Shown: piece after piece, positions 1 to 64,000 of the stretch
How positions within the stretch are numbered: the stretch's first letter is position 1
Layout: each line of letters opens with the position of its first letter
Assembly (NCBI GenBank): GCA_944372365.1
Contig: CALVYP010000001.1
Span: 5,427-69,426, forward strand
Direction: 5' to 3'
DNA length: 64,000 nucleotides
Source of the DNA: an uncultured Clostridia bacterium
GTDB lineage: Bacteria; Bacillota; Clostridia; Christensenellales; UBA1242
The notes under the pieces: generated by a model
Seen by the model: only the letters and a program-made list of their open reading frames with translations
Database searches by the model: none
Told to the model about the DNA's origin: nothing
Translations under genes and position numbers: made by a program

Positions 1-1357
1 CCAGATTTGAACAATTTCGAAAGGCGTTGTTTGAGATGCTTTCAAGCGAATTTGGCAAAATAATTGATGTCAATTGCCTGCATTCCTCAAAGGCAGATTC
101 TCCGATGCTGATCAAATTGCTGTCAGAGGCGTCAATCACTTTCAGTTGTGAATTTCTGAAAGCAGAAGTTCCAATATATTTGACATTTTCAGGAATTTTA
201 AACTCTGTCGCAGGGTTTGCTGGTGCATAACCGGCAATCGTTTCTCCATCTGTGATTATCGCTCTGTTGTCATAAATTTGATAATAGGAATTGCCTTCTC
301 CTTCCAAATATTTGATGTCATAAGAATTAGAAAAAACCGAGCTTCCGAATTTGTAAATTGTGTTTGGCAATTTTACTGTTTCAATATCGTGATAAATCCA
401 AAAAGCGCTGTCGGCCACTGAGTAAACTTGATAGTATGTCTCGCCATCACTTACGCTTGCTGGAATTTCAAAAACATCAGTTGACCCCACACCATAAGTT
501 GCTGTAACCTCCGCCAACTTGGTCTCCTTATATAAAGTGTATCTTAGATCGCCTGAGTTAAATCTGATTTGCGTTGTTGCATTAAACAAGGCATAGATCG
601 TCCTCGGAGATGAAACTCCAAAAGTAAACTTGTAATTTGGTGATGTGGAGAGAACTTGCATTGTTTTTGGATCTGTTGATGTCGCCCAAGCCAAAAATTC
701 GTTGCCTTCATTTTCAGTTGCCGTCAATGAGATCTCATCACCTATATTGTAGCTCCCACCACCCTGCACGCTGCCAAGTGCAGCAATGTTTGGCAGCACC
801 TGAACTTCTATTCCTTCGGTTGGTGCTTGGTTTGCATTTATAATTTTAATGTTAAGGTTAAATTGAGAGGTTATGTCAGCGTCTGAATTCACAGAAAAAG
901 CAATTTCACACACGCCTGTTTGCGTTGGAGCAAGTTCAAAATAAACATCGTTGGCTTCGAGATAATCCTTTTTTAAAGATATGGACAAATTGTCAACTTG
1001 ATTTTGATTTTTTACTTTGAACAACAATGCTTCCTCTGCGCTGAGATTTTCAAATTTGAGTTTCAAAACAGCAGAGGCAGATTGTTTAAACGAAAATGAT
1101 ATGTTCTGCCAGCTTTGGCTTTCTGATGAAACTCCACCATCATTCACAACAACGGTTGCCGGGCTTGAATGGCTTTCTGTGTTTTCAAATTCTGCTGAAA
1201 CAGAAGCGTTGGCCCCGCTGGTTTGAAAATCGATGTTGCCACTGATTTCAAAAACCTTTTCTTTGTTTCCACATGCCGCAACAATGACAGCCACAAACAT
1301 CAGAAACGCTATAATTATGGGCATAAAAATTTTTGATTTTAATGCTAACTTTGACAT
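1..1357 (-). CDS. Surface lipoprotein, C-terminally truncated by the window edge: signal peptide and lipobox, an InlB-B-repeat-like domain, then BspA-type leucine-rich repeats
   Basis: Missing from the ORF track because it runs off the window. Minus-strand translation from ATG 1357-1355 (SD AGGGGGA upstream) gives MSKLALKSKIFMPIIIAFLMFVAVIVAACGNKEK (lipobox VAAC). Further on it reads VQGGGSYNIGDEISLTATENEGNEFLAWA. Near nt 1-240 it reads FKIPENVKYIGTSAFRNSQLKVIDASDSNLISIGESAFEECRQLTSIILPNSLESISNNAFRNCSNL, the classic BspA/LRR_5 pattern. I saw no in-frame stop down to nt 1. Confidence 0.8.
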   Translation of the reverse strand, partial: MSKLALKSKIFMPIIIAFLMFVAVIVAACGNKEKVFEISGNIDFQTSGANASVSAEFENTESHSSPATVVVNDGGVSSESQSWQNISFSFKQSASAVLKLKFENLSAEEALLFKVKNQNQVDNLSISLKKDYLEANDVYFELAPTQTGVCEIAFSVNSDADITSQFNLNIKIINANQAPTEGIEVQVLPNIAALGSVQGGGSYNIGDEISLTATENEGNEFLAWATSTDPKTMQVLSTSPNYKFTFGVSSPRTIYALFNATTQIRFNSGDLRYTLYKETKLAEVTATYGVGSTDVFEIPASVSDGETYYQVYSVADSAFWIYHDIETVKLPNTIYKFGSSVFSNSYDIKYLEGEGNSYYQIYDNRAIITDGETIAGYAPANPATEFKIPENVKYIGTSAFRNSQLKVIDASDSNLISIGESAFEECRQLTSIILPNSLESISNNAFRNCSNL

Positions 1358-1457
1358 GTTTCCCCCTATTTATTTAATTATAAAAAATAACCGGAGTTAT
1401 GTCAAACAAAAAGCATGCCTCCTCTGTTGAAAACAACAGCTAGTCGCGCTGGCGAAA

Positions 1458-1709
1458 TCATTGTTTGAGCGTTTGCAAGTGGGCCTTTTGTTGTTTTGTG
1501 ATTCGCAGGCTCTCCCTTGCTTTTTGAATGGTTTTGTTGTGCACCCACTTGCTTAATGATTTGGATTCAAGGAATTTGATCGCATCAGCATACTGCTTTG
1601 CAAGGGCCGTTGCAAAATACCAAGCAATCATCAATAAAGCCAAAATTAAAACAAAAATTTGAAGAAGTGATGTCATAACTCCACCAACACCTAAACTCCA
1701 CAAATCCAT
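1458..1709 (-). CDS. Small membrane protein, unknown function
   Basis: 83-aa ORF with one hydrophobic helix (LLQIFVLILALLMIAWYFATAL) followed by a basic tail. Same strand as the lipoprotein gene and ~100 nt upstream of it. No family recognised. Confidence 0.5.
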   Translation of the reverse strand: MDLWSLGVGGVMTSLLQIFVLILALLMIAWYFATALAKQYADAIKFLESKSLSKWVHNKTIQKARESLRITKQQKAHLQTLKQ

Positions 1710-2022
1710 AGTTCTATATCCGCTTAAATTTAAAGAAAAATTATTAGGCCCTGATGAAACAATAGAATCATTATAAATATAACCATAAACGTAAGATAAG
1801 TATGGTTATGTTTATTATTCCAAAAATAGTTTTACAAACCAAGAATTTTTATCATATTCTCCTAGATAGTAAGTATAACCATCGCCAGCCAGCGAAAAGT
1901 TTAAAAATTCAATTGTGTTGTGATAAAAATATCTCCCGTCCGATGTTATCAAAGTTGTTTCATTATGATCAAAATTATATTTAGATGAATGACGCGCGCT
2001 TGTTGCCGTCTCATACAGGCAA

Positions 2023-2679
2023 TTATTTTTTTAAGTTTTCGGTTGCTCTTACAGCATTTATAAACGCTAGGGTTTTTTGCTTGTCGAGTTTGTAGTTTGT
2101 CGCGCAACCGCTGTTGCTGTCAACGCCCCACGGCTTGACTTTTGCAATTATCTCCGCCACATTTTGAGCGTTTAATCCGCCGGCAATCATAACCGGTTTG
2201 TTTACGGTTTTAACAATCTCGGCGTCGCGATCAAAATTATGCGTCTTCCCCGTTCCGCCAAATTGATTTGTTTGAAGGTTGATTGAATCAGTGAAAATTG
2301 CATCTCCAATAAAATTTTTGTTTAGTTTGTTTAAAATTTTTCCATTTTCATCGATATGCACAAGCCTTAAAATTTTTATATATGGAAGTGCATCTTTAAT
2401 TTTTTTTACCTCTCTTTCGCTGATGTGCGAATGCAGTTGAAGACATGTGAATCCACAAAACTTGGCGATGTCAACAATCTCTTGCGCGCTTTCAAGATGA
2501 GTTATCATTGTTGCGGCGCAAAAAGGCGGAAGCGATTTGATGATTGCCTTTGCTTTGGTTTTTGAAATAAACTCCTTGCTGAAATGTTTTTGCCCAACCA
2601 GCAAACCAATGCTGTCCACACCATTGTCACAACAAAATTTTGCTTCATCGGCGTCTCTGCAAACAATTTGAATTTTCAT
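2023..2679 (-). CDS. trpF: Phosphoribosylanthranilate isomerase-like (TrpF family)
   Basis: 218 aa. N-terminal KIQIVCRDADEA..GVDSIGLL and C-terminal GGTGKTHNFD, IAGGLNAQNV, PWGVDSNSG match the TrpF barrel and phosphate-binding pattern. SD AGGAG lies upstream. No other trp genes are in the window. Confidence 0.7.
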   Translation of the reverse strand: MKIQIVCRDADEAKFCCDNGVDSIGLLVGQKHFSKEFISKTKAKAIIKSLPPFCAATMITHLESAQEIVDIAKFCGFTCLQLHSHISEREVKKIKDALPYIKILRLVHIDENGKILNKLNKNFIGDAIFTDSINLQTNQFGGTGKTHNFDRDAEIVKTVNKPVMIAGGLNAQNVAEIIAKVKPWGVDSNSGCATNYKLDKQKTLAFINAVRATENLKK

Positions 2680-2806
2680 GTTTTGCTCCTACTTATTTTT
2701 AGTATACAACCAAACAATTTCGCCCGTCAAGAATAATTGAAGCATTGAATGCGATTGCAATGTTTTAAATATGTTGACTCACTTCAAAAACATATTATAT
2801 ATTTTG

Positions 2807-2835
2807 TTGCGTTTGATGTGAAAAGTTGCTATAAT
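2807..2835 (+). promoter_or_regulatory. Sigma-A type promoter of the ABC transporter operon
   Basis: TTGCGT(2807-2812)-N17-TATAAT(2830-2835) with TG at 2827-2828. A ~40-nt leader carries SD AAGGGGG before ATG 2876. Confidence 0.55.
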
Positions 2836-2875
2836 AATTAGGTAAAACGCTTTTGTTTACATCAAGGGGGCGCTA

Positions 2876-3829
2876 ATGCAGGAAGATGTGATTGTTGTTG
2901 ATCACTTGACAAAGGACTATGGCCACGGCCGTGGTGTTTTTGATGTCTGCTTTGCTGTGCGCAAAGGTGAAGTTTTTGGATTTTTAGGCCCAAACGGCGC
3001 TGGAAAAAGCACAACCATTCGTCACATTATGGGGTTTTCAAAACCACAAAGCGGCATGACGATGGTTAACGGATTGGAATCTTTTAAAAACTACTATAAA
3101 ATTCTTGAAAATGTTGGCTATCTGCCCGGTGAAATCGCCCTGCCAGAAGGCTTGACAGGCTGGGAATTTATAAGTATGATGAGCAAACTTCGCCACAGCG
3201 ACGACAGAAAAAGGCTTGACTATCTGCTTGCAACTTTTGAACTTGATCCTGCTGGCGAAACAAAAAAAATGAGCCTTGGCGACAAGCGTAAACTTGCCAT
3301 TGTTGCTGCGTTTATGGCTGACCCAGATGTGTTGATTTTAGACGAGCCAACAAGCGGACTGGATCCTGTTATGCAGCAGGTGTTTATCGATTTTATTAAG
3401 CAAGAAAAAAAGCGCGGAAAAACAATTTTGCTCTCAAGCCACATGTTTAATGAAGTGGAGGCAACTTGCGATCGAATTTCTATAATCAAAGACGGCAAAA
3501 TTGTTTCAACTTTCAACACCAATGATATAAAGCACAATCACAACAAAAGTTTTAAGGTTTATTTTAAAGATAGAAAAAATTATCAAAATTTTGTTAAAAA
3601 TGTGCCAAAAAAAGCAAAAAACACATTAAATATCAAAAAACCTTGCATAACCTCTCACAATCAAAACCAACTGTGGGCAGTGGTTGCAATAAATGATAAA
3701 TTTGTAAATGACTTTATTTCAACGCTTGAACAATACAATGTGGCAAAGTTTGAAGAAATTAAATTCACCATTGAAGATTATTTCATGCAATTTTATCATG
3801 AAGACAAAAAGTTTGGAGGCGTGCTGTGA
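2876..3829 (+). CDS. ABC transporter ATP-binding protein 1
   Basis: 317 aa. Walker A GPNGAGKST, signature-like MSLGDKRKL, Walker B LILDEPTSGLD. The TGA stop overlaps the GTG start of the next gene (GTGA). Confidence 0.9.
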   Translation: MQEDVIVVDHLTKDYGHGRGVFDVCFAVRKGEVFGFLGPNGAGKSTTIRHIMGFSKPQSGMTMVNGLESFKNYYKILENVGYLPGEIALPEGLTGWEFISMMSKLRHSDDRKRLDYLLATFELDPAGETKKMSLGDKRKLAIVAAFMADPDVLILDEPTSGLDPVMQQVFIDFIKQEKKRGKTILLSSHMFNEVEATCDRISIIKDGKIVSTFNTNDIKHNHNKSFKVYFKDRKNYQNFVKNVPKKAKNTLNIKKPCITSHNQNQLWAVVAINDKFVNDFISTLEQYNVAKFEEIKFTIEDYFMQFYHEDKKFGGVL

Positions 3830-4842
3830 AAAATGAAATTGCAATCAAGGTTGAACACCTTACAAAAGATTACGGCAAAGGTCGTGGAATTTTTGACTTG
3901 ACTTTTAATGTGCATAAAGGTGAAGTTTTTGGATTTGTTGGCACAAACGGCAGCGGAAAAACAACCACCATCCGTCACATCATGGGCTTTTTAAAACCTG
4001 ACAGCGGCGATGTGCAAGTGCAAGGGTTTGACGCTTGGAAGGATGCCCCACACATCAAAAGTTTTGTTGGATATGTGCCCGGTGAAATCGCCTTCCCTGA
4101 TCTTAGCACTGGCACAATTTTTCTTAAAAATCAAGCCGAACTTTTGGGCGTTAAAAACATGGATTATGCCAACAGCTTGATTGACAAACTGCAACTTGAC
4201 ACATCCGCAAACTTAAAGCGCATGAGCAAAGGTATGAAGCAAAAAACAGCAATCGTGGCTGGGTTTATGGCAGATAAAGACATTCTTATTCTCGACGAGC
4301 CAACCACAGGGCTTGATCCACTTATGCGCGAAACTTTTCTTGACATTATTTTGCAAGAAAAAAGTAAAGGCAAAACAATTTTTATGTCAAGTCAAATGTT
4401 TGACGAATTGGAAATCACATGCGATCGCGTGGCACTTATTCTTGACGGAAAAATAATTGACATTGCCGAAGTCGCTTCTCTGCAAAATCCATCACACAGA
4501 ATTTACAAAATTGAATTCACCAATCAAAAAGACTATGAAAAATTTAAAAAGCTTAAATTTAAAATAGTTAGAGATCAGCAAAAATATTTTCAAGTTACAA
4601 TCAAAATCGCAAATTCATCAATCAACCAGCTGTTTAACGTGCTGAAAAACTATCAAGTAAAATTTATAAGCGAAGTTAAGCAAAATCTTGAAAAGCATTT
4701 TAAAGATATCCTTGCATCACAAAGGCAGGTTAAGATTGTAACCAGCGAAGAGCTTGATAAAACTCACAGGCAAAAAAGAATTGAAAAAAGATCGCTAAAA
4801 AAGCAACAAAAACTGCAAAAGGAGGAAAAAGATGATAAATAA
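3826..4842 (+). CDS. ABC transporter ATP-binding protein 2 (tandem paralog)
   Basis: 338 aa with GTNGSGKTT, MSKGMKQKT and LILDEPTTGLD. GTG start preceded by SD GGAGG. Lys/Glu-rich C-terminal tail. Confidence 0.9.
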   Translation: MKNEIAIKVEHLTKDYGKGRGIFDLTFNVHKGEVFGFVGTNGSGKTTTIRHIMGFLKPDSGDVQVQGFDAWKDAPHIKSFVGYVPGEIAFPDLSTGTIFLKNQAELLGVKNMDYANSLIDKLQLDTSANLKRMSKGMKQKTAIVAGFMADKDILILDEPTTGLDPLMRETFLDIILQEKSKGKTIFMSSQMFDELEITCDRVALILDGKIIDIAEVASLQNPSHRIYKIEFTNQKDYEKFKKLKFKIVRDQQKYFQVTIKIANSSINQLFNVLKNYQVKFISEVKQNLEKHFKDILASQRQVKIVTSEELDKTHRQKRIEKRSLKKQQKLQKEEKDDK

Positions 4843-6433
4843 AGCGCTGTTTAAACAGTCTTGCAAGGCAAATTGGGTAAAATGGCTGACAGTGACAGTT
4901 GCAACCTGCACAATGCTTGCAATCGTCATCATCGTGCTTGGCAACCTTGCCATAAATGATATTCGCGACTCGCTTAAAGAAGTTTTCGCACAAGCCGACC
5001 AAGAAGCCACGCTAAAAGAAGATGTCATCGACAGCTATGATTTATACCTTTCTGCCGTTGACGGCACACACCAAATTGTTGTTGGCGTTGACGCAATGTT
5101 TGCCAGCTACGATCAAGCAAAGGAGGCAATTGGCTCTTCCGCATCAGATGAGCAGCTCTCTGCCATTAAAAACCAAGTTGCAGCAGGTGCTATTCAGCAG
5201 TTCGGCGATTTGCTTACATCCTCAGGCATGACGCAGGAAGAGCTTCAAGCTTCAATCATAACACTGCTTGGCATTTATGATTTCTCTCCTGATATGGCAA
5301 GGAATAGCGCAATATCAACAATCACAGCAATGTTGCCAACGCAAATTGAGCAACTTGCACAGCAGCAAAAACTTGATGAAGGCGCAACGCAAGAAGAAGC
5401 CGAATTGGCTGGGCAGCAGGCGAAAGGGCTCGCTGAAAAAGCTGTTGCTGATTATCTAGATAAATCCAGTGCTGATGATTTTGTTTATTCACAAAACCTT
5501 TTCACAGCAAGTGCAACAACCGAAGTAAATGAAATGATGTATGATCAAGTTTATGAGATGCAAATCGCGCAAGGCGTGGATGCAGAAGAAGCCGAGATAA
5601 ACGCAGTTGCTGTGAAAGTGATATCCAACACCGCCATATCCACCTATCAAATTTGGCAGCAAACATACAGCGAAGATGGCGTTTTGACGGATGAAGAAAA
5701 AACCTTGGCAAAAACAGAGGCAACAAAATCAATCTCAGATCAAATTCCTGACAAAGTGTCAGAAGCACTTGAAGAACTTGGAAACATGGATGTTTACGGG
5801 CTTATCATCGGTTCAATCTTCTATCGCATTGCAGGGCTTTTGCTTCCAATGGTGTTTGTAATTATGACGGCAAACGGATTGCTTGCTGGGCAAGTTGATT
5901 CAGGATCGATGGCATATGTGCTTTCAACCCCAACCAAAAGGCGCACAGTTTCTGTTACGCAAATGACATATCTGCTGTTTTCACTGTTTGCAATGTTCGC
6001 CCTTCTTACAGCGGTCAGCGTGATTTCGGTTTGGATTGTTGGCGGAAACAACTTTGCAATCAACTTCTCTGAAATTTTACTCTTCAACCTAGGCGCATTT
6101 TTAACGATGTTTGCGATCGCAGGCTTCTGTTTTATGTGCTCTGCAATTTTCAACCGCGCAAAATATTCGCTATCAATAGGCGGCGGGCTGACAATATTCT
6201 CACTCGTTTGCACAATTTTAGGTTTGTTTGGATCGTCAGTTGTGCCAAGCGCAATGCGAATCACACAAATGAACTTTTTCAACTATCTTTCAATCATCAC
6301 CTTCTTTGACACAACCGACATACTGTCTGGCTCGCTGGCTTGGCTGTGGAAGTTTGGGATATTGCTGGTGATTGGAATTGTGACAATAATTATTGGCATA
6401 TTCAGGTTTGATAAAAAGGATTTGCCATTATAA
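4832..6433 (+). CDS. ABC-2-type transporter permease with a large extracytoplasmic segment
   Basis: 533 aa. One N-terminal TM helix, a ~300-aa Ala/Glu/Gln-rich segment, then about 5-6 TM helices. The start overlaps the upstream ATPase gene by 11 nt and has SD AAGGAGG. Confidence 0.7.
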   Translation: MINKALFKQSCKANWVKWLTVTVATCTMLAIVIIVLGNLAINDIRDSLKEVFAQADQEATLKEDVIDSYDLYLSAVDGTHQIVVGVDAMFASYDQAKEAIGSSASDEQLSAIKNQVAAGAIQQFGDLLTSSGMTQEELQASIITLLGIYDFSPDMARNSAISTITAMLPTQIEQLAQQQKLDEGATQEEAELAGQQAKGLAEKAVADYLDKSSADDFVYSQNLFTASATTEVNEMMYDQVYEMQIAQGVDAEEAEINAVAVKVISNTAISTYQIWQQTYSEDGVLTDEEKTLAKTEATKSISDQIPDKVSEALEELGNMDVYGLIIGSIFYRIAGLLLPMVFVIMTANGLLAGQVDSGSMAYVLSTPTKRRTVSVTQMTYLLFSLFAMFALLTAVSVISVWIVGGNNFAINFSEILLFNLGAFLTMFAIAGFCFMCSAIFNRAKYSLSIGGGLTIFSLVCTILGLFGSSVVPSAMRITQMNFFNYLSIITFFDTTDILSGSLAWLWKFGILLVIGIVTIIIGIFRFDKKDLPL

Positions 6434-6436
6434 AAA

Positions 6437-6459
6437 AAGCGCTTGAAGCGCTTTTTTTT
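6437..6459. terminator. Bidirectional intrinsic terminator
   Basis: AAGCGCT(6437-6443)-TGA-AGCGCTT(6447-6453) hairpin flanked by an A-run and a T-run, between convergent genes. Confidence 0.7.
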
Positions 6460-6460
6460 G

Positions 6461-8398
6461 TTAAGTTAAAATTTCATCATAGGTGAAGCCATCTTTAACA
6501 AGATAGTAATGCATGCCAAGTTTTTTTGCAGATTGCAGATCATGTTTAAAATTGTTTCCAACAACCAAAATTTGGTATGGTTTTAGGTTGCTTTTTTGCA
6601 TGATCTCTTGATAGATTTTGAATTTATCTAAATTCTCTGGTTTTGAAAGATCATTGCTGATTATTTCTTCAAACATACTTTCATCAAAATTGTTATATTC
6701 AAGCGCTGCAAGCAAATCGCCCTGCTTATAATTTGACACGATGTAAATTTTTCCTAACTGTTTAAATTTTTGTAGCTCCTGATTGCTTATTTTTTTGCCG
6801 CGCATATAATTTTTGTTTGTTTTAACATATTCTCTAAAAATTAAATACGACGCGTTGCTGCCTTCAACATCAAACAACATTTTGTTTATATTGCTTGAAA
6901 GCCCTTCGCCATTCAGACCGCAGCCATATTTTTTGAGAAGTTGGTTTCTTTGATTTTGAGTTAAATTTGAAAAATGCTGGTTAAACCACTGCAAATTTAA
7001 TTTTCGGTGATTGTCTTTTTTCATGTCCCAAACAAGTGTCTCTCTAAAATCAAAGATTGTAAGTTTGATTTTGTTTGAAAGCAAATTTGGATCTTTGTTT
7101 ATATTGCTCATCCATCGCTTGCTTTTGAAGATTATCAAATACACCGGCAAAAATATCAATGTTGGAATTAAAATGACAAAATATGCAAGCGGAACGCTGA
7201 GTGGCAAGAATTGCACAACAAAACAACTTGCAATTAAAATTATCGTGCAAAAAATTTCAATAATCACAAACGGTTTGTTTTTGCCGCCAAGCCTAAGCAT
7301 ATGGCTGCCCATATTCCAAGACACAAACCTAAGCAAATGAATTGCTAGATAGCATGGCAAAACTGTAAACATCAATCCAAAATATTCATCATTAACGCCA
7401 AGCGCGATTGGATAAATGAAAATCATGCTCGCAATAAAATAGAAAAGCCAAATAAACAGCGACATATAAATTGAATATTTGGCTTGCTGATAAGCCTCGT
7501 CAAACCTATCCTTGCCAAGCAACCTTGTAATTTTTATTGCGTTTACTGTTCCGATTGCAAAAAGCAAGCCGTTAAATACATCCAGCACATTTTCTAGATA
7601 GGAATAAGTGTTGAAAATTCCTTCACTAAACCTGATTAAAATGATTGCTGTGGCATAATAACCAATCTGCCAAATAAATTCAACCGCCAAGTTTGAAAGC
7701 AGCACTCCCCACTGCTTTTTTGTGAGATTTACAGTTTGAAATTTGAAAAAATTTATTGAAAGCTGCTTGTTTTTAACCAAAAGCACATATGAAACAACTA
7801 TCGCTATAGCAGCACTGACAACATACGCAATTGCGATGTAGTTGAGATAATATTCTCCCGAAAAATACAGCGCCAAAAATCCAACTATCGTGACGACAAG
7901 CGGAATCATTTCACTTATAAGTTGACGCTTGAAAAACTTTAAGCTTTTCATTGTGTTTGTTAAATATGAACTTATGCATGAGAGAAAGAAATAGCCGCAC
8001 ATTATATAATAAAAAGTGTAACTTTGTGGATGATAATCCATCAAAATTTCAATAAAAAACTTTGGAAAACATGCAAGAATCACTGTTGAAACAACTGAAA
8101 AAGCCAAATTTATTTCAAATCCAACTTTGGCATATTTTCGCACCTTATAATTTGAGCCATAATTTTGATTCATAAAAATTGCTATGCCATTGCTTACACC
8201 AAATGCGATGATGGATGCAAAGGCATATATTGAAAGAAAGGCGTTGAGATATGTCAACTCTTCCACGCCAAGTAAATTTGATAAAATTGAAATTATGCTG
8301 TATAAAACTGCAACAGCAACATATTTAATTATTAAAAATTTGCTTTCTTTAAAAACTTCCCAAAAATTAGCAAAAAATTTTTTAGCAGCACTTTTCAT
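6461..8398 (-). CDS. MATE/MOP-flippase-like polytopic transporter fused to a C-terminal HAD-like domain
   Basis: 645 aa. Residues 1 to ~430 form about 12 TM helices. Residues ~440-645 are soluble and HAD-like: motif I reads IFDFRETL (DxR instead of DxD), motif II IVSN, motif IV VVGNNFKHD (GN instead of GD). Confidence 0.65.
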   Translation of the reverse strand: MKSAAKKFFANFWEVFKESKFLIIKYVAVAVLYSIISILSNLLGVEELTYLNAFLSIYAFASIIAFGVSNGIAIFMNQNYGSNYKVRKYAKVGFEINLAFSVVSTVILACFPKFFIEILMDYHPQSYTFYYIMCGYFFLSCISSYLTNTMKSLKFFKRQLISEMIPLVVTIVGFLALYFSGEYYLNYIAIAYVVSAAIAIVVSYVLLVKNKQLSINFFKFQTVNLTKKQWGVLLSNLAVEFIWQIGYYATAIILIRFSEGIFNTYSYLENVLDVFNGLLFAIGTVNAIKITRLLGKDRFDEAYQQAKYSIYMSLFIWLFYFIASMIFIYPIALGVNDEYFGLMFTVLPCYLAIHLLRFVSWNMGSHMLRLGGKNKPFVIIEIFCTIILIASCFVVQFLPLSVPLAYFVILIPTLIFLPVYLIIFKSKRWMSNINKDPNLLSNKIKLTIFDFRETLVWDMKKDNHRKLNLQWFNQHFSNLTQNQRNQLLKKYGCGLNGEGLSSNINKMLFDVEGSNASYLIFREYVKTNKNYMRGKKISNQELQKFKQLGKIYIVSNYKQGDLLAALEYNNFDESMFEEIISNDLSKPENLDKFKIYQEIMQKSNLKPYQILVVGNNFKHDLQSAKKLGMHYYLVKDGFTYDEILT

Positions 8399-8469
8399 TT
8401 GATAATATTATATATTTTAATTATTTTTTTTGCAAGTAATTATAATTGATTAAAATAATAAAAAAATTG

Positions 8470-8478
8470 TGCTATAAT
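8470..8478 (+). promoter_or_regulatory. Extended -10 promoter, leaderless architecture
   Basis: TGcTATAAT at 8470-8478. ATG 8485 starts 6 nt after the -10 box, with no SD. Confidence 0.6.
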
Positions 8479-8484
8479 TAGACT

Positions 8485-9012
8485 ATGGAGTTTATTTTAG
8501 CACAAATTTTTGGTGGCATCGCGCTTTTGCTGGTGGTTGTATCTTACTTTTGGAAAGATAAAAAAGTTTTTTTAATGCTGCAAGTTATTGCAAATATTTT
8601 TTATGGGCTTTCATTCGTTTTCAGCAGCGCGCTTGTGTTTGGAATCAACAGTTTTATATCTATTGTGAGAGTTATTGTGCTGTATGTATACGAAAAAAAG
8701 AACATGTCTCCGCCAATATATTTGGTGATTCCGTTTGTGCTTAGCTACTTAACCGTTGGAATAATTTTCTATCAACAACCAATCGACATCATCGGCATTT
8801 TCACCCCTATGCTTTTTACGATTGCCATGTGGATGAAAAACATGCAACTTGTCAGATATTTAATGCTTTTGCCAAATGCTTTGCTGGTGCTGTCTGCCCT
8901 GCTTTATTCAGCTTACACAACTGCGTTGCTAGACGCCGTTGAAATTGTTGCGGTAGTTGTTGCAATAATCACCTTCCACTTGAAAAAACATAATACCAAA
9001 TGGCTGCTTTAA
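8485..9012 (+). CDS. YgjV-like inner membrane protein
   Basis: 175 aa with 5-6 TM helices. The N-terminus MEFILAQIFGGIALLLVVVSYFWKDKK resembles the YgjV family. Confidence 0.55.
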   Translation: MEFILAQIFGGIALLLVVVSYFWKDKKVFLMLQVIANIFYGLSFVFSSALVFGINSFISIVRVIVLYVYEKKNMSPPIYLVIPFVLSYLTVGIIFYQQPIDIIGIFTPMLFTIAMWMKNMQLVRYLMLLPNALLVLSALLYSAYTTALLDAVEIVAVVVAIITFHLKKHNTKWLL

Positions 9013-9494
9013 AATGTTATGTTAAAATAGTGCTTAACTTTTTGTAAAAATTTTTTAACTTGAATTTTGCCATGCACCATGGTTTGAAGTTGCACTCCTT
9101 CCCAATCAAAAACGCAATCAAGCAATTTAAAGTTGTTGTTTGAATAAAATTTTATTCGTTGCAAGCCATCTGCGCTTGCATTATTTTTGCACTCGACATT
9201 AAGAGCAATCGGCTTGTTGAAATTTTTTAAATACTCCAAAATTTTACCACCAATGCCGCGATCACGCAATGGCTCGTCCACAGCAAGATATGCCACAAAA
9301 ATGCACTCGCCAAAATCCTTATAAACACAAATTCCAACAAAAAGATCGCCGTCAAACACAACGCACTTTTTCAAACCGCGATATTTCGGCAAAAACAAAG
9401 GCTTCCTTTCATTTTGCGGAAAGGCCTGATTATACACATTCAAAAATTTTTGTTTGCGCGTTTTTGTGCTTGTGGCTGAATAAAACTTTATCAT
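9009..9494 (-). CDS. GNAT family N-acetyltransferase
   Basis: 161 aa. Acetyl-CoA binding motif A: VAYLAVDEPLRDRGIGGKILEYL. Confidence 0.8.
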   Translation of the reverse strand: MIKFYSATSTKTRKQKFLNVYNQAFPQNERKPLFLPKYRGLKKCVVFDGDLFVGICVYKDFGECIFVAYLAVDEPLRDRGIGGKILEYLKNFNKPIALNVECKNNASADGLQRIKFYSNNNFKLLDCVFDWEGVQLQTMVHGKIQVKKFLQKVKHYFNITF

Positions 9495-9500
9495 AAAATT

Positions 9501-9509
9501 ATTTTAACA
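9501..9509 (-). promoter_or_regulatory. Extended -10 promoter, leaderless architecture
   Basis: The minus strand reads TGtTAAAAT (rc of 9501-9509), followed by 6 nt and then ATG at 9494. No SD. Confidence 0.55.
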
Positions 9510-9529
9510 CATTTTGCAGTTTTATAAAA

Positions 9530-10471
9530 TCAATTTGTTGCAAACAGCACAATTTCGGTTGGATAAAATTCACCGCCGTAGTTGCGCAGATAAAATTTAT
9601 AATTTTTGTTATATTGATGAATTAGTTTCGCAATTTGATATAAATGCTGATTTTTATGATAAACAGAGATTAAAAGCAACGGCTTTTCGCGCATAATATG
9701 CCCTTTGCAACCCTTCAACGCTTTTAACTCATCGCCTTCAATATCCATTTTAATTATATCCACTTTTTGTTTGATGTCGTCATCCAGCGCCACGCACTTG
9801 ATTTTATCTTTGCCATTTTGCGAGGTTTTGTTGGCTGATGATGAAAAAGCATTTAAATCTATAAACCTTTCGCATGTTTTATCGCTCACGCCAAACGGCT
9901 TTATTTTAATGCACGGCAAATTTTTAAGATTGCCCTGCAAGGTTGGCAAAATGCTTTGTGTGATTTCATAACAATAAATGCGTTTGTAGCAATCGCTGCC
10001 ATAACAATCCACAAAATCAAGCACAGTGTCACCAACATACGCGCCTACATCTACAAAAACAGCGTTTTTGCAGCGTGGAATTATATCTAAATCAAAATAG
10101 TGATGCTTGGTTGTTGAAAGTGATTTTTTAAGCGAAGTGAAATCATAATAAACCCAGTTTCGCAAAATCGCATACAGCAAAAACTTTGAAGAATAATCAA
10201 ACAGTTTTCTATACAGCCAAATAAAATCATTGATATGCTTTTTTAGAACATCCGCTTTTAAATAAATTTCATTAAAATCATCATCCTTAAGCGAAAGGCT
10301 GCCCCAAAAATCGTATTTTTTAAAATAACTTTCAAAAATTTGCTGAAAGTTTTGCGGCAAAAACAAAAAATTGCGTTTGATTTTTTCAAAAAGCTCTTTG
10401 GCACTCAAACTTTTAATTTCATCCGTAAGTTTGTAAAACTGCCTGTCAATATAGTTCATATTCTTCTCCAT
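9530..10471 (-). CDS. FkbM family SAM-dependent methyltransferase
   Basis: 313 aa. VFVDVGAYVGDTVLDF (SAM binding) and IIKMDIEGDELKALKG are typical of the FkbM family. Confidence 0.8.
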   Translation of the reverse strand: MEKNMNYIDRQFYKLTDEIKSLSAKELFEKIKRNFLFLPQNFQQIFESYFKKYDFWGSLSLKDDDFNEIYLKADVLKKHINDFIWLYRKLFDYSSKFLLYAILRNWVYYDFTSLKKSLSTTKHHYFDLDIIPRCKNAVFVDVGAYVGDTVLDFVDCYGSDCYKRIYCYEITQSILPTLQGNLKNLPCIKIKPFGVSDKTCERFIDLNAFSSSANKTSQNGKDKIKCVALDDDIKQKVDIIKMDIEGDELKALKGCKGHIMREKPLLLISVYHKNQHLYQIAKLIHQYNKNYKFYLRNYGGEFYPTEIVLFATN

Positions 10472-10523
10472 AAAAATATTATTCTTTTTAAATAAAAAAG
10501 TTTAATTTTTTTGTCGAAAAGTA

Positions 10524-10552
10524 TTGACGAGGGCTTGGTTTCGTGGTATATT
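10524..10552 (+). promoter_or_regulatory. Sigma-A type promoter, leaderless architecture
   Basis: TTGACG(10524-10529)-N17-TATATT(10547-10552) with TG at 10544-10545. ATG 10559 is 6 nt downstream. Confidence 0.6.
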
Positions 10553-10558
10553 AAAGTC

Positions 10559-10738
10559 ATGGAAAACGAAAGAATTTTTACAGGAAGATACAACAACCGC
10601 AAAGGGCATAAATATTATTTGAAAAAGCGTCTTAAACCAGCAGACTATCAGCTTTCGGGTGCAAAACAAAAGGCCGCTGATATATCAAAAGAGCCTGCAT
10701 TTAAGCCAAGCAAAAACAGCCCAGAATTTACAAGATAA
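10559..10738 (+). CDS. Small, very basic hypothetical protein (59 aa); could instead be a non-coding leader
   Basis: MENERIFTGRYNNRKGHKYYLKKRLKPADYQLSGAKQKAADISKEPAFKPSKNSPEFTR. The TTG start at 10511 in the ORF track lies upstream of the predicted promoter, so I use ATG 10559. No homolog recognised. Confidence 0.4.
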   Translation: MENERIFTGRYNNRKGHKYYLKKRLKPADYQLSGAKQKAADISKEPAFKPSKNSPEFTR

Positions 10739-10764
10739 CTCGCACACAAGTTGCGAGTTTTTTT
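10737..10764 (+). terminator. Intrinsic terminator
   Basis: AACTCGCA(10737-10744), a 7-nt loop, TGCGAGTT(10752-10759), then a T-run. Confidence 0.65.
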
Positions 10765-10777
10765 CATATATAAAAAT

Positions 10778-11452
10778 ATGAAAATTGCCATTGTTGGTGC
10801 ATGCGGCAGACTTGGGGCTGCTGTTTGCGAAATTTTACAAAAAAAACACGAAATTTTTAAAATTGATTTAAAAAAATCGCAATATTCTTGTTTGGAAGAA
10901 CTCAATCAACCACCTGATATGATTGTTGACGCGTCATGCGCGGCTCAATCAGTTCGCAGCGCTGCATTTGCAAACATTTTAGGCCTGCCATTAGTGATTG
11001 CATGCACTGGGCATGACGAACAACAACTTGAAAAAATTGCGTTTGCAAGCCAAAGCATACCTGTGTTTTTGGCCTACAATATGTCGGTGGGCGTGCAGGT
11101 TTTTAAGGATGCAGCGCAGTGCATCGCCGAAAATTTTGAAAGCGATGTGCATATACATGAAATTCATCACAAAAACAAAAAGGACGCGCCGTCTGGCACA
11201 GCCAAGGAGATAAAAAAATTGCTGGATTATTACAATCCAACAATTTCGTATGCTCGTGGTGGAAATGTGATTGGCACGCATGAAATAGATTTTTTTGGTG
11301 AGTATGAAACAATCACTCTCACCCACACCGCTCTTTCTAGAAGCTGTTTTGCAAACGGAGTTGCCGCAGCAAGCGAGTGGATTGTTGACAAACCAAACGG
11401 CATTTATGGCATGAGAGATTTAACTCACGGCGACGCTGTCATTCACCGATGA
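10778..11452 (+). CDS. dapB: 4-hydroxy-tetrahydrodipicolinate reductase
   Basis: DapB signature [15 protein letters not shown] and Rossmann N-terminus [14 protein letters not shown] chose ATG 10778 because the TTG at 10751 lies inside the upstream terminator hairpin. Confidence 0.85.
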
Positions 11453-11855
11453 TTTTGATAAGCACATGCTTTTGCCTTCTGCCATCAAACTCATAGTAAA
11501 AAATTTGCTCCCAAGTGCCAAAATCAAGCCTGCCATTAGTGATTGCAACAACGCACTCTCTGCCCATGATGGTGCGTTTTAAATGTGCATCGGCATTATC
11601 TTCAAACCCGTTGTGCTGATATTGCGAATATGGTTTTTCAGGGGCAAGATGTTCCAGCCACTTTTCAAAATCATGATGAAGCCCGCTTTCATCATCGTTT
11701 ATAAACACGCTTGCGGTGATGTTCATGGCATTGACCAGAACAAGCCCTTCTTTTATTCCGCTTTGAGTTACGGCGTCCTGCACTTGCCTTGTTATGTTGA
11801 CAAGCCCGCGCCTTGCTGGCACATTAAACCAAAGCTCTTTTCTAAATGATTTCAT
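11439..11855 (-). CDS. YjbQ/UPF0047 family protein (secondary thiamine-phosphate synthase family)
   Basis: [29 protein letters not shown] and [18 protein letters not shown]. Start set at ATG 11855 (SD AAGGAGAG) rather than 11873. Its 3' end overlaps the dapB 3' end by 14 nt (convergent). Confidence 0.85.
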
Positions 11856-11907
11856 TTTTCTCTCCTTATTCAAATTTTAACAAAATTAACCCCGCTCTTG
11901 CAAATGA

Positions 11908-11936
11908 TTGACAATAAAATGCAATATAACTATACT
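11908..11936 (+). promoter_or_regulatory. Sigma-A type promoter, leaderless architecture
   Basis: TTGACA(11908-11913)-N17-TATACT(11931-11936). ATG 11943 is 6 nt downstream, with no SD. Confidence 0.7.
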
Positions 11937-11942
11937 TAAATT

Positions 11943-12257
11943 ATGAAAACATTCTCAAATCTTGACGAAGGCTTTAAGTGCGCAGTTTGCGGCTGCGATG
12001 TTAAACCGCTTAAATATTCTTCTCGCGATCACTGCCCAAACTGTTTGTGTTCGCTGCATGTGGACATCAACCCTGGTGACAGATTGAATGATTGCAAAGG
12101 GGTTATGAAGCCAATTTCAATAATCCAAAGCGGCAAAAAAGGATATGTGATTGAATATAGGTGCTCTAAATGCGGGCAAATCCACAACAATAAAGCCGCT
12201 CAAGACGACAATTTTTCAACAATTCTTGCAGTAAGTAATGGAAAATATAAATTTTAA
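11943..12257 (+). CDS. RNHCP domain-containing zinc-ribbon protein
   Basis: 104 aa. CAVCG...SSRDHCPNCLCSLHVD...CSKCG matches the RNHCP-domain Cys pattern. Confidence 0.7.
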   Translation: MKTFSNLDEGFKCAVCGCDVKPLKYSSRDHCPNCLCSLHVDINPGDRLNDCKGVMKPISIIQSGKKGYVIEYRCSKCGQIHNNKAAQDDNFSTILAVSNGKYKF

Positions 12258-12266
12258 GGTGAAAAA

Positions 12267-12806
12267 ATGAAAATTTTAAACAAACAAGACAGTTTTAATC
12301 AGATTAAAAAACTCAGGCTCAATCGCGTACCAGAGATTATTGCAACTAAAAATGATTTGGCTAAGGTTGAAGAGTTTTTAGATAAAAATCCCGCGCCTAT
12401 ATATGTTATTCGTGATATAGAACACGCCATGGGCAGAACTTTTTTTGTTTCAAGCAAAGAAGAATGCCTTGCAAAAGCAAAAACCTATCCGTCGTTTTTT
12501 TCACTTGCGGTGTCGATTAAATCGTATCCTAATCGCGTTCTTATTGGCGACATTTATGTAAGTGGCGACAGCGTGGATATGACCTATTCTCTTAGCCCTG
12601 ATGGCAACCACCGAAATTTGGATGAAAGCATTTATGCTTCACTGGATGAAAACAGGCTGTGGGATATACCCGGTTTTAGCGATTTGATTAAATATGTAAC
12701 TGACAAAAATTTGTTTGATGTGATTGTGGAATTTGCAGTTTATAAAAATCCAGTTGGAGTAAACAAAGAAAAAGTGATCATCACCGAACTTAGAACAGAT
12801 TATTAA
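12267..12806 (+). CDS. Hypothetical protein (179 aa), co-operonic with the RNHCP gene
   Basis: Intact ORF 9 nt after the RNHCP stop, with SD AAGGTGA. No signal peptide, TM helix or recognised family. Confidence 0.6.
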   Translation: MKILNKQDSFNQIKKLRLNRVPEIIATKNDLAKVEEFLDKNPAPIYVIRDIEHAMGRTFFVSSKEECLAKAKTYPSFFSLAVSIKSYPNRVLIGDIYVSGDSVDMTYSLSPDGNHRNLDESIYASLDENRLWDIPGFSDLIKYVTDKNLFDVIVEFAVYKNPVGVNKEKVIITELRTDY

Positions 12807-13162
12807 AAAAAGCATTTAAAACTCGCTTTTTTTTAAAAAAATCATATTTATTAAATTTTTATAAAACAAGAATTTTAAAGCTTTTTTTGAGCAAAATTTT
12901 TAGCTTTTTATCATTATTTTAGGCAAAACATTTCCGTTTTTGAAAAGAAAAGTTGTTAGAAATATTGACACTGGAAAGCAAGAATTGGTGCAGCACGAAG
13001 AAGAAGTGATGCAAATAAGAGCGATGGGAGAACATTCTCCTGAAATCTTAAAAGAAAAACTTCAAGAAATGCCTTATTGCAGGATTGTCAAACTTGATGA
13101 AAGCATTTAAGGCCGCTGCTCCTGAAATTTCTACGCTTATCAAATAAAAACATGCTGAAAAC

Positions 13163-13197
13163 AAAAAACATAGGTGCAAAATATGCCTATGTTTTTT
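13163..13197. terminator. Bidirectional intrinsic terminator
   Basis: CATAGG(13169-13174), 11 nt, CCTATG(13186-13191), extended by pairing between the flanking A-run and T-run. Confidence 0.6.
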
Positions 13198-13236
13198 AAT
13201 GCTCTTCTGGTTTCAAACGCTTTTGAAAAACACTTT

Positions 13237-13941
13237 TTAACGCTGTATGTAATCTTCTTGCAAAGTGATTTGATGATCATTAAAATTTTTTTCTTGATGT
13301 TCGCCAATCACAACCGCAGTGCCAACAAGTGCCGCCAGTGCAGCTGCAACAAGAATGCCTGTGCCGATGTTTTTCAAAGCGTCCTTTGGATTGGCCGGAA
13401 GCGGAAGATTTCTTGAACGAACAAGAAAGTCATATTTGGATTGTTTAACGCGTTCGTCAATCTCTTGCTTATGCAAATTGTAGGTTTCTACAAATCTTTT
13501 TTCATCTACAATCAAATACGATAAAATTTTTGTTTTGCCAAAGTTGTCATCAATAAAATAGCGTGTTTGAGTTTTGACGATGGCATTTGAATCGTGCACA
13601 TAGTAAATCACTTCTCGCCTGAAAATAACCGTGTCTTTGCCTATGCCATATTTATATACATCCTTCTTTGATACGTAATCCTTTTCGCCGTCAAAAAAAC
13701 TTAGTTGCGAAATTTGGTTTTGAGATGAGATATCTTGCTGAGTAAAGTTGATGCCCATCTCTTGCGCCTGACGATATCTTTTTATAAATTCCATAATTAT
13801 CGCTTCGTCTTGCTCGACCGGTATATCAAAAACTGATTCAAAATTTTGTTTTGTAATTTTAAAGTCGTCAAAATAATGTCCGCCTAAAATGTCGGAGTAT
13901 TTACACTTGTAATAAATTTTTTTAAGCTTAGACAGTTTCAT
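13237..13941 (-). CDS. Hypothetical tail-anchored membrane protein (234 aa)
   Basis: Soluble N-terminal ~190 aa, then a single C-terminal TM helix (IGTGILVAAALAALVGTAVVIG). It has its own consensus promoter and SD AGAGAGG. Confidence 0.6.
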   Translation of the reverse strand: MKLSKLKKIYYKCKYSDILGGHYFDDFKITKQNFESVFDIPVEQDEAIIMEFIKRYRQAQEMGINFTQQDISSQNQISQLSFFDGEKDYVSKKDVYKYGIGKDTVIFRREVIYYVHDSNAIVKTQTRYFIDDNFGKTKILSYLIVDEKRFVETYNLHKQEIDERVKQSKYDFLVRSRNLPLPANPKDALKNIGTGILVAAALAALVGTAVVIGEHQEKNFNDHQITLQEDYIQR

Positions 13942-13964
13942 AGACCTCTCTTCTTACAAAAATA

Positions 13965-13993
13965 ATTATATCATTGTGGCATTTTGTTGTCAA
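13965..13993 (-). promoter_or_regulatory. Consensus sigma-A promoter
   Basis: The minus strand reads TTGACA (rc of 13988-13993)-N17-TATAAT (rc of 13965-13970). Leadered, with an SD. Confidence 0.7.
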
Positions 13994-13995
13994 TA

Positions 13996-14026
13996 TCAAA
14001 AAAAATCGCTTAAAAAAGCGATTTTT
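13996..14026 (-). terminator. rpoC intrinsic terminator
   Basis: AAAATCGCTT-AAAA-AAGCGATTTT hairpin, followed on the minus strand by a T-run. It begins 3 nt after the rpoC stop. Confidence 0.75.
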
Positions 14027-14028
14027 TG

Positions 14029-17000
14029 TTATCCAACATCTTCATCTTTTACAACAACAGGCATAACATCGCGATATTTTCTTACGCCAGTGCCTGCTGG
14101 AATAAGCTTGCCGATGATAACGTTTTCTTTGATGCCAGTAAGGTTATCCACCTTGCCTTTAAGCGCTGCGTCGGTGAGAACTCTGGATGTTTCTTGGAAT
14201 GATGCCGCTGAAAGGAAAGATTCGGTTGAAAGTGATGCCTTTGTGATGCCTTGCAAAATGCGCTTTGCAGTTGCAGGCACTCCGCCTTCTTGAAGCACTC
14301 TGTTGTTTTCTTCTTCACATTTATAAGTGTCAACAAGTTCACCTGGAAGAAGGTTTGTGTCACCAGAAGATTCAATTTTAACCTTTTTAAGCATCTGCCT
14401 GATGATTATTTCAACATGCTTGTCATTTACGCCAACATCTTGGCTTCTGTAAGCGCCGATAACTTCGCTGAGCAAGTATTCCTGCAAGCCTTTAAGACCG
14501 CGAAGCCTAAGCAGATCAGATGGGTTGCAAGGGCCTTGCGTAAGTTGGCTGCCCGGTTCAACCACATCGCCATCCTTAACAGCAAGCACTGCTGGTTTTT
14601 TGATTTCATATTCTTCATCACCTTCCTTGGATGAAACAGTGATGATGTAATATTTTTGATCTTGCTTAATTTTTACGCGCCCTGCAACTTCGCTAAGCAC
14701 GCATTCGCCCTTAGGTTTTCTAGCTTCAAAAATTTCTTCAACCCTTGGCAAACCTTGTGTGATGTCCGCTGCCACAGCTGACCCGCCTGAGTGGAAGGTT
14801 CTCATTGTAAGCTGTGTGCCCGGCTCGCCGATTGACTGAGCGGCGATGATTCCAACTGCTTCGCCAACGGTTACAATATTTTTGCCCGAAAGATTTCTGC
14901 CATAGCATTTTGCGCATACGCCATGCTTGCATTTGCATGTGAGAAGCGAACGAATTTGCACTTTTTTGATGCCTGCTTCTTGAATTTGCGCTGCCTGCTG
15001 TTTTGAAATCATCTCGTTTGATTTAACGATAACTTCTTTGGTTTTTGGATTGATGATGTCGTCAACTGCAACTCTGCCATATATTCTGTCTGCCAAAGTT
15101 TCTTGCACATTGCCGCCATGCACCAAATCGCTTACCCAAATGCCTTTAACTGCTTCGCCATTGTCAGCAAAGCAATCTTCTGTTGTGATTACAACATCTT
15201 GCGCAACATCAACAAGCCTTCTGGTAAGGTATCCAGAATCGGCTGTTTTAAGCGCCGTATCCATAAGGCCTTTTCTTGCACCCCTTGCAGAAAGGAAGTG
15301 CTCGACTGGTTGAAGACCATGGATGAAGTTGCTTCTTACTGGAATGTCAATTTTTTGTCCAGAAGCTGCGGTTTTAAGACCAACCATGCCGCAAACTGAG
15401 TTTAACTGCTGAGAAGATCCACGCGCCCCAGAAACGATGATGGTTTTGAGTGGATTGCCATCTTTAAGCTCTGTCAACGCTTCATTTTCAAGCTTCTTTT
15501 GAACGGCTGACCAAACTTCAATGTTGTTGTCAATTTTTTCATCGTTTGTGATAAGCCCACGCTTGAACAACTTTTCATTTTCGAGAACTTTTGTTTCTGC
15601 TTCTGCAAGATATTGCTTTTTGTTGCTTGGCTCTGTTCCGTCAAATGCATTGATTGTGTTTGCAATGAGTGTTGAGAATTTGTATCCCAAATCTTTAATT
15701 TTATCAAGCAAAATAGAGCAGCCTGTTGTGCCAATTTTATCATATGCAAGAGCGATGATCTTTTTAAGATCTTTTTTATCGATAATCTTGTTGATTTCAA
15801 GTTCGCAATAGTTTTCTGGCTTGCTTCTGTCAAGCAGCAATCCTTCTGGCAATGTTTGGCTGAAAATAATTCTGCCGATGCTTGTTTCAATGCGTTTTGA
15901 ATAAACTTTGCCGTCAATGGTTTTTGTTATGCGCACTTGAATTTTTGCTTGGATGTCAATCACATTGGTTTGATAAGCGATCATAGCTTCTTCAATAGAG
16001 TTGAAAATGCTGTTTTCGCCTTTTTTGCCTGGCAAAATTTGAGTCATTGAATAGCAGCCAAGCACAACGTCCTGAGTTGGCGTAACAATAGGTTCGCCAT
16101 CTGCAAGCTTCAAAATGTTGTTGGAAGCAAGCATAAGTGTGCGAGCTTCTGTGCGTGCGTCAAGTGAAAGTGGAACATGCACTGGCATTTGGTCACCGTC
16201 GAAGTCGGCGTTGAATGCTGTACATGAAGATGGATGAAGTTTGATTGCCCTGCCTTCAACCAGCACTGGCTCGAAAGCCTGAACAGACAGCCTGTGAAGC
16301 GTTGGGGCGCGGTTTAAAAGCACTGGATGCTCTTTAATAACTTCATCTAAAACATCCCAAACAACTGGTTTTTCGCGCTCAATCATGCGTTTAGCGCTTT
16401 TGATGTTGTTGGATTTGTTAAGTTCAATCAATCTGTTGATTATGAAAGGTTTAAAAAGTTCAAGCGCCATTTCTTTTGGCAGACCGCATTGATACATTTT
16501 AAGTTCTGGCCCAACAACGATAACGCTTCGACCAGAATAATCCACACGCTTGCCAAGCAGGTTTTGCCTAAATCTGCCCTGCTTGCCACCAAGCATTGAG
16601 GTGAGCGATTTTAAATCGCGCTGTTTAGAGCCTTGAACAGCTTTGCCGCGCTTGCCGTTGTCGATCAAGTTGTCAACGGCTTCTTGAAGCATACGCTTTT
16701 CGTTTCTAATGATAACCTCAGGCGCGCCAAGCTCCATAAGTTTTTTAAGACGATTGTTTCTGTTGATTACACGACGATAAAGATCGTTTAAGTCTGATGA
16801 AGCATATCTTCCGCCATCAAGCGGAACCATTGGACGAAGGTCTGGTGGAAGCACTGGAAGCACATCCAAAACCATCCAAGTTGGATCGTTTCCGCTTTTT
16901 AAGAAGGATTCAACCACATCAAGTTTTTTGATGGCTTTAATTCTTCTTTGCCCTTTCATTGTTGGAAGAGCGCTTTTAAGCGATTCGCTTTCTTTTTTAA

Positions 17001-17553
17001 GATCAACTTGTGAGAGAAGTTTTTTGATGGCTTCTGCGCCCATTGCAGCTTCAAAAGAGCCATAACCATATTTTTCGATAGCATCACGATATTCTTTGTC
17101 GGTGATGATTTGTTTGTAAACAAATTCGGTGTTTTTAGGATCAATTACAATGTAGTTGACATAATACACAACTTGTTCAAGCGCTTTTGGAGTTAAGTCA
17201 AGAAGCGTGCCGATTCTTGATGGCACAGATCTAAAATACCAAATGTGAGTTACAGGAGCAGCAAGTTCGATGTGACCCATTCTTTCTCTTCTAACCTTTG
17301 CGCGAGTAACTTCAACACCGCACTTATCACAAACCACGCCACGATAACGTATGCGCTTATATTTTCCGCAGTGGCACTCCCAGTCTTTTCTAGGCCCGAA
17401 AATTTTCTCGCAAAAAAGACCATCCTTTTCAGGCTTCTGTGTGCGATAGTTGATTGTTTCAGGCTTTGTTACTTCACCATGACTCCATTCTCTAATTTTT
17501 TCTGGTGAAGCGATGCCTATTCTAATTGAATCGAAGTTATTGAGTTCAAACAT
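14029..17553 (-). CDS. rpoC: DNA-directed RNA polymerase subunit beta'
   Basis: Catalytic NADFDGDQM and an N-terminal zinc motif (CHCGKY..C..CG). Start set at ATG 17553 ([33 protein letters not shown]); the TTG at 17577 in the track is unlikely. Confidence 0.97.
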
Positions 17554-17588
17554 AACTTTCTCCCTTTTATCTGTCAAAATCTATATAA

Positions 17589-20500
17589 TTATTCGTCAAA
17601 ATCTCCAAAATCATCGAAGAGATCGGCTGTGTCAATGGCCGATGAAGAAATTTCTTCTTCATAAGATTTTTTAACCTCGTCTTCTTCTTCAGGTTTTTCA
17701 GCTTCTTGTTTTAACAAGTCGTCAAAATCAAGTGAAATATCATCAAAATCGTGTTCTGCTTCAATTGGAGTGATGTGTTCATCCTGTTCGTCCATAGAAA
17801 GCTCGTTGATTGAAATTTCTTGATTTGCTTCTGTTAAAATTTTGATGTCTAAGCCAAGTGCCTGCAATTCTTTAACCAAAACTTTAAAGGATTCTGGAAT
17901 TCCCGGTTCGGCAATAGGCTGACCTTTGATGATTGATTCATAAGTTTTTGTTCTGCCTGTGATATCGTCAGATTTGATTGTAAGCATTTCTTGCAGAACA
18001 TGGCTTGCGCCGTATGCTTCAAGCGCCCAAACTTCCATTTCACCAAATCTTTGTCCACCAAACAGCGACTTTCCGCCAAGAGGCTGCTGTGTGATAAGTG
18101 AATAAGATCCGATTGAACGAGCATGGATTTTGCTGTCTACCATGTGTTCAAGTTTAAGCATATATTTGTAGCCAACTGTGGTAAGGTTGTCAAACGGCTC
18201 GCCTGTTCTGCCGTCATAAAGCTGAACTTTGCCGTCTGCTGGGAAGTTGTTGCTTACAAGCAGCTCTTGAATTTGGTTGATGTCTGCTCCGTCAAAGTCT
18301 GGAGTTGCAATCTTCCAACCAAGCGAGCCTGCAACAAGACCCAAGTGAGTTTCAAGCACTTGGCCGATGTTCATTCTGGAAGTTACGCCAAGTGGGTTGA
18401 GCAGGATGTCAAGCGGCCTGCCGTTTGCCATGTAAGGCATATCGTTTTCTGGCATGATGATTGAAACAACGCCCTTGTTTCCGTAACGCCCTGCCATTTT
18501 ATCGCCGACAGAGAGTTTGCGCTTTTGTGCGATTGTAACCCTAACCATCATGTTTACGCCAGCATCAAGTTCGTCTTTATTTTTCTTAGAGAACACCTGC
18601 ACATCAACAACCACGCCTTCTTTGCCGTGTTTAACACGAAGCGATGTGTCTCTAACTTCTCTGGCCTTATCACCAAAGATTGCGCGAAGCAATCTTTCTT
18701 CTGGCGTGAGTTCGGTTTCGCCTTTTGGAGTAACCTTTCCAACCAAGATGTCGCCAGATCTTACTTCTGCGCCAACGCGGATGATTCCGTTTTCATCAAG
18801 GTTTTTAAGTGCTTCTTCACCAAGGTTTGGGATATCACGAGTGATAACTTCGTCACCGAGTTTGGTGTTTCGGCAGTAAACTTCTTCTTCCTTTAAGATG
18901 ATGGTTGTGTAAACATCTTCTTTAACAAGACGCTCGTTGATGAGAATAGCGTCTTCAAAGTTGTAACCTTGCCAGTTCATATAACCAACAAGAATGTTTT
19001 TGCCAAGTGCAAGTTCGCCGTTTTCGCAGCCGTAACCATCATAGATGACATCGCCTTCTTTAACCTTTTCACCCTTTTTAACACAAGGTTTTTGGTTGTT
19101 GCAGGTTTCTTGATTCATCTTTTCAAACTTGGTGAGAGTGTAGATGTCTTCATCACCTTTATCGGTTAAAATTCTAATCTCATCAGCGCTTACATAGCTA
19201 ACTGTGCCGCCGCGCTTTGCAATTCCAAGAGCGCCGCTGTCTCTTGCTGCACGATATTCCATGCCAGTTCCAACAATAGGAGCTTCTGGCCTAAGCACAG
19301 GCACAGCCTGCCTTTGCATGTTTGCGCCCATCAGCACACGGTTAACTTCGTTTGAGTTAAGGAATGGAATAAGCGCACTTGCCACAGAGATATATTGGCG
19401 TGGAGAAACATCCATATAATCTATTTGGCTTGCTGGCACTTCACCCATTGTTGAGCCGTGTCGAGCCATGATACGCTTGTTGATAAACCTTCCCTCTTCG
19501 TCAAGCGGTTCGGTTGCCTGAGCGATGTATGCCTTGTCTTCAATGTCCGCCATTTTGTATTCATATTTCTTTGAAACAATGCCGGTTTGTTTGTCTACTG
19601 GGCGATAAGGCGTTTCAAGGAAGCCGTATTCATTGACTTTAACATAAGTTGCAAGTGTGTCGATAAGACCGATGCTTTGGCCTTCTGGTGTTTCGATTGC
19701 GCATATTCTGCCATAGTGTGTGTAGTGAATATCACGAATTCCAACATCAGCACGTTCTTTTTTAACACCGCCAGGGCCTACAGCAGAGATTCTGCGCTTT
19801 TGTGAAAGCCCTGAAAGTGGGTTGTTTTGATCCATGAGTTGCGAAAGTGGAGATTGTGCAACAAAATCTTTAAGTGCTTTGTTGATTGGTTTTGGGTTTA
19901 TTATTTGAGAAGGTGTAACTTCGCTTAATTCTTTGCCCTGCAAAGTTTCTCTGATGTTTGTTGAAAGTTTTTGAACACCCGAACGGAAGGCTTTTCCAAG
20001 AAGTTCGCCAACTGTTGCAAGGCGCTTGTTTGAAAGGTGATCCACCTTGTCATAACTGCCAATGCCTTCAAGGCAATCAAGATAAACACTGATTGTGGCA
20101 AGTATATCATCCATAGTAAGCGTTGTAACAAGCAAGTTTTTGGCATTTTCTTTGATTGCTTCCAAACGCTTTTCTTTGGTTTTGTTTTCTTTCAAAATTT
20201 GCATGAGAGTTGGATAGTAAACTTCTTCGGTGATTCCAAGAGCTTTTTCATCGCAAGGAATAACTGCGCTGAGTCTAACCCTGTTGCTGCCTCTCATCAA
20301 GTGTTTTTTGCCGTTAACCTGCACCCAAACTTCGTTGATGCCGGCATCTTGAATTGCCCTTGCGTTTTCTTCGCTGATGATTTCGCCTGCTTTTACAAGC
20401 ACTTCATCTTTGACTGCGATGTTTTCAGCAGCTATAAGCCCCGGCAATCTGTTTGCAAGCGCAAGACAATTGTTGAATTTAAACCTGCCAACATTTGCAA

Positions 20501-21296
20501 GGTTGTAATAAGCATCTGTAAAAAAGAATGCGTTTAAGTAGTTTCGAGTAGATTCAGCAGATGGCACATCTGATGGACGCGACTTTCTTGCAAATTCTAA
20601 AAGTGCCTCATCCTGAGTTTGCTGTGGCTCGCGATCAAGTGCAGCTTTGATGTATTTGTTTCCACCAAACAGCCTGTCGATTTCTGCGCTTGTAAAGCCA
20701 AAGCATTTTAAAAACACGCCGATTGAAAATTTGTGTTGCCTGTCGACAACCATTTTAACAGCTTCGTTTGCGCCCTGTTCAATCTCAAGCCACATTCCCC
20801 TTTCAGGAATCATCTGTGCGCGAAGAGTGGAGTTGTCTTCTTTCTCTCTGGTGAGATAAACGCTTGGAGAACGAATGATTTGTGAAATTATAACTCTTTC
20901 AATTCCGTTTGTAAGGAAAGAACCATGCTCGCTCATAAGCGGAATATCACCAAAGAAAACTTCTTGCTCAACTGCTTCGCCTGTTTCTTCAATCACAAAG
21001 CGTGCTTTAACTTTAAGCGGAACAGAATAAGAAGCACCCCTTCTTTTGCATTCTTTCATAGAATATTTTGGCTTGTCTGCCAAATTTATATCAAGAAAAT
21101 AAAGCTTTGCCTTTGTGCTGTAATCAACAACTGGCGAAAACTCATCAAGCACGCTTCTAATGCCATGCTCGATAAAGTTTTTGTAAGAATCTTTTTGAAT
21201 GCTTAAAAGATCTGGAATAGGACAAATTTCATCAAGTTTTGAAAAAGAATATCTTTCAGTTTTTCCAAATTTTTGTTTTTTTAGTGATAATGCCAT
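17589..21296 (-). CDS. rpoB: DNA-directed RNA polymerase subunit beta
   Basis: 1,235 aa. Conserved GDKMAGRYGNKGVVS and NPLGVTSRMNIGQVLETHLG. SD AAGGAGAG. Ends in an 81-aa acidic tail. Confidence 0.97.
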   Translation of the reverse strand: MALSLKKQKFGKTERYSFSKLDEICPIPDLLSIQKDSYKNFIEHGIRSVLDEFSPVVDYSTKAKLYFLDINLADKPKYSMKECKRRGASYSVPLKVKARFVIEETGEAVEQEVFFGDIPLMSEHGSFLTNGIERVIISQIIRSPSVYLTREKEDNSTLRAQMIPERGMWLEIEQGANEAVKMVVDRQHKFSIGVFLKCFGFTSAEIDRLFGGNKYIKAALDREPQQTQDEALLEFARKSRPSDVPSAESTRNYLNAFFFTDAYYNLANVGRFKFNNCLALANRLPGLIAAENIAVKDEVLVKAGEIISEENARAIQDAGINEVWVQVNGKKHLMRGSNRVRLSAVIPCDEKALGITEEVYYPTLMQILKENKTKEKRLEAIKENAKNLLVTTLTMDDILATISVYLDCLEGIGSYDKVDHLSNKRLATVGELLGKAFRSGVQKLSTNIRETLQGKELSEVTPSQIINPKPINKALKDFVAQSPLSQLMDQNNPLSGLSQKRRISAVGPGGVKKERADVGIRDIHYTHYGRICAIETPEGQSIGLIDTLATYVKVNEYGFLETPYRPVDKQTGIVSKKYEYKMADIEDKAYIAQATEPLDEEGRFINKRIMARHGSTMGEVPASQIDYMDVSPRQYISVASALIPFLNSNEVNRVLMGANMQRQAVPVLRPEAPIVGTGMEYRAARDSGALGIAKRGGTVSYVSADEIRILTDKGDEDIYTLTKFEKMNQETCNNQKPCVKKGEKVKEGDVIYDGYGCENGELALGKNILVGYMNWQGYNFEDAILINERLVKEDVYTTIILKEEEVYCRNTKLGDEVITRDIPNLGEEALKNLDENGIIRVGAEVRSGDILVGKVTPKGETELTPEERLLRAIFGDKAREVRDTSLRVKHGKEGVVVDVQVFSKKNKDELDAGVNMMVRVTIAQKRKLSVGDKMAGRYGNKGVVSIIMPENDMPYMANGRPLDILLNPLGVTSRMNIGQVLETHLGLVAGSLGWKIATPDFDGADINQIQELLVSNNFPADGKVQLYDGRTGEPFDNLTTVGYKYMLKLEHMVDSKIHARSIGSYSLITQQPLGGKSLFGGQRFGEMEVWALEAYGASHVLQEMLTIKSDDITGRTKTYESIIKGQPIAEPGIPESFKVLVKELQALGLDIKILTEANQEISINELSMDEQDEHITPIEAEHDFDDISLDFDDLLKQEAEKPEEEDEVKKSYEEEISSSAIDTADLFDDFGDFDE

Positions 21297-21337
21297 GTCG
21301 CTCTCCTTATAAATTGAGAAAAATGCGATTATATAAC

Positions 21338-21390
21338 AAAAAAAAGGGTATAAAGCGCCTATTAAAACGCCTTAAAAAACCCTTTTTTTA
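21338..21390 (-). terminator. Terminator-like hairpin with U-run inside the rpoB leader (possible attenuator)
   Basis: The minus-strand RNA reads AAAAAGGG-U6-AAGGCG-(10 nt)-CGCUUU-AUA-CCCUUUUUUUU: an outer 8-bp stem and an inner 6-bp stem (one G-U), followed by a U-run, ~40 nt before the rpoB ATG. Confidence 0.35.
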
Positions 21391-21437
21391 AGCCTTAAAT
21401 CACACCATTTCTCCACTTGCACATAATCGTCTATTGC

Positions 21438-21466
21438 ATTCTATCATATATCAAAAAATTTGTCAA
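21438..21466 (-). promoter_or_regulatory. Sigma-A promoter of rpoBC
   Basis: The minus strand reads TTGACA (rc of 21461-21466)-N17-TAGAAT (rc of 21438-21443) with TG at the extended -10 position. This predicts a ~135-nt leader. Confidence 0.6.
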
Positions 21467-21510
21467 CAATTTTTTATAACTTTTTTTCTTGCCTTATGCG
21501 AGAATTGATG

Positions 21511-24500
21511 TTAAATAAGCAAATTCCGCTCGAATGAAAGCTCTGAAAAACCATCTGCATACGCCTGCCACAATGGGTTGCCAACAAATTTGTTGTAGAG
21601 AGTTTTGATGCCCTCTTCTGGCGCAGGAACACCGCCATCCTTACCCCATTCATCTTTGTTTGCAGTAAACAAATCTGTGCCAAATTCGTTTTGATAGATG
21701 TTTATTGCAAGGTCGTGCTTCTTTGCAATCACATTTGTATATCCGCACGCCAAAACATCAAATGTGCCATCGTTTGTCCAAGCGCCTAAAATGCTGCTGT
21801 TGTATACATTACCGCAAGTGATTTGCCCATCTTGCGACTGTGAATATACAATTTCGGTGGTTTCTCTGTCTGTCCAGTCACCAAGGCCCCCCGCAAACTG
21901 TTTTTGGCCGATTGCGAAATATCTCGCACCGCCATATATGTATGACGGCGTGGTGCCCGTAGTAACCAACACGCCCGCCACTTGTGCTGCTGCGCTGGCA
22001 GAAGTGTTGTCTGCCACGGATATGCTGTAGGTTGAGATTGAATAGATGTTGCTTAGTGTGATTCTTGTTGATTGTGTGTTTTCGGCAATTATTCCGCCAA
22101 CGCGAGCGTTGATTGCCATTGAATAGGTGTAGGTGTTGATTGTAAGCACAGGAGCTTGGTTATAGCTGTCGCTGATTGAAATCACCGCGTTTTGATTTGC
22201 AGTGCCGATGATGCCACCAAGCGACGGCGTTGCAATTTGACCTTCAATTTGCATTGAGATGTCTTTAATTGCAACTTGAGAAATTGAAATCTGCCCGTTT
22301 TCTGCAACTTCACCAACCGCGCCACCAAGAGTGTTTCTTGCAACCAAATTGCCGGCAACAACTGCCTGCGTGATTGTGTTGTTGTTGCCTTCCACCCTTC
22401 CAACCAGCCCGCCAACGCTGTCGATTGTGTTGATTTCAACTGCTGCGGTTGGCTGATTTCCAACAACAAAACCTTGCTGCATATACGCCGTAGAAATTCT
22501 ACCACCATTTCTCAACAAGCCGGTAATTCCGCCGATAGCGTCAGCAACATATGGTTGCAATGTAAATGACTGACCAGTTACGCCATAGCTGTAAACATAC
22601 GCATTGTTGAGCGTGCCTTTAATTTCACCAGCTATATAGCCGCCATATCTGTAAGCGTTGATTTTCATTGACGCGTTAATTGTAACGAACACATCGCTTG
22701 CGGTGGCTGACCTTGCAATGCCGCCGAAAACAAGCCCCGCTTTTGCGCCAAGAACATTGACTGCCCCACGCGAAATTTCAACATCACTCATGCTGCCGCG
22801 TCCGCCCAAATATCCAACTGCACCGCCAGCAAATGACAACTCTGTAAGCGCGTTGCTTTCATAATCTATGGTTGCGCCTGTTTTTGGAATATATGTTGCA
22901 AATGCACTAATAAGAGATTGCACATTTTTTATGTTAAACCCGCCAAGCGTAAGCCCAACCACGCCACCTACAATGTTTTTGCCGGTGACCATTACAACTT
23001 CGTCTGCTTCGGTGGCATCCAAACCAGCCGTTGACCCAAGAACATTTATGTTGTATAAGTTTGCATTTTGAGCCAACCCAGCAACTGTTCCAACCACATT
23101 GGCATTAGTAAATGCAACTTCTTGCGGCATGATTGTCAAGTTCATAACGCTTGCATTTATGTTGTTTATGCCAGATATGCTTGCAAACATGCCCGCGTTT
23201 TCGCTTGCAGCGCTTGATGCAATTTGAATGTTGGAAATTGTTGCGCCGTTGCCTTCCAAATTTCCACGCAAATCAACTTGATGTAATGTGTTGAAATCTG
23301 TTGGCAAGGATGCATAGCTGATGTCGTTGATTATCCTATAATTGCCAGAAGCAACATTGTTTGGAGTTTTCATGTATGTTTGCATGCTTTCGGCATCATA
23401 GATGACATACGGGTTAAACACACTGCCATCTTCTGGTGTGTTTGGAGCGGTTACATATTGATATATCAAAATGCCTTCTGCATTTGTGGTTGTGCCGATG
23501 TTTTGTTTTTGGCTGGTTGCAATTATGTTGGCACTAACAAGTTCCAACCTGCCGCCTGAGAATTGCTGGCCTTTAAAGGTGTCGCTTGTTGAGCCATCAC
23601 TATAAAACCAAACGCTGTTGTATGCAGCCGAATTAGAATAAGAATAATTTGAGAAATATTGCGAAAGGTTTGCAAAATCGTTGGTTGTAACCTGCCCTTC
23701 GTTTTCATTATATGTGAGCGCACTTACACCTTCATGCGAAAGCGGCGAAAGCGTTACATTTATGTTGTTGCCTCTAATGTAGTAGCAATCTTCAAACGAG
23801 CCGCTGCTTGCCCCTGCAAAGTAGAAGTTTGTTGCACTGTTATCGCCTGTGATTTTGCTTGTTGAAAAGCTTCTTTCAATTCGCGATGAGTTTATAAATG
23901 CAAAGCCTGCACTCACTGATGTTGTGATGATTGGAATGTTTGAATAGCAATCTTGAATAGTTCCATCGTTAGTGTGAACAAAGCCGCCAACCTGCACACT
24001 TGAATTAAGCATGCTGTTTGTGCCGTCTGCATAAACTTTGTTTGCAACCACATCGCCAGATGTGTAGCTTGTTATGATTTTTGCATTTTCAGAGTTGACT
24101 GCGCAAAGCCCACCCATTACAAACACGTTGTTGTAGGTTGACTCGCACCTAAGCAAACCTTGCCTAAACGCCGATGATGCGATTGTGCCTTGGTTTACGC
24201 CAACCACGCCGCCCATGCTTACAAGGCTGTGCGCTTTGATGCTGACGCGGCTGTTGGTGATATAGCCAGAGTTGTTTCCAGCCACGCCACCAAAATAGTA
24301 GCCCGATGATGCTGGTGTGCTTGTAAATGTTAAAAATACTTCGGTGTTTTCGGCAGTTTGAACGCTTGCATTTGTGATTGAACCGCTGTTTGCGCCTACC
24401 ACCAGTCCAAATTCTACAGACGAAGTTGACGAGCTTGCGAATGAAACGCTTGCCACATCTTCATTGCCAACTTGAATGGTTATGTTTTTAAGCACTGCGC

Positions 24501-27500
24501 CGTCAGCAACGCTGCCAAACAATCCGCCTTGCGTTGCAGCACCTAAATCATATTGCGAATCTGCAAAGATGAATTTATAGTTGTTGCCGTCAAAGTATGC
24601 AATCTGCGTTTGGAGTGGAACAAAATCCTGCGCTGGCACTTCAATGTCATTAAGCAAAATGTAGTATCCACCGCTTTGCATCCCCAAAAATTCAGCATAT
24701 GTGGTTACTGGATTTGGGCTGACTGCCGAGCCGCGCATGTCGGAATCTATATTAAATTCAACACTGACATGCGTTTTGCCGCTGCCGCTATCTTCACTGC
24801 TGACATACTCGTAAACGCCATTGCTGCCAATTTGATAATATGCCTCAAATGTGAAGAAATAGCGCCTGTTGTTGGCTTGATGTGCGCGATATGTTACAAG
24901 CGTAAGCCCAGAAGTTTGCAAATATGGAATTTTAATTTCGCTGTTAACGCTGAGTTCGGTTTTGGCTGCCTTTTTGCTTTCAAGTGGAATTGGATGAATT
25001 GCAATGCCATGTTCGTTGTTTATGTTAAGGTCGGTGTAAAGCGTCCAAGTTCCCTTTGTTGTAAGTTGATTTAAGAAGTCATCCACAAGCGCTGCAACTG
25101 ATGCGTTGGCTGTGTTGTATTCAATCATATCTTCAAAGCCAACTGACAGCTGCATTCTGTCGCCAACTGCCACGCTGATTGTTCCGTCAACCATGCCTGT
25201 GATCACATCTTGATTGAGCGGCTGGTTGTTTTCATCGACTGCGCTGTAATTGATGACATATTCTAAAACAGTTATTGTCAAACTATCAGAAACGGTTTCT
25301 GGCGAGCCGCTCTCGTTTGTTCTGGTTGCAGTAAGCTGAATTTCAAACACATTTTGCCCACTGTTATAATCGATTGTGTTGTTGGTTACAACAAGTTGAT
25401 ATGTTGCAGTTTGTTCATCAAACACAACCTGAGCAAGTTGTGGCTGAGTTGTGTTTACAATCACTTCTTCATAGCCAACCGCTTGAACATTAAGATCATA
25501 GCTAAGCCCTCTTGCAACCTGAGTTTTCCCTGGATATTCAGCAAAATCAATAGACACAAATTCTTGCTTATATAATCTGTAATCAAAGCTGTCGGCATAT
25601 TCACCGTCGTCACTTACAACCTTTATGTCAACGGCAACCTGACTGCCATCGACAACATCGATGTTGGAGAACATATATCTTAAATAGAATTGCCCTTGAT
25701 AGTCTGCAATGCCTTCTAAAACCTGCCTTGAAATGCGTATGCCGTTTGGCAATGTTTCAGCGCCGGCTTTTTCTGTGAAGGTGTTGTCTGCACTGTTATA
25801 TGTGCCAAGCACAAAAGACGCTTGACTTGCGCCCTGCAAGCTGTTGATCATGTTGTTTGTGATTTCAACATAATTAAAGTCTGCGTCGATTGGCGAAAGC
25901 GTTACCGACAAAACTCCCGCCCTGCCAGGGACAACAAATGTCGAGTCATCTGTGGCAGAAATTGATGGGAAGTTGTTGACTATAATAGAATCAACATTTT
26001 CTTGGTGCAAAGCAATTTCAATTGTTTTTAGCACAGTGTTTGGATTGCTTTTCGCAACAAGATTCAAATAGTAAGTTTTATAGATGTTTTGCTCTCTTCT
26101 GCTGGCAAAAGCAGCCGAAGCTTTGTCAACGCTTATTGTCAAACCAAATTTTAAGCTATTCTCGCCAGCTTTTGTAACTTTGACATTGAATAAATCGGTT
26201 TCTATTCCCTTTTTATCCACAACAGCAAGTTCGCTCCCGTCGAGAACCAACTCATCTTTCGAATAATCGCTTGTGATGACGATTGTGTCGGTTTCGCCAC
26301 TGCTTGGAGTGAGAACATATTTATCTTTGATGCTGCTTATATCGGTTGCGCCTTCGTAATAGTTGATTGTTACTTTATTCAAAGTTGTGATGTCAAGCGA
26401 ATATTGCTGCCCGTCAATTTCCGCAACAAGAGCTGCTGAAAGGTTGATGCTGTCTTCCATTTTTTCTTCGCCGGTTGACGAACCTGTTTTAACAAAGGTT
26501 AAGCCATCGCGTGACTTGATGTAAGCGCCATAGTTTAGTATCTTGTCAGCATTGGGATCCGCTGCCTCAACTGACGCCGAAACAGAATAATTTTTTGCAA
26601 GTTGAATAAGATTTCCGCCCATTGAAACAAGGCCGTCATGTGAGATTTCTACTGTTTGATCGCCAATTTGAGTTGTGAGTATGTATGATGGCGAAATAAG
26701 CACATCCACACCTGCATTTGAAAACACGTTAAAGCGTGCGTTTTGCCCAAGTGTGAGATTGCCGATTTTAAAGATGCCTGTTTGTTTTTCCAGCACAACA
26801 TTGTCGTCATCATCTGTGATGTCTTCTGTAATTCTATAGGATTGAACATTAAAATAGTTGATTATGTTAAAGTAAATCACTTCATTTTCTTTTTGGTTGA
26901 GCAAACTGCTGATTTCCACTCTGGCAAGCCCTGTGCCCTTAACTTTGATTTGCCCAGTTGACGAAATTTCTAAGATAGAACTTGCCGATGTCATGGCTAC
27001 ATCAGCGCCTTCTATTATAATAGGATACAAACTGTCGCCAACATTTAATGTGTTTAGTGGGTCAAGCGCCGCCTGTGCTTGATAGAGATTTGAAGTTGTA
27101 AACTCGCCACCTTGATAGCTGCCTGCCGCTTCAAAATAATACATGTTTATCACTTTAACGCCGCTGGCTGTTTGTCCACTTTCTGAGCCGTCTTCACTTG
27201 CATCGCCAGAAGCAGCGTTTAATTGATATTCATAAAAACCATTGCTTTCATTTGCTTTTATGCTGAAAGCGGTGGAAGTATCGTCAAAATTAAGCACATC
27301 AATAACACTGTAAATGCTTTCGCACACCACAACAACATCGCCATAGAATTGGTCGGTTGTGTAATTATCACGAATGCTTGCGCTCATATCTATTTCTTGC
27401 CTTGTAACATATGACTGCATTAAAAGATTATTCGTGCTTACATATGATTGGTTGGTTGAACTACCATATTTCCAGAACGCGATTTGACCTTTTGCCTGAG

Positions 27501-30500
27501 TTTGATTTTCTGGCAGCGGAGATTCATTTGCATTTGGCACATAAACAATGGCCATAGAAGCATAAATTCCAGTGCGCAAGCCATCATCTGTTGATTGAAT
27601 TATAAATTGGTCTCCTGATTCAACATTGGTTAAAGCGCTGACAGAAACGGCAACAAGCCCAACTGCGTTTCCACGAACAAACACACGCGTTGTTATATCA
27701 AGCTCGTAATTAGCAACAAAAACGCCCGTCATCTCTGTGACAATGCCTGCTGCCCTGTCTGCAAAAATTTCGCCACCTGCAAGAATATTTGCAATTAAGC
27801 TTGATGAATAGCCACAAACTGCTGCGGCATTCCCCGCCAGCGCTCCTTGGCTGTCGCGCACATCAATAAGCGCATAAACCGAATATGCTTCATATCCAAA
27901 ACGCTTTTCGCGATCTGCTTTCGCAAAACCAGTGATGCTTCCTGTTGAATAACCTGCTATGCCGCCTATATATGATGTGCTCACACCGTCATCTTTTTCT
28001 TTTGGAAGAATAACCTGCATTTGCTCTTCAAAAAGCACATTCATGTTGGAAATTGCACCTTCGTTGCTTCCTATAAGCCCGCCAATATATCCTGTTGAAC
28101 CTAATGAAATTGTGCTTTTGTAAATTTTTGCTGTTATGTTGCTTAATGTCCCTGTAAGCATGCCGGCAATCAAACCGATGTTGTTGTTATTCTTAATTGC
28201 TTCAGCGCTGACATTGATGCTGCCTTCAAATGTAACGCCGTCTATCTCGCCGCTCACTTGTGAGAACAAGCCATATCTGCCATTGCCATCGCCGTTTTTG
28301 ATGTCAAGCCCTTTGATGATTCCACCACCGCTTTTGCTTATGATTGAACCAGAGAAAACTTCGTCGCCCCCACCAAGGTTGCCACCAAGCGGCAAAAGTG
28401 AACTGTAAGCGCTCATATCAATGGTTGTTTCAATTTTATAATGCGCTTTCATGCCGGCTGCGCTTTGCCCTATTGCAAGAACATCTTGCGCAGTTGATAG
28501 TGAGAATGGGTTGTCTTTCTCGCCATTGGCATATTCAAATTTAAGAGAAATAACACGATTTTGATAGCCTGAAACGATGTCTTCATCAACAAACCATGCG
28601 TTTGGAATAATTTGCAGTGTGCCGCCCAATGTGCCATCGATACTTTCTTGACTTGTTATGGCGCTGTTGAGATTTACTTTTATAAGCCAAGCGCCATTAC
28701 CGTTGACTTTTTCAATTTTAACTGCATTTCCATCTGGGCTGCTGGTGGTGCCGTTGGCGGAATATAAAATTTCGGATAAATTGATAAGCTGCGCATCTTC
28801 TTCGCTTGCGTTGCCAGAGATGTATCTTACAACAATGTTTTTATCGGTTGCTGAAATAGGATTTAGATAAACTGCGATATCAAAAGATGTGCTTGATGGA
28901 GAGAATGTGAATGTTGTTTGCTGTCCTAAATTTGTGTAGATGTTTGTGACATTGTCATATGCCTGCCCGCGAACATTGATTGGGAAATATCTTGCCCCAC
29001 CATATTGCCTAAGCGATGCGAACATTGTGAAACTGAACTCATTGCCATAGTTTGAGTTTACTGTGAATGTAAATGTTGTTGTGTCGAACATGCCATAGTA
29101 GCTTGATGCCGACTGCCCTATTCTATAAATGCCGCCATAAATCATTCTGTCAACGATTGCGCCATCCGAGTTAAAGCAGGTTGCACCATCCACAGTCCAA
29201 TAAATGTATTTTTGATTGTAAGACGAATTGTTCATCAGCTTTGAGTCTGGGTCATAAAAGCCATATGCATTTGATGGCGACACAACTGGGCTGAAAGTTA
29301 CTGTTTGAAGATCTGTGTTTGTTATGTTGTTGCCAATAAACAAGTTGACGCTGTTTGCCGCAATATGCCCAACACCTTGATTGGTTTCAACTGGCATTGT
29401 CATTTCAAATTGCGACACTGAAACAGTGCTTACAAAAGTTGCACGAGCATATTTTGTGTCGATTTCTTTTATAAAGTCTTGATTTACAATCACGCCTTGA
29501 ACCGAAAAATCAAGCACGGTTTCGCCATAGGTGTTGGTTGAAAGCGTGAAAGACGATGCACCATTTTGCACAATGCTTAGCAGGTTGATGTTTGAAAAAT
29601 TGTATGTGATACTGTCAAATAAGTCTGTTCCGTTTGAGGTTGAAAGTTGGACGGTTGCATTTTTGCCGTATATCGTGATTGGTTGGTTGTTTTCGTCGGT
29701 GTCGGTGCCGTTTTGCATAACAATGCTGATTTCGTCGCTTATTTGCCCAAGCGTTTCGTCAATACTTGGCTCAACCTTTTCATAGCTTAAAACGCCGTCA
29801 TTTTGCGTTCCGCCAATGTTGATTGAAAGGTCTTCAAAAGTGTTGATAACTCTAAATGTGATCAGCTTTGAAACGCCATTGTCAAGCATGATTCTGTAAG
29901 TTACAATGCCCGTGCGCCTTGGCTCTACGCGCAGATAGATTGTTTTTAAATCACCTGTCTGCATTTCATCGGCGCTTACACTTTCAATTGCGATTGCAGA
30001 TGCATCGCCGTTGTAAAAGACTGGCGTTGCGGTTTCAAAAGCATAATCTGCCACCAAATGCGCAAAAATTTGCGCCTGAGATGAAATTGAAAGGAAAATT
30101 CCTGAATTGTCGTTGTTTTCGTTGTATTCATAAGGTGCAGAAGCGTCATCAAAAGTGATGGCCGTTGCACCTGTTGAAATTGTGTAGTTGACATTGTAGA
30201 TGACATTGTCGTTATCTTCTTGAATATACTCACTTATAACTTCAAAAGAAATTTGCTTGGTTTGTGTTGTTGGGCTGACTGCCGAAGCGCCTCTTATCTC
30301 AACTGGTTGAGAAATGTCGGTTATGCGCAAAGGTGAACTTACAAGCCTGTCTTGATATCTTACAACAACATCGTTGTCAAAAGTCATAAGCACATAATCA
30401 AAACTGCTGTCTGTTCTAAACACTTCAACATTAAATTGCTGCCAACCATAGTCGCCGTCATAATAATTGTAGAAGTTATAGTTGTTTTCTGGTGCGCCCT

Positions 30501-31710
30501 GCTCGTAGCCGTTTATCACTATACTGTCTGGCGCAACTCTGATGTTTACAGGCAGGTTAAGCTTTTGCGACACGGCAGAATCGTTGGCGCTTTCAAAGCT
30601 TTCATCGCCTATCGTATAAAACAAACTAAAATCTATGCTTGTTGAAGCCGCTTGAATTGTTGCACTTGAAAGTTGATAGGTGTAGGTTGTGTAGCCATCT
30701 GCAAAACCTTCGTCACTTTGGCTTGCAACGCTTCTAACCACGGTTAAAATCGAACTGTCTTGTGTTTTATCTTTAAAAGTTATGTAATTTTGTTGATAAT
30801 CAGTGCCAGCATTTTCAATATATGATGGAACTTTGATGGTTAAATCAACCACATCTTTGCCATTTTTGTCATTTGCAACTATTGTTATGCCTTCACTGGC
30901 ATCAACTGGCTGATTGTCAATGGAAATTTGAATTGCATTTTGCTCTAACGCTGGCAAAACTGTGAAATGTGAAAGCAGTGTTTCAACTTCAAGCGTCTGC
31001 CCGTTTTCATATCTTGCCATAAAGTTGATTTGCGTGCCTAAGCTTACAACGCTTTCGCCAAAAACATCACCGCTTTCTTTTATAAAACCAATTATATATT
31101 GATTTGTTTCTTCATCATAGGTTAATTTTGCGCTGACAAATGCATTTTGCTCGTTTATCTCGCTTTCAACTTCTGTGCGGTGGAATGTGAGATTTCGCTC
31201 GGTTGCGGTTGAATCAAACCGATACATCTGCTCGCTTGGAGTAAACAGCGAAGTATCCGTCACATATAAAAGTTGACCTTCTTTTAATGATATTGAAGAA
31301 GAATATTGCCTTACTTCAATGCTGACGTAGGCTTTTTTGCCACCTTCATTGGTTGTTGCCACAAGCGTGGTAGATCCGCCGCTTGTGCCTGTAAGCCTGA
31401 TGGTTGTGTAGTTGTCTTGCTCATCTATCACCTGCAAAGACACATGCTCGCTGGTTGCAGAGGCAACTGTGCTGTCTATCAATGCAAAACTTATGCTGCT
31501 GTCAACGCCGTCTTCTCTGTTGCCGAGCGTGAAAGTCACATCTGCACTTTCACCCGCAAAAAGTGTGACGCTGGTTTTATCTGGCGTTATTGTCATTTTG
31601 GAAGCAGCACTTTCATTGCAACCGACAAAAAAGAGGCCAGAGAGCAACAAAAGCACTCCCAGGCAAAGTATAGCAATCAACTTTTTAAAATTAAAGTTAA
31701 CTTTTTGCAT
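21511..31710 (-). CDS. Giant surface lipoprotein (3,399 aa) with an N-terminal Ig-like (Big_2-type) domain and several blocks of GLUG-motif repeats
   Basis: Uninterrupted 10.2-kb ORF. N-terminus MQKVNFNFKKLIAILCLGVLLLLSGLFFVGCNES (signal peptide and lipobox). Big_2-like ITPDKTSVTLFAGESADVTFTLG...TLVATTNEGGKKAYVSIEV. Repeated GGLIGSNEGAISN, IGGIAGYSTGSITG, GGVAGNNSGYITNS, MGGVVGVNQGTIASS and VGGFVHTNDGTIQDCYSN are GLUG-type. No LPXTG at the C-terminus. Confidence 0.9.
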   Translation of the reverse strand: MQKVNFNFKKLIAILCLGVLLLLSGLFFVGCNESAASKMTITPDKTSVTLFAGESADVTFTLGNREDGVDSSISFALIDSTVASATSEHVSLQVIDEQDNYTTIRLTGTSGGSTTLVATTNEGGKKAYVSIEVRQYSSSISLKEGQLLYVTDTSLFTPSEQMYRFDSTATERNLTFHRTEVESEINEQNAFVSAKLTYDEETNQYIIGFIKESGDVFGESVVSLGTQINFMARYENGQTLEVETLLSHFTVLPALEQNAIQISIDNQPVDASEGITIVANDKNGKDVVDLTIKVPSYIENAGTDYQQNYITFKDKTQDSSILTVVRSVASQSDEGFADGYTTYTYQLSSATIQAASTSIDFSLFYTIGDESFESANDSAVSQKLNLPVNIRVAPDSIVINGYEQGAPENNYNFYNYYDGDYGWQQFNVEVFRTDSSFDYVLMTFDNDVVVRYQDRLVSSPLRITDISQPVEIRGASAVSPTTQTKQISFEVISEYIQEDNDNVIYNVNYTISTGATAITFDDASAPYEYNENNDNSGIFLSISSQAQIFAHLVADYAFETATPVFYNGDASAIAIESVSADEMQTGDLKTIYLRVEPRRTGIVTYRIMLDNGVSKLITFRVINTFEDLSINIGGTQNDGVLSYEKVEPSIDETLGQISDEISIVMQNGTDTDENNQPITIYGKNATVQLSTSNGTDLFDSITYNFSNINLLSIVQNGASSFTLSTNTYGETVLDFSVQGVIVNQDFIKEIDTKYARATFVSTVSVSQFEMTMPVETNQGVGHIAANSVNLFIGNNITNTDLQTVTFSPVVSPSNAYGFYDPDSKLMNNSSYNQKYIYWTVDGATCFNSDGAIVDRMIYGGIYRIGQSASSYYGMFDTTTFTFTVNSNYGNEFSFTMFASLRQYGGARYFPINVRGQAYDNVTNIYTNLGQQTTFTFSPSSTSFDIAVYLNPISATDKNIVVRYISGNASEEDAQLINLSEILYSANGTTSSPDGNAVKIEKVNGNGAWLIKVNLNSAITSQESIDGTLGGTLQIIPNAWFVDEDIVSGYQNRVISLKFEYANGEKDNPFSLSTAQDVLAIGQSAAGMKAHYKIETTIDMSAYSSLLPLGGNLGGGDEVFSGSIISKSGGGIIKGLDIKNGDGNGRYGLFSQVSGEIDGVTFEGSINVSAEAIKNNNNIGLIAGMLTGTLSNITAKIYKSTISLGSTGYIGGLIGSNEGAISNMNVLFEEQMQVILPKEKDDGVSTSYIGGIAGYSTGSITGFAKADREKRFGYEAYSVYALIDVRDSQGALAGNAAAVCGYSSSLIANILAGGEIFADRAAGIVTEMTGVFVANYELDITTRVFVRGNAVGLVAVSVSALTNVESGDQFIIQSTDDGLRTGIYASMAIVYVPNANESPLPENQTQAKGQIAFWKYGSSTNQSYVSTNNLLMQSYVTRQEIDMSASIRDNYTTDQFYGDVVVVCESIYSVIDVLNFDDTSTAFSIKANESNGFYEYQLNAASGDASEDGSESGQTASGVKVINMYYFEAAGSYQGGEFTTSNLYQAQAALDPLNTLNVGDSLYPIIIEGADVAMTSASSILEISSTGQIKVKGTGLARVEISSLLNQKENEVIYFNIINYFNVQSYRITEDITDDDDNVVLEKQTGIFKIGNLTLGQNARFNVFSNAGVDVLISPSYILTTQIGDQTVEISHDGLVSMGGNLIQLAKNYSVSASVEAADPNADKILNYGAYIKSRDGLTFVKTGSSTGEEKMEDSINLSAALVAEIDGQQYSLDITTLNKVTINYYEGATDISSIKDKYVLTPSSGETDTIVITSDYSKDELVLDGSELAVVDKKGIETDLFNVKVTKAGENSLKFGLTISVDKASAAFASRREQNIYKTYYLNLVAKSNPNTVLKTIEIALHQENVDSIIVNNFPSISATDDSTFVVPGRAGVLSVTLSPIDADFNYVEITNNMINSLQGASQASFVLGTYNSADNTFTEKAGAETLPNGIRISRQVLEGIADYQGQFYLRYMFSNIDVVDGSQVAVDIKVVSDDGEYADSFDYRLYKQEFVSIDFAEYPGKTQVARGLSYDLNVQAVGYEEVIVNTTQPQLAQVVFDEQTATYQLVVTNNTIDYNSGQNVFEIQLTATRTNESGSPETVSDSLTITVLEYVINYSAVDENNQPLNQDVITGMVDGTISVAVGDRMQLSVGFEDMIEYNTANASVAALVDDFLNQLTTKGTWTLYTDLNINNEHGIAIHPIPLESKKAAKTELSVNSEIKIPYLQTSGLTLVTYRAHQANNRRYFFTFEAYYQIGSNGVYEYVSSEDSGSGKTHVSVEFNIDSDMRGSAVSPNPVTTYAEFLGMQSGGYYILLNDIEVPAQDFVPLQTQIAYFDGNNYKFIFADSQYDLGAATQGGLFGSVADGAVLKNITIQVGNEDVASVSFASSSTSSVEFGLVVGANSGSITNASVQTAENTEVFLTFTSTPASSGYYFGGVAGNNSGYITNSRVSIKAHSLVSMGGVVGVNQGTIASSAFRQGLLRCESTYNNVFVMGGLCAVNSENAKIITSYTSGDVVANKVYADGTNSMLNSSVQVGGFVHTNDGTIQDCYSNIPIITTSVSAGFAFINSSRIERSFSTSKITGDNSATNFYFAGASSGSFEDCYYIRGNNINVTLSPLSHEGVSALTYNENEGQVTTNDFANLSQYFSNYSYSNSAAYNSVWFYSDGSTSDTFKGQQFSGGRLELVSANIIATSQKQNIGTTTNAEGILIYQYVTAPNTPEDGSVFNPYVIYDAESMQTYMKTPNNVASGNYRIINDISYASLPTDFNTLHQVDLRGNLEGNGATISNIQIASSAASENAGMFASISGINNINASVMNLTIMPQEVAFTNANVVGTVAGLAQNANLYNINVLGSTAGLDATEADEVVMVTGKNIVGGVVGLTLGGFNIKNVQSLISAFATYIPKTGATIDYESNALTELSFAGGAVGYLGGRGSMSDVEISRGAVNVLGAKAGLVFGGIARSATASDVFVTINASMKINAYRYGGYIAGEIKGTLNNAYVYSYGVTGQSFTLQPYVADAIGGITGLLRNGGRISTAYMQQGFVVGNQPTAAVEINTIDSVGGLVGRVEGNNNTITQAVVAGNLVARNTLGGAVGEVAENGQISISQVAIKDISMQIEGQIATPSLGGIIGTANQNAVISISDSYNQAPVLTINTYTYSMAINARVGGIIAENTQSTRITLSNIYSISTYSISVADNTSASAAAQVAGVLVTTGTTPSYIYGGARYFAIGQKQFAGGLGDWTDRETTEIVYSQSQDGQITCGNVYNSSILGAWTNDGTFDVLACGYTNVIAKKHDLAINIYQNEFGTDLFTANKDEWGKDGGVPAPEEGIKTLYNKFVGNPLWQAYADGFSELSFERNLLI

Positions 31711-31719
31711 AAACCCCTT

Positions 31720-34452
31720 TTATTCGTTAGCGTTAGAGAATATTGATCTGATATAATCCTGAGCCACAACTTGAATCATAGTTCTGTTGGTTGGGCCGGT
31801 TATAAGAAAGGCCTGTCCAAGCCCAGCCGTAACGATTGCGTTTTGCTCTTCTTCGTTGATTCCGCCTGATTTTTTGTAAAGTTCAACAAGGTCGTTGATA
31901 TCGTTTGGCGCAAGTGAGAATATAAGCGAGTACTGGCAGGCGTTGATAACCGCAGTGGATTGACGCTGAATTTCTTCACTTCCAACAAAGTCGGCAATGT
32001 TTTGAGTGATGACAATTTGCATTCCCCAATATTTACGAATACGTTTTGCCATCTGTGCCATAAAGTCAAGCGCGATTGGATAGCGCGGGTTGATGAACAC
32101 GTGCGCTTCGTCAACCGCGATGATAATTTTACGGTTGTTTTTCTTGTCGCCTTTGTGATACTTAGCGTTAAAATCTTTGTTGTTGATGATTTCGTTGTTT
32201 AGATATCTAAACACCAAAAGCATTTGTGCGTTTGTTAAAAGCGAGTTGTTGTTTGCAATAAGCGACTGAAAGTTGAAGCAAACAAAGTTTTCGTTTGTTT
32301 CAATTGATGTCGGCCCGTTCCACAACTTGCTGTTTCTTCCGCCCGATGCAAACTTTTTGATGTATGTTTCAATGGTCATAAGATTTCGCATTGTGAAATC
32401 ATCTTTACATGTTTTAATACGCTGCAAGATAAGGCTGTATAAGTCGTCAAAGATAGGATAGTCGGTTGGTTTTAAGTCTGGAATATATGTGTTTTCGTCT
32501 ATGCCCTTTTGCTTGTAAGTGTCAACGATAAGCGAGTTTAAAAGCTCGAAGGCATCCGAACTGATTCCTTCTAAGATGCTTCTAAAAAACTGTTCCAAAA
32601 ATTGAAGATGTTGTGAATATGAATCGTTGATAACCTGTGTTTTTTTCTTCTTTTTCTTAACTTTAAAGGTTTCTGGATCGATTTCGCCTTCTTCGTCTTC
32701 ATCTTCATCGGCCTCGTCTTCATCGCCTTCATCCAAGGATGCAATCACATGGAAAGGATTGATGATTCCGTGAAGCGAAGAGCCAACGTCGATATATTTT
32801 CCGCCCAAATGCTCGGTTAACAAAGCGTATTCTTTTTCAGGGTCGAGAATGAAGATTTTCGCATTGTCTGCGGCAAGGTTTGCAAGCAAGGTTTTTGTTG
32901 CGTAACTCTTACCAGATCCCGACTTACCGATAACCATCATGTTTGAGTTGACACGAGTGTTGTCACGGGCAAAGAAGTCTACAAAAACAGGATATTCGTT
33001 GTCGCCTATGTAGATGCCATTCTCATCTTGCAGCGCACTTGAAATAAATGGGAACACTGCTGCAAGAGTTGAAGTTGGAATGCCACGACGATAGTTTTTG
33101 ATGTTGTCACGACGAGAGATGTTGCTGCTGATGAATGCGTCTTGCTGACGAGCAAACATTTCACTAAATTTAAAACCACTTTGTTTAAGCATCGCTTTAA
33201 CATCACGCTTTGCCGCATCTTCGCAGGTTATGTAGGTGTTTACATCGTAAAGCTGTTGGTTGTTGTTTTTAAGGTTTACAAGCAAATCTCTAAGCGTTTC
33301 AACGTGTGTTTCAAGCTCTATTCGGCTTGAAGAACGCCCAGTTCTATACAATTTGCTTTCCATATCCATTATCGCCTTGTCGATAGAGCGTTCGGCGTTG
33401 TATTTTGGCACTTGGTTGAACTTCATCACAACCCTTGTTCTGTCAAGCAGGAAGATTTCCGAACCCCATGCGTTGCCCACATTAAGAGGATAGTCGGTTA
33501 TTGCATATGTTCTAAACGCGTTGTCTTCAATAAAGTATCTTGCAGCTTTAAAACGAACTTGCTTTGGCCTTGCCCAGTCTATATGTTGAGCAAGCGGAAT
33601 GCTTTCAAGGTCTCTTTGATCAAACTCTCTGCCGTAGTTTGCTTTTAAGAAGATTGTCAGGTCGCTGCCATACAATCTTTTAGCACTGACTGGCGAAAGA
33701 GATGAAGCAAGTGAGTTGATCATGCCGTTTACGGTGTTTTCCAATAAATCCATGTCCTTATCAAAAACCACAACATAAAAATGATCTTTATAAACTTTGT
33801 CACGCCTGTTTAAGTTTTCCATAAACGAAACACGCTCTTCAAAGATTGGGCTTCGCGTGTCAACTTCTTTTTCTGAAACCTGCCCTTCATATTGCATCTC
33901 TAAAAGAAGTTCGTATTTTTTATTTTCATTATATATATAATTATCAAGCACCATCGCCAAGTTAAGTTTGATGATGGAACAAGTTTGATCTGGCGACAGA
34001 CGCCTTAATGCATTTGCAAAACTTTCGATAACATTATCTTGCGTGTATTCTGTAAGCAAGCCAAACAGCACCGGCTTAATTTCAATAACCTGCCCGTAAT
34101 ATGTTCCAAAGTTGATAAACCTGTCTTGATAGATGCTTTCAAAAGGAATCATCTCGCCTATGTCTGACTTTTTGCCTTTGCCAGGATCGACTGAAAACTT
34201 TTTCTTTTGAGCCATAAACCTGAACAGATATGCGCATGTTACATAAAACCTTTCTTCATCAGCAATTTTAATGAAAATTGAAAGATAAAAAATTGTAAAC
34301 ACCGCAGCCACCCAAAAATGGCCTGTAAAGTTTGACGCAAACAAAACAATGGCAATCGCTGCGCCGATTACAGCCAAAATTAAGTCTAGCCCTGTTACGC
34401 CCCTGATGAATTCAAGTTTAACTTTGGTCTTCCTTGGAATAATACGCTGCAT
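31720..34452 (-). CDS. VirB4/TrsE/ConE-family type IV secretion ATPase fused to an N-terminal PrgI/VirB3-like membrane domain
   Basis: 910 aa. N-terminus IPRKTKVKLEFIRGVTGLDLILAVIGAAIAIVLF plus a second TM helix. Walker A VIGKSGSGKSYATK, ILDPEKEY, INPFHV, Walker B IIIAVDEAHVFIN, RKYWGMQIVITQNIADF. SD AAGGAG. The stop is 9 nt from the ATG of the giant lipoprotein gene. Confidence 0.85.
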   Translation of the reverse strand: MQRIIPRKTKVKLEFIRGVTGLDLILAVIGAAIAIVLFASNFTGHFWVAAVFTIFYLSIFIKIADEERFYVTCAYLFRFMAQKKKFSVDPGKGKKSDIGEMIPFESIYQDRFINFGTYYGQVIEIKPVLFGLLTEYTQDNVIESFANALRRLSPDQTCSIIKLNLAMVLDNYIYNENKKYELLLEMQYEGQVSEKEVDTRSPIFEERVSFMENLNRRDKVYKDHFYVVVFDKDMDLLENTVNGMINSLASSLSPVSAKRLYGSDLTIFLKANYGREFDQRDLESIPLAQHIDWARPKQVRFKAARYFIEDNAFRTYAITDYPLNVGNAWGSEIFLLDRTRVVMKFNQVPKYNAERSIDKAIMDMESKLYRTGRSSSRIELETHVETLRDLLVNLKNNNQQLYDVNTYITCEDAAKRDVKAMLKQSGFKFSEMFARQQDAFISSNISRRDNIKNYRRGIPTSTLAAVFPFISSALQDENGIYIGDNEYPVFVDFFARDNTRVNSNMMVIGKSGSGKSYATKTLLANLAADNAKIFILDPEKEYALLTEHLGGKYIDVGSSLHGIINPFHVIASLDEGDEDEADEDEDEEGEIDPETFKVKKKKKKTQVINDSYSQHLQFLEQFFRSILEGISSDAFELLNSLIVDTYKQKGIDENTYIPDLKPTDYPIFDDLYSLILQRIKTCKDDFTMRNLMTIETYIKKFASGGRNSKLWNGPTSIETNENFVCFNFQSLIANNNSLLTNAQMLLVFRYLNNEIINNKDFNAKYHKGDKKNNRKIIIAVDEAHVFINPRYPIALDFMAQMAKRIRKYWGMQIVITQNIADFVGSEEIQRQSTAVINACQYSLIFSLAPNDINDLVELYKKSGGINEEEQNAIVTAGLGQAFLITGPTNRTMIQVVAQDYIRSIFSNANE

Positions 34453-34513
34453 GATATTTTTCTCCTTGTAAATATTTTACTACAAACAAGTTGAAAAATA
34501 CAAACGATTTAGC

Positions 34514-35194
34514 CTATTTGCAATTATAAAATAATATATTTAATTTATTGTGTTTTTTTGCGGTATTTAATTTTTTTTGAGTGATTATTTCAAATTTTTT
34601 TATAATTATTTCATTATTTAATCCAAAAATATCTCTCGTTGCCATTTTCCCAAGCAAACTGTTTGTTTGACTGGATATTCTATGCGGCGTTGCAACCGCC
34701 GTTTTAACCTGTGATGCAGATGCGATTGAAACAAGCTGTTGCGGCTGATCTGACAAAAATTTTTGGTTGCTTGGTTTGTTTTTTTTGCTTTTCCCTAAAA
34801 TTATCGCATGATTGCCGCATACAGCAATTTGTTTTGGTGAGAAGGTTATGTTTTGCGTCACAAATGCCACTACATTATATTTTTCAAGCAAAACCTCTTT
34901 AATTTTGCCGCAATCTACGCCATGTTGCGTAAAAACGCTTTTGCCAAGCGGATTTGATGAAAAAACTTCGCCATATTGCAAACAGCTTTGACTGTCAACA
35001 AAAAAGTTGTCGCCTGCAAGATGCATGTTTTTTGCATCAATCTCTCCTTCAATTTCGCTCTCGTCGTCAACAACGATAAAACTTTTGATTTTTGAAAGCT
35101 TTTCATCAAAAACTGCATTCAAAACATATCCCAGCAAATTTCCGCTGCCAATACAATAAACATTTTTTGAAATTATTTCGCTTAATTTTTGCAT
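34514..35194 (-). CDS. PRC-barrel-like repeat protein (tentative)
   Basis: 226 aa. LSEIISKNVYCIGSGNLLGYVLNAVFDEKLSKIKSFIVV and a second block, LGKSVFTQHGVDCGKIKEVLLEKYNVVAFV, fit the PRC-barrel (YlmC/YmxH-like) pattern. Weak call. Confidence 0.45.
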   Translation of the reverse strand: MQKLSEIISKNVYCIGSGNLLGYVLNAVFDEKLSKIKSFIVVDDESEIEGEIDAKNMHLAGDNFFVDSQSCLQYGEVFSSNPLGKSVFTQHGVDCGKIKEVLLEKYNVVAFVTQNITFSPKQIAVCGNHAIILGKSKKNKPSNQKFLSDQPQQLVSIASASQVKTAVATPHRISSQTNSLLGKMATRDIFGLNNEIIIKKFEIITQKKLNTAKKHNKLNILFYNCK

Positions 35195-35286
35195 ACCACA
35201 ACATATTAAAAATAAAAAAATATTATGTAAAAATTAAAAAAATAGACAAAAAATAACAAAAAATTCAATTTTTTTGTATTTTTTTA

Positions 35287-35315
35287 TTGACTTTTATTAA
35301 ATTATTTTTTAAAAT
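35287..35315 (+). promoter_or_regulatory. Sigma-A type promoter, leaderless architecture
   Basis: TTGACT(35287-35292)-N17-TAAAAT(35310-35315). ATG 35323 is 7 nt downstream, with no SD. Confidence 0.6.
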
Positions 35316-35322
35316 TATTTTT

Positions 35323-35541
35323 ATGAAAAAACAAAACAATAAAAATATCACAAAAAATATGACAATAAAAGCAGTTCTTGAAACCGACAGCTCGCTGGCA
35401 GATGTGCTGCTCGGATTTGGCATGCATTGCATCTACTGCCCTATGAGCCAAATGGAAACTTTGGAAGAAGCAGCCCAAGTGCATGAAATTGATGTCGACT
35501 TTTTGGTTAAAAAATTAAATCAAAACAAAAGCAGCAAATGA
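35323..35541 (+). CDS. DUF1858 / hybrid-cluster-protein-associated redox disulfide domain protein
   Basis: ITKNMTIKAVLETDSSLADVLLGFGMHCIYCPMSQMETLEEAAQVHEIDVDFLVKKLN matches the family pattern (GMHC..CP...ET.EEAA..HGID). Start moved to ATG 35323, downstream of the promoter. Confidence 0.7.
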   Translation: MKKQNNKNITKNMTIKAVLETDSSLADVLLGFGMHCIYCPMSQMETLEEAAQVHEIDVDFLVKKLNQNKSSK

Positions 35542-35554
35542 TTGCTGCTTTTTT
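35527..35554. terminator. Bidirectional intrinsic terminator
   Basis: AAAAGCAGCAA-ATGA-TTGCTGCTTTT hairpin between convergent genes. The TGA stop of the + gene sits in the loop. Confidence 0.75.
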
Positions 35555-36653
35555 AATTAAATAAATTTTGCCTTATAATTTTTTTAAGCTCGTCGATGCC
35601 TTCTTTGGTTTTTGTTGAAACAAAAATTTGATTTTCATCAAGTTTAAAACGATTTTCAAGCAAATCACATTTATTAAACACAATTATGCGATTTTTTGTT
35701 GCGCCAATATCATCAAGCACCTTGTTTGTAACGCGCATGGATTCAATGTAATATTTCTCTTTGTCATCGGTAAGCGAAGTTGCAGTTGGATCAACCACAT
35801 GCAAAATCAGATCGGCATCTTTTGCTTCTTCTAAAGTTGAGGCAAAGGCGTCAACAAGTTCGTGCGGAAGTTCGCTTATAAACCCAACTGTGTCAGTTAT
35901 CATCACAGTTTCGCCATCCAAATAAAGTTTGCGGCTTGTGGTGTCAAGCGTGGCAAAATATTCATCCTTGACAAAAACGTTCTCTTTGGTCAGCACATTT
36001 AAAAGGCTGCTTTTGCCTGCGTTTGTGTAACCGACAATTGCAACGCGCTTGATTTCATTTTTTTCACGCTCACGCCTGTTGACATTTCTTTGTTCCTTGA
36101 TTTTTGCAATCTGCTTTTTAAGAGAGTCGATCTCTTTTTCAAGCAGACGCCTGTCAAGTTCCAACTTTGTTTCGCCCGGCCCACGCATGCCAACTCCGCC
36201 GCCGCCATATCTTCCACTTGTTCCCGTAATCTGAGCAAGACGCGGAAGATTATATAAATTTTGCGCAAGCCTTACTTGCAGCTTGGCTTCATTTGTTTTT
36301 GCGCCTTTTGCAAAGATATCTAAAATCAAACCCACCCTGTCAATCACTCTTGTGCCAAAGGCGTCGCTAAGGTTTTTAATTTGCGAGCTTACAAGTTTGT
36401 AGTCTACAATCACAACATCAACAGGATGCTGTTTTAAAAACTGGCAAATTTCTTCAACTTTGCCCTTTCCTATAACCGTTGCGCGATTAAATTCTTTGAT
36501 TGTTTGCGAAAAAACGCCTTCCACCTGCAAATCGGTGGAAAGCGCCAAACGCGTGATTTCATCTATCTTTCGGTTTTTGCTTTCGCCTTTTTTTGTGAGA
36601 ACAACAACCAAAAGCGCCTTTTCTTTTGGTTTTTCTGTTGAAAATGTTTTCAT
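35553..36653 (-). CDS. hflX: GTPase HflX
   Basis: 366 aa. GPGETKLELDRR, G1 IVGYTNAGKSSLLN, G3 DTVGFI, G4 NKCD. Confidence 0.9.
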   Translation of the reverse strand: MKTFSTEKPKEKALLVVVLTKKGESKNRKIDEITRLALSTDLQVEGVFSQTIKEFNRATVIGKGKVEEICQFLKQHPVDVVIVDYKLVSSQIKNLSDAFGTRVIDRVGLILDIFAKGAKTNEAKLQVRLAQNLYNLPRLAQITGTSGRYGGGGVGMRGPGETKLELDRRLLEKEIDSLKKQIAKIKEQRNVNRREREKNEIKRVAIVGYTNAGKSSLLNVLTKENVFVKDEYFATLDTTSRKLYLDGETVMITDTVGFISELPHELVDAFASTLEEAKDADLILHVVDPTATSLTDDKEKYYIESMRVTNKVLDDIGATKNRIIVFNKCDLLENRFKLDENQIFVSTKTKEGIDELKKIIRQNLFN

Positions 36654-36659
36654 GTTTTA

Positions 36660-36668
36660 ATTATATCA
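36660..36668 (-). promoter_or_regulatory. Extended -10 promoter for hflX, leaderless architecture, embedded in the 3' end of the upstream gene
   Basis: The minus strand reads TGaTATAAT (rc of 36660-36668), then 6 nt, then ATG at 36653. The -10 box overlaps the TAA stop of the lipoprotein gene. Confidence 0.5.
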
Positions 36669-37329
36669 CATCTTTTCCGTCATCTGCAAGCACTACTGGC
36701 TGCGATGTTGAAATAATCACATTTCTGGTTTGCCCGTCTTGCGACAACACACTAAACAACCACAAAGTGCCATTGTTTTCGCCCGTAAGTTCGTCCATAA
36801 CCCTTAAATAGCATTCGCCGTGAAAATTTTCGCCGTCGCAGAGCGGCTGAATAAATGATTGCAGATGCTCGCACGCAATTTCAATCGCATCGGCCGCCGA
36901 AACACTAAACTGCTGGCAAACCAAATCTGCAACCTGATTGTCATAATAAATTTGAATGCTCTCATCGCCCATCAATCTTGTTTGCAGATCGGCAACATGC
37001 TTGCCTGTGCGATAGTTAAACTCTAAAAGCACATCGCTTTGCTTGCCATCTATAACCACTTGGCAAACTTGCGGATCGCTGCCATCTAGGCTTGCTGTGA
37101 TTAAAGCGAAATCAACTTTTTCATCGCTGACGCCGTCGTAACGATAGTTAAGTTCTCTTTGCCCAGAAGACAGCGAAACCTTCAAGTTTTGGTTGTTAGA
37201 AAAAAAATACACGCTCGTCTGCTCGCTGATGTTTCGGCTGACAAGTGATTTCATATCAGTTTGTCCACAAGCAGAGCAAACAAACAAAATTGACAAACAA
37301 AACATAGCTACAAATATTTTTTTTATCAT
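36661..37329 (-). CDS. Hypothetical lipoprotein
   Basis: Start set at ATG 37329 (SD AAGGAG): MIKKIFVAMFCLSILFVCSACGQ (lipobox CSAC). No family recognised for the mature part. Confidence 0.7.
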   Translation of the reverse strand: MIKKIFVAMFCLSILFVCSACGQTDMKSLVSRNISEQTSVYFFSNNQNLKVSLSSGQRELNYRYDGVSDEKVDFALITASLDGSDPQVCQVVIDGKQSDVLLEFNYRTGKHVADLQTRLMGDESIQIYYDNQVADLVCQQFSVSAADAIEIACEHLQSFIQPLCDGENFHGECYLRVMDELTGENNGTLWLFSVLSQDGQTRNVIISTSQPVVLADDGKDVI

Positions 37330-37376
37330 TTTTATCTCCTTTTTGTTTACTTTATGTTTGTATTTTTGCGAAAATG

Positions 37377-37385
37377 TGCTACAAT
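37377..37385 (+). promoter_or_regulatory. Extended -10 promoter for fba, leaderless architecture
   Basis: TGcTACAAT at 37377-37385. ATG 37393 is 7 nt downstream, with no SD. Confidence 0.6.
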
Positions 37386-37392
37386 TTGTCAT

Positions 37393-38313
37393 ATGAAAAA
37401 GTTAAATTATTATTTTAAAAAGGCAATAAAAAATGGTTTTGCGCTTGGCGCGTTTAATTTTTCAAACCTTGAAACCCTAGTCTCAATCTGCCAAGCCGCT
37501 GAAAAAGCCAACAGCCCAGTTATGGCATGCGTAAGCGAAGGCGCAATCAAATATATGGGCATAGATTTTGTTGTTTCAATGGTTAAAACCGCAAAAAAAC
37601 AATACAAAGCGCCAATTTTTTTACATTTAGATCACGGGCAATCTTTTGAAATGTGCGCTTTGGCAGTTGACAAAGGTTTTGACAGCGTGATGATTGACGC
37701 CAGCGCCCTGCCTTTTGAAGAAAATGTTAAACTAACCAAACGCGTGGTTGACTACGCACACAAAAAAGGCGTTTTTGTTGAAGGCGAGCTTGGGCAAATT
37801 AAAGGCATTGAAGATGAACTTTCAAACGATGAAAATCATTTCACAAATCCTTTGCAAGCACAGCAATTTGTGCAAAAAACAGGCGTTGACAGCCTTGCTG
37901 TTGCCATTGGCACGAGCCATGGAGCATACAAATTTAATGGCGAAGCAAAATTGCGTTTTGATATTTTAAGTGAAATTGAGGCAAAACTTCCATCCTTCCC
38001 GCTTGTTCTGCATGGTGCTTCGTCGGTAAATCAAGATTTTGTAAACCAAATAAATAGTTTAGGTGGTGCACTTGGAAAGCCAAAAGGCGTTGACGAAAAG
38101 TTGACGCATGTTGCAATCACCAAACACAATGTTGTTAAAATAAACATCGACACAGACTTGCGAATGGCATTTACTGCGGCAGTAAGAAGCACTCTGGCAA
38201 CAAATCCGCAAAATTTTGATCCGCGCAAATATCTGCAAGCCGCCAAAGACAATGTGCAGCAAGTGGTTGAACACAAAATTAAAAATCTTTTAAATAGCAA
38301 AAATATGGCATAA
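37393..38313 (+). CDS. fba: Class II fructose-1,6-bisphosphate aldolase
   Basis: FLHLDHGQSFE, SVMIDAS, VEGELGQIKGIED, AVAIGTSHGAYKF and LVLHGASSV match class II FBA motifs. Start at ATG 37393 (MKKLNYYFKKA). Confidence 0.9.
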   Translation: MKKLNYYFKKAIKNGFALGAFNFSNLETLVSICQAAEKANSPVMACVSEGAIKYMGIDFVVSMVKTAKKQYKAPIFLHLDHGQSFEMCALAVDKGFDSVMIDASALPFEENVKLTKRVVDYAHKKGVFVEGELGQIKGIEDELSNDENHFTNPLQAQQFVQKTGVDSLAVAIGTSHGAYKFNGEAKLRFDILSEIEAKLPSFPLVLHGASSVNQDFVNQINSLGGALGKPKGVDEKLTHVAITKHNVVKINIDTDLRMAFTAAVRSTLATNPQNFDPRKYLQAAKDNVQQVVEHKIKNLLNSKNMA

Positions 38314-38339
38314 AAAAAGCAAGCGTTTCGCTTGCTTTT
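38314..38339. terminator. Bidirectional intrinsic terminator
   Basis: AAAAGCAAGCG-TTT-CGCTTGCTTTT hairpin between convergent genes. Confidence 0.75.
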
Positions 38340-40116
38340 ATCTTGTTAAACTATCTGCAGGTCTTTTTCTAGTTGATGGTTTGCTTGCTTTATAAAGTTC
38401 GTTAGCAACTTCTTTTGCATGCTCTTTTGTAGCTCCAACCTTTTCACGAATCAAACCTTTAAGTTCATCGTCCATCTTTTTCTGATCTTCATATTCCAAC
38501 TTTGAAAGCCTTGCTTCTTCTTCTGACAAGATATCCATCATTTTTTGCAAATTTTCACTGTCTACGCCTGCATATCTTTCCTCAAGTATCTTTTCTAAAA
38601 CTTTCATATCCTCTTCGCTTTGACCCAACATGGTAAGTTTGCGGAAAGTTGCCTCGTTGTAACTTCTTCCAATTTTACCAATAATCATTGAAAGCGCTCT
38701 TGCAACTTCTTTGTTGCCTTTTGCATCCTTTTTAGCAAGAATTTTAGCAATTCTAGCAAAATGTTTGCCCTTTTCTTTTGATACATCATAAGCGCTTCTG
38801 CCATAGTCATGGTAAGTTTCGGAATCCAATATGTCCAAATCCTTCACATCTTCAAGAGCCGCATCTTGCGCCTGTTTAATTTGTTTTCTGTCAAGGTTGT
38901 CAAGAGTTTGAACAAGCGGAACAACCAGCATTTGTTGACCGATTATTTTATCTTCTTCACTCAGTTTTTCGCTGTTTTGTAAAATTATTAAATCTGCAAG
39001 CAGCGCTTCAGCAATTTCTTGGTGAGAGTCGATGATTTTGTCTGGTTTTTTATCAAAAATCAATTTGTTAAAATACATCAATGCTGGAACAGCCGCTTTA
39101 AGGCTGTCAATTGCTTCAAACGCCTGCGTTGCATTATCATAGTCTGCTGGTGCTATTCCAACCAAGTTGATGCCATTTTCATCTATCAAAATGAGTGGAT
39201 AGTTTGAACCAACCTGAGTCATTTTTACAGGCAAATCATTGACATTTGCAACCTTTTTGCCAAGCTGATATTCCAAAGTTAAATCATGGAAAAGTGAGCC
39301 TACATTTGCATCATACTTTCCACCATTTGCGTTGAGTTGTTGCAATCTTTTTGTGCTTAATTCAACTGCTTTTTTTCTTACAATGGCATTTTTTTCATCT
39401 GGATTGGATATACTTTCTGCCAAAGGATATGCCAATTCTTTTAAAACTTTGTCTATACTCTGATCTTGAGGCACAATTTTTCTTAATGTTAAAATTGTTG
39501 AAAGCAAAGCAATTGTTTGCTTGTTTTCAATATTTTCGCCTTCAAGTTGTTTGTTGAAATGATTGAGAAGCGAAACAACCAAAAACTTTGCATTGTCATT
39601 TTTAGAAAATTCGATTTCAAAATCTTTTTCTGCTTCAAATTCAATCGAATACCTTTTGCCTTCATCAATTTCTTGAACTTCTCCAAGTGATCTAACCACT
39701 TTATAATATTCGTTGGCAACATCTCTCAAAGATTCATCTTCCGACATAAGATCAATCCACGCATATTTGCCACCATACTTTTCTTTATCTTCACCATATT
39801 TTGCGCTTACTGCCTTGGCGCGCTGCTCTGCCATATCACCAAACATACCCTTGGTGAGAAATTGGATTAAATCTTTTCTCACGCCTGCAAGTGATCTGCC
39901 AGAAAACTGCATTTTGTATTCGCCATTTGAGGTTGGAATCATTTTTACTTCTTTCATTACAAAAGGTAATAAAGTTGCAAGTTCTTCCGATGAAAAAGTA
40001 TACTCTGTTTGACGCAGAGTTTTTCTTGCAGCACCGATAACACCTGCCTTGGTGATTGTGCCAGTGCCGTTGTAAATTGTATCAATATATTCAGAAATAT
40101 TTTTTTGTTTAAACAT
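38338..40116 (-). CDS. Hypothetical cytoplasmic protein (592 aa)
   Basis: Intact ORF with its own promoter and SD AAGGGAGG. No signal peptide, TM helix, nucleotide-binding motif or recognised family. The C-terminus is charged and predicted helical. Confidence 0.75.
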   Translation of the reverse strand: MFKQKNISEYIDTIYNGTGTITKAGVIGAARKTLRQTEYTFSSEELATLLPFVMKEVKMIPTSNGEYKMQFSGRSLAGVRKDLIQFLTKGMFGDMAEQRAKAVSAKYGEDKEKYGGKYAWIDLMSEDESLRDVANEYYKVVRSLGEVQEIDEGKRYSIEFEAEKDFEIEFSKNDNAKFLVVSLLNHFNKQLEGENIENKQTIALLSTILTLRKIVPQDQSIDKVLKELAYPLAESISNPDEKNAIVRKKAVELSTKRLQQLNANGGKYDANVGSLFHDLTLEYQLGKKVANVNDLPVKMTQVGSNYPLILIDENGINLVGIAPADYDNATQAFEAIDSLKAAVPALMYFNKLIFDKKPDKIIDSHQEIAEALLADLIILQNSEKLSEEDKIIGQQMLVVPLVQTLDNLDRKQIKQAQDAALEDVKDLDILDSETYHDYGRSAYDVSKEKGKHFARIAKILAKKDAKGNKEVARALSMIIGKIGRSYNEATFRKLTMLGQSEEDMKVLEKILEERYAGVDSENLQKMMDILSEEEARLSKLEYEDQKKMDDELKGLIREKVGATKEHAKEVANELYKASKPSTRKRPADSLTR

Positions 40117-40137
40117 ATTGCCTCCCTTACACGCTAT

Positions 40138-40166
40138 ATTATATCACCTTTGGAGACAAATTTCAA
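40138..40166 (-). promoter_or_regulatory. Sigma-A promoter
   Basis: The minus strand reads TTGAAA (rc of 40161-40166)-N17-TATAAT (rc of 40138-40143) with an extended -10 TG. Leadered, with an SD. Confidence 0.65.
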
Positions 40167-40180
40167 TATCTTTTGTTAAA

Positions 40181-41188
40181 TTATTGCAAGATCACAAGTA
40201 AATGTTGCATTTTTTGATCTCTGTAATAGCTCACTTCAACTGCATCGCCTGCACTGTGGTTTAGCACAGCCTTTCTTAAATCAAGCAAAGTTTTCACATC
40301 ATCATCGCCAACTTTAACAATTAAATCACCCTTTTTTAACCCCGCCTGCAAGGCCGGCCCGTTGGTTGAGATAACATACACACCGCTGCCATTGAGTTTT
40401 TCGCCATAGGCAAGCGCGATGTCGCTGTCAAAACCAAACACGCCAAGATATGGTGAGTTATAGTCTTCATCTTTGGCTATCTGATCCACCACAATGCTTC
40501 CAATTTCAATAGGAATGGCAAAGCCGATGCCCTCGCCTTGACTTGCTTTTAATGTGTTTATGCCAATAACATGTCCTGCAGAATTTATAAGCGGCCCGCC
40601 AGAATTTCCTGGGTTGATTGCTGCGTCATGTTGAATTAAGCTTTGCAAAAAACTTGTGCCGCCGTCACTTTGAGTTTCCAGCGTGCGATTTGTCGCGCTT
40701 ACAATGCCATGCGTGACGGTGTGTTTAAATTCAAGCGTAAGTGGTGTGCCAAGCGCAAACACCTCTTGCCCGATATATGCATCTCCAGTGTCAACTGCCA
40801 AATATGGAATTTCTCTTGACGAGCGCAACACAGCCATATCAAGCCCTGCGTCTGTCCACAACACTTTGCCGCTGCCGGTAGTTTTGTCGGCATAGTAAAG
40901 CGTTATGTTTTCGCCGCCCTCCACAACATGATTGTTGGTTAAAATAAGTCCGTCACCGCTTATTGCAAACCCGCTTCCGATGGCATAGCCGTCTGGCAGA
41001 TCCACCGATATTCCCACAACCGCGCTTTTTGCCTGCGAAAGCATGTCGCTAAGCGAAGACGCGCTTTCAGTTGTAAGCCTTCTGACATTCATATCAACCG
41101 TTGAGTCGCCATTTTGCGCTTGCCCGCAACCTGCAATAAAAGGAATAATTAACAAAAAACTAAGCAAAAAACAAAAAAATTTCTTCAT
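40181..41188 (-). CDS. htrA: HtrA/DegP-family serine protease with a PDZ domain, lipoprotein-anchored
   Basis: MKKFFCFLLSFLLIIPFIAGCGQ (lipobox). Catalytic His in TNNHVV, Ser in GNSGGPLIN. C-terminal PDZ-like LKKGDLIVKVGDDDV. Confidence 0.9.
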   Translation of the reverse strand: MKKFFCFLLSFLLIIPFIAGCGQAQNGDSTVDMNVRRLTTESASSLSDMLSQAKSAVVGISVDLPDGYAIGSGFAISGDGLILTNNHVVEGGENITLYYADKTTGSGKVLWTDAGLDMAVLRSSREIPYLAVDTGDAYIGQEVFALGTPLTLEFKHTVTHGIVSATNRTLETQSDGGTSFLQSLIQHDAAINPGNSGGPLINSAGHVIGINTLKASQGEGIGFAIPIEIGSIVVDQIAKDEDYNSPYLGVFGFDSDIALAYGEKLNGSGVYVISTNGPALQAGLKKGDLIVKVGDDDVKTLLDLRKAVLNHSAGDAVEVSYYRDQKMQHLLVILQ

Positions 41189-41222
41189 AAAACCCCCTTT
41201 TTGAAGAAGTCATGAAGAAATC

Positions 41223-42005
41223 TTAAAGTTTAAACATCGTGCCTGGGTGTGAGCTTGCCACATCAATTTTGACATGCACACCTTCAATTATGCCATAATC
41301 GCGCAATTTTTGCGAGATGTAGGAGTATGCCAAATCAGGCGTGTTGTTTTCTTTGCTTAAATGTGAAAGCACAATCTGCCTGCTGCCACTTTCAACCAAA
41401 TACTTGATAAAAAGCGCACTTTCGTCGTTGGATAGATGTCCTCTGCCACCCGAGATTCTGTGTTTAAGCGCAAGCGGATAGTTTTTGCCTTCTTTAAGCA
41501 TGATTTTATCATAGTTGGCTTCAAGATATACTAACTGACTTCCCCGAATACTTTCAAGTATTCTATCGCTAGTATGTCCAACATCTGTTAAAATACTTAT
41601 CTTTGCACCATTGTTTTCAAAACAAAATCCAAAACAAGGCACATCATGCGGAACTTCTACTGCATGAACCACCACATCGCGCAAGTTAAAAGTGTCGGTT
41701 TCAAAAAATCGGCGATTTTTTGCAGGAGTTTTTATAAGCTTAAATTTTAAATTATCCCAAACGCTTTTATGTGCAAAAATTGGCTTATCGTATTTATATG
41801 AAAATGCGTCCACGCCTTTTATGTGATCATGATGCTCGTGCGTAACCAAAATTGCATCAATTTCATCAGGGCTAACGCCTATAAGTTTCAGCCGTTTAAC
41901 CGCTTCAGCGCAAGAAAGACCAATGTCAACCAAAAATTTGACTTTTTCGCTTTCAACATATGTCATATTTCCATCGCTGCCAGAGGCCAAGCTTATAATT
42001 CGCAT
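41223..42005 (-). CDS. MBL-fold metallo-hydrolase, YycJ/WalJ-like
   Basis: 260 aa. LASGSDGNMTYVE, VTHEHHDHIKG (HxHxDH) and overall resemblance to Bacillus YycJ. Confidence 0.85.
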   Translation of the reverse strand: MRIISLASGSDGNMTYVESEKVKFLVDIGLSCAEAVKRLKLIGVSPDEIDAILVTHEHHDHIKGVDAFSYKYDKPIFAHKSVWDNLKFKLIKTPAKNRRFFETDTFNLRDVVVHAVEVPHDVPCFGFCFENNGAKISILTDVGHTSDRILESIRGSQLVYLEANYDKIMLKEGKNYPLALKHRISGGRGHLSNDESALFIKYLVESGSRQIVLSHLSKENNTPDLAYSYISQKLRDYGIIEGVHVKIDVASSHPGTMFKL

Positions 42006-42011
42006 GGCAAT

Positions 42012-42040
42012 ATTTTATCACTTTGCAACGAAATTTGCAA
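42012..42040 (-). promoter_or_regulatory. Sigma-A type promoter, leaderless architecture
   Basis: The minus strand reads TTGCAA (42035-42040)-N17-TAAAAT (rc of 42012-42017) with an extended -10 TG. ATG at 42005 is 6 nt downstream, with no SD. Confidence 0.6.
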
Positions 42041-42043
42041 CTT

Positions 42044-44881
42044 TTATTTGTTTTTCAAAATCTTTTTTAAAAACTTTCCTGTAAAGGATTTGGCATTTTC
42101 AGCAACCTGCTCTGGCGTGCCAGTTGCAACAACTTCTCCTCCGCCCGAACCACCTTCTGGCCCAAGATCAATAATCTGATCGGCGCACTTGATCACATCT
42201 AAATTATGTTCGATCACCACAACGCTGTTGCCATTGCCAACAAGCCTGTTTAAAATTTTGATAAGTTTTTTTACATCATACATATGCAAACCTGTGGTTG
42301 GTTCGTCTAAAATATAGAATGTTTTGCCTGTTTCGCGTTTGGCAAGTTCGGTGGCAAGTTTAACCCTTTGCGCTTCACCACCAGAAAGAGTTGTGGCAGG
42401 TTGTCCAAGCTTGATGTAAGAAAGTCCAACATCATAAAGCGCTTGCAACTTGTTTTTTATGCTTGGCACTGCCGCAAAAAATTCAAGCGCTTCTTCAACT
42501 GTCATATCTAAAACATCGGTTATGGTTTTGCCTTTATATTTTACTTCCAAAGTTTCGCGATTATATCTTTTGCCTTTGCACACTTCACACGGCACGGATA
42601 TATCTGGCAAGAAATACATCTCAATTTCTTTGACGCCAGCCCCGTCACAGGCTTCACATCTGCCGCCATGCACATTGAACGAAAATCTGCTTGCAGTAAA
42701 CCCGCGCATTTTAGCATCCGGCGTGGCTGCAAAAAGTTCTCTAATCGGCGTGAAAAGTCCCGTGTAAGTTGCAGGGTTGCTTCGTGGAGTTCTGCCGATC
42801 GGCGCTTGGTCGATGCAAATAACCTTGTCAAGTTGCTCCACACCCTCAATTTTATCAAATTTGCCAAGTTCCAGCTTGCTGCCGTTGAGAGCGTTGGAAA
42901 GATATGGATACACAACTTCATTCACAAGGCTTGATTTTCCACTGCCCGAAACGCCCGTAACAACACTAAGCACGCCAAGTGGAATATCTACATTCATCTT
43001 TTTAAGGTTGTTTTCAGCCGCACCAAAAACCTTTAAATAACCCGACGGCTGCTTGCGAGACGAAGGAATTTCAATCTTTTCTTCTCCGCGCAAAAATTTT
43101 GCAGTGACTGAATTAGGGCTTTTAAGCACATCTTCAAGTGTGCCATTTGCAACAATTTCACCGCCATGCACGCCTGCATATGGCCCGACATCGACAATCC
43201 AATCGGCTTCGCGCATGGTTTCTTCGTCATGCTCCACAACAATAAGCGTGTTGCCAAGATCACGCAAGTTTTTTAGTGTGGCAAGCAGTTTTTCATTGTC
43301 GCGCTGATGAAGGCCTATGCTTGGTTCGTCTAAAATATACAGCACGCCAACAAGCCCCGAGCCAATCTGCGTTGCAAGCCTGATGCGCTGCGACTCTCCG
43401 CCCGAAAGTGTTTCTGCCGAGCGCGAAAGCGTGAGATAACCCAGCCCCACATCGCTTAAAAATTTAAGACGAGCGTTGATTTCTTTTAAAATGCCCTCCG
43501 CCACAACCATTTTGTATTTTGGCAGTTTAAGATTTTGCATATATGGCAAAAGTTCGCTGACAGGCATATCACAAATGTCAATTATATCTTTTCCGTCAAT
43601 TTTTATTGCCAGCGCCGATTGGTTTAACCTTTTTCCATGGCAGACTTTACAAGTTTGATTTCTCAAAAACTTGCCAAGTTCAAAGCGCATAAATTCGCTT
43701 TTTGTTTCCGCCAAGCGGCGTTTTAGATTGTTGATAAGCCCTTCAAAGCTGAGTGCACGCGAGCCACGAAAATGCTCTTCCATCTTGTTTCGGCGAGCAT
43801 CTTTGAAAATATCCATTTTTTCGCCGCCGTTGCCATACAAAAGAATTTGAATGTGCTTTTTTGGCAAATCTTTAACTGGTTTGTCCAATGGAATGTCATA
43901 TTTTTCACTCAGCGCATCAAAATATAGTTTTGCCATGCTGCCTTCTTCATAACGCCAGCCAGTGATGTTAAATGCGCCTTGCGCAATCGTTAAATGTGAA
44001 TTTTTAAGCACAAGCGCTTCGTCTATATCTGCAATCTCGCCAAGCCCCGAGCAGTTCGAGCAAGCTCCAAACGGCGCGTTGAAAGAAAACAGCCTTGGCG
44101 AAATTTCTTCCAGCGTCCAGCCACAAGTTGGACAAGAATAATTGGTGGAGTAAAGTTCTTCGTTTCCATCAAAATCCACAATCGCAAGCCCACCAGCAAG
44201 TTTGATTGCTGTCTCTAAACTTTCGCTAAGCCTTGCTTCAACGCCGTCTTTTAAAATCAACCTGTCGATGACAACTTTTATTTCATGTTTAATGTTTTTG
44301 TCAAGTTCAATTTCTTCATCAAGCGTATATAAAATGCCATCAACAAGCACTCTTACATAGCCGCTTTTTCTTAAAGAATCAAAAAGCTTGGCAAAAGCGC
44401 CCTTTTCCTTTCTGACAACTGGGCTTAAAATTGTAACTTTGCTGCCCTGCGGCTTCGAGATGACATCATCGACAATTTGATCGATTGTTTGACGCGAAAT
44501 TGCTTTATGACAATTTGGGCAATACGCAACCCCAACCCTTGCAAACAACAATCTTAAATAATCATAAATTTCGGTGACAGTTCCAACAGTTGAACGCGGG
44601 TTGTGATTGGTGGTTTTTTGGTCGATGGAAATTGCTGGCGACAAACCTTCAATCGCTTCAACGTCTGGCTTTTGCGCCTGCCCCAAAAACATGCGCGCAT
44701 ATGAAGAAAGACTTTCAATGTATCTTCTCTGCCCCTCTGCAAAGATTGTTCCAAAGGCGAGAGATGTTTTGCCCGAGCCACTTACGCCAGTAAAAACGAT
44801 CAACTTATCTCGTGGAATAGTTAAGTTGATGTTTTTCAAATTATTTTCTTTTGCGCCAATAATTTTAATATTTTCTTCCAT
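42044..44881 (-). CDS. uvrA: Excinuclease ABC subunit A
   Basis: 945 aa. Two ABC modules (GVSGSGKTSLAF and GVSGSGKSSLVN), zinc-finger Cys clusters and LSGGEAQRVKLA. Confidence 0.97.
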   Translation of the reverse strand: MEENIKIIGAKENNLKNINLTIPRDKLIVFTGVSGSGKTSLAFGTIFAEGQRRYIESLSSYARMFLGQAQKPDVEAIEGLSPAISIDQKTTNHNPRSTVGTVTEIYDYLRLLFARVGVAYCPNCHKAISRQTIDQIVDDVISKPQGSKVTILSPVVRKEKGAFAKLFDSLRKSGYVRVLVDGILYTLDEEIELDKNIKHEIKVVIDRLILKDGVEARLSESLETAIKLAGGLAIVDFDGNEELYSTNYSCPTCGWTLEEISPRLFSFNAPFGACSNCSGLGEIADIDEALVLKNSHLTIAQGAFNITGWRYEEGSMAKLYFDALSEKYDIPLDKPVKDLPKKHIQILLYGNGGEKMDIFKDARRNKMEEHFRGSRALSFEGLINNLKRRLAETKSEFMRFELGKFLRNQTCKVCHGKRLNQSALAIKIDGKDIIDICDMPVSELLPYMQNLKLPKYKMVVAEGILKEINARLKFLSDVGLGYLTLSRSAETLSGGESQRIRLATQIGSGLVGVLYILDEPSIGLHQRDNEKLLATLKNLRDLGNTLIVVEHDEETMREADWIVDVGPYAGVHGGEIVANGTLEDVLKSPNSVTAKFLRGEEKIEIPSSRKQPSGYLKVFGAAENNLKKMNVDIPLGVLSVVTGVSGSGKSSLVNEVVYPYLSNALNGSKLELGKFDKIEGVEQLDKVICIDQAPIGRTPRSNPATYTGLFTPIRELFAATPDAKMRGFTASRFSFNVHGGRCEACDGAGVKEIEMYFLPDISVPCEVCKGKRYNRETLEVKYKGKTITDVLDMTVEEALEFFAAVPSIKNKLQALYDVGLSYIKLGQPATTLSGGEAQRVKLATELAKRETGKTFYILDEPTTGLHMYDVKKLIKILNRLVGNGNSVVVIEHNLDVIKCADQIIDLGPEGGSGGGEVVATGTPEQVAENAKSFTGKFLKKILKNK

Positions 44882-44883
44882 TT

Positions 44884-46842
44884 TTAACCCTTTTTTGTTA
44901 ATTTTTTCTTCAAAACCAAAATTTTATTTCTAATTTCAATCGCTCTTTCAAAATCCAGCGAGTTGGATGCCAGTTTCATCATGGCCGTAAGCCTTTCAAT
45001 TTCGGCTGGAATATCCTTTTTAGCAATATCATCATAACCAAGTTTTTTGGTGATTTCAAGTGTGTTTTTAACATTTTTTCTAATTGTGGTTGGAGTGATG
45101 TTATGCTGCTTGTTATACTGCATTTGAATTTCGCGCCTGCGATGAGTTTCATCAATCGCCCTGCGCATAGAATCGGTGATTTCATCGGCATACATGATCG
45201 CCCTGCCATTAGAATTTCTTGCAACCCTGCCCACGGTTTGAATAAGCGCGCCTTCACTTCGCAAAAAACCTTCTTTGTCGGCATCCAAAATTGCCACAAG
45301 TTCAACTTCTGGCATATCCAACCCTTCACGCAAAAGATTGATGCCCACAAGCACATCAAACTCTCCGCTTCGCAAGCCGTTGATAATCTCCACCCTTTCC
45401 ATGGTGTCAATTTCGCTGTGAAGATACTTAACTTTAAACTTTCTGTCGCCCAAGTATGTTGTCAAACTTTCTGCCATCTTTTTTGTGAGAGTTGTGACAA
45501 GCACCCTTGCATTGCGCGCAATGGTTTTGTTGATTTCGCTGATCAAGTCGTCAATCTGCCCTTTGGAAGGTCTCACTTCAATGGTTGGATCAAGCAATCC
45601 CGTTGGCCTGAGCAGCTGCTCCACCACCTGCCCTGCGCGTGAGAGTTCATATTTTGCTGGCGTTGCTGAAACATACAGCGTTTGCCCAAGCCTTTGATTA
45701 AACTCATCAAATTTGAGAGGCCTGTTATCTCGTGCCGCCTCCAACCTAAAACCATATTCCACAAGATTATCTTTTCTTGCCTTGTCGCCGTTATACATCG
45801 CCCTAATCTGTGGAAGAGTCATGTGGCTTTCATCAATAATCGTTAAAAAACCCTTTGGAAAATAATCCATAAGAGTAAACGGCGGCTCGCCCGGCTGCCT
45901 GCCGTCAAAATAGCGTGAGTAGTTTTCAATGCCGTTGCAATAGCCAAGCTCTGACATCATTTCAAGGTCATACGCCACCCTTTGGCCTATGCGCTCGGCT
46001 TCAAGCGGCTTGCCTTCATCCAAAAATTTTTTAATCGCCTTTTCCCTATCTTCACTGATCTCTTTGATCGCGCGTTGCAGCCGTTCGTTGCCCACAGCAT
46101 AGTGCGTTGCAGGATAGATTGCTGCATAGCTTACTTCGTTAAGCATATTGCCGGTGATTGGATCAAACTCAAAAATTTTTTCAATTTCGTCGCCAAAAAA
46201 GCGCACGCGGATTGCCATTTCAGATTGATTTGCAGGAAAAATGTCAAGCGTGTCACCTTTCGCACGAAAAGTTGAGCGCTTAAAATCCATCTCATTGCGC
46301 GTGTATTGGATATCGATAAGTCGCCTTATAATTTCGTCTCTATCAACAATGTCGCCTTTGCGCAAAGAAATGTGCAGATTGTAATATTCTTCTGGGCTGC
46401 CCAAGCCATATATGCAAGAAACCGATGCCACAACAATGGTGTCGTTGCGCTCTAAAAGCGAGGAGGTTGCCGACGAGCGAAGTTTATCAATTTCATCATT
46501 GATTGCCATGTCTTTTTCAATGTAAGTGTCAGTTGAAACAATGTAAGCCTCTGGCTGATAGTAATCATAGTAAGAAACAAAATATTCCACTCGATTTTCA
46601 GGGAAAAACTCCCTAAATTCGTTGCAAAGTTGTGCAGCAAGCGTTTTGTTGTGAGCGATGACCAATGTTGGCCGATTTAACTTAGCGATGATGTTTGCCA
46701 TAGTAAAAGTTTTGCCACTGCCCGTAACGCCCAAAAGCACTTGCTCTTTCAAACCCTCGTCAAAGCCTTCCACAAGTTTTTGAATTGCTTGCGGCTGATC
46801 GCCAGACGGAGAAAAAGGTGCTTTTAACTTAAATTTATCCAT
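44884..46842 (-). CDS. uvrB: Excinuclease ABC subunit B
   Basis: 652 aa. [16 protein letters not shown] box (IIDESHMT), helicase motifs and a C-terminal UVR domain ([13 protein letters not shown]). Confidence 0.97.
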
Positions 46843-46844
46843 AG

Positions 46845-47204
46845 TTATCCTTTAAAAATCATTTTTAAAACTAAACCAAAAATAAAACTGACGGTGGCCA
46901 AAAACAAACTTCTTAGTATAAGCAACCCAAAAGTTTTTTTCTGGCGCTTAGAATCGGCCAAATATGTTTGCCCTTTCTTTTTTAATGTTACACAATAATA
47001 ATAACCCATTTTGCTTTCAGAAACAACAAAATCAATGTAATTTTCATTGGAAAGTTGACTCATGATGTCATCAAGCTCGCTGACAGAAAGCACAAACTTT
47101 TTTGAAAGCGCTGCGGCAATTTCTCCCGGCGAAACAAGACATGTCCGTTTTTTTGGACACACCTTGCACAAATATGCCATAACAAGTTTTTGCTTCCGCG
47201 TCAA
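46845..47204 (-). CDS. Small membrane-anchored winged-helix-like protein, 2 nt upstream of uvrB
   Basis: 119 aa. TTG start with SD GAGGTGA at 6-nt spacing. N-terminal ~75 aa soluble domain, basic linker KRQKK, C-terminal TM helix [20 protein letters not shown]. Same architecture as the ORF at 47979-48341. Confidence 0.6.
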
Positions 47205-47261
47205 AAAAGTTCACCTCGTTTCGGGCTTACTTTTTTATTTCCTAATAATAAATTTTTACAC

Positions 47262-47284
47262 AAAAAAACCGACGATGTCGGTTT
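47262..47284 (-). terminator. Intrinsic terminator
   Basis: AAACCGAC-loop-GTCGGTTT hairpin, followed on the minus strand by a T-run (A-run 47262-47268 on the + strand). It overlaps the stop of the 190-aa gene. Confidence 0.6.
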
Positions 47285-47855
47285 ATCTGTCAATTTTTGG
47301 TGGCTGTGATTCCATCACAAGTTGTGCGGCGCTCTTCTTGCTGGATTGAAGCTTATCTTTTGCTTCACGCAACCTTTTATAGCTTAAATCAGCCTCTCTT
47401 TCTGCCATGGCAAGATCATCTTGATATTGCTGGCTGTTTGGATAGCTGTCGCAATAATCTTCCTGCCTGCTTTTACACGCCATGCAGCCTCTGTAATCTT
47501 CTTCCTTGGCCTTTATTTCTTCTTCCAGCGCAAAGATTGATTTAGCATATTCGTCCATAAATTTTTGGTCTTTCACACCAACCACTGCTGCAAGAAAGTT
47601 TATGCTTGCCGCGTCTCTAGCCCGAATAGATTTTAAACAAGATTTGTCGTCGGCATAAAACTTTTGAATGTTTCTTTTAATTTTTAATTTCAAAGCTTGA
47701 AAATCATCTTTCACAAGCTGCCCAAAAAATTCTTTTAATGCGCTTTCGCATCCCGGTGCATCATCAAGCCAAGTTTTTGGCTCTGTCACTTCTTCCATTC
47801 TTAATAATTCTTCCACCCATTCCTTTGGTATAGAATATGCTTCGTCAATGTTCAT
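47283..47855 (-). CDS. Hypothetical protein (190 aa)
   Basis: Intact ORF with SD AGGGGGAG. Acidic and helical, with a Cys cluster (CMACKSRQEDYC). No family recognised. Confidence 0.6.
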   Translation of the reverse strand: MNIDEAYSIPKEWVEELLRMEEVTEPKTWLDDAPGCESALKEFFGQLVKDDFQALKLKIKRNIQKFYADDKSCLKSIRARDAASINFLAAVVGVKDQKFMDEYAKSIFALEEEIKAKEEDYRGCMACKSRQEDYCDSYPNSQQYQDDLAMAEREADLSYKRLREAKDKLQSSKKSAAQLVMESQPPKIDR

Positions 47856-47978
47856 CTCTCTCCCCCTATGTTTTAATTTTACACCAAAAATAAGTTTGAG
47901 TCAACAGCTAACTTTTATTTTGTCTAAAAATGTCGATAATATGTTGCAAAAAAATTGAGTTTTTACAAACAATAAACT

Positions 47979-48341
47979 ATGCTTGATTTAAAATCAAATT
48001 TAGTTTTAAAAATTTTGCAAAAAGAATGTCGCAATGGTGGATATAAAATCATCGATAAGTCTGACATAATTTCTGCCATGCCTGCAAAGCAACGCGTGGA
48101 TGAAGACGGCTTGGAAAACATAATCACCATTTTAGAAAATAATGAGTGCGTGCATGTGAAATATGATGACGAGCAGGTTTATTGTTTGTGCGTTTTGCCT
48201 GCCAGTGAAAAAATAAACGCAAAGTATGAAAAACAAAAAAAACAAAAACCAACTTTTTGGGTTTTTGCGATTATCTGTTTGTTTTTTTCACTGATTGGTG
48301 GGTTGGTTGGCGCAATTATTGCCAAATTTATAAATTTTTAA
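47979..48341 (+). CDS. Small membrane-anchored winged-helix-like protein (paralogous architecture)
   Basis: 120 aa. Soluble N-terminal domain, basic linker KYEKQKKQK, C-terminal TM helix FWVFAIICLFFSLIGGLVGAIIA. Confidence 0.6.
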   Translation: MLDLKSNLVLKILQKECRNGGYKIIDKSDIISAMPAKQRVDEDGLENIITILENNECVHVKYDDEQVYCLCVLPASEKINAKYEKQKKQKPTFWVFAIICLFFSLIGGLVGAIIAKFINF

Positions 48342-49051
48342 CAGTTTTCAAAAGTTCTATAAAATTCGTTGTTTTTCATTCCAAACACTCCGTCGATTCC
48401 TACAATAATGTGATCAAGCAGCGGAATGCCCAAAGGTTTAAGCATGTCAAGCACAAGGTTTGTTCCATCGACATCGGCTTTTGAAGGCTGCGCCTTACCT
48501 TGTGGATGATTGTGAGCAAGCATAACTATCGCAGGTTTGGCATTGGTGATGAAGTTTAATATTGCATGCATATCAATTCCCACACTTTTAACGCCGCCAA
48601 CCGAAAGTTTAGCTTTGCCTTTGATTCTGCTTGAAGCATCCAAGCCAACGATGTAGGAAGTTTCAACGTTTCTAAATCGCAGCAGCTCTTCAAAGAAATC
48701 GGCAATATCCGTGCGGTAGATGAACTCATATTTTTTATCAAGCGAGCTTGTTGTGTAATAATCAAAAATGTCAACCAGCGCGTGCAGCTTTTTTGCAGAT
48801 GTTTCGCCCATGCCTTTGATGTCTTTTGTCAAGTGCCAGTCGGCATTTAAAACATCGGCGGGAGAGCCAAATTGATCAAGCAGCCTATGCGCGATTTTGT
48901 TTGTGTCGCAACGCGGGAAAACATAGGTTAAAATAAATTCCATGGCAACAATATCACTCATATTTTCGATGCCAGCCTTACAAATTTGATTAAGCAATCT
49001 TTGCCTATGCCCTGCGTGAATGTTTGCTTCATCGTCATTGATTTTTGCCAT
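48338..49051 (-). CDS. radC: RadC-like JAB domain protein
   Basis: 237 aa. JAMM-like motif VMLAHNHPQGKAQPSKADV and an N-terminal HhH-like region. Confidence 0.85.
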   Translation of the reverse strand: MAKINDDEANIHAGHRQRLLNQICKAGIENMSDIVAMEFILTYVFPRCDTNKIAHRLLDQFGSPADVLNADWHLTKDIKGMGETSAKKLHALVDIFDYYTTSSLDKKYEFIYRTDIADFFEELLRFRNVETSYIVGLDASSRIKGKAKLSVGGVKSVGIDMHAILNFITNAKPAIVMLAHNHPQGKAQPSKADVDGTNLVLDMLKPLGIPLLDHIIVGIDGVFGMKNNEFYRTFENC

Positions 49052-49076
49052 AAACTCTCCCCTAAAACGACACTAA

Positions 49077-49105
49077 ATTGTAACAAATTTCAAACTTTTT
49101 CGCAA
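49077..49105 (-). promoter_or_regulatory. Sigma-A promoter of radC
   Basis: The minus strand reads TTGCGA (rc of 49100-49105)-N17-TACAAT (rc of 49077-49082) with an extended -10 TG. Leadered, with SD AGGGGAG. Confidence 0.55.
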
Positions 49106-49151
49106 ACAAAATAGGCGAAATTTTAAAATTTGCAGAAATTTATTTTTTCAA

Positions 49152-49483
49152 AGCGCTATCTCCGCGCAAAATTCAGTTTCTGCGAATATTTACAACTATG
49201 GCATAGTCAAAGCCGGCGATGGTGGCAACGGCCGCCGCGGCGAAGACGGCTGGGGAGGAAGAGATGCTGACAATGGTTATATACCTTCACAAGAAGAGGC
49301 TGCTCAAAATGGCAATGGTAACAACAATCGAACTAGACCAGGATCTTATGAACAAGGCAGCGCTGGAGGACAAGCAGGTGCAGCAGGGATAGCCTATCTA
49401 TATGGCACGCCTAGTGACGGCACTTCCACAACAAGCAACGCAGTGGTGCTTTCAGCTTCCGCTTCCGACGGGACAAAAAATTC
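49152..49483. repeat. Inverted repeat, left arm
   Basis: Reverse complement of 50553-50878 (49176 pairs with 50854). Perfect identity over 49174-49241 and 49263-49417. By eye, about 10 mismatches plus one 6-bp indel (extra GCTTCC near 49461) across ~310 bp. Confidence 0.9.
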
Positions 49484-50003
49484 AGACAGAGTGTTTGATG
49501 CTAACAATGGGAAAGCAGGACCTAAAGGAAATGATGGCTGGGGAGGAGTAAACTTAACCAGATATCATGGGTCAATGACTAATACCGCAAGTATAGCCGA
49601 ATGGTTAACATTCTGGGATGTAAAACCGAATGGGAATAACGACGATAATGATAATAATTCAATATTCATTTTCTCAAGATTTACTTTCACTAATTCAGAT
49701 GCATATCCAAATACAGATATAAATAATAACTTCACTAGTGACGGTAGTTTCTTTGAAAATGGTTGGGATGTGACCAGTACTGCTGGAATTGTTGATGATT
49801 ATATCTTAGAGCGAATAACACCTGAAGGTTATGTTCAGAAAGGTCTAATTACATGGCTTAAATTGTTTATCTCTGTAGAGAATGATGTAAAAAGTGACTC
49901 AACTAAAGTAAGAAGTAATTCTGAACAATACTTCTATGTAACAGAAGGAATAACAAGTGCTATTTGCTATGATTATTCTGCTTTTAACTCAAATACAGAT
50001 TAA
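49152..50003 (+). other. Silent, start-less alternative C-terminal cassette of the giant surface protein gene, in inverted orientation
   Basis: The frame is open from 49077 to TAA 50001-50003 with no ATG, SD or obvious + strand promoter at the 5' end. The first ~110 codons are near-identical to aa ~4350-4458 of the giant ORF. The last ~173 codons are a divergent tail. The track's 49443-50003 ORF (GTG start) is the 3' part of this cassette. Confidence 0.8.
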
Positions 50004-50030
50004 AAAAAACGGCTAAATTTAGCCGTTTTT
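50004..50030. terminator. Bidirectional terminator shared by the expressed and silent C-terminal tails
   Basis: AAAAAACGGCTAAATTTAGCCGTTTTTT: a perfect palindrome flanked by an A-run and a T-run, lying between the two converging stop codons (50001-50003 and 50030-50032). Confidence 0.8.
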
Positions 50031-53000
50031 TATTGTATTGAGCCATATTTATATTGATTATCTTCCATATAATAACCATAACAAGCAGAATCTAAAGGCT
50101 CATTAGTGACATAAAATACTTTTGTTATTCTTTTTATGCTAAGATAATGATTTCCATGCGGACCTCTTCTATATTGAAAAGTAGTCCATGTAATATTCCC
50201 TAATGTTAGTGGCATATTGTTTATCGGATTTATTGTATCGGGATTGCTTCCTCGCCATGGGTCTACACGAGACCAAAAAGACTCTTTAGCATCTGCTGGA
50301 TTTTGTTGAGCATAACCTCCATCATTATCATAATGGTCAAAATAAATATCTCCATAAATAGTAGCTATTCCACTTGATCCATTTAAACCGGCATTTGTAT
50401 AAATAAGATTCCAATTAGATATCATATCCTGTACACTCTTGCCTTCGCCACCCCAAGTTCTGTGATCACCAAATTTAGATAAGTTTAATCCACCCCAACT
50501 ATTGTTGCCTTGTCCACCGGCTATTCCAGGATTAGAATCAAGTTTTATATCGGAATTTTTTGTCCCATCGGAAGCTGAAAGCTCCACTGCATTGTTTGTT
50601 GTGGAAGTGCCATCACTAGGCGTGCCATATAGATAGGCTATCCCTGCTGCACCTGCTTGTCCTCCAGCGCTGCCTTGTTCATAAGATCCTGGTCTAGTTC
50701 GATTGTTGTTACCATTGCCATTTTGAGCAGCCTCTTCTTGTGAAGGTATATAACCATTGTCAGCATCACTTCCTCCACTGCCGTCTGTGCCGCGGCGGCC
50801 GTTGCCACCATCGCCGGCTTTGACTATGCCATAGTTGTAAATATTCGCAGAAACTGTATTTGACGCAGAGATATCACCTGAAATATCTGACAGCGTGATT
50901 GCATGAACATCTTGCCCTTTGCCACCATCATCGCCAGCGTCAGCTCCATCACTGCCGCGCACGCCTATGATTGTGCCATAGTTTGAAATGTCGCCTGCAA
51001 GCGACGACGCCTCTAAACTATATGCGATGCCAGCCATGTCTGCAGAATAGTTTACATTTGAGAACGAAGTATAACTACTTACATTTGTTAAGGTTGAGGC
51101 TGAGTCTATAGCGTGTGCAACACCACCAGCGTTTATAGCCTTTGTAGTTTTTGCAGTTGAAATTGTGCCATAGGTTTTAACATTGTTCAAATTTTTGCTT
51201 ATTGCAACGCTTAAAAGCCCATTGTATGGGAGCTCTTCTGTTGATGCTGTTGTTGCCTCGCCGGTTGAAGGCGGGTCAGCCTTGACAACAGAACCTGCAA
51301 CGTTCAAATCCTTAATCACATTGTTTGTTTCACTGAACAATGCGTCGGATGTTGAATAGAAGTTGACAAAGTAGCCATCGCCAACCAACAAGCCAGTGTT
51401 GCTTGTCGTTGCTATTTGCAGTGTTAGTGTTGTGTCAATGCTGCCAAGATCAATATCCCCGCGTAAAACCACGCCTTTATAATCTGTTCCACCAGTAGAA
51501 AGATCTGATGCTGTATATGAATCATCACTATATTCTTTATACCCTGTAGTGACTGTAAATGTTTTTGCACTAACAGATTTGTCATGGAACGCGTTAAATG
51601 TTACCTCGTTTTCAGATATAGTATAGTCGTCGGCTGTTGCGTTTATGCTACCCAGCGTCACGGTAGGGCCCGAAGCTATATAGCCGGTTGCAGGCACTGT
51701 GATTATAGGAGCGTTGTTGTAAACTCGAAAAATCTCTTGCGCTTCAGAATTTTGACACTTATACTCAAAGTCAATGTATTGATAACTTTCAATCACCACA
51801 GCTGTAGGGGTGTCTCCAGTTGTTTTTACCGTGGCTGTTAATGTGTAAGTGGTTTCATCTCCCGATGTTGTTGAGCTTTCATCTCCCGATGTTGTTGAGC
51901 TTTCATCTCCCGATGTTGTTGAGCTTTCATCTTCTGATGTTGTCGAGCTTTCATCTTCTGATGTTGTCGAGCTTTCATCTTCTGATGTTGTCGAGGTTTC
52001 AGCTTCTGATGTTGTCGAGGTTTCAGCAACTGTCACGGTTACCCCCGTCACCTCTTCGCTTCTGGTTGTAATGTTATAAGTAGTGCCGTCAATGGTGATT
52101 TGATTGTTATTAGTTGTTAAGTTATATTCTGCACCATCTTTGTAAACCTGAATTTCGCCGCTGCTGTCAAAAAGATATAGCAATATTGATGAACCGATTT
52201 TCAGTGCGCCTTGGCTGCCAGAATATTGCTTGCTTAAAGTCAGCGTTCCAGTTGTGCTGTCATAAGCAACAGAGTATTCCTGCCCGCCGATAAGCAGCAT
52301 GTAATTATCGGACACAATTGCCGTTCCGCTTGATGGAGTTAATGTTACAACATCTTCGCCATCGCTTGATGCGGCTACTGAAACTGTGTAAGTTGTGCCG
52401 TTTACTGTAATTTGTTTATTAGCATCAGAAGTTTCCGTTGCATCTTCTTCAATCAAAACAAGCTTGCCTTCATACAATTTGCCTGTCGGCGTTTGACCCG
52501 GCGCAAAATTGCTTTCTTCAACTGTATATGAAACTGAAGTTGCAGAATCTCTCACATACACATCGATCTTATCATCAGTATCATTTGCGAGATCATTTAT
52601 CTCAATTGATACTGTTTTGCTGCTGCTGCTTGTTTGATAATAATTGCCATTTATCACAAATGTATGAAGATCATTGTCTTGCGAAGTAATCGTCGCTGAA
52701 GTTAGTTCATAGGTTGCGGTGCCTGTGTAGTAATAGACTGTTTCATACAGGTATGCTTCATAACCCAAATTCCATTCATCTTCGTCTTCTATGCTTGTTG
52801 CGTCAGCAATTTCACATTCAAGATCTTTCTCTTCCGCGACTGCTTTTTTCGTATAAGTTAATTTTAAAGTAGAACCATCATCGAGAGGAACGCTTTCTGT
52901 ATAAGTTTGCTGATAGTTATATTCAAAAGTCGAATCTTCTGGCCTTGATGAACCGTCTTCATAATTAAACCTTAAAAGCATCGCTGGTATGCCTATTTCA

Positions 53001-56000
53001 ATCCACGTATCAATTTCTATAGGATTATTATCTTCTACTGTGCCTAAATCAACTAAGCGCAAAAGATACGCTGAAAACGATATTTCAGTATAATTATTGA
53101 CATAAGAACTTCCTGTAAGATGTAACTGAGCAACATAAGGGCCAAGATGTCGAACTAGGGGACATACATTGGATTCACTTTTTCCATATAGCCCAAGCTG
53201 CTGCTCTTGTCCTGCTTGAAAACTATTTAAATCTATTGTCTGAAGATAACTACGTATATCATATCCCGCAAAAGGAGCCTGACGATCTAACGGTTGAACA
53301 GAATCCACGTGCCCCCAAACGCGGACAGTATAATTTGCCACAACACTCCACCGATCACTACCAGCGATTATTTCATCATAATTTAGAGTTGGGTCACTTG
53401 CCAATGTAATCTTATTGCTCTCGGTTGGTGTTCCAACTGATAATAGGTTTGGAGCTGCGAAACCCGAGAAAGGCCTTAGCCTTAAGCCTGTGGTTATATA
53501 TGCAAGGTCGGTTGACTCTTGTTTTGTGCCTGTGAAGTCTTTTTCTGCAACATAAGTATAACTATTTCCTAGATAAGAAGTAACGCTCCCCCCTGCATAT
53601 CCTGGAGCGGATGATGAGAAGTGGCTGCCTGCGTTGACATCGATGGTTAATGCCTTGCCATTGAGAGCATTTATAACTTGCTGGGCTGTTTCACCAGCCT
53701 CTATTGTATGCACCAATCTTTGAGCCGCTACTGATGTAAAAGCATATTTTTCAAAAGTGAAGGTGACACCCGGTGTAACTGAAAAGCCTTCCAAATAAAT
53801 TGCAACTATGGCTCCATTTTGCTCTGCAATCAAATTGCTTGAGTTTACTGTGATTGTTTGCTCATCAGTTGCTCTGTTTGCTTTGATTGTATAATTAAAG
53901 CTTGATATGGTTCTTGGATATGTGAAAGTAAGTTTAAGGTTGCTTCCTTGAATAGACGCCGTGCCAGTAACATTTTCTGTTGTGCTTTCAACGCTAAATG
54001 TATAGCCTGCGCTGATAAGCTTTGAAATTTCTACTGAGTTGTTAGAAGCGTCTTTTAATTTGGTGTTGTCGCCATCAACTGGTATGCTTGTAATAAGCGA
54101 AGACGCGTTGACAGTGCTTTTGAAACCAGCAGCATCTTTTACAAAAGCATAGTTTGCTCCTGCGATTGTCACCGTTGTTAAACCATCACTATCAGTAATT
54201 TCAGTCTTACTTATTGAATCTGCTGTTGTTGAGCCCGTTGTCAGTGCCTCGCTTTCATATGTGCTCTCGATTGTTTTCAGATCGGTGTAAATGTCTTGAT
54301 ATCTTGTGACGCTGCTATTCTCACCATACACCATCTTTCTGTTTATTTTTACATAAAACGTTTTTGGCCCGCCAAGAGCATCACGTTCAGCAACAACTAC
54401 TGTAGCATCGTCCTTGTCTTCGTCGTCTTTTGCAACACTGATTGTAATACCATTTACTTCTCCCCATTTCACTCCGCTTGGAAGAGAGCTTCCAGTAACT
54501 TCCATTGTTACTAAACCAAAGTTTCCGTTTTGATAAGCGCTGCCTGATTTGTTCCCTACATTAGAAATTGTTTTGTCACTATTTATCGATATTGTGCTGG
54601 CATAAACGTTTCTGCTATCATCATTCCCAAATCCAAAGGAGCCACTGAAAGTTACATCGCCGTTGTCGTCAGCAACTGTTGGAGCTGGCGTTGTAATTGT
54701 GCCGCTATAATTTTGACCAAGAGCTTCAATATAGCCCTCATTAGAACAATCTGAGGCCGCTCCATTAGCAACAATACCGGCTGCGTAAGAGGCTGAGGTG
54801 TTTGATTTGTGCCCCGCCTTAACCATTGAAGTGTTGTAGCAATCTTCAACTTCTGTTGCCGTGCCTGCAATTCCGCCGGCATAATATGAGCCATTAGTTG
54901 TTACGGTATAACCGTTGAATACGGTGTTTTCGTTGCCAGACTCTGTAATCTTTTTTGCCTGTCCGGCAATTCCGCCAACATAGCCGCCTGCTGAGTTTAC
55001 AGTGATTGGTGAATAGTTATAGCAATTTGTTATCAAGTTGCCGCCTTCATTTGGCAAAGATCCAATAATGCCGCCAACGTAAAGACCATCACCATCTGCT
55101 GTGATTGCAACATAGTTTTTACAGTTTGAAATTTGAGCACCTGCAACGCCTTCTGCAAACAATCCGCCTATTTTTGAACCATCGTCTGCGCCTGTTGCTT
55201 TCAATGTTCCAGAAGCAATAACATTTTCTGCCTTTGTGTTAATTTCTCCTGCAACAACTGCGTTGCCAGTAGTAACTTCTGCATTGGTAACTCTTAAATT
55301 TTGAATTGTGCCAGCAGAACTAAACAAGGTTGCTTTAATAAGCCCGTTTATTGTGTGGCCATCGCCATCAAATGTTGCATTGTTTGAAACTGCAGTCCAC
55401 TCATCAGCAAAACTTGTTTTCGATAAATCAATATCGCGCACGAGTTTATAATTATTGTCATCCGCGCCATCCGCGCCATCCGCGCCTTCCTCGCCAATTT
55501 GCGCGAGTTTGGTTACATTTGGAATTAAGTAATATGTTGTGCCGCTCACTTCTTCAGTGGTTGAAACATTAAACGCTGCAAAATTGCGTGTTGGATAGCC
55601 ATAGTTAAATGCAATGTTTTGTTTCCAGCCGACATCAAATGTTACGTCTTCTGAATTTGAGTATGACAATGTGTATACTTTCTCACTTTCACTTAAAGTT
55701 GCAGTGCTGGTTGACTCAGCGCTTATGTTTTCCGCGCTTGCGCCAACATTCTCTTGAGTCTCTGTTGAATCGCCGTCATACCAGTTGCCGATAGTGCTGC
55801 AGTCTTCGTGTTTCGCTGCGCTGCCAAACACGCCAGTTGTGCCGCCGACAGTCTCTTGCGTGTAGTCTTTCAAGCTTACGCGGCTGATTGCATAGCTGTC
55901 GCGCACGGTTGCGCCAGTGCCGTTTGTGAACGCATAAAGATTGGCGGAGATGTAAGAATTAACTTCGCCTGTTGCATAAACCTTGTCAAAGAAGTTGTTT

Positions 56001-59000
56001 GTGCCAGTTGTCACTGCTATGCCTGCAGCTGTTGCAGAGCCAACGGTTGTGGCAGCCGTTGTGGCAGTGGTTTCTGGAGCTTTCGCTGCACGATAAACAA
56101 GCTTAACTGACGATGTGCTTTCTGCAATCAATCCGCCATTCATCCTGCCAACCAAGCCGCCGATGTCTTTTGTTGTGCTTCCGCCAACTGAAAGCGTGCC
56201 GGTTGACATGCTTGCATAAATTATGCCGCCGTTAAGCTCATGCACTAAGCCGCCAACAATGGTTGGGTCGTCAAAGTTCTCACTTGTATCTTTATAATCG
56301 TTATTAACCACAAGCCCAGCAACAAAACTATGCGCGCCAACAGTTGAAATTTCCTTAGTTTTCACTGCAAAGTCGCCGATGTAGGCAAAAGGCATGCTGT
56401 TTGTCTCGCCCGGTTGAGTTTGCGTTGCATCCGCTGATGCAGCCGGTGGATAAACGCCAGCATAGTATACTATGCCGTTGGTATTGTCGGCTGCAGTATT
56501 ACTTCCAGTTACTGGGTTAAGTTTAGAGCCAAACCCTTCTGATGATACATAGGCTTCTAAAAGATCTACCATAGAGTTGCTAGAACCGGTTTCACCATAA
56601 CCTTTATCCATGTTTCCCGTATAATAGCCTATATCATATGAAGACTCATCATCAGTAACCGCAAGAACAAGCTGTGAAGAATAATAGTTGTTTACTGTGT
56701 CGACTTCATCCGTATTTCCAACAAGTGCGCTGGTTTTATGCTCGGTTGAAGCCATGCGTGGGTTGTTGTTTGTGAAAGCGATGATGTTGCTCTCCAAATT
56801 CATTAAATTTGTTGTTGTGGTGGTTTCGCCGTTTGTGGTTGTAGTTGCTGCTGGCCCAGTGCCTATAATTCCGCCAAAGTAATAATTATCTAAAGCAGCA
56901 TCTTCATTATAAGTGTAAATTGCGTCGCCGTAATTTACTGTGCCCGTCACACTTATTTGCTGCACAACATCTTTTCCTGCTGCATTGCCAATCATGCCGC
57001 CGACCTTGTGCGTAACGGCGCTGTCAACATAAAATTTGAATGCCCCGCCAAACACAGCATATGAAATTGATTTTGCGCTGGTGTCTGTGGATTGATTCAA
57101 AGAGCCAATCATTCCACCTGCGTTAACCGCGCCTGCTGTTTGAATAAAGTAGTTTGATGACACATTGACAACGACGCTTGAATTGTCTTTTTCGCCAAGC
57201 ATTGTTGTGTCTGCCGAATTGTCATTGCCTATCACTCCGCCAATGTCGAGTGTGCCGTTTTCATCGGTTACTTCGATTACTTCAATGTTGTTGGATGTAA
57301 AGTTTAAAACTGTAAGCGCGCCTGTGTTGCTGCCAACCAAGTCGCCCGAACAAGCATTTTCGCCGCTGAAGGCTACAAAATGGTCGCCACCCATATTGAA
57401 TTTGTTGCCGCCTTCCACACTTGCATTTAAAGTTACATTTGCTGCGTTTATGCCAATAAACCCACCAAACTTTAAGTTGCCAGTTGTCGAAACTAAATTG
57501 TTTGAAAAATCTGTTGCAGTGAATTCCGTTTTGTCTAATGTTGGTTTATCGTCGTTGAACACATCAAGCGCCACTTCCACATCTTGAACGGTGATTGTTG
57601 CTTGGTTGCTGCCAATCAACCCGCCGATTGCTGGAGAGTTTAATGTTCCATCGGTTTTTATGTTGCCGCCAACGCTTAAGCCAGATTCAACGCAATTTTC
57701 GCCTGTTGCGATGTTAAACGCGCCCTGTGTTTCACCAAACAGCAAGCCGATTGTAGGATTTTCAATTGTGAAGTCTCCAACTTCAACATCGGTTGAAATT
57801 GTTGTTTTGTTGTTGGTTATGTTTTCAAAAGCAAAGTTTTGCAGGTTTACACTGCCAACAATGCCGCCGATTATTGCATTGTAGTTTACTTCATCCACCT
57901 GCTTTGTGGCAGGTGTGTTAGTGTTGTCACTTGCGGCCTCTATGTTTATAGCAACATTCAATTTCATGGTGTGTGAGATTTCATTGTCGGTGACATATGT
58001 AAATGTTGCATTCTGTGAACTAACCTCACCAAAGAATCCGCCAGCATACAACCTGCTGATTGAAGGTGACGTTTGCTGTTCTGTGCCCGCATTTGATGTT
58101 GCTTTTGTTTGCTCTGCTGTAGTTTTTGCCTGACCAGCGATGTTGATTGCAGAGACTAATGACTTGGTTTCATCAGCCGCGCCTTCTGGAAGTTGCGGCG
58201 TTTTAACTTCAATCACCATGCCAGCATAGTTTTCTACCACATCGCTTGAGGTGTCGTCTTCATCGCTTTCGTCTTCATCAGTTCCATTGCTTAATTCAAA
58301 GTTTTCTGCCAGTCTGCCGGCATACAACCCTGCATAAACTGGGCCTTCTGTGTCTTCTGAAATATTTGCTTGCATGATGCTGCAGTCAGCTGCCGTGTTT
58401 GAATGTTTGATTGTGATGTCTTGAATTCTCAGCGATTCAAAAATAGAATTTTGTGAGATCGCACCCGCCAACAATCCTACATATAAAGTGTCAGCGGTCG
58501 CAGTAAACTCAATAAAGTTTAAACCTGACTCAGACAAGCTGTAAGCGAAAATGATTTCTATATTTCTAAATGATGTGTTTACGCCACCCGGAACAAGCAA
58601 CCCGGCTTGATTGCCTTGTGCGTTTATTTTAATTTGTTGGCGCAGATAAACTTTAACGCCTTCAATTTTAGCGTCAGTTACAACCGAGTTGGAAATTATG
58701 CCGCCGGTGAATGGATCAAGCTCGCCATCATCTTCCGCTTTCTCCACAACAATGTTAAGATTTTCAATTCTAAGCCCCGAGCCTGTTACGCCTAAAATTG
58801 ACCTGTCTATAATCAACCCTGGATAGCCCGAGCCTGCTGCTTCAGCTGTTTCGCCATAGTAGAGACCCGACACAATTGATGGAGGCTCGCCCCAATCGGC
58901 AGTTGTTGAATAGCCTACAATCGTGCCAGAGAAGCCTTCAACAGGAAGCAGATCCGAATACTCGCGCAAATCAATCATGCCATATTGGCCTTCAACATTG

Positions 59001-62000
59001 TTGTATTTCCCTCTTACTCTAACTTCAATAGAAGAGTCACGCATTCTGTCAAGCACAACTTCAATGTTGTCTTGATCGAGATAAACATAGTTTACAGTGT
59101 TTACAAAGTTGATTTCTGGATAAAGCGTGCCTGTTGTGTGAATCCAGTTTTCGCTGCTCCATGCCCTTGAGTTGATGAACGCACCATTTGTGCTGGTGAA
59201 GCCATCTTCTTGTGAAATATAATTTGAAACTGATGTGATTGAAAAGTAGAAGTCATAATCAGAGACATCTGCGCTCCATCCTTCATAAGGCTTAATTGAA
59301 ATTTTAATGTCGCCCGATTGATAAACATCCATATAGCCGAATGATTTTAGTGACGAAACTTCGGTTGAAGTTGAGCCTTCGGCATCACTGATTGCCACTG
59401 CTGACGGCATAACTGTGATTTTTGCCATGTCTTTTATAATGCCCGCAACGGCATAGAACGTGCCATCATTAGGCGTTTCATCGCTTTGAGAATAGTAAGG
59501 GTTGGTTAAAACGCCATAGTGGTTGAACGCGTTAACCGATGACATAACAAGGCTTACATTTTCTTCAAGCACCCCAAACAATCCGCCAAAAGCATGGCTG
59601 TCGCTTTGAACTAGCCCATAAGAAACACCATCCTTATCATAACTATATTCTCCGCCATAAGCGAAAACATCACCTATTGCATAAACTTCTTGCAGATAAA
59701 GGTTTGTTGTAACTCTTGGCTGATTTGCATTTGCGTTGTTATCCAAATAATAGCTGTTGCCTGCAATCACTGCGCCTGCTATGCCGCCTGCAAACGAAAC
59801 ATCTTGCGTTGTGTAGTTGATTGCGTTAAGTTTGCTGTAACCAACATAGATTGTTCCAGAACCCATAACACCCATCAAGCCGCCAACATATTTTGGATAG
59901 TAGCGATATTCGCCTTCGCCTTCTTGACCTGTGTATTTAAACAAATCAAGCACGCCGCGCTCTGTTTCAAGATTTTTAGATAAATAATAATTGCTTGTTG
60001 TGCTTTCAATGGCCTCTTGAACCGACCCTTCATGCTCGGCATAAACTTGATAGAATGATCCGTTTGCCAAACCAACAAGCCCGCCTGCGAAATAGTTGTA
60101 TGAAAGAATGCTTGCATAGGTGTCTTCACCTTTTGCAACTTTAATGCCAACATCCTGAACTTTTGTTTGATAGCCAGTGTAGCCAAACACACCGCCTGCA
60201 ATTTCACCACGAACATCCACTGACCCCTGTGTGAGAAGCTGCGTTACAAGATAGTCAAGCGCAGTGTGACCATTGTAAACATAGCCTGTATAGAAGGCTT
60301 CAAGTGATGTGTAAACATCCAAATATCCTACAATTCCGCCCGCAAATGAAACGCTGCCAATGCCGCCGTTTTGCAAATCGTTTGAATAGAACGTGTTTAT
60401 GTTTTGGCGCTGGCTGTTTCTTATTGCGGTTGGGTTAAAGCCTTGCCTATAAAGCATGCTGCCAAGCGAGCTTACATTTGTGGAAGCATTGTCGTCATAA
60501 TATGATGCTTGAACAATCACATCGTTGACTGTAAGCCCGTTTAATCTGGTTTCGCCAAACGCTGCACCAATTATGCCGCCCGCTATGTTTTTGCCAAGCA
60601 CTCCTGCACCAGACGAAGCTTCGTCCGCTTCATTTTGAGTGAGATTGATGTTGAAAATTGTTGAATCCTGTGCCAATCCAGTAAGCCCACCAACAACATA
60701 GGAGTTTGATGCGGTAACGTTATCCACCATCAAATCAAGGTTTTTGATGATTGCATTTTGCGTTTGCCCAAACAAACCAACCGAATTGTTTGATGAACGA
60801 ATTGAAATATTGTTTACAGCAAAGCCGTTTCCGTCTAAAATGCCGGTGAATTTTTTATCTATGGATTGCACTTCAGCATTTCCATGCTCGTCATTAAGCT
60901 GAGAAAGATCTATGTCGCCAACAAGTCTGTAAGCGCCAAAAACTTCTGTGCTGTTAAAGAACATACTGATAAATGTTGATGTAGATTCGCCCATCGCATT
61001 TCTAAAATCGATGGCAGATGTAATTAAAATTGGGTTTACATCACTGCCATATGCAGTGTTGTATCTTGGAGCAGATGGGTTGAGTGAATTTTCCAAAATA
61101 GCATATGGCAACGAATAGATTTCTTCATCGTTAGGATCTGCAACATAATATCTGTGGCTTATTGTCACAGTCTGGGTGCACACAAGCCTTGGCCCATATG
61201 GGCTTTGCATCCACACGCCGTCTTCCAACGAATTTTCACTTGCAAACATAAAGCCGTAGTAAGCATTTGTGCCAGTGATTTCGTTTTTATCAATCAGTGT
61301 TGCTTGATTTGAAACTGCTTTTTGAACATCGCTGACCATATCATCGTTGTAATCTTCATTGATATAATAAGAAAGTTCAATTGTCCCAGTGTTTAAGCTT
61401 ACGCCGTTTTTAACACCCGAAAAACCAAGTTGCAACAAGTCTGCCATCAAAACATATGATGCCGACAACGAAGTTTGAATAAGCCCTTCGTTTTTGTATA
61501 CAAAGCCTGCGCTTGTTCGGCTTTTAATTTCATTTGGATTGTAAATTTCGATGTTTGAATAGCCGTTTGAAACCACGCCTGTGGTTGTGTTGTTTACAAC
61601 AAATCCTGCCACGATGCCGCTTGAAATAATGTTTGTGTCTCTAAAATGTGCAAGAACGCTTTGTGAATCGTTTGCTAAATCATCGTTTTCGCCAGCGCCT
61701 TCAATATAGCTGTTTCTAATTTCGCCTGAGTTGTCAACTGCAAAACCACCTGTTTGGCTGTTTGTAAGCGAAGCTTTGTTGGTGATTTGAACATTTTTAA
61801 CTCCTGACGAAGCAATTTCACCTGAGTTTGTAACAACAAACCCTGCAATTTCACCTTGCGCCGAAATTACAAAGTTGCCAAGTTCCACAGTTGAATAGTT
61901 TGTGCGGTTTGTATCCAAAACCTGCTCACCAATCACAATAATCTCGTCGCCGCCAACCTTGCTGTTGGTGATGCTGCCCGTGTTTGTGATTACAAACCCT

Positions 62001-64000
62001 GCCACATTGCTGGTGATAGAAGTGTCACCAATATAGTAAGGCGTTGAGCCCTTCCTATAATTAACAATCAGCCCTACATCGCCGGTTTGAACGGTTGTAT
62101 TTTGATATTCATAAGCCACAACTTCGCAGTTTGTGATTATGCCGCTGTTGGTGATTGCAAAGCCTGCAATATTTATTGCATTGAAGCCAGTTGAAGTGGT
62201 ATCTACATCAATTTTTCCGCCAGTGTAGTAGTTTACTTTAATGTTTTTCATAATTGAGGTGGCAGGCACATCGGTGAAAAGCGCCAAGTTTAAAGTGCCC
62301 GACCCTTGTGTGTTGAATGACTGGATGTGAATTGTGTGTCCGTTGCCATCCAAGCTTTTAAAGTTTGCTGCTGAAATTGGGGTGTAGTTTTGAAGATATA
62401 TATCGTTAAGCAATATATAGTCTTGTGCAGTGCCTTCGTTTGCAACCTGCAAAAAGTCTTCTGCACTTTCAATAAGCAGTGGCAAATCTTGATCGGAGTA
62501 AACTTCAACTTGCACTGCAAATCGAGTGCTGATTGTGTAAGACACATCTCTTCCCGCACTTTTAAGCGAAATTTCATCACGCATTTCAATTTGAATTGGA
62601 TTTGCCGTGGTGACAAGCCCAAGCACTGAAAGAACTCCGTCGCCGTTTTCAGTTTGCCTGTAAGTCAAGCGGAAGTTTACATTGGAATATGTCAACTCGC
62701 CGTTATCTGTCTTATCAAATTTTAATTGTTGGTTGTTGTAGTAAAGCCTTTGATAAATAGGAATTGCTTCACCCTTATCATTATAGTTGATTTTAAATGA
62801 TTTATCATTTGATATATAACTCTTCTCTTCTGCAAACTTATCTCTTGCTTCATACAATGCGTTTGCCAACGCGGTTTGAGTTTCATCTGAATTGTCATAA
62901 GCATAGGTTGTTGGATTGAAAGTGTAATCAAAATCAAGCACAACCGGAATGCCGATGTATGCGCTGACAACATCCATGCCTAAATCTTGATTATAGGTTG
63001 CCTCTTGCACTCTTGCCGATTGCGGTAAGAAATCTACAATGGTGACATAGGCGTAAGAAGTTTTAATCTCCTGCACACCATTAAGAATTCTGGAAACCTG
63101 AGCTTTAACATTAAACACGCCGTTTATTGCATTATCGCCATCTATTACACCAGCGTCAAGGTTTGCATAAAGGTTTGCGATAAGTGTTTTTGTGCCGTTT
63201 TGATGGTCTATTGTTTGCCATGTATTGCGTGGTGAAATTGTGATGCCTTTTGTGTTTTCTGGAATAAGAGAATCAAGTGTTTGATCTTCTCTTAGCAAAA
63301 TTGAAAGCTGCAAATTGCCGCCTTTTGCAACCATGGCGCTTATCTCACCATTTATGGTTATTTCAGCTTCTGGCAAGAATGAAATGAAAAGTTGATAGGT
63401 TTGTGTTGCGCCTTCAATTGGCTGGCCGTTTTCATCATAGAATGTTGCAACCATGTTGAAAGTTGTATCCTGCGGAATATTGCCAGCTGCAGTAAGCCTG
63501 AATGCGAAATAGCCATCACTTACTCTGCCAACTTTAACGCCTTGCACTTCATCATATGAAACATTAGACGAATTGTCGACAACATATTGTTGATAATTTT
63601 CTCCATACCTGTTCATCTTGGTGATGCCAAGCACTGCGCCATCGTTGTTTTGATAGGTTAAAGTCATGTATTCATAGTAAGCAAAAGAAGGATCTATATA
63701 TATTTCCATAATAGAGCTTCTGCCCGGTGAAAGCACCGAGACAGCTTCATCTGTTCTGCTGTAAATGTTTACACCATTGCTTGAAGAAGTTGTGCCGCCC
63801 CTATAATTTGAAATGTCAATGCGATTGATAGGTTGGCTGGTTAAAGTCAGCCCCAATTTGCTGTTTTCTTTGTCGGTTGTGCCAGAGATGGAAGATATTT
63901 CAAGCGTGTATTGCTCATTTTGCATGATAGATGAACGATAGCCTTCTGCTATGGAAATCGTTAAAACATATGAAATTGTTGCGCTGTCTTCATCCCATGA
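50030..64000 (-). CDS. Giant GLUG-motif surface protein of more than 4,656 aa, N-terminus beyond the window
   Basis: The track starts it at the Met at 63925. The 25 codons upstream to nt 64000 (SWDEDSATISYVLTISIAEGYRSSI) contain no stop, so the gene is 5'-truncated by the window. Many repeats of the type IAGFAITNSGIITNCEV, VAGFVITNTGSITNSKVGG, GGLTGLAQDSTIFN, FAGGLVGLANGSFYQVY. No LPXTG. Confidence 0.9.
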   Translation of the reverse strand, partial: SWDEDSATISYVLTISIAEGYRSSIMQNEQYTLEISSISGTTDKENSKLGLTLTSQPINRIDISNYRGGTTSSSNGVNIYSRTDEAVSVLSPGRSSIMEIYIDPSFAYYEYMTLTYQNNDGAVLGITKMNRYGENYQQYVVDNSSNVSYDEVQGVKVGRVSDGYFAFRLTAAGNIPQDTTFNMVATFYDENGQPIEGATQTYQLFISFLPEAEITINGEISAMVAKGGNLQLSILLREDQTLDSLIPENTKGITISPRNTWQTIDHQNGTKTLIANLYANLDAGVIDGDNAINGVFNVKAQVSRILNGVQEIKTSYAYVTIVDFLPQSARVQEATYNQDLGMDVVSAYIGIPVVLDFDYTFNPTTYAYDNSDETQTALANALYEARDKFAEEKSYISNDKSFKINYNDKGEAIPIYQRLYYNNQQLKFDKTDNGELTYSNVNFRLTYRQTENGDGVLSVLGLVTTANPIQIEMRDEISLKSAGRDVSYTISTRFAVQVEVYSDQDLPLLIESAEDFLQVANEGTAQDYILLNDIYLQNYTPISAANFKSLDGNGHTIHIQSFNTQGSGTLNLALFTDVPATSIMKNIKVNYYTGGKIDVDTTSTGFNAINIAGFAITNSGIITNCEVVAYEYQNTTVQTGDVGLIVNYRKGSTPYYIGDTSITSNVAGFVITNTGSITNSKVGGDEIIVIGEQVLDTNRTNYSTVELGNFVISAQGEIAGFVVTNSGEIASSGVKNVQITNKASLTNSQTGGFAVDNSGEIRNSYIEGAGENDDLANDSQSVLAHFRDTNIISSGIVAGFVVNNTTTGVVSNGYSNIEIYNPNEIKSRTSAGFVYKNEGLIQTSLSASYVLMADLLQLGFSGVKNGVSLNTGTIELSYYINEDYNDDMVSDVQKAVSNQATLIDKNEITGTNAYYGFMFASENSLEDGVWMQSPYGPRLVCTQTVTISHRYYVADPNDEEIYSLPYAILENSLNPSAPRYNTAYGSDVNPILITSAIDFRNAMGESTSTFISMFFNSTEVFGAYRLVGDIDLSQLNDEHGNAEVQSIDKKFTGILDGNGFAVNNISIRSSNNSVGLFGQTQNAIIKNLDLMVDNVTASNSYVVGGLTGLAQDSTIFNINLTQNEADEASSGAGVLGKNIAGGIIGAAFGETRLNGLTVNDVIVQASYYDDNASTNVSSLGSMLYRQGFNPTAIRNSQRQNINTFYSNDLQNGGIGSVSFAGGIVGYLDVYTSLEAFYTGYVYNGHTALDYLVTQLLTQGSVDVRGEIAGGVFGYTGYQTKVQDVGIKVAKGEDTYASILSYNYFAGGLVGLANGSFYQVYAEHEGSVQEAIESTTSNYYLSKNLETERGVLDLFKYTGQEGEGEYRYYPKYVGGLMGVMGSGTIYVGYSKLNAINYTTQDVSFAGGIAGAVIAGNSYYLDNNANANQPRVTTNLYLQEVYAIGDVFAYGGEYSYDKDGVSYGLVQSDSHAFGGLFGVLEENVSLVMSSVNAFNHYGVLTNPYYSQSDETPNDGTFYAVAGIIKDMAKITVMPSAVAISDAEGSTSTEVSSLKSFGYMDVYQSGDIKISIKPYEGWSADVSDYDFYFSITSVSNYISQEDGFTSTNGAFINSRAWSSENWIHTTGTLYPEINFVNTVNYVYLDQDNIEVVLDRMRDSSIEVRVRGKYNNVEGQYGMIDLREYSDLLPVEGFSGTIVGYSTTADWGEPPSIVSGLYYGETAEAAGSGYPGLIIDRSILGVTGSGLRIENLNIVVEKAEDDGELDPFTGGIISNSVVTDAKIEGVKVYLRQQIKINAQGNQAGLLVPGGVNTSFRNIEIIFAYSLSESGLNFIEFTATADTLYVGLLAGAISQNSIFESLRIQDITIKHSNTAADCSIMQANISEDTEGPVYAGLYAGRLAENFELSNGTDEDESDEDDTSSDVVENYAGMVIEVKTPQLPEGAADETKSLVSAINIAGQAKTTAEQTKATSNAGTEQQTSPSISRLYAGGFFGEVSSQNATFTYVTDNEISHTMKLNVAINIEAASDNTNTPATKQVDEVNYNAIIGGIVGSVNLQNFAFENITNNKTTISTDVEVGDFTIENPTIGLLFGETQGAFNIATGENCVESGLSVGGNIKTDGTLNSPAIGGLIGSNQATITVQDVEVALDVFNDDKPTLDKTEFTATDFSNNLVSTTGNLKFGGFIGINAANVTLNASVEGGNKFNMGGDHFVAFSGENACSGDLVGSNTGALTVLNFTSNNIEVIEVTDENGTLDIGGVIGNDNSADTTMLGEKDNSSVVVNVSSNYFIQTAGAVNAGGMIGSLNQSTDTSAKSISYAVFGGAFKFYVDSAVTHKVGGMIGNAAGKDVVQQISVTGTVNYGDAIYTYNEDAALDNYYFGGIIGTGPAATTTTNGETTTTTNLMNLESNIIAFTNNNPRMASTEHKTSALVGNTDEVDTVNNYYSSQLVLAVTDDESSYDIGYYTGNMDKGYGETGSSNSMVDLLEAYVSSEGFGSKLNPVTGSNTAADNTNGIVYYAGVYPPAASADATQTQPGETNSMPFAYIGDFAVKTKEISTVGAHSFVAGLVVNNDYKDTSENFDDPTIVGGLVHELNGGIIYASMSTGTLSVGGSTTKDIGGLVGRMNGGLIAESTSSVKLVYRAAKAPETTATTAATTVGSATAAGIAVTTGTNNFFDKVYATGEVNSYISANLYAFTNGTGATVRDSYAISRVSLKDYTQETVGGTTGVFGSAAKHEDCSTIGNWYDGDSTETQENVGASAENISAESTSTATLSESEKVYTLSYSNSEDVTFDVGWKQNIAFNYGYPTRNFAAFNVSTTEEVSGTTYYLIPNVTKLAQIGEEGADGADGADDNNYKLVRDIDLSKTSFADEWTAVSNNATFDGDGHTINGLIKATLFSSAGTIQNLRVTNAEVTTGNAVVAGEINTKAENVIASGTLKATGADDGSKIGGLFAEGVAGAQISNCKNYVAITADGDGLYVGGIIGSLPNEGGNLITNCYNYSPITVNSAGGYVGGIAGQAKKITESGNENTVFNGYTVTTNGSYYAGGIAGTATEVEDCYNTSMVKAGHKSNTSASYAAGIVANGAASDCSNEGYIEALGQNYSGTITTPAPTVADDNGDVTFSGSFGFGNDDSRNVYASTISINSDKTISNVGNKSGSAYQNGNFGLVTMEVTGSSLPSGVKWGEVNGITISVAKDDEDKDDATVVVAERDALGGPKTFYVKINRKMVYGENSSVTRYQDIYTDLKTIESTYESEALTTGSTTADSISKTEITDSDGLTTVTIAGANYAFVKDAAGFKSTVNASSLITSIPVDGDNTKLKDASNNSVEISKLISAGYTFSVESTTENVTGTASIQGSNLKLTFTYPRTISSFNYTIKANRATDEQTITVNSSNLIAEQNGAIVAIYLEGFSVTPGVTFTFEKYAFTSVAAQRLVHTIEAGETAQQVINALNGKALTIDVNAGSHFSSSAPGYAGGSVTSYLGNSYTYVAEKDFTGTKQESTDLAYITTGLRLRPFSGFAAPNLLSVGTPTESNKITLASDPTLNYDEIIAGSDRWSVVANYTVRVWGHVDSVQPLDRQAPFAGYDIRSYLQTIDLNSFQAGQEQQLGLYGKSESNVCPLVRHLGPYVAQLHLTGSSYVNNYTEISFSAYLLRLVDLGTVEDNNPIEIDTWIEIGIPAMLLRFNYEDGSSRPEDSTFEYNYQQTYTESVPLDDGSTLKLTYTKKAVAEEKDLECEIADATSIEDEDEWNLGYEAYLYETVYYYTGTATYELTSATITSQDNDLHTFVINGNYYQTSSSSKTVSIEINDLANDTDDKIDVYVRDSATSVSYTVEESNFAPGQTPTGKLYEGKLVLIEEDATETSDANKQITVNGTTYTVSVAASSDGEDVVTLTPSSGTAIVSDNYMLLIGGQEYSVAYDSTTGTLTLSKQYSGSQGALKIGSSILLYLFDSSGEIQVYKDGAEYNLTTNNNQITIDGTTYNITTRSEEVTGVTVTVAETSTTSEAETSTTSEDESSTTSEDESSTTSEDESSTTSGDESSTTSGDESSTTSGDETTYTLTATVKTTGDTPTAVVIESYQYIDFEYKCQNSEAQEIFRVYNNAPIITVPATGYIASGPTVTLGSINATADDYTISENEVTFNAFHDKSVSAKTFTVTTGYKEYSDDSYTASDLSTGGTDYKGVVLRGDIDLGSIDTTLTLQIATTSNTGLLVGDGYFVNFYSTSDALFSETNNVIKDLNVAGSVVKADPPSTGEATTASTEELPYNGLLSVAISKNLNNVKTYGTISTAKTTKAINAGGVAHAIDSASTLTNVSSYTSFSNVNYSADMAGIAYSLEASSLAGDISNYGTIIGVRGSDGADAGDDGGKGQDVHAITLSDISGDISASNTVSANIYNYGIVKAGDGGNGRRGTDGSGGSDADNGYIPSQEEAAQNGNGNNNRTRPGSYEQGSAGGQAGAAGIAYLYGTPSDGTSTTNNAVELSASDGTKNSDIKLDSNPGIAGGQGNNSWGGLNLSKFGDHRTWGGEGKSVQDMISNWNLIYTNAGLNGSSGIATIYGDIYFDHYDNDGGYAQQNPADAKESFWSRVDPWRGSNPDTINPINNMPLTLGNITWTTFQYRRGPHGNHYLSIKRITKVFYVTNEPLDSACYGYYMEDNQYKYGSIQ
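50553..50878. repeat. Inverted repeat, right arm (inside the giant ORF)
   Basis: See the left arm. The 155-bp perfect core is 50613-50767. Confidence 0.9.
51853..52028. repeat. 24-bp in-frame tandem repeat (about 7.3 copies) inside the giant ORF
   Basis: The unit TTTCATCTCCCGATGTTGTTGAGC occurs 3 times, TTTCATCTTCTGATGTTGTCGAGC 3 times, then a TTTCAGCTTCTGATGTTGTCGAGG variant. It encodes ETSTTSEDESSTTSED...ESSTTSGD. Confidence 0.9.
55461..55487. repeat. 9-bp tandem repeat, 3 copies, inside the giant ORF
   Basis: TCCGCGCCA, TCCGCGCCA, TCCGCGCCT, encoding GADGADGAD. Confidence 0.8.

Follow-up and report, generated by a model that had tools for sequence, protein, structure and literature searches.

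What does a second, inverted end do when it lies tail to tail with the end of a very large gene? The question is raised by a locus in the 64,000-nucleotide stretch of DNA that we analyzed (the window), in which the minus-strand gene for a giant protein (50030–64000, open at the window edge, 4,656 aa here) faces an oppositely oriented partial copy of itself. A first-pass annotation had proposed that recombination between the two copies inverts the segment between them and thereby exchanges one C-terminal tail for another. From the sequence of this locus and its relatives, we consider it probable that inversion here operates a two-state C-terminal cassette switch on a giant lipid-anchored surface protein.

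Results

Two tails converge on one terminator between inverted coding arms

Repeat search and base-by-base alignment showed that 49157–49483 on the plus strand is the reverse complement of 50553–50873. The repeat search delimited inverted arms at 49157–49461 and 50569–50873 (305 nt, 96% identity), a match for which a chance origin is impossible, and a weaker extension at 49457–49563 and 50473–50579 (107 nt, 71% identity). Base p in one arm pairs with base 100030 – p in the other, hence 49176 with 50854. Two runs are perfect, 49174–49241 (68 bp) and 49263–49417 (155 bp), and the arms differ by one 6-bp indel and about 10 mismatches (among them G/A, A/C, T/A, G/T, and C/T); the perfect runs, the base pairing, and the indel and mismatch counts are as the first-pass annotation had described them. 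The right arm (50553–50873, minus strand) forms the final stretch of constant coding sequence in the expressed gene and contains a conserved motif, box 1 (NYGIVKAGDGGNGRRG, 50836–50789). The left arm (49157–49483, plus strand) is a 5′-truncated copy of that stretch with box 1 at 49194–49241, and its homology to the giant gene has a sharp onset at about 49157. The inverted repeats connect a full-length coding sequence with an oppositely oriented, truncated one across a spacing of 1,069 nt, and the two stop codons are separated by 26 nt.

Following the arms, the two copies encode different tails, the translations of which had been quoted correctly. The expressed tail A (50033–50552, minus strand, 172 aa) starts IKLDSNPG, carries a second conserved motif, box 2, as GNNSWGGLNL at 50509–50480, and is followed by a stop codon at 50030–50032. 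The silent tail B (49484–50003, plus strand, 171 aa) starts RVFDANNG, carries box 2 as GNDGWGGVNL at 49527–49556, and has its stop codon at 50001–50003. The tails are 21.5% identical; they are the only two copies of the tail domain in the window, which holds a single invertible segment. Both run into one terminator, as had been claimed: a 12-pair hairpin found by terminator scan at 50004–50031, symmetric (A-run, hairpin, T-run), common to the tails of both strands, and situated halfway along the invertible segment. Of 11 loci scanned, 10, other species included, have this hairpin separating their two cassettes.

The plus-strand frame of the spare copy is open from 49077 to the stop at 50001–50003. 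Its leader (49077–49156, plus strand) has no homology to the giant gene, overlaps a minus-strand promoter-like site of the neighboring radC gene (49105–49077), and is unconserved, with a translation that differs between species. A promoter and start scan of this leader found no start codon, ribosome-binding site, or plus-strand promoter-like site. The sole in-frame start ahead of tail B is a GTG at 49443, 122 codons into the frame and without a Shine-Dalgarno sequence. The spare copy is without more than 4,350 codons of the giant gene, its homology running from 49157 onward. These features suggest a promoterless, inverted, and untranslated copy of the giant gene's last ~280 codons. When we simulated inversion at five crossover points, each product contained an intact 4,657-aa ORF ending in tail B and carried tail A in the silent frame, bearing out the earlier prediction of an in-frame fusion of the silent tail upon recombination between the arms.

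The constant body belongs to a giant predicted lipoprotein

The near-identical contig L001 encodes the full-length giant product, of 6,339 aa. Full-length homologues span 6,131–6,372 aa and start with a lipobox signal peptide (e.g., MKSK..LLFGGAFFTAC/G), the one feature that speaks for the earlier label of surface protein; on this feature the protein is predicted to be N-terminally lipid-anchored at the surface. The giant protein has no sequence match in Pfam, NCBIfam, PHROG, or PDB, and no relative among viral contigs or PHROGs. Its gene starts more than 13 kb upstream of the invertible segment and outside it; the segment itself contains 3′ ends and the terminator only, with no promoter.

The layout is conserved in related genomes

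Among metagenome-assembled genomes (MAGs) of uncultured Clostridia, at least four species-level lineages, one of them from the Hadza human gut, share the layout of radC, spare cassette, terminator, and convergent giant gene. Synteny across loci reads uvrA-uvrB-x-x-orf120-radC-cassette-giant gene. The conserved outer neighbor of the silent cassette is a radC-like JAB-domain gene (48338–49051, minus strand; Pfam PF04002), which we treat as a synteny anchor without assuming a role for it in the mechanism. L001, a 253-kb contig from another sample, was assembled independently with the same arrangement, and more than 15 contigs, the products of many studies and assemblers, contain homologous structures with different cassettes. 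In most cases the silent cassette is an intact ORF in which the invariant residues of the family are retained; others are decayed (a deletion remnant in L026, a frameshift in L028, a truncation in L012), and four relatives have no spare copy at all.

The arms shared within each strain comprise 71–400 nt of coding homology and vary in length. Their perfect runs measure only 19–48 nt in several strains, which is marginal for efficient RecA recombination, and 99–244 nt in some. A 21-nt stretch of box 1 (GGCATAGTCAAAGCCGGCGAT/C) is nearly invariant, synonymous sites included, in every cassette-bearing genome, while three cassette-less relatives encode the same box 1 peptide with other codons.

Tails occupy opposite sites in different strains

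The first-pass annotation had suggested looking in related genomes for the flipped state, and the search was positive: in three lineages, the window's own included, a tail that is in the gene in one strain is in the spare site in another. Within the window's species (species 1), the compared strains have flanks 98.3–98.6% identical. In L007, the gene ends in tail D and the spare site holds tail E. L030 carries this 700-nt stretch of D, terminator, and E (99.0% identity) in the opposite orientation with respect to the radC flank, with D next to radC, and this D junction recurs in three further samples. The two states resemble a reciprocal exchange of the entire segment, with expression of tail E deduced from contigs that stop within the arm. 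In the strain with the L030 state, the silent copy of D is degenerate. Tail F, in the same species, is silent in L010 and expressed in L034. In species 2, L019 consists of the L020 flank (97.1%), a 111-nt arm, and the inverted expressed arm and tail of L020 (97.0%), and the region silent in L020 is expressed in L026 (97.3% over 329 nt). In species 4, the expressed cassette of L025, inverted, is the silent cassette of L027 (95.8% over 693 nt), on contigs of 366 and 402 kb, respectively.

All of this evidence comes from assembled short-read contigs, many of which end within an arm. Arms can exceed the assembler k-mer; where perfect runs reach 99–244 nt they are longer than typical k-mers, and orientation therefore rests on read-pair resolution. 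Most strain pairs do not display a clean reciprocal swap, the second cassette differing too, so conversion combined with replacement could mimic some of the differences. For the window's exact strain, tail A is expressed in all three assemblies seen (the window, L001, and L002). The flipped state of its own A/B pair was not seen among the assemblies examined, and a stand-alone tail A ORF, as expected from that state, was absent from a collection of 5.8 billion proteins.

Arms exchange sequence and cassettes move between species

L001 differs from the window at 5 nt over 20,714 nt. All five differences fall within 49242–49262 (plus strand) in the silent arm, and at 5/5 of them L001 has the bases of the expressed arm, extending its perfect arm run to 244 bp. 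Because every difference lies in the spare arm and matches the expressed one, we conclude that the arms exchanged sequence by gene conversion, in agreement with the ongoing exchange that had been read from the perfect core. Exchange also extends beyond a single site, since mosaics break both at box 2 and within region 1. Box 2 sits just ahead of the tail.

Cassettes, on sequence identity, are clearly shared horizontally between species. A copy of tail B with 97% nucleotide identity occupies the silent site of another species (L011), in genomes for which the dS of uvrB and radC is about 1. A relative of tail A (53% identical) is in the silent site of another lineage (L019). The species 4 cassette, silent in one strain, has a dN/dS of 0.15 and a dS of 0.118, compared with 0.122 for radC; by this measure the cassette is under purifying selection despite its silence in that strain.

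Discussion

A model for inversion of the C-terminal tip

In the model that we favor, the switch would not include the promoter, the signal peptide, or the roughly 6,000 constant residues. The invertible segment (49484–50552) would hold two convergent alternative tips with one bidirectional terminator between them, flanked by arms that are a single coding stretch in opposite orientations, one the end of the constant gene and the other its untranslated, 5′-truncated copy. A crossover at any position in the arms would invert the segment, so that the constant body would continue in frame into the spare tip and the old tip would move to the silent site. We found no recombinase or reverse transcriptase with Pfam, either in scans of the ORFs of the window or in the domain lists for 12 related loci with about 10 kb on each side, which upholds the earlier statement that the window lacks an invertase; a 190-aa neighbor (47283–47855) has no Pfam or NCBIfam match. 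With no recombinase within about 10 kb of any locus, homologous recombination is the likeliest driver. We infer that the exchange is driven by general (RecA-type) homologous recombination, with no dedicated invertase, from three features together: long, variable arms coinciding with conserved motifs (box 1 and box 2), conversion tracts and mosaics, and the lack of a nearby recombinase. Inversion would then be the usual route of exchange, flipping would be frequent enough to give mixed populations, and the tip would presumably be a binding or antigenic determinant.

A more far-reaching version of this model is possible, and we offer it tentatively. No dedicated recombinase would be needed: in a clade of gut Clostridia, box 1 and box 2 would serve as coding-sequence "splice boxes" in the 6,300-residue lipoprotein, at which general recombination flips the spare tip, shuffles region 1 and the tail independently, and imports tips from other species, with more than 30 tip types in the common pool. 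A giant surface fiber would thus have a homology-programmed, horizontally shared means of diversifying its distal tip.

Alternatives to recombination-driven inversion

The same inversion could instead be catalyzed by a distant, site-specific "master invertase" acting at a short core in box 1, the long homology being a by-product of duplicated coding sequence. We judge this unlikely, although several observations fit it. The shared arm is down to 71–148 nt around box 1 in most strains, a poor substrate for RecA; the box 1 21-mer is nearly invariant even at synonymous sites, where cassette-less relatives use other codons; and distant invertases are known in gut bacteria, with the Mpi family among the enriched neighbors of such inversions (PMC9881135). 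However, synonymous conservation of box 1 is equally explicable by transfer of cassettes between species, the conversion tract at 49242–49262 lies outside the conserved 21-mer, the mosaics break elsewhere as well, at box 2 and in region 1, and neither the 64-kb window nor about 10 kb around 12 loci contains a recombinase. A slightly less probable reading holds that there is no programmed inversion. The spare copy would be a partial duplicate that survives because inverted repeats, in contrast to direct ones, escape deletion, serving at most as donor or recipient in conversion or replacement, and the differences in orientation would be rare accidents or assembler choices. Consistent with this, the sole event resolved at base level is a non-reciprocal conversion, reciprocal swaps are lacking in most strain pairs, cassettes move horizontally (tail B, at 97% identity against a dS of about 1), some silent copies have decayed, and perfect inverted repeats longer than k leave the segment unorientable for short-read assemblers. 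Against it stands a precise geometry kept across species (truncation at the start of homology, convergent tails, a terminator at the midpoint), none of which conversion alone needs. Between L007 and L030, moreover, D and E are inverted as a unit with D retained, unlike the outcome of conversion; perfect runs in L019 and L020 are at most 31 nt, below common k-mers, which makes a graph artifact unlikely there; L025 and L027 are on large contigs; and a cassette silent in one strain is under purifying selection.

Two further readings concern the spare copy itself and its assembly. The plus-strand copy is very unlikely to be an independent, self-expressed small gene, even with automated annotation calling a 186-aa ORF on it and ORFs of 130–300 aa on the cassettes of many genomes. 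Gene callers place the starts arbitrarily, at internal GTG, TTG, or ATG codons that vary between strains (MVLSAS.., MKAGDGG.., MNLSKY..), the homology to the giant gene begins 5′ of every one of them behind unconserved leaders, and no Shine-Dalgarno sequence, promoter-like site, or signal peptide was found. Less credible still is an assembly chimera or collapsed duplicate. The source is a MAG and the arms exceed typical k-mers, but an independent assembly from a different sample is identical at 20,709 of 20,714 nt, and the homologous structures in other contigs carry other cassettes. Diversity-generating retroelements have a nearby reverse transcriptase and differences between template and variable copies that are confined to template adenines; we rejected one here on the lack of a reverse transcriptase domain in the window and on arm mismatches of many types together with the 6-bp indel. 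In CDI/Rhs-type polymorphic toxins, an immunity gene follows each variable C-terminal domain and orphan modules are in direct orientation. That identification was likewise rejected: the tails, which have invariant framework residues in common, are inverted relative to each other with only the 26-nt terminator between them.

Implications

If the inversion switch operates in living populations, uncultured human-gut Clostridia could change the outermost domain of this protein and leave the other ~6,000 residues untouched. The switched tip would be the part of the largest surface protein most exposed to hosts, phages, and neighboring cells. With this locus, the catalogue of genes targeted by inversion gains an orphan protein family, and the locus is a candidate for inversion by general recombination without a local invertase. 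Its tip cassettes have moved between species that have reached synonymous saturation in their housekeeping genes. For the annotation of MAGs there are two warnings: spare cassettes routinely enter annotations as small hypothetical proteins, and short-read assembly may orient such segments arbitrarily.

Comparison with known inversion and cassette systems

In the G segment of phage Mu and the C segment of P1, the serine invertases Gin and Cin swap C-terminal parts of tail-fiber proteins. As in those phages, a constant N-terminal part lies outside the segment and two opposed C-terminal parts lie inside, which would make a two-state switch of a distal, presumably specificity-determining tip. Mu and P1 have an enhancer, an invertase gene, and a phage context, none of which is present at the window locus. 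They also have short, imperfectly palindromic crossover sites of 26–34 bp at the segment ends, where the window locus and its relatives show 71–400 nt of coding homology of variable length, within which a short core in box 1 may lie hidden. Pfam detected no PF00239-type or other recombinase in the window ORFs or the flanks of related loci, and the tails here have no analogue of the U/U′ accessory genes beside them. Piv inverts the Q/I type IV pilin segment of Moraxella bovis and M. lacunata, and Rci acts on the R64 shufflon. In both, as proposed here, the C-terminal coding part of a surface protein is exchanged and the N-terminal part is fixed, but through short specific sites and a dedicated recombinase adjoining the segment; the window locus has no such recombinase and no evident short site. 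R64 further has several nested segments, 19-bp sites, and rci, compared with one segment and no tyrosine recombinase found here. The analogy to Mu, P1, and R64 that the first-pass annotation drew therefore holds for the logic of the switch alone; it does not extend to the invertase or the multi-segment shufflon, nor evidently to the short crossover site.

Inversion of the sap S-layer locus in Campylobacter fetus is largely recA-dependent. There too, a chromosomal surface-protein switch uses long, conserved, inverted coding repeats as its substrate, but the repeats are 5′ ends, and a single promoter on the invertible element moves between whole genes. At the window locus, by contrast, about 95% of the gene stays in place together with the promoter, and it is the 3′ ends and their shared terminator that would invert. 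The sap system has 8–9 cassettes, compared with one spare here; its recA link is mentioned in PMC5634654. In Neisseria pilE/pilS and Borrelia vlsE, as here, a promoterless partial copy is a reservoir of variable sequence between conserved motifs, and the likeness extends to the conversion tract between the copies and to population mosaics that break at conserved boxes. The window locus differs from these systems in having one cassette, which is in every case inverted and converges on a shared terminator, and in relocating whole tails rather than copying small patches.

The closest parallel is with gene-altering programmed inversions (Milman, Yelin & Kishony 2023, PMC9881135), also described as "partial intergenic invertons" (Chanin et al. 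2023, bioRxiv 10.1101/2023.03.11.532203). Four attributes predict such inversions (PMC9881135): the inverted repeat is long, the coding sequences lie close together, their orientation matches, and gene and pseudogene are asymmetric, with the partner lacking all sequence between the transcription start and the first repeat. The window locus displays all four, with a full gene and a truncated, promoterless, inverted partner at a very short distance and of extremely unequal length, and the variation in orientation within species that Milman et al. use as a criterion is also found here. Recombinases are strongly enriched beside these loci (PMC9881135), whereas the window locus has no adjacent recombinase and has arms of hundreds of nucleotides of coding homology. 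The families listed as targets include HsdS, tail fibers, SusC, PilV, and Type II RM, among others (PMC9881135); the giant family is absent from that list and would be classed as "hypothetical protein." Judged by these sequence features, the comparison indicates that the locus joins a known class of gene-altering inversions and brings to it a new protein family.

Repeat anatomy and the predicted outcome of inversion

A repeat search of the window found inverted arms at 49157-49461 and 50569-50873 (305 nt, 96% identity), with a weaker continuation at 49457-49563 and 50473-50579 (71%). Base-level alignment resolved two perfect runs, of 68 bp (49174-49241) and 155 bp (49263-49417), together with about 10 mismatches and one 6-bp indel, identity falling off at both outer ends. 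The repeat is real and lies where the first-pass annotation, which read the locus as a C-terminal cassette switch, had placed it. One arm is in the giant gene, a minus-strand ORF (4,656 aa within the window) that extends from 50030 to the window edge and ends in tail A; the other is in the spare copy, whose plus-strand open frame (49077-50003) ends in tail B. Beyond the arms the two tails, of 172 and 171 aa, are 21.5% identical, and both converge on a shared terminator at 50004-50031, a 12-pair hairpin with an A-run on one side and a T-run on the other.

Judged from its sequence, the spare copy is silent. Its homology to the giant gene starts abruptly at 49157, and the 80 nt upstream translate to a leader that varies between species. 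The only in-frame start codon before tail B is a GTG at 49443 with no Shine-Dalgarno sequence, and the only promoter-like site in the spacer between radC and the cassette faces the opposite way, toward radC; this site overlaps the cassette leader. When inversion was simulated at five crossover points along the arm, an intact 4,657-aa ORF ending in tail B resulted every time, with tail A moved into the silent frame; the 6-bp indel preserves the frame. Inversion would therefore be expected to work at this locus, and the earlier proposal that it puts the silent tail in frame held at all five points.

An orphan, predicted surface lipoprotein with a variable tip

The radC-like JAB-domain gene (48338-49051, minus strand) directly adjoins the spare copy in the window, and in all related loci it is the immediate outer neighbour of the spare cassette. 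The giant protein and its tails have no match in Pfam, NCBIfam, PHROG families or PDB sequences (the sole PHROG hit of the 4,655-aa query, at E = 0.0096, is not meaningful), and self-BLAST for internal repeats gave nothing useful. A phage origin is without support: viral contigs hold no relative, and the window is chromosomal, with rpoB, rpoC, uvrA, uvrB, htrA and dapB among its genes by Pfam scans. A profile search of 1.84 billion representative proteins recovered a very small family of 39 members, comprising 4 full-length giants, a few fragments and about 30 short "proteins" that are in fact spare cassettes annotated as ORFs; a scan of JGI metagenomes gave only two further loci. The relatives' genomes are labeled as uncultured Clostridia or Firmicutes MAGs, and one related contig was sourced from a Hadza human gut sample. 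Full-length homologues span 6,131-6,372 aa and begin with a lipoprotein-type signal peptide (e.g., MKSKVSKFFVALISTFLLFGGAFFTAC|G), so that the variable domain is at the opposite end of the protein from the membrane anchor.

Both C-terminal regions were modeled by AlphaFold2 at low confidence (pLDDT 56.6 and 58.9), and the two models concur solely in an all-beta tail with the same strand order, and Foldseek searches of the tips against PDB and BFVD returned nothing below E = 0.1; with such models and no significant match, fold assignment failed. The invariant framework residues of the tails (G-N-x-x-W-x-G-x-N-L, a late Y, and a C-terminal SAxC motif) nevertheless suggest a fold common to the tips.

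Other features of the window concern large proteins as well. About 330 codons upstream of the switch, a 24-nt unit that encodes SSTTSGDE/SSTTSEDE is repeated in tandem roughly seven times in the giant gene (51829-52056, minus strand); the region differs in length in the related contig L002, and these repeats may add a further source of variation, of the slippage type. Another giant orphan ORF, of 3,399 aa and without a Pfam or PHROG match (21511-31710, minus strand), is located between rpoB/rpoC and a PRC-barrel protein. Immediately upstream of it is the gene of a 910-aa ATPase that combines TraG P-loop, DUF87/HerA, and FtsK-like domains (31720-34452, minus strand). These two may be an ATPase for secretion or transfer and its giant substrate. 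A further lipoprotein, represented by its N-terminal part at 2-1369 (minus strand) and cut off by the start of the window, has an InlB B-repeat-like domain and BspA-type leucine-rich repeats. Large surface proteins appear to be plentiful in this organism.

The layout is conserved among relatives

The gene order uvrA-uvrB-(two small ORFs)-orf120-radC, followed by the cassette, the terminator, and the giant gene facing the cassette, is found in at least four species-level lineages. In 11 of 11 loci scanned the arms are centered on one conserved motif, box 1 (..NIYNYGIVKAGDGGNGRRG..), and 10 of the 11 have a symmetric hairpin terminator between the two cassettes. Box 1 occupies 49194-49241 and 50836-50789 in the window, with homologous sites in L002-L029. 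A further conserved motif, box 2 (..RGNDGWGGLNL..), stands immediately before the tail. Arm length is set by whether both cassettes have in common region 1, which separates the two boxes (window, 305-400 nt; elsewhere, 71-148 nt). The spare copy is missing in four relatives, L013, L015, L016, and L017, and decayed in a few, as a deletion remnant (L026), a frameshift (L028), or a truncation (L012).

The same cassettes occupy either site within a species

Related contigs of the window's own species (species 1) have flanks 98.3-98.6% identical. In one of them, L007, the giant gene ends in tail D and the spare copy in tail E. Another, L030, has the flank and leader, then the arm, then the D-terminator-E stretch inverted relative to L007 (700 nt, 99.0%), so that D adjoins radC. 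Three further samples have a D junction 100% identical to that of L030, with an intact E cassette that continues outward across the other arm. As assembled, the pair L007 and L030 has the pattern expected of a reciprocal swap; simple gene conversion, under which D would be lost, would not yield it. Four independent samples (L030 3868-3995, L031-L033) have a degenerate spare D cassette, in which a 128-nt arm joins the latter half of box 2 out of frame at a GC-rich microhomology, and the L030 leader has an 89-nt deletion flanked by ATAG. Evidently, cassettes decay during their time in the spare site.

Tail F, also of species 1, is expressed in L034 and spare in L010. For species 2, L019 consists of the radC flank of L020 (97.1%), a 111-nt arm, and the expressed arm and tail of L020 inverted (97.0%), and the region 1 kept as a spare in L020 is part of the expressed gene in L026 (97.3% over 329 nt). 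For species 4, the cassette that L025 expresses is found inverted as the spare copy in L027 (95.8% over 693 nt; each contig exceeds 360 kb). The dN/dS of this last pair is 0.15 and its dS (0.118) equals that of radC (0.122), indicating that the cassette was under protein-level constraint while changing site. Searching related genomes for the flipped state, a check named in the first-pass annotation, thus turned up the same cassettes in either site in species 1, 2, and 4; for the A/B pair of the window itself, a 5.8-billion-protein collection yielded no flipped state.

Orientation is read throughout from assemblies of short reads. If an arm contains a perfect run of 99-244 nt, as in some strains, a de Bruijn assembler has only read pairs by which to orient the segment, and 6 of 10 radC contigs end inside an arm; L019 and L020 are less exposed to this problem because their perfect runs are at most 31 nt. 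Contigs L003-L006, L008, and L009 end inside the radC-side arm, and L011 and L019 end at the central hairpin. Since such breaks affect short-read contigs in many samples, public MAGs of this clade will often omit or mis-orient the locus, and they will annotate spare cassettes as small hypothetical proteins. The second cassette also differs in most strain pairs, making conversion followed by replacement a possible route for some of them.

Sequence moves between arms and between species

Contig L001, from another sample, has 20,709 of 20,714 nt in common with the window. The five mismatches are confined to 49242-49262 in the silent arm, where L001 has the expressed-arm bases, and the expressed arm is identical between the two. 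On this alignment, 49242-49262 is a short, non-reciprocal conversion tract between otherwise identical strains, in keeping with the ongoing exchange or conversion that had been suggested from the window. Population mosaics break at box 2 as well: the protein P0003 (locus L034) joins region 1 of L010 to the tail of L002, and P0056 has region 1 as in the L007 spare copy with a different tail.

Tail B (49484-50003) is 96.8% identical in nucleotide sequence to the spare tail of L011 (10619-11095), a different species with a uvrB and radC dS of ~1 relative to the window, which indicates recent horizontal transfer of the tail between species. The tail of P0007, spare in species 2, likewise recurs, frameshifted, in species 3 (L028). 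The two copies of tail B differ at 17 sites, 16 non-synonymous and 1 synonymous, and at 13 of the 17 one copy has adenine. Diversifying selection on tail B is possible, but the numbers are too small to prove it, and the non-synonymous excess is not significantly different from neutrality (p about 0.11, a rough binomial estimate).

Probable mechanism of the proposed switch

The reading best supported by these sequences is that homologous recombination between the coding arms inverts the segment. A crossover at box 1 would swap region 1 together with the tail; one at box 2, or inside a common region 1 as in the window, would swap the tail alone. Homologous recombination is favored because the repeats are long and vary in length among strains, because conversion tracts and mosaic arms are present, because breakpoints fall at more than one place, and because no recombinase lies within ~10 kb of any locus. 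In the window, no ORF scanned has a recombinase or reverse transcriptase domain, and the small conserved neighbors (120, 190, and 119 aa) include no recognizable recombinase in Pfam or NCBIfam. Alternatively, a distant site-specific invertase may act on a core inside box 1. The arms of several strains are short for RecA, and the 21-nt box 1 core is kept at synonymous sites where the cassette is present: the peptide GIVKAGDGG is encoded by nearly identical GC-rich codons (GGCATAGTCAAAGCCGGCGAT) in spare-cassette genomes, whereas the three cassette-less relatives L013, L015, and L016 encode it with different, AT-richer codons. This conservation could reflect DNA-level constraint on a recombination site, or homogenization by cassette transfer.

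Two other types of system were considered and rejected. The arm mismatches are of every type and therefore do not follow the adenine-specific pattern of a diversity-generating retroelement, and reverse transcriptase is absent from the scanned ORFs. A polymorphic-toxin orphan module is at odds with the inverted orientation, the framework residues common to both tails, and the absence of an immunity gene.

Comparison with known systems

The inverted repeat is a real finding, and its interpretation as a switch is supported by the comparative sequence data. The locus fits with the gene-altering programmed inversions of Milman et al. (PMC9881135), a class of >11,000 predicted loci with long repeats, short distance, matching orientation, and gene-pseudogene asymmetry, identified via within-species rearrangement; Chanin et al. 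call such loci "partial intergenic invertons" or shufflon-like systems. Unlike typical gene-altering inversions, it has no neighboring recombinase, and its target is an orphan giant lipoprotein. In logic the locus is similar to the Mu G and P1 C segments and to the Moraxella pilin switch, and in likely enzymology to the Campylobacter fetus sap inversion, without the defining features of any of them. The type of system is already known; to it the locus adds a new protein family, a drive that is probably recombinase-independent, and traffic of cassettes between species.
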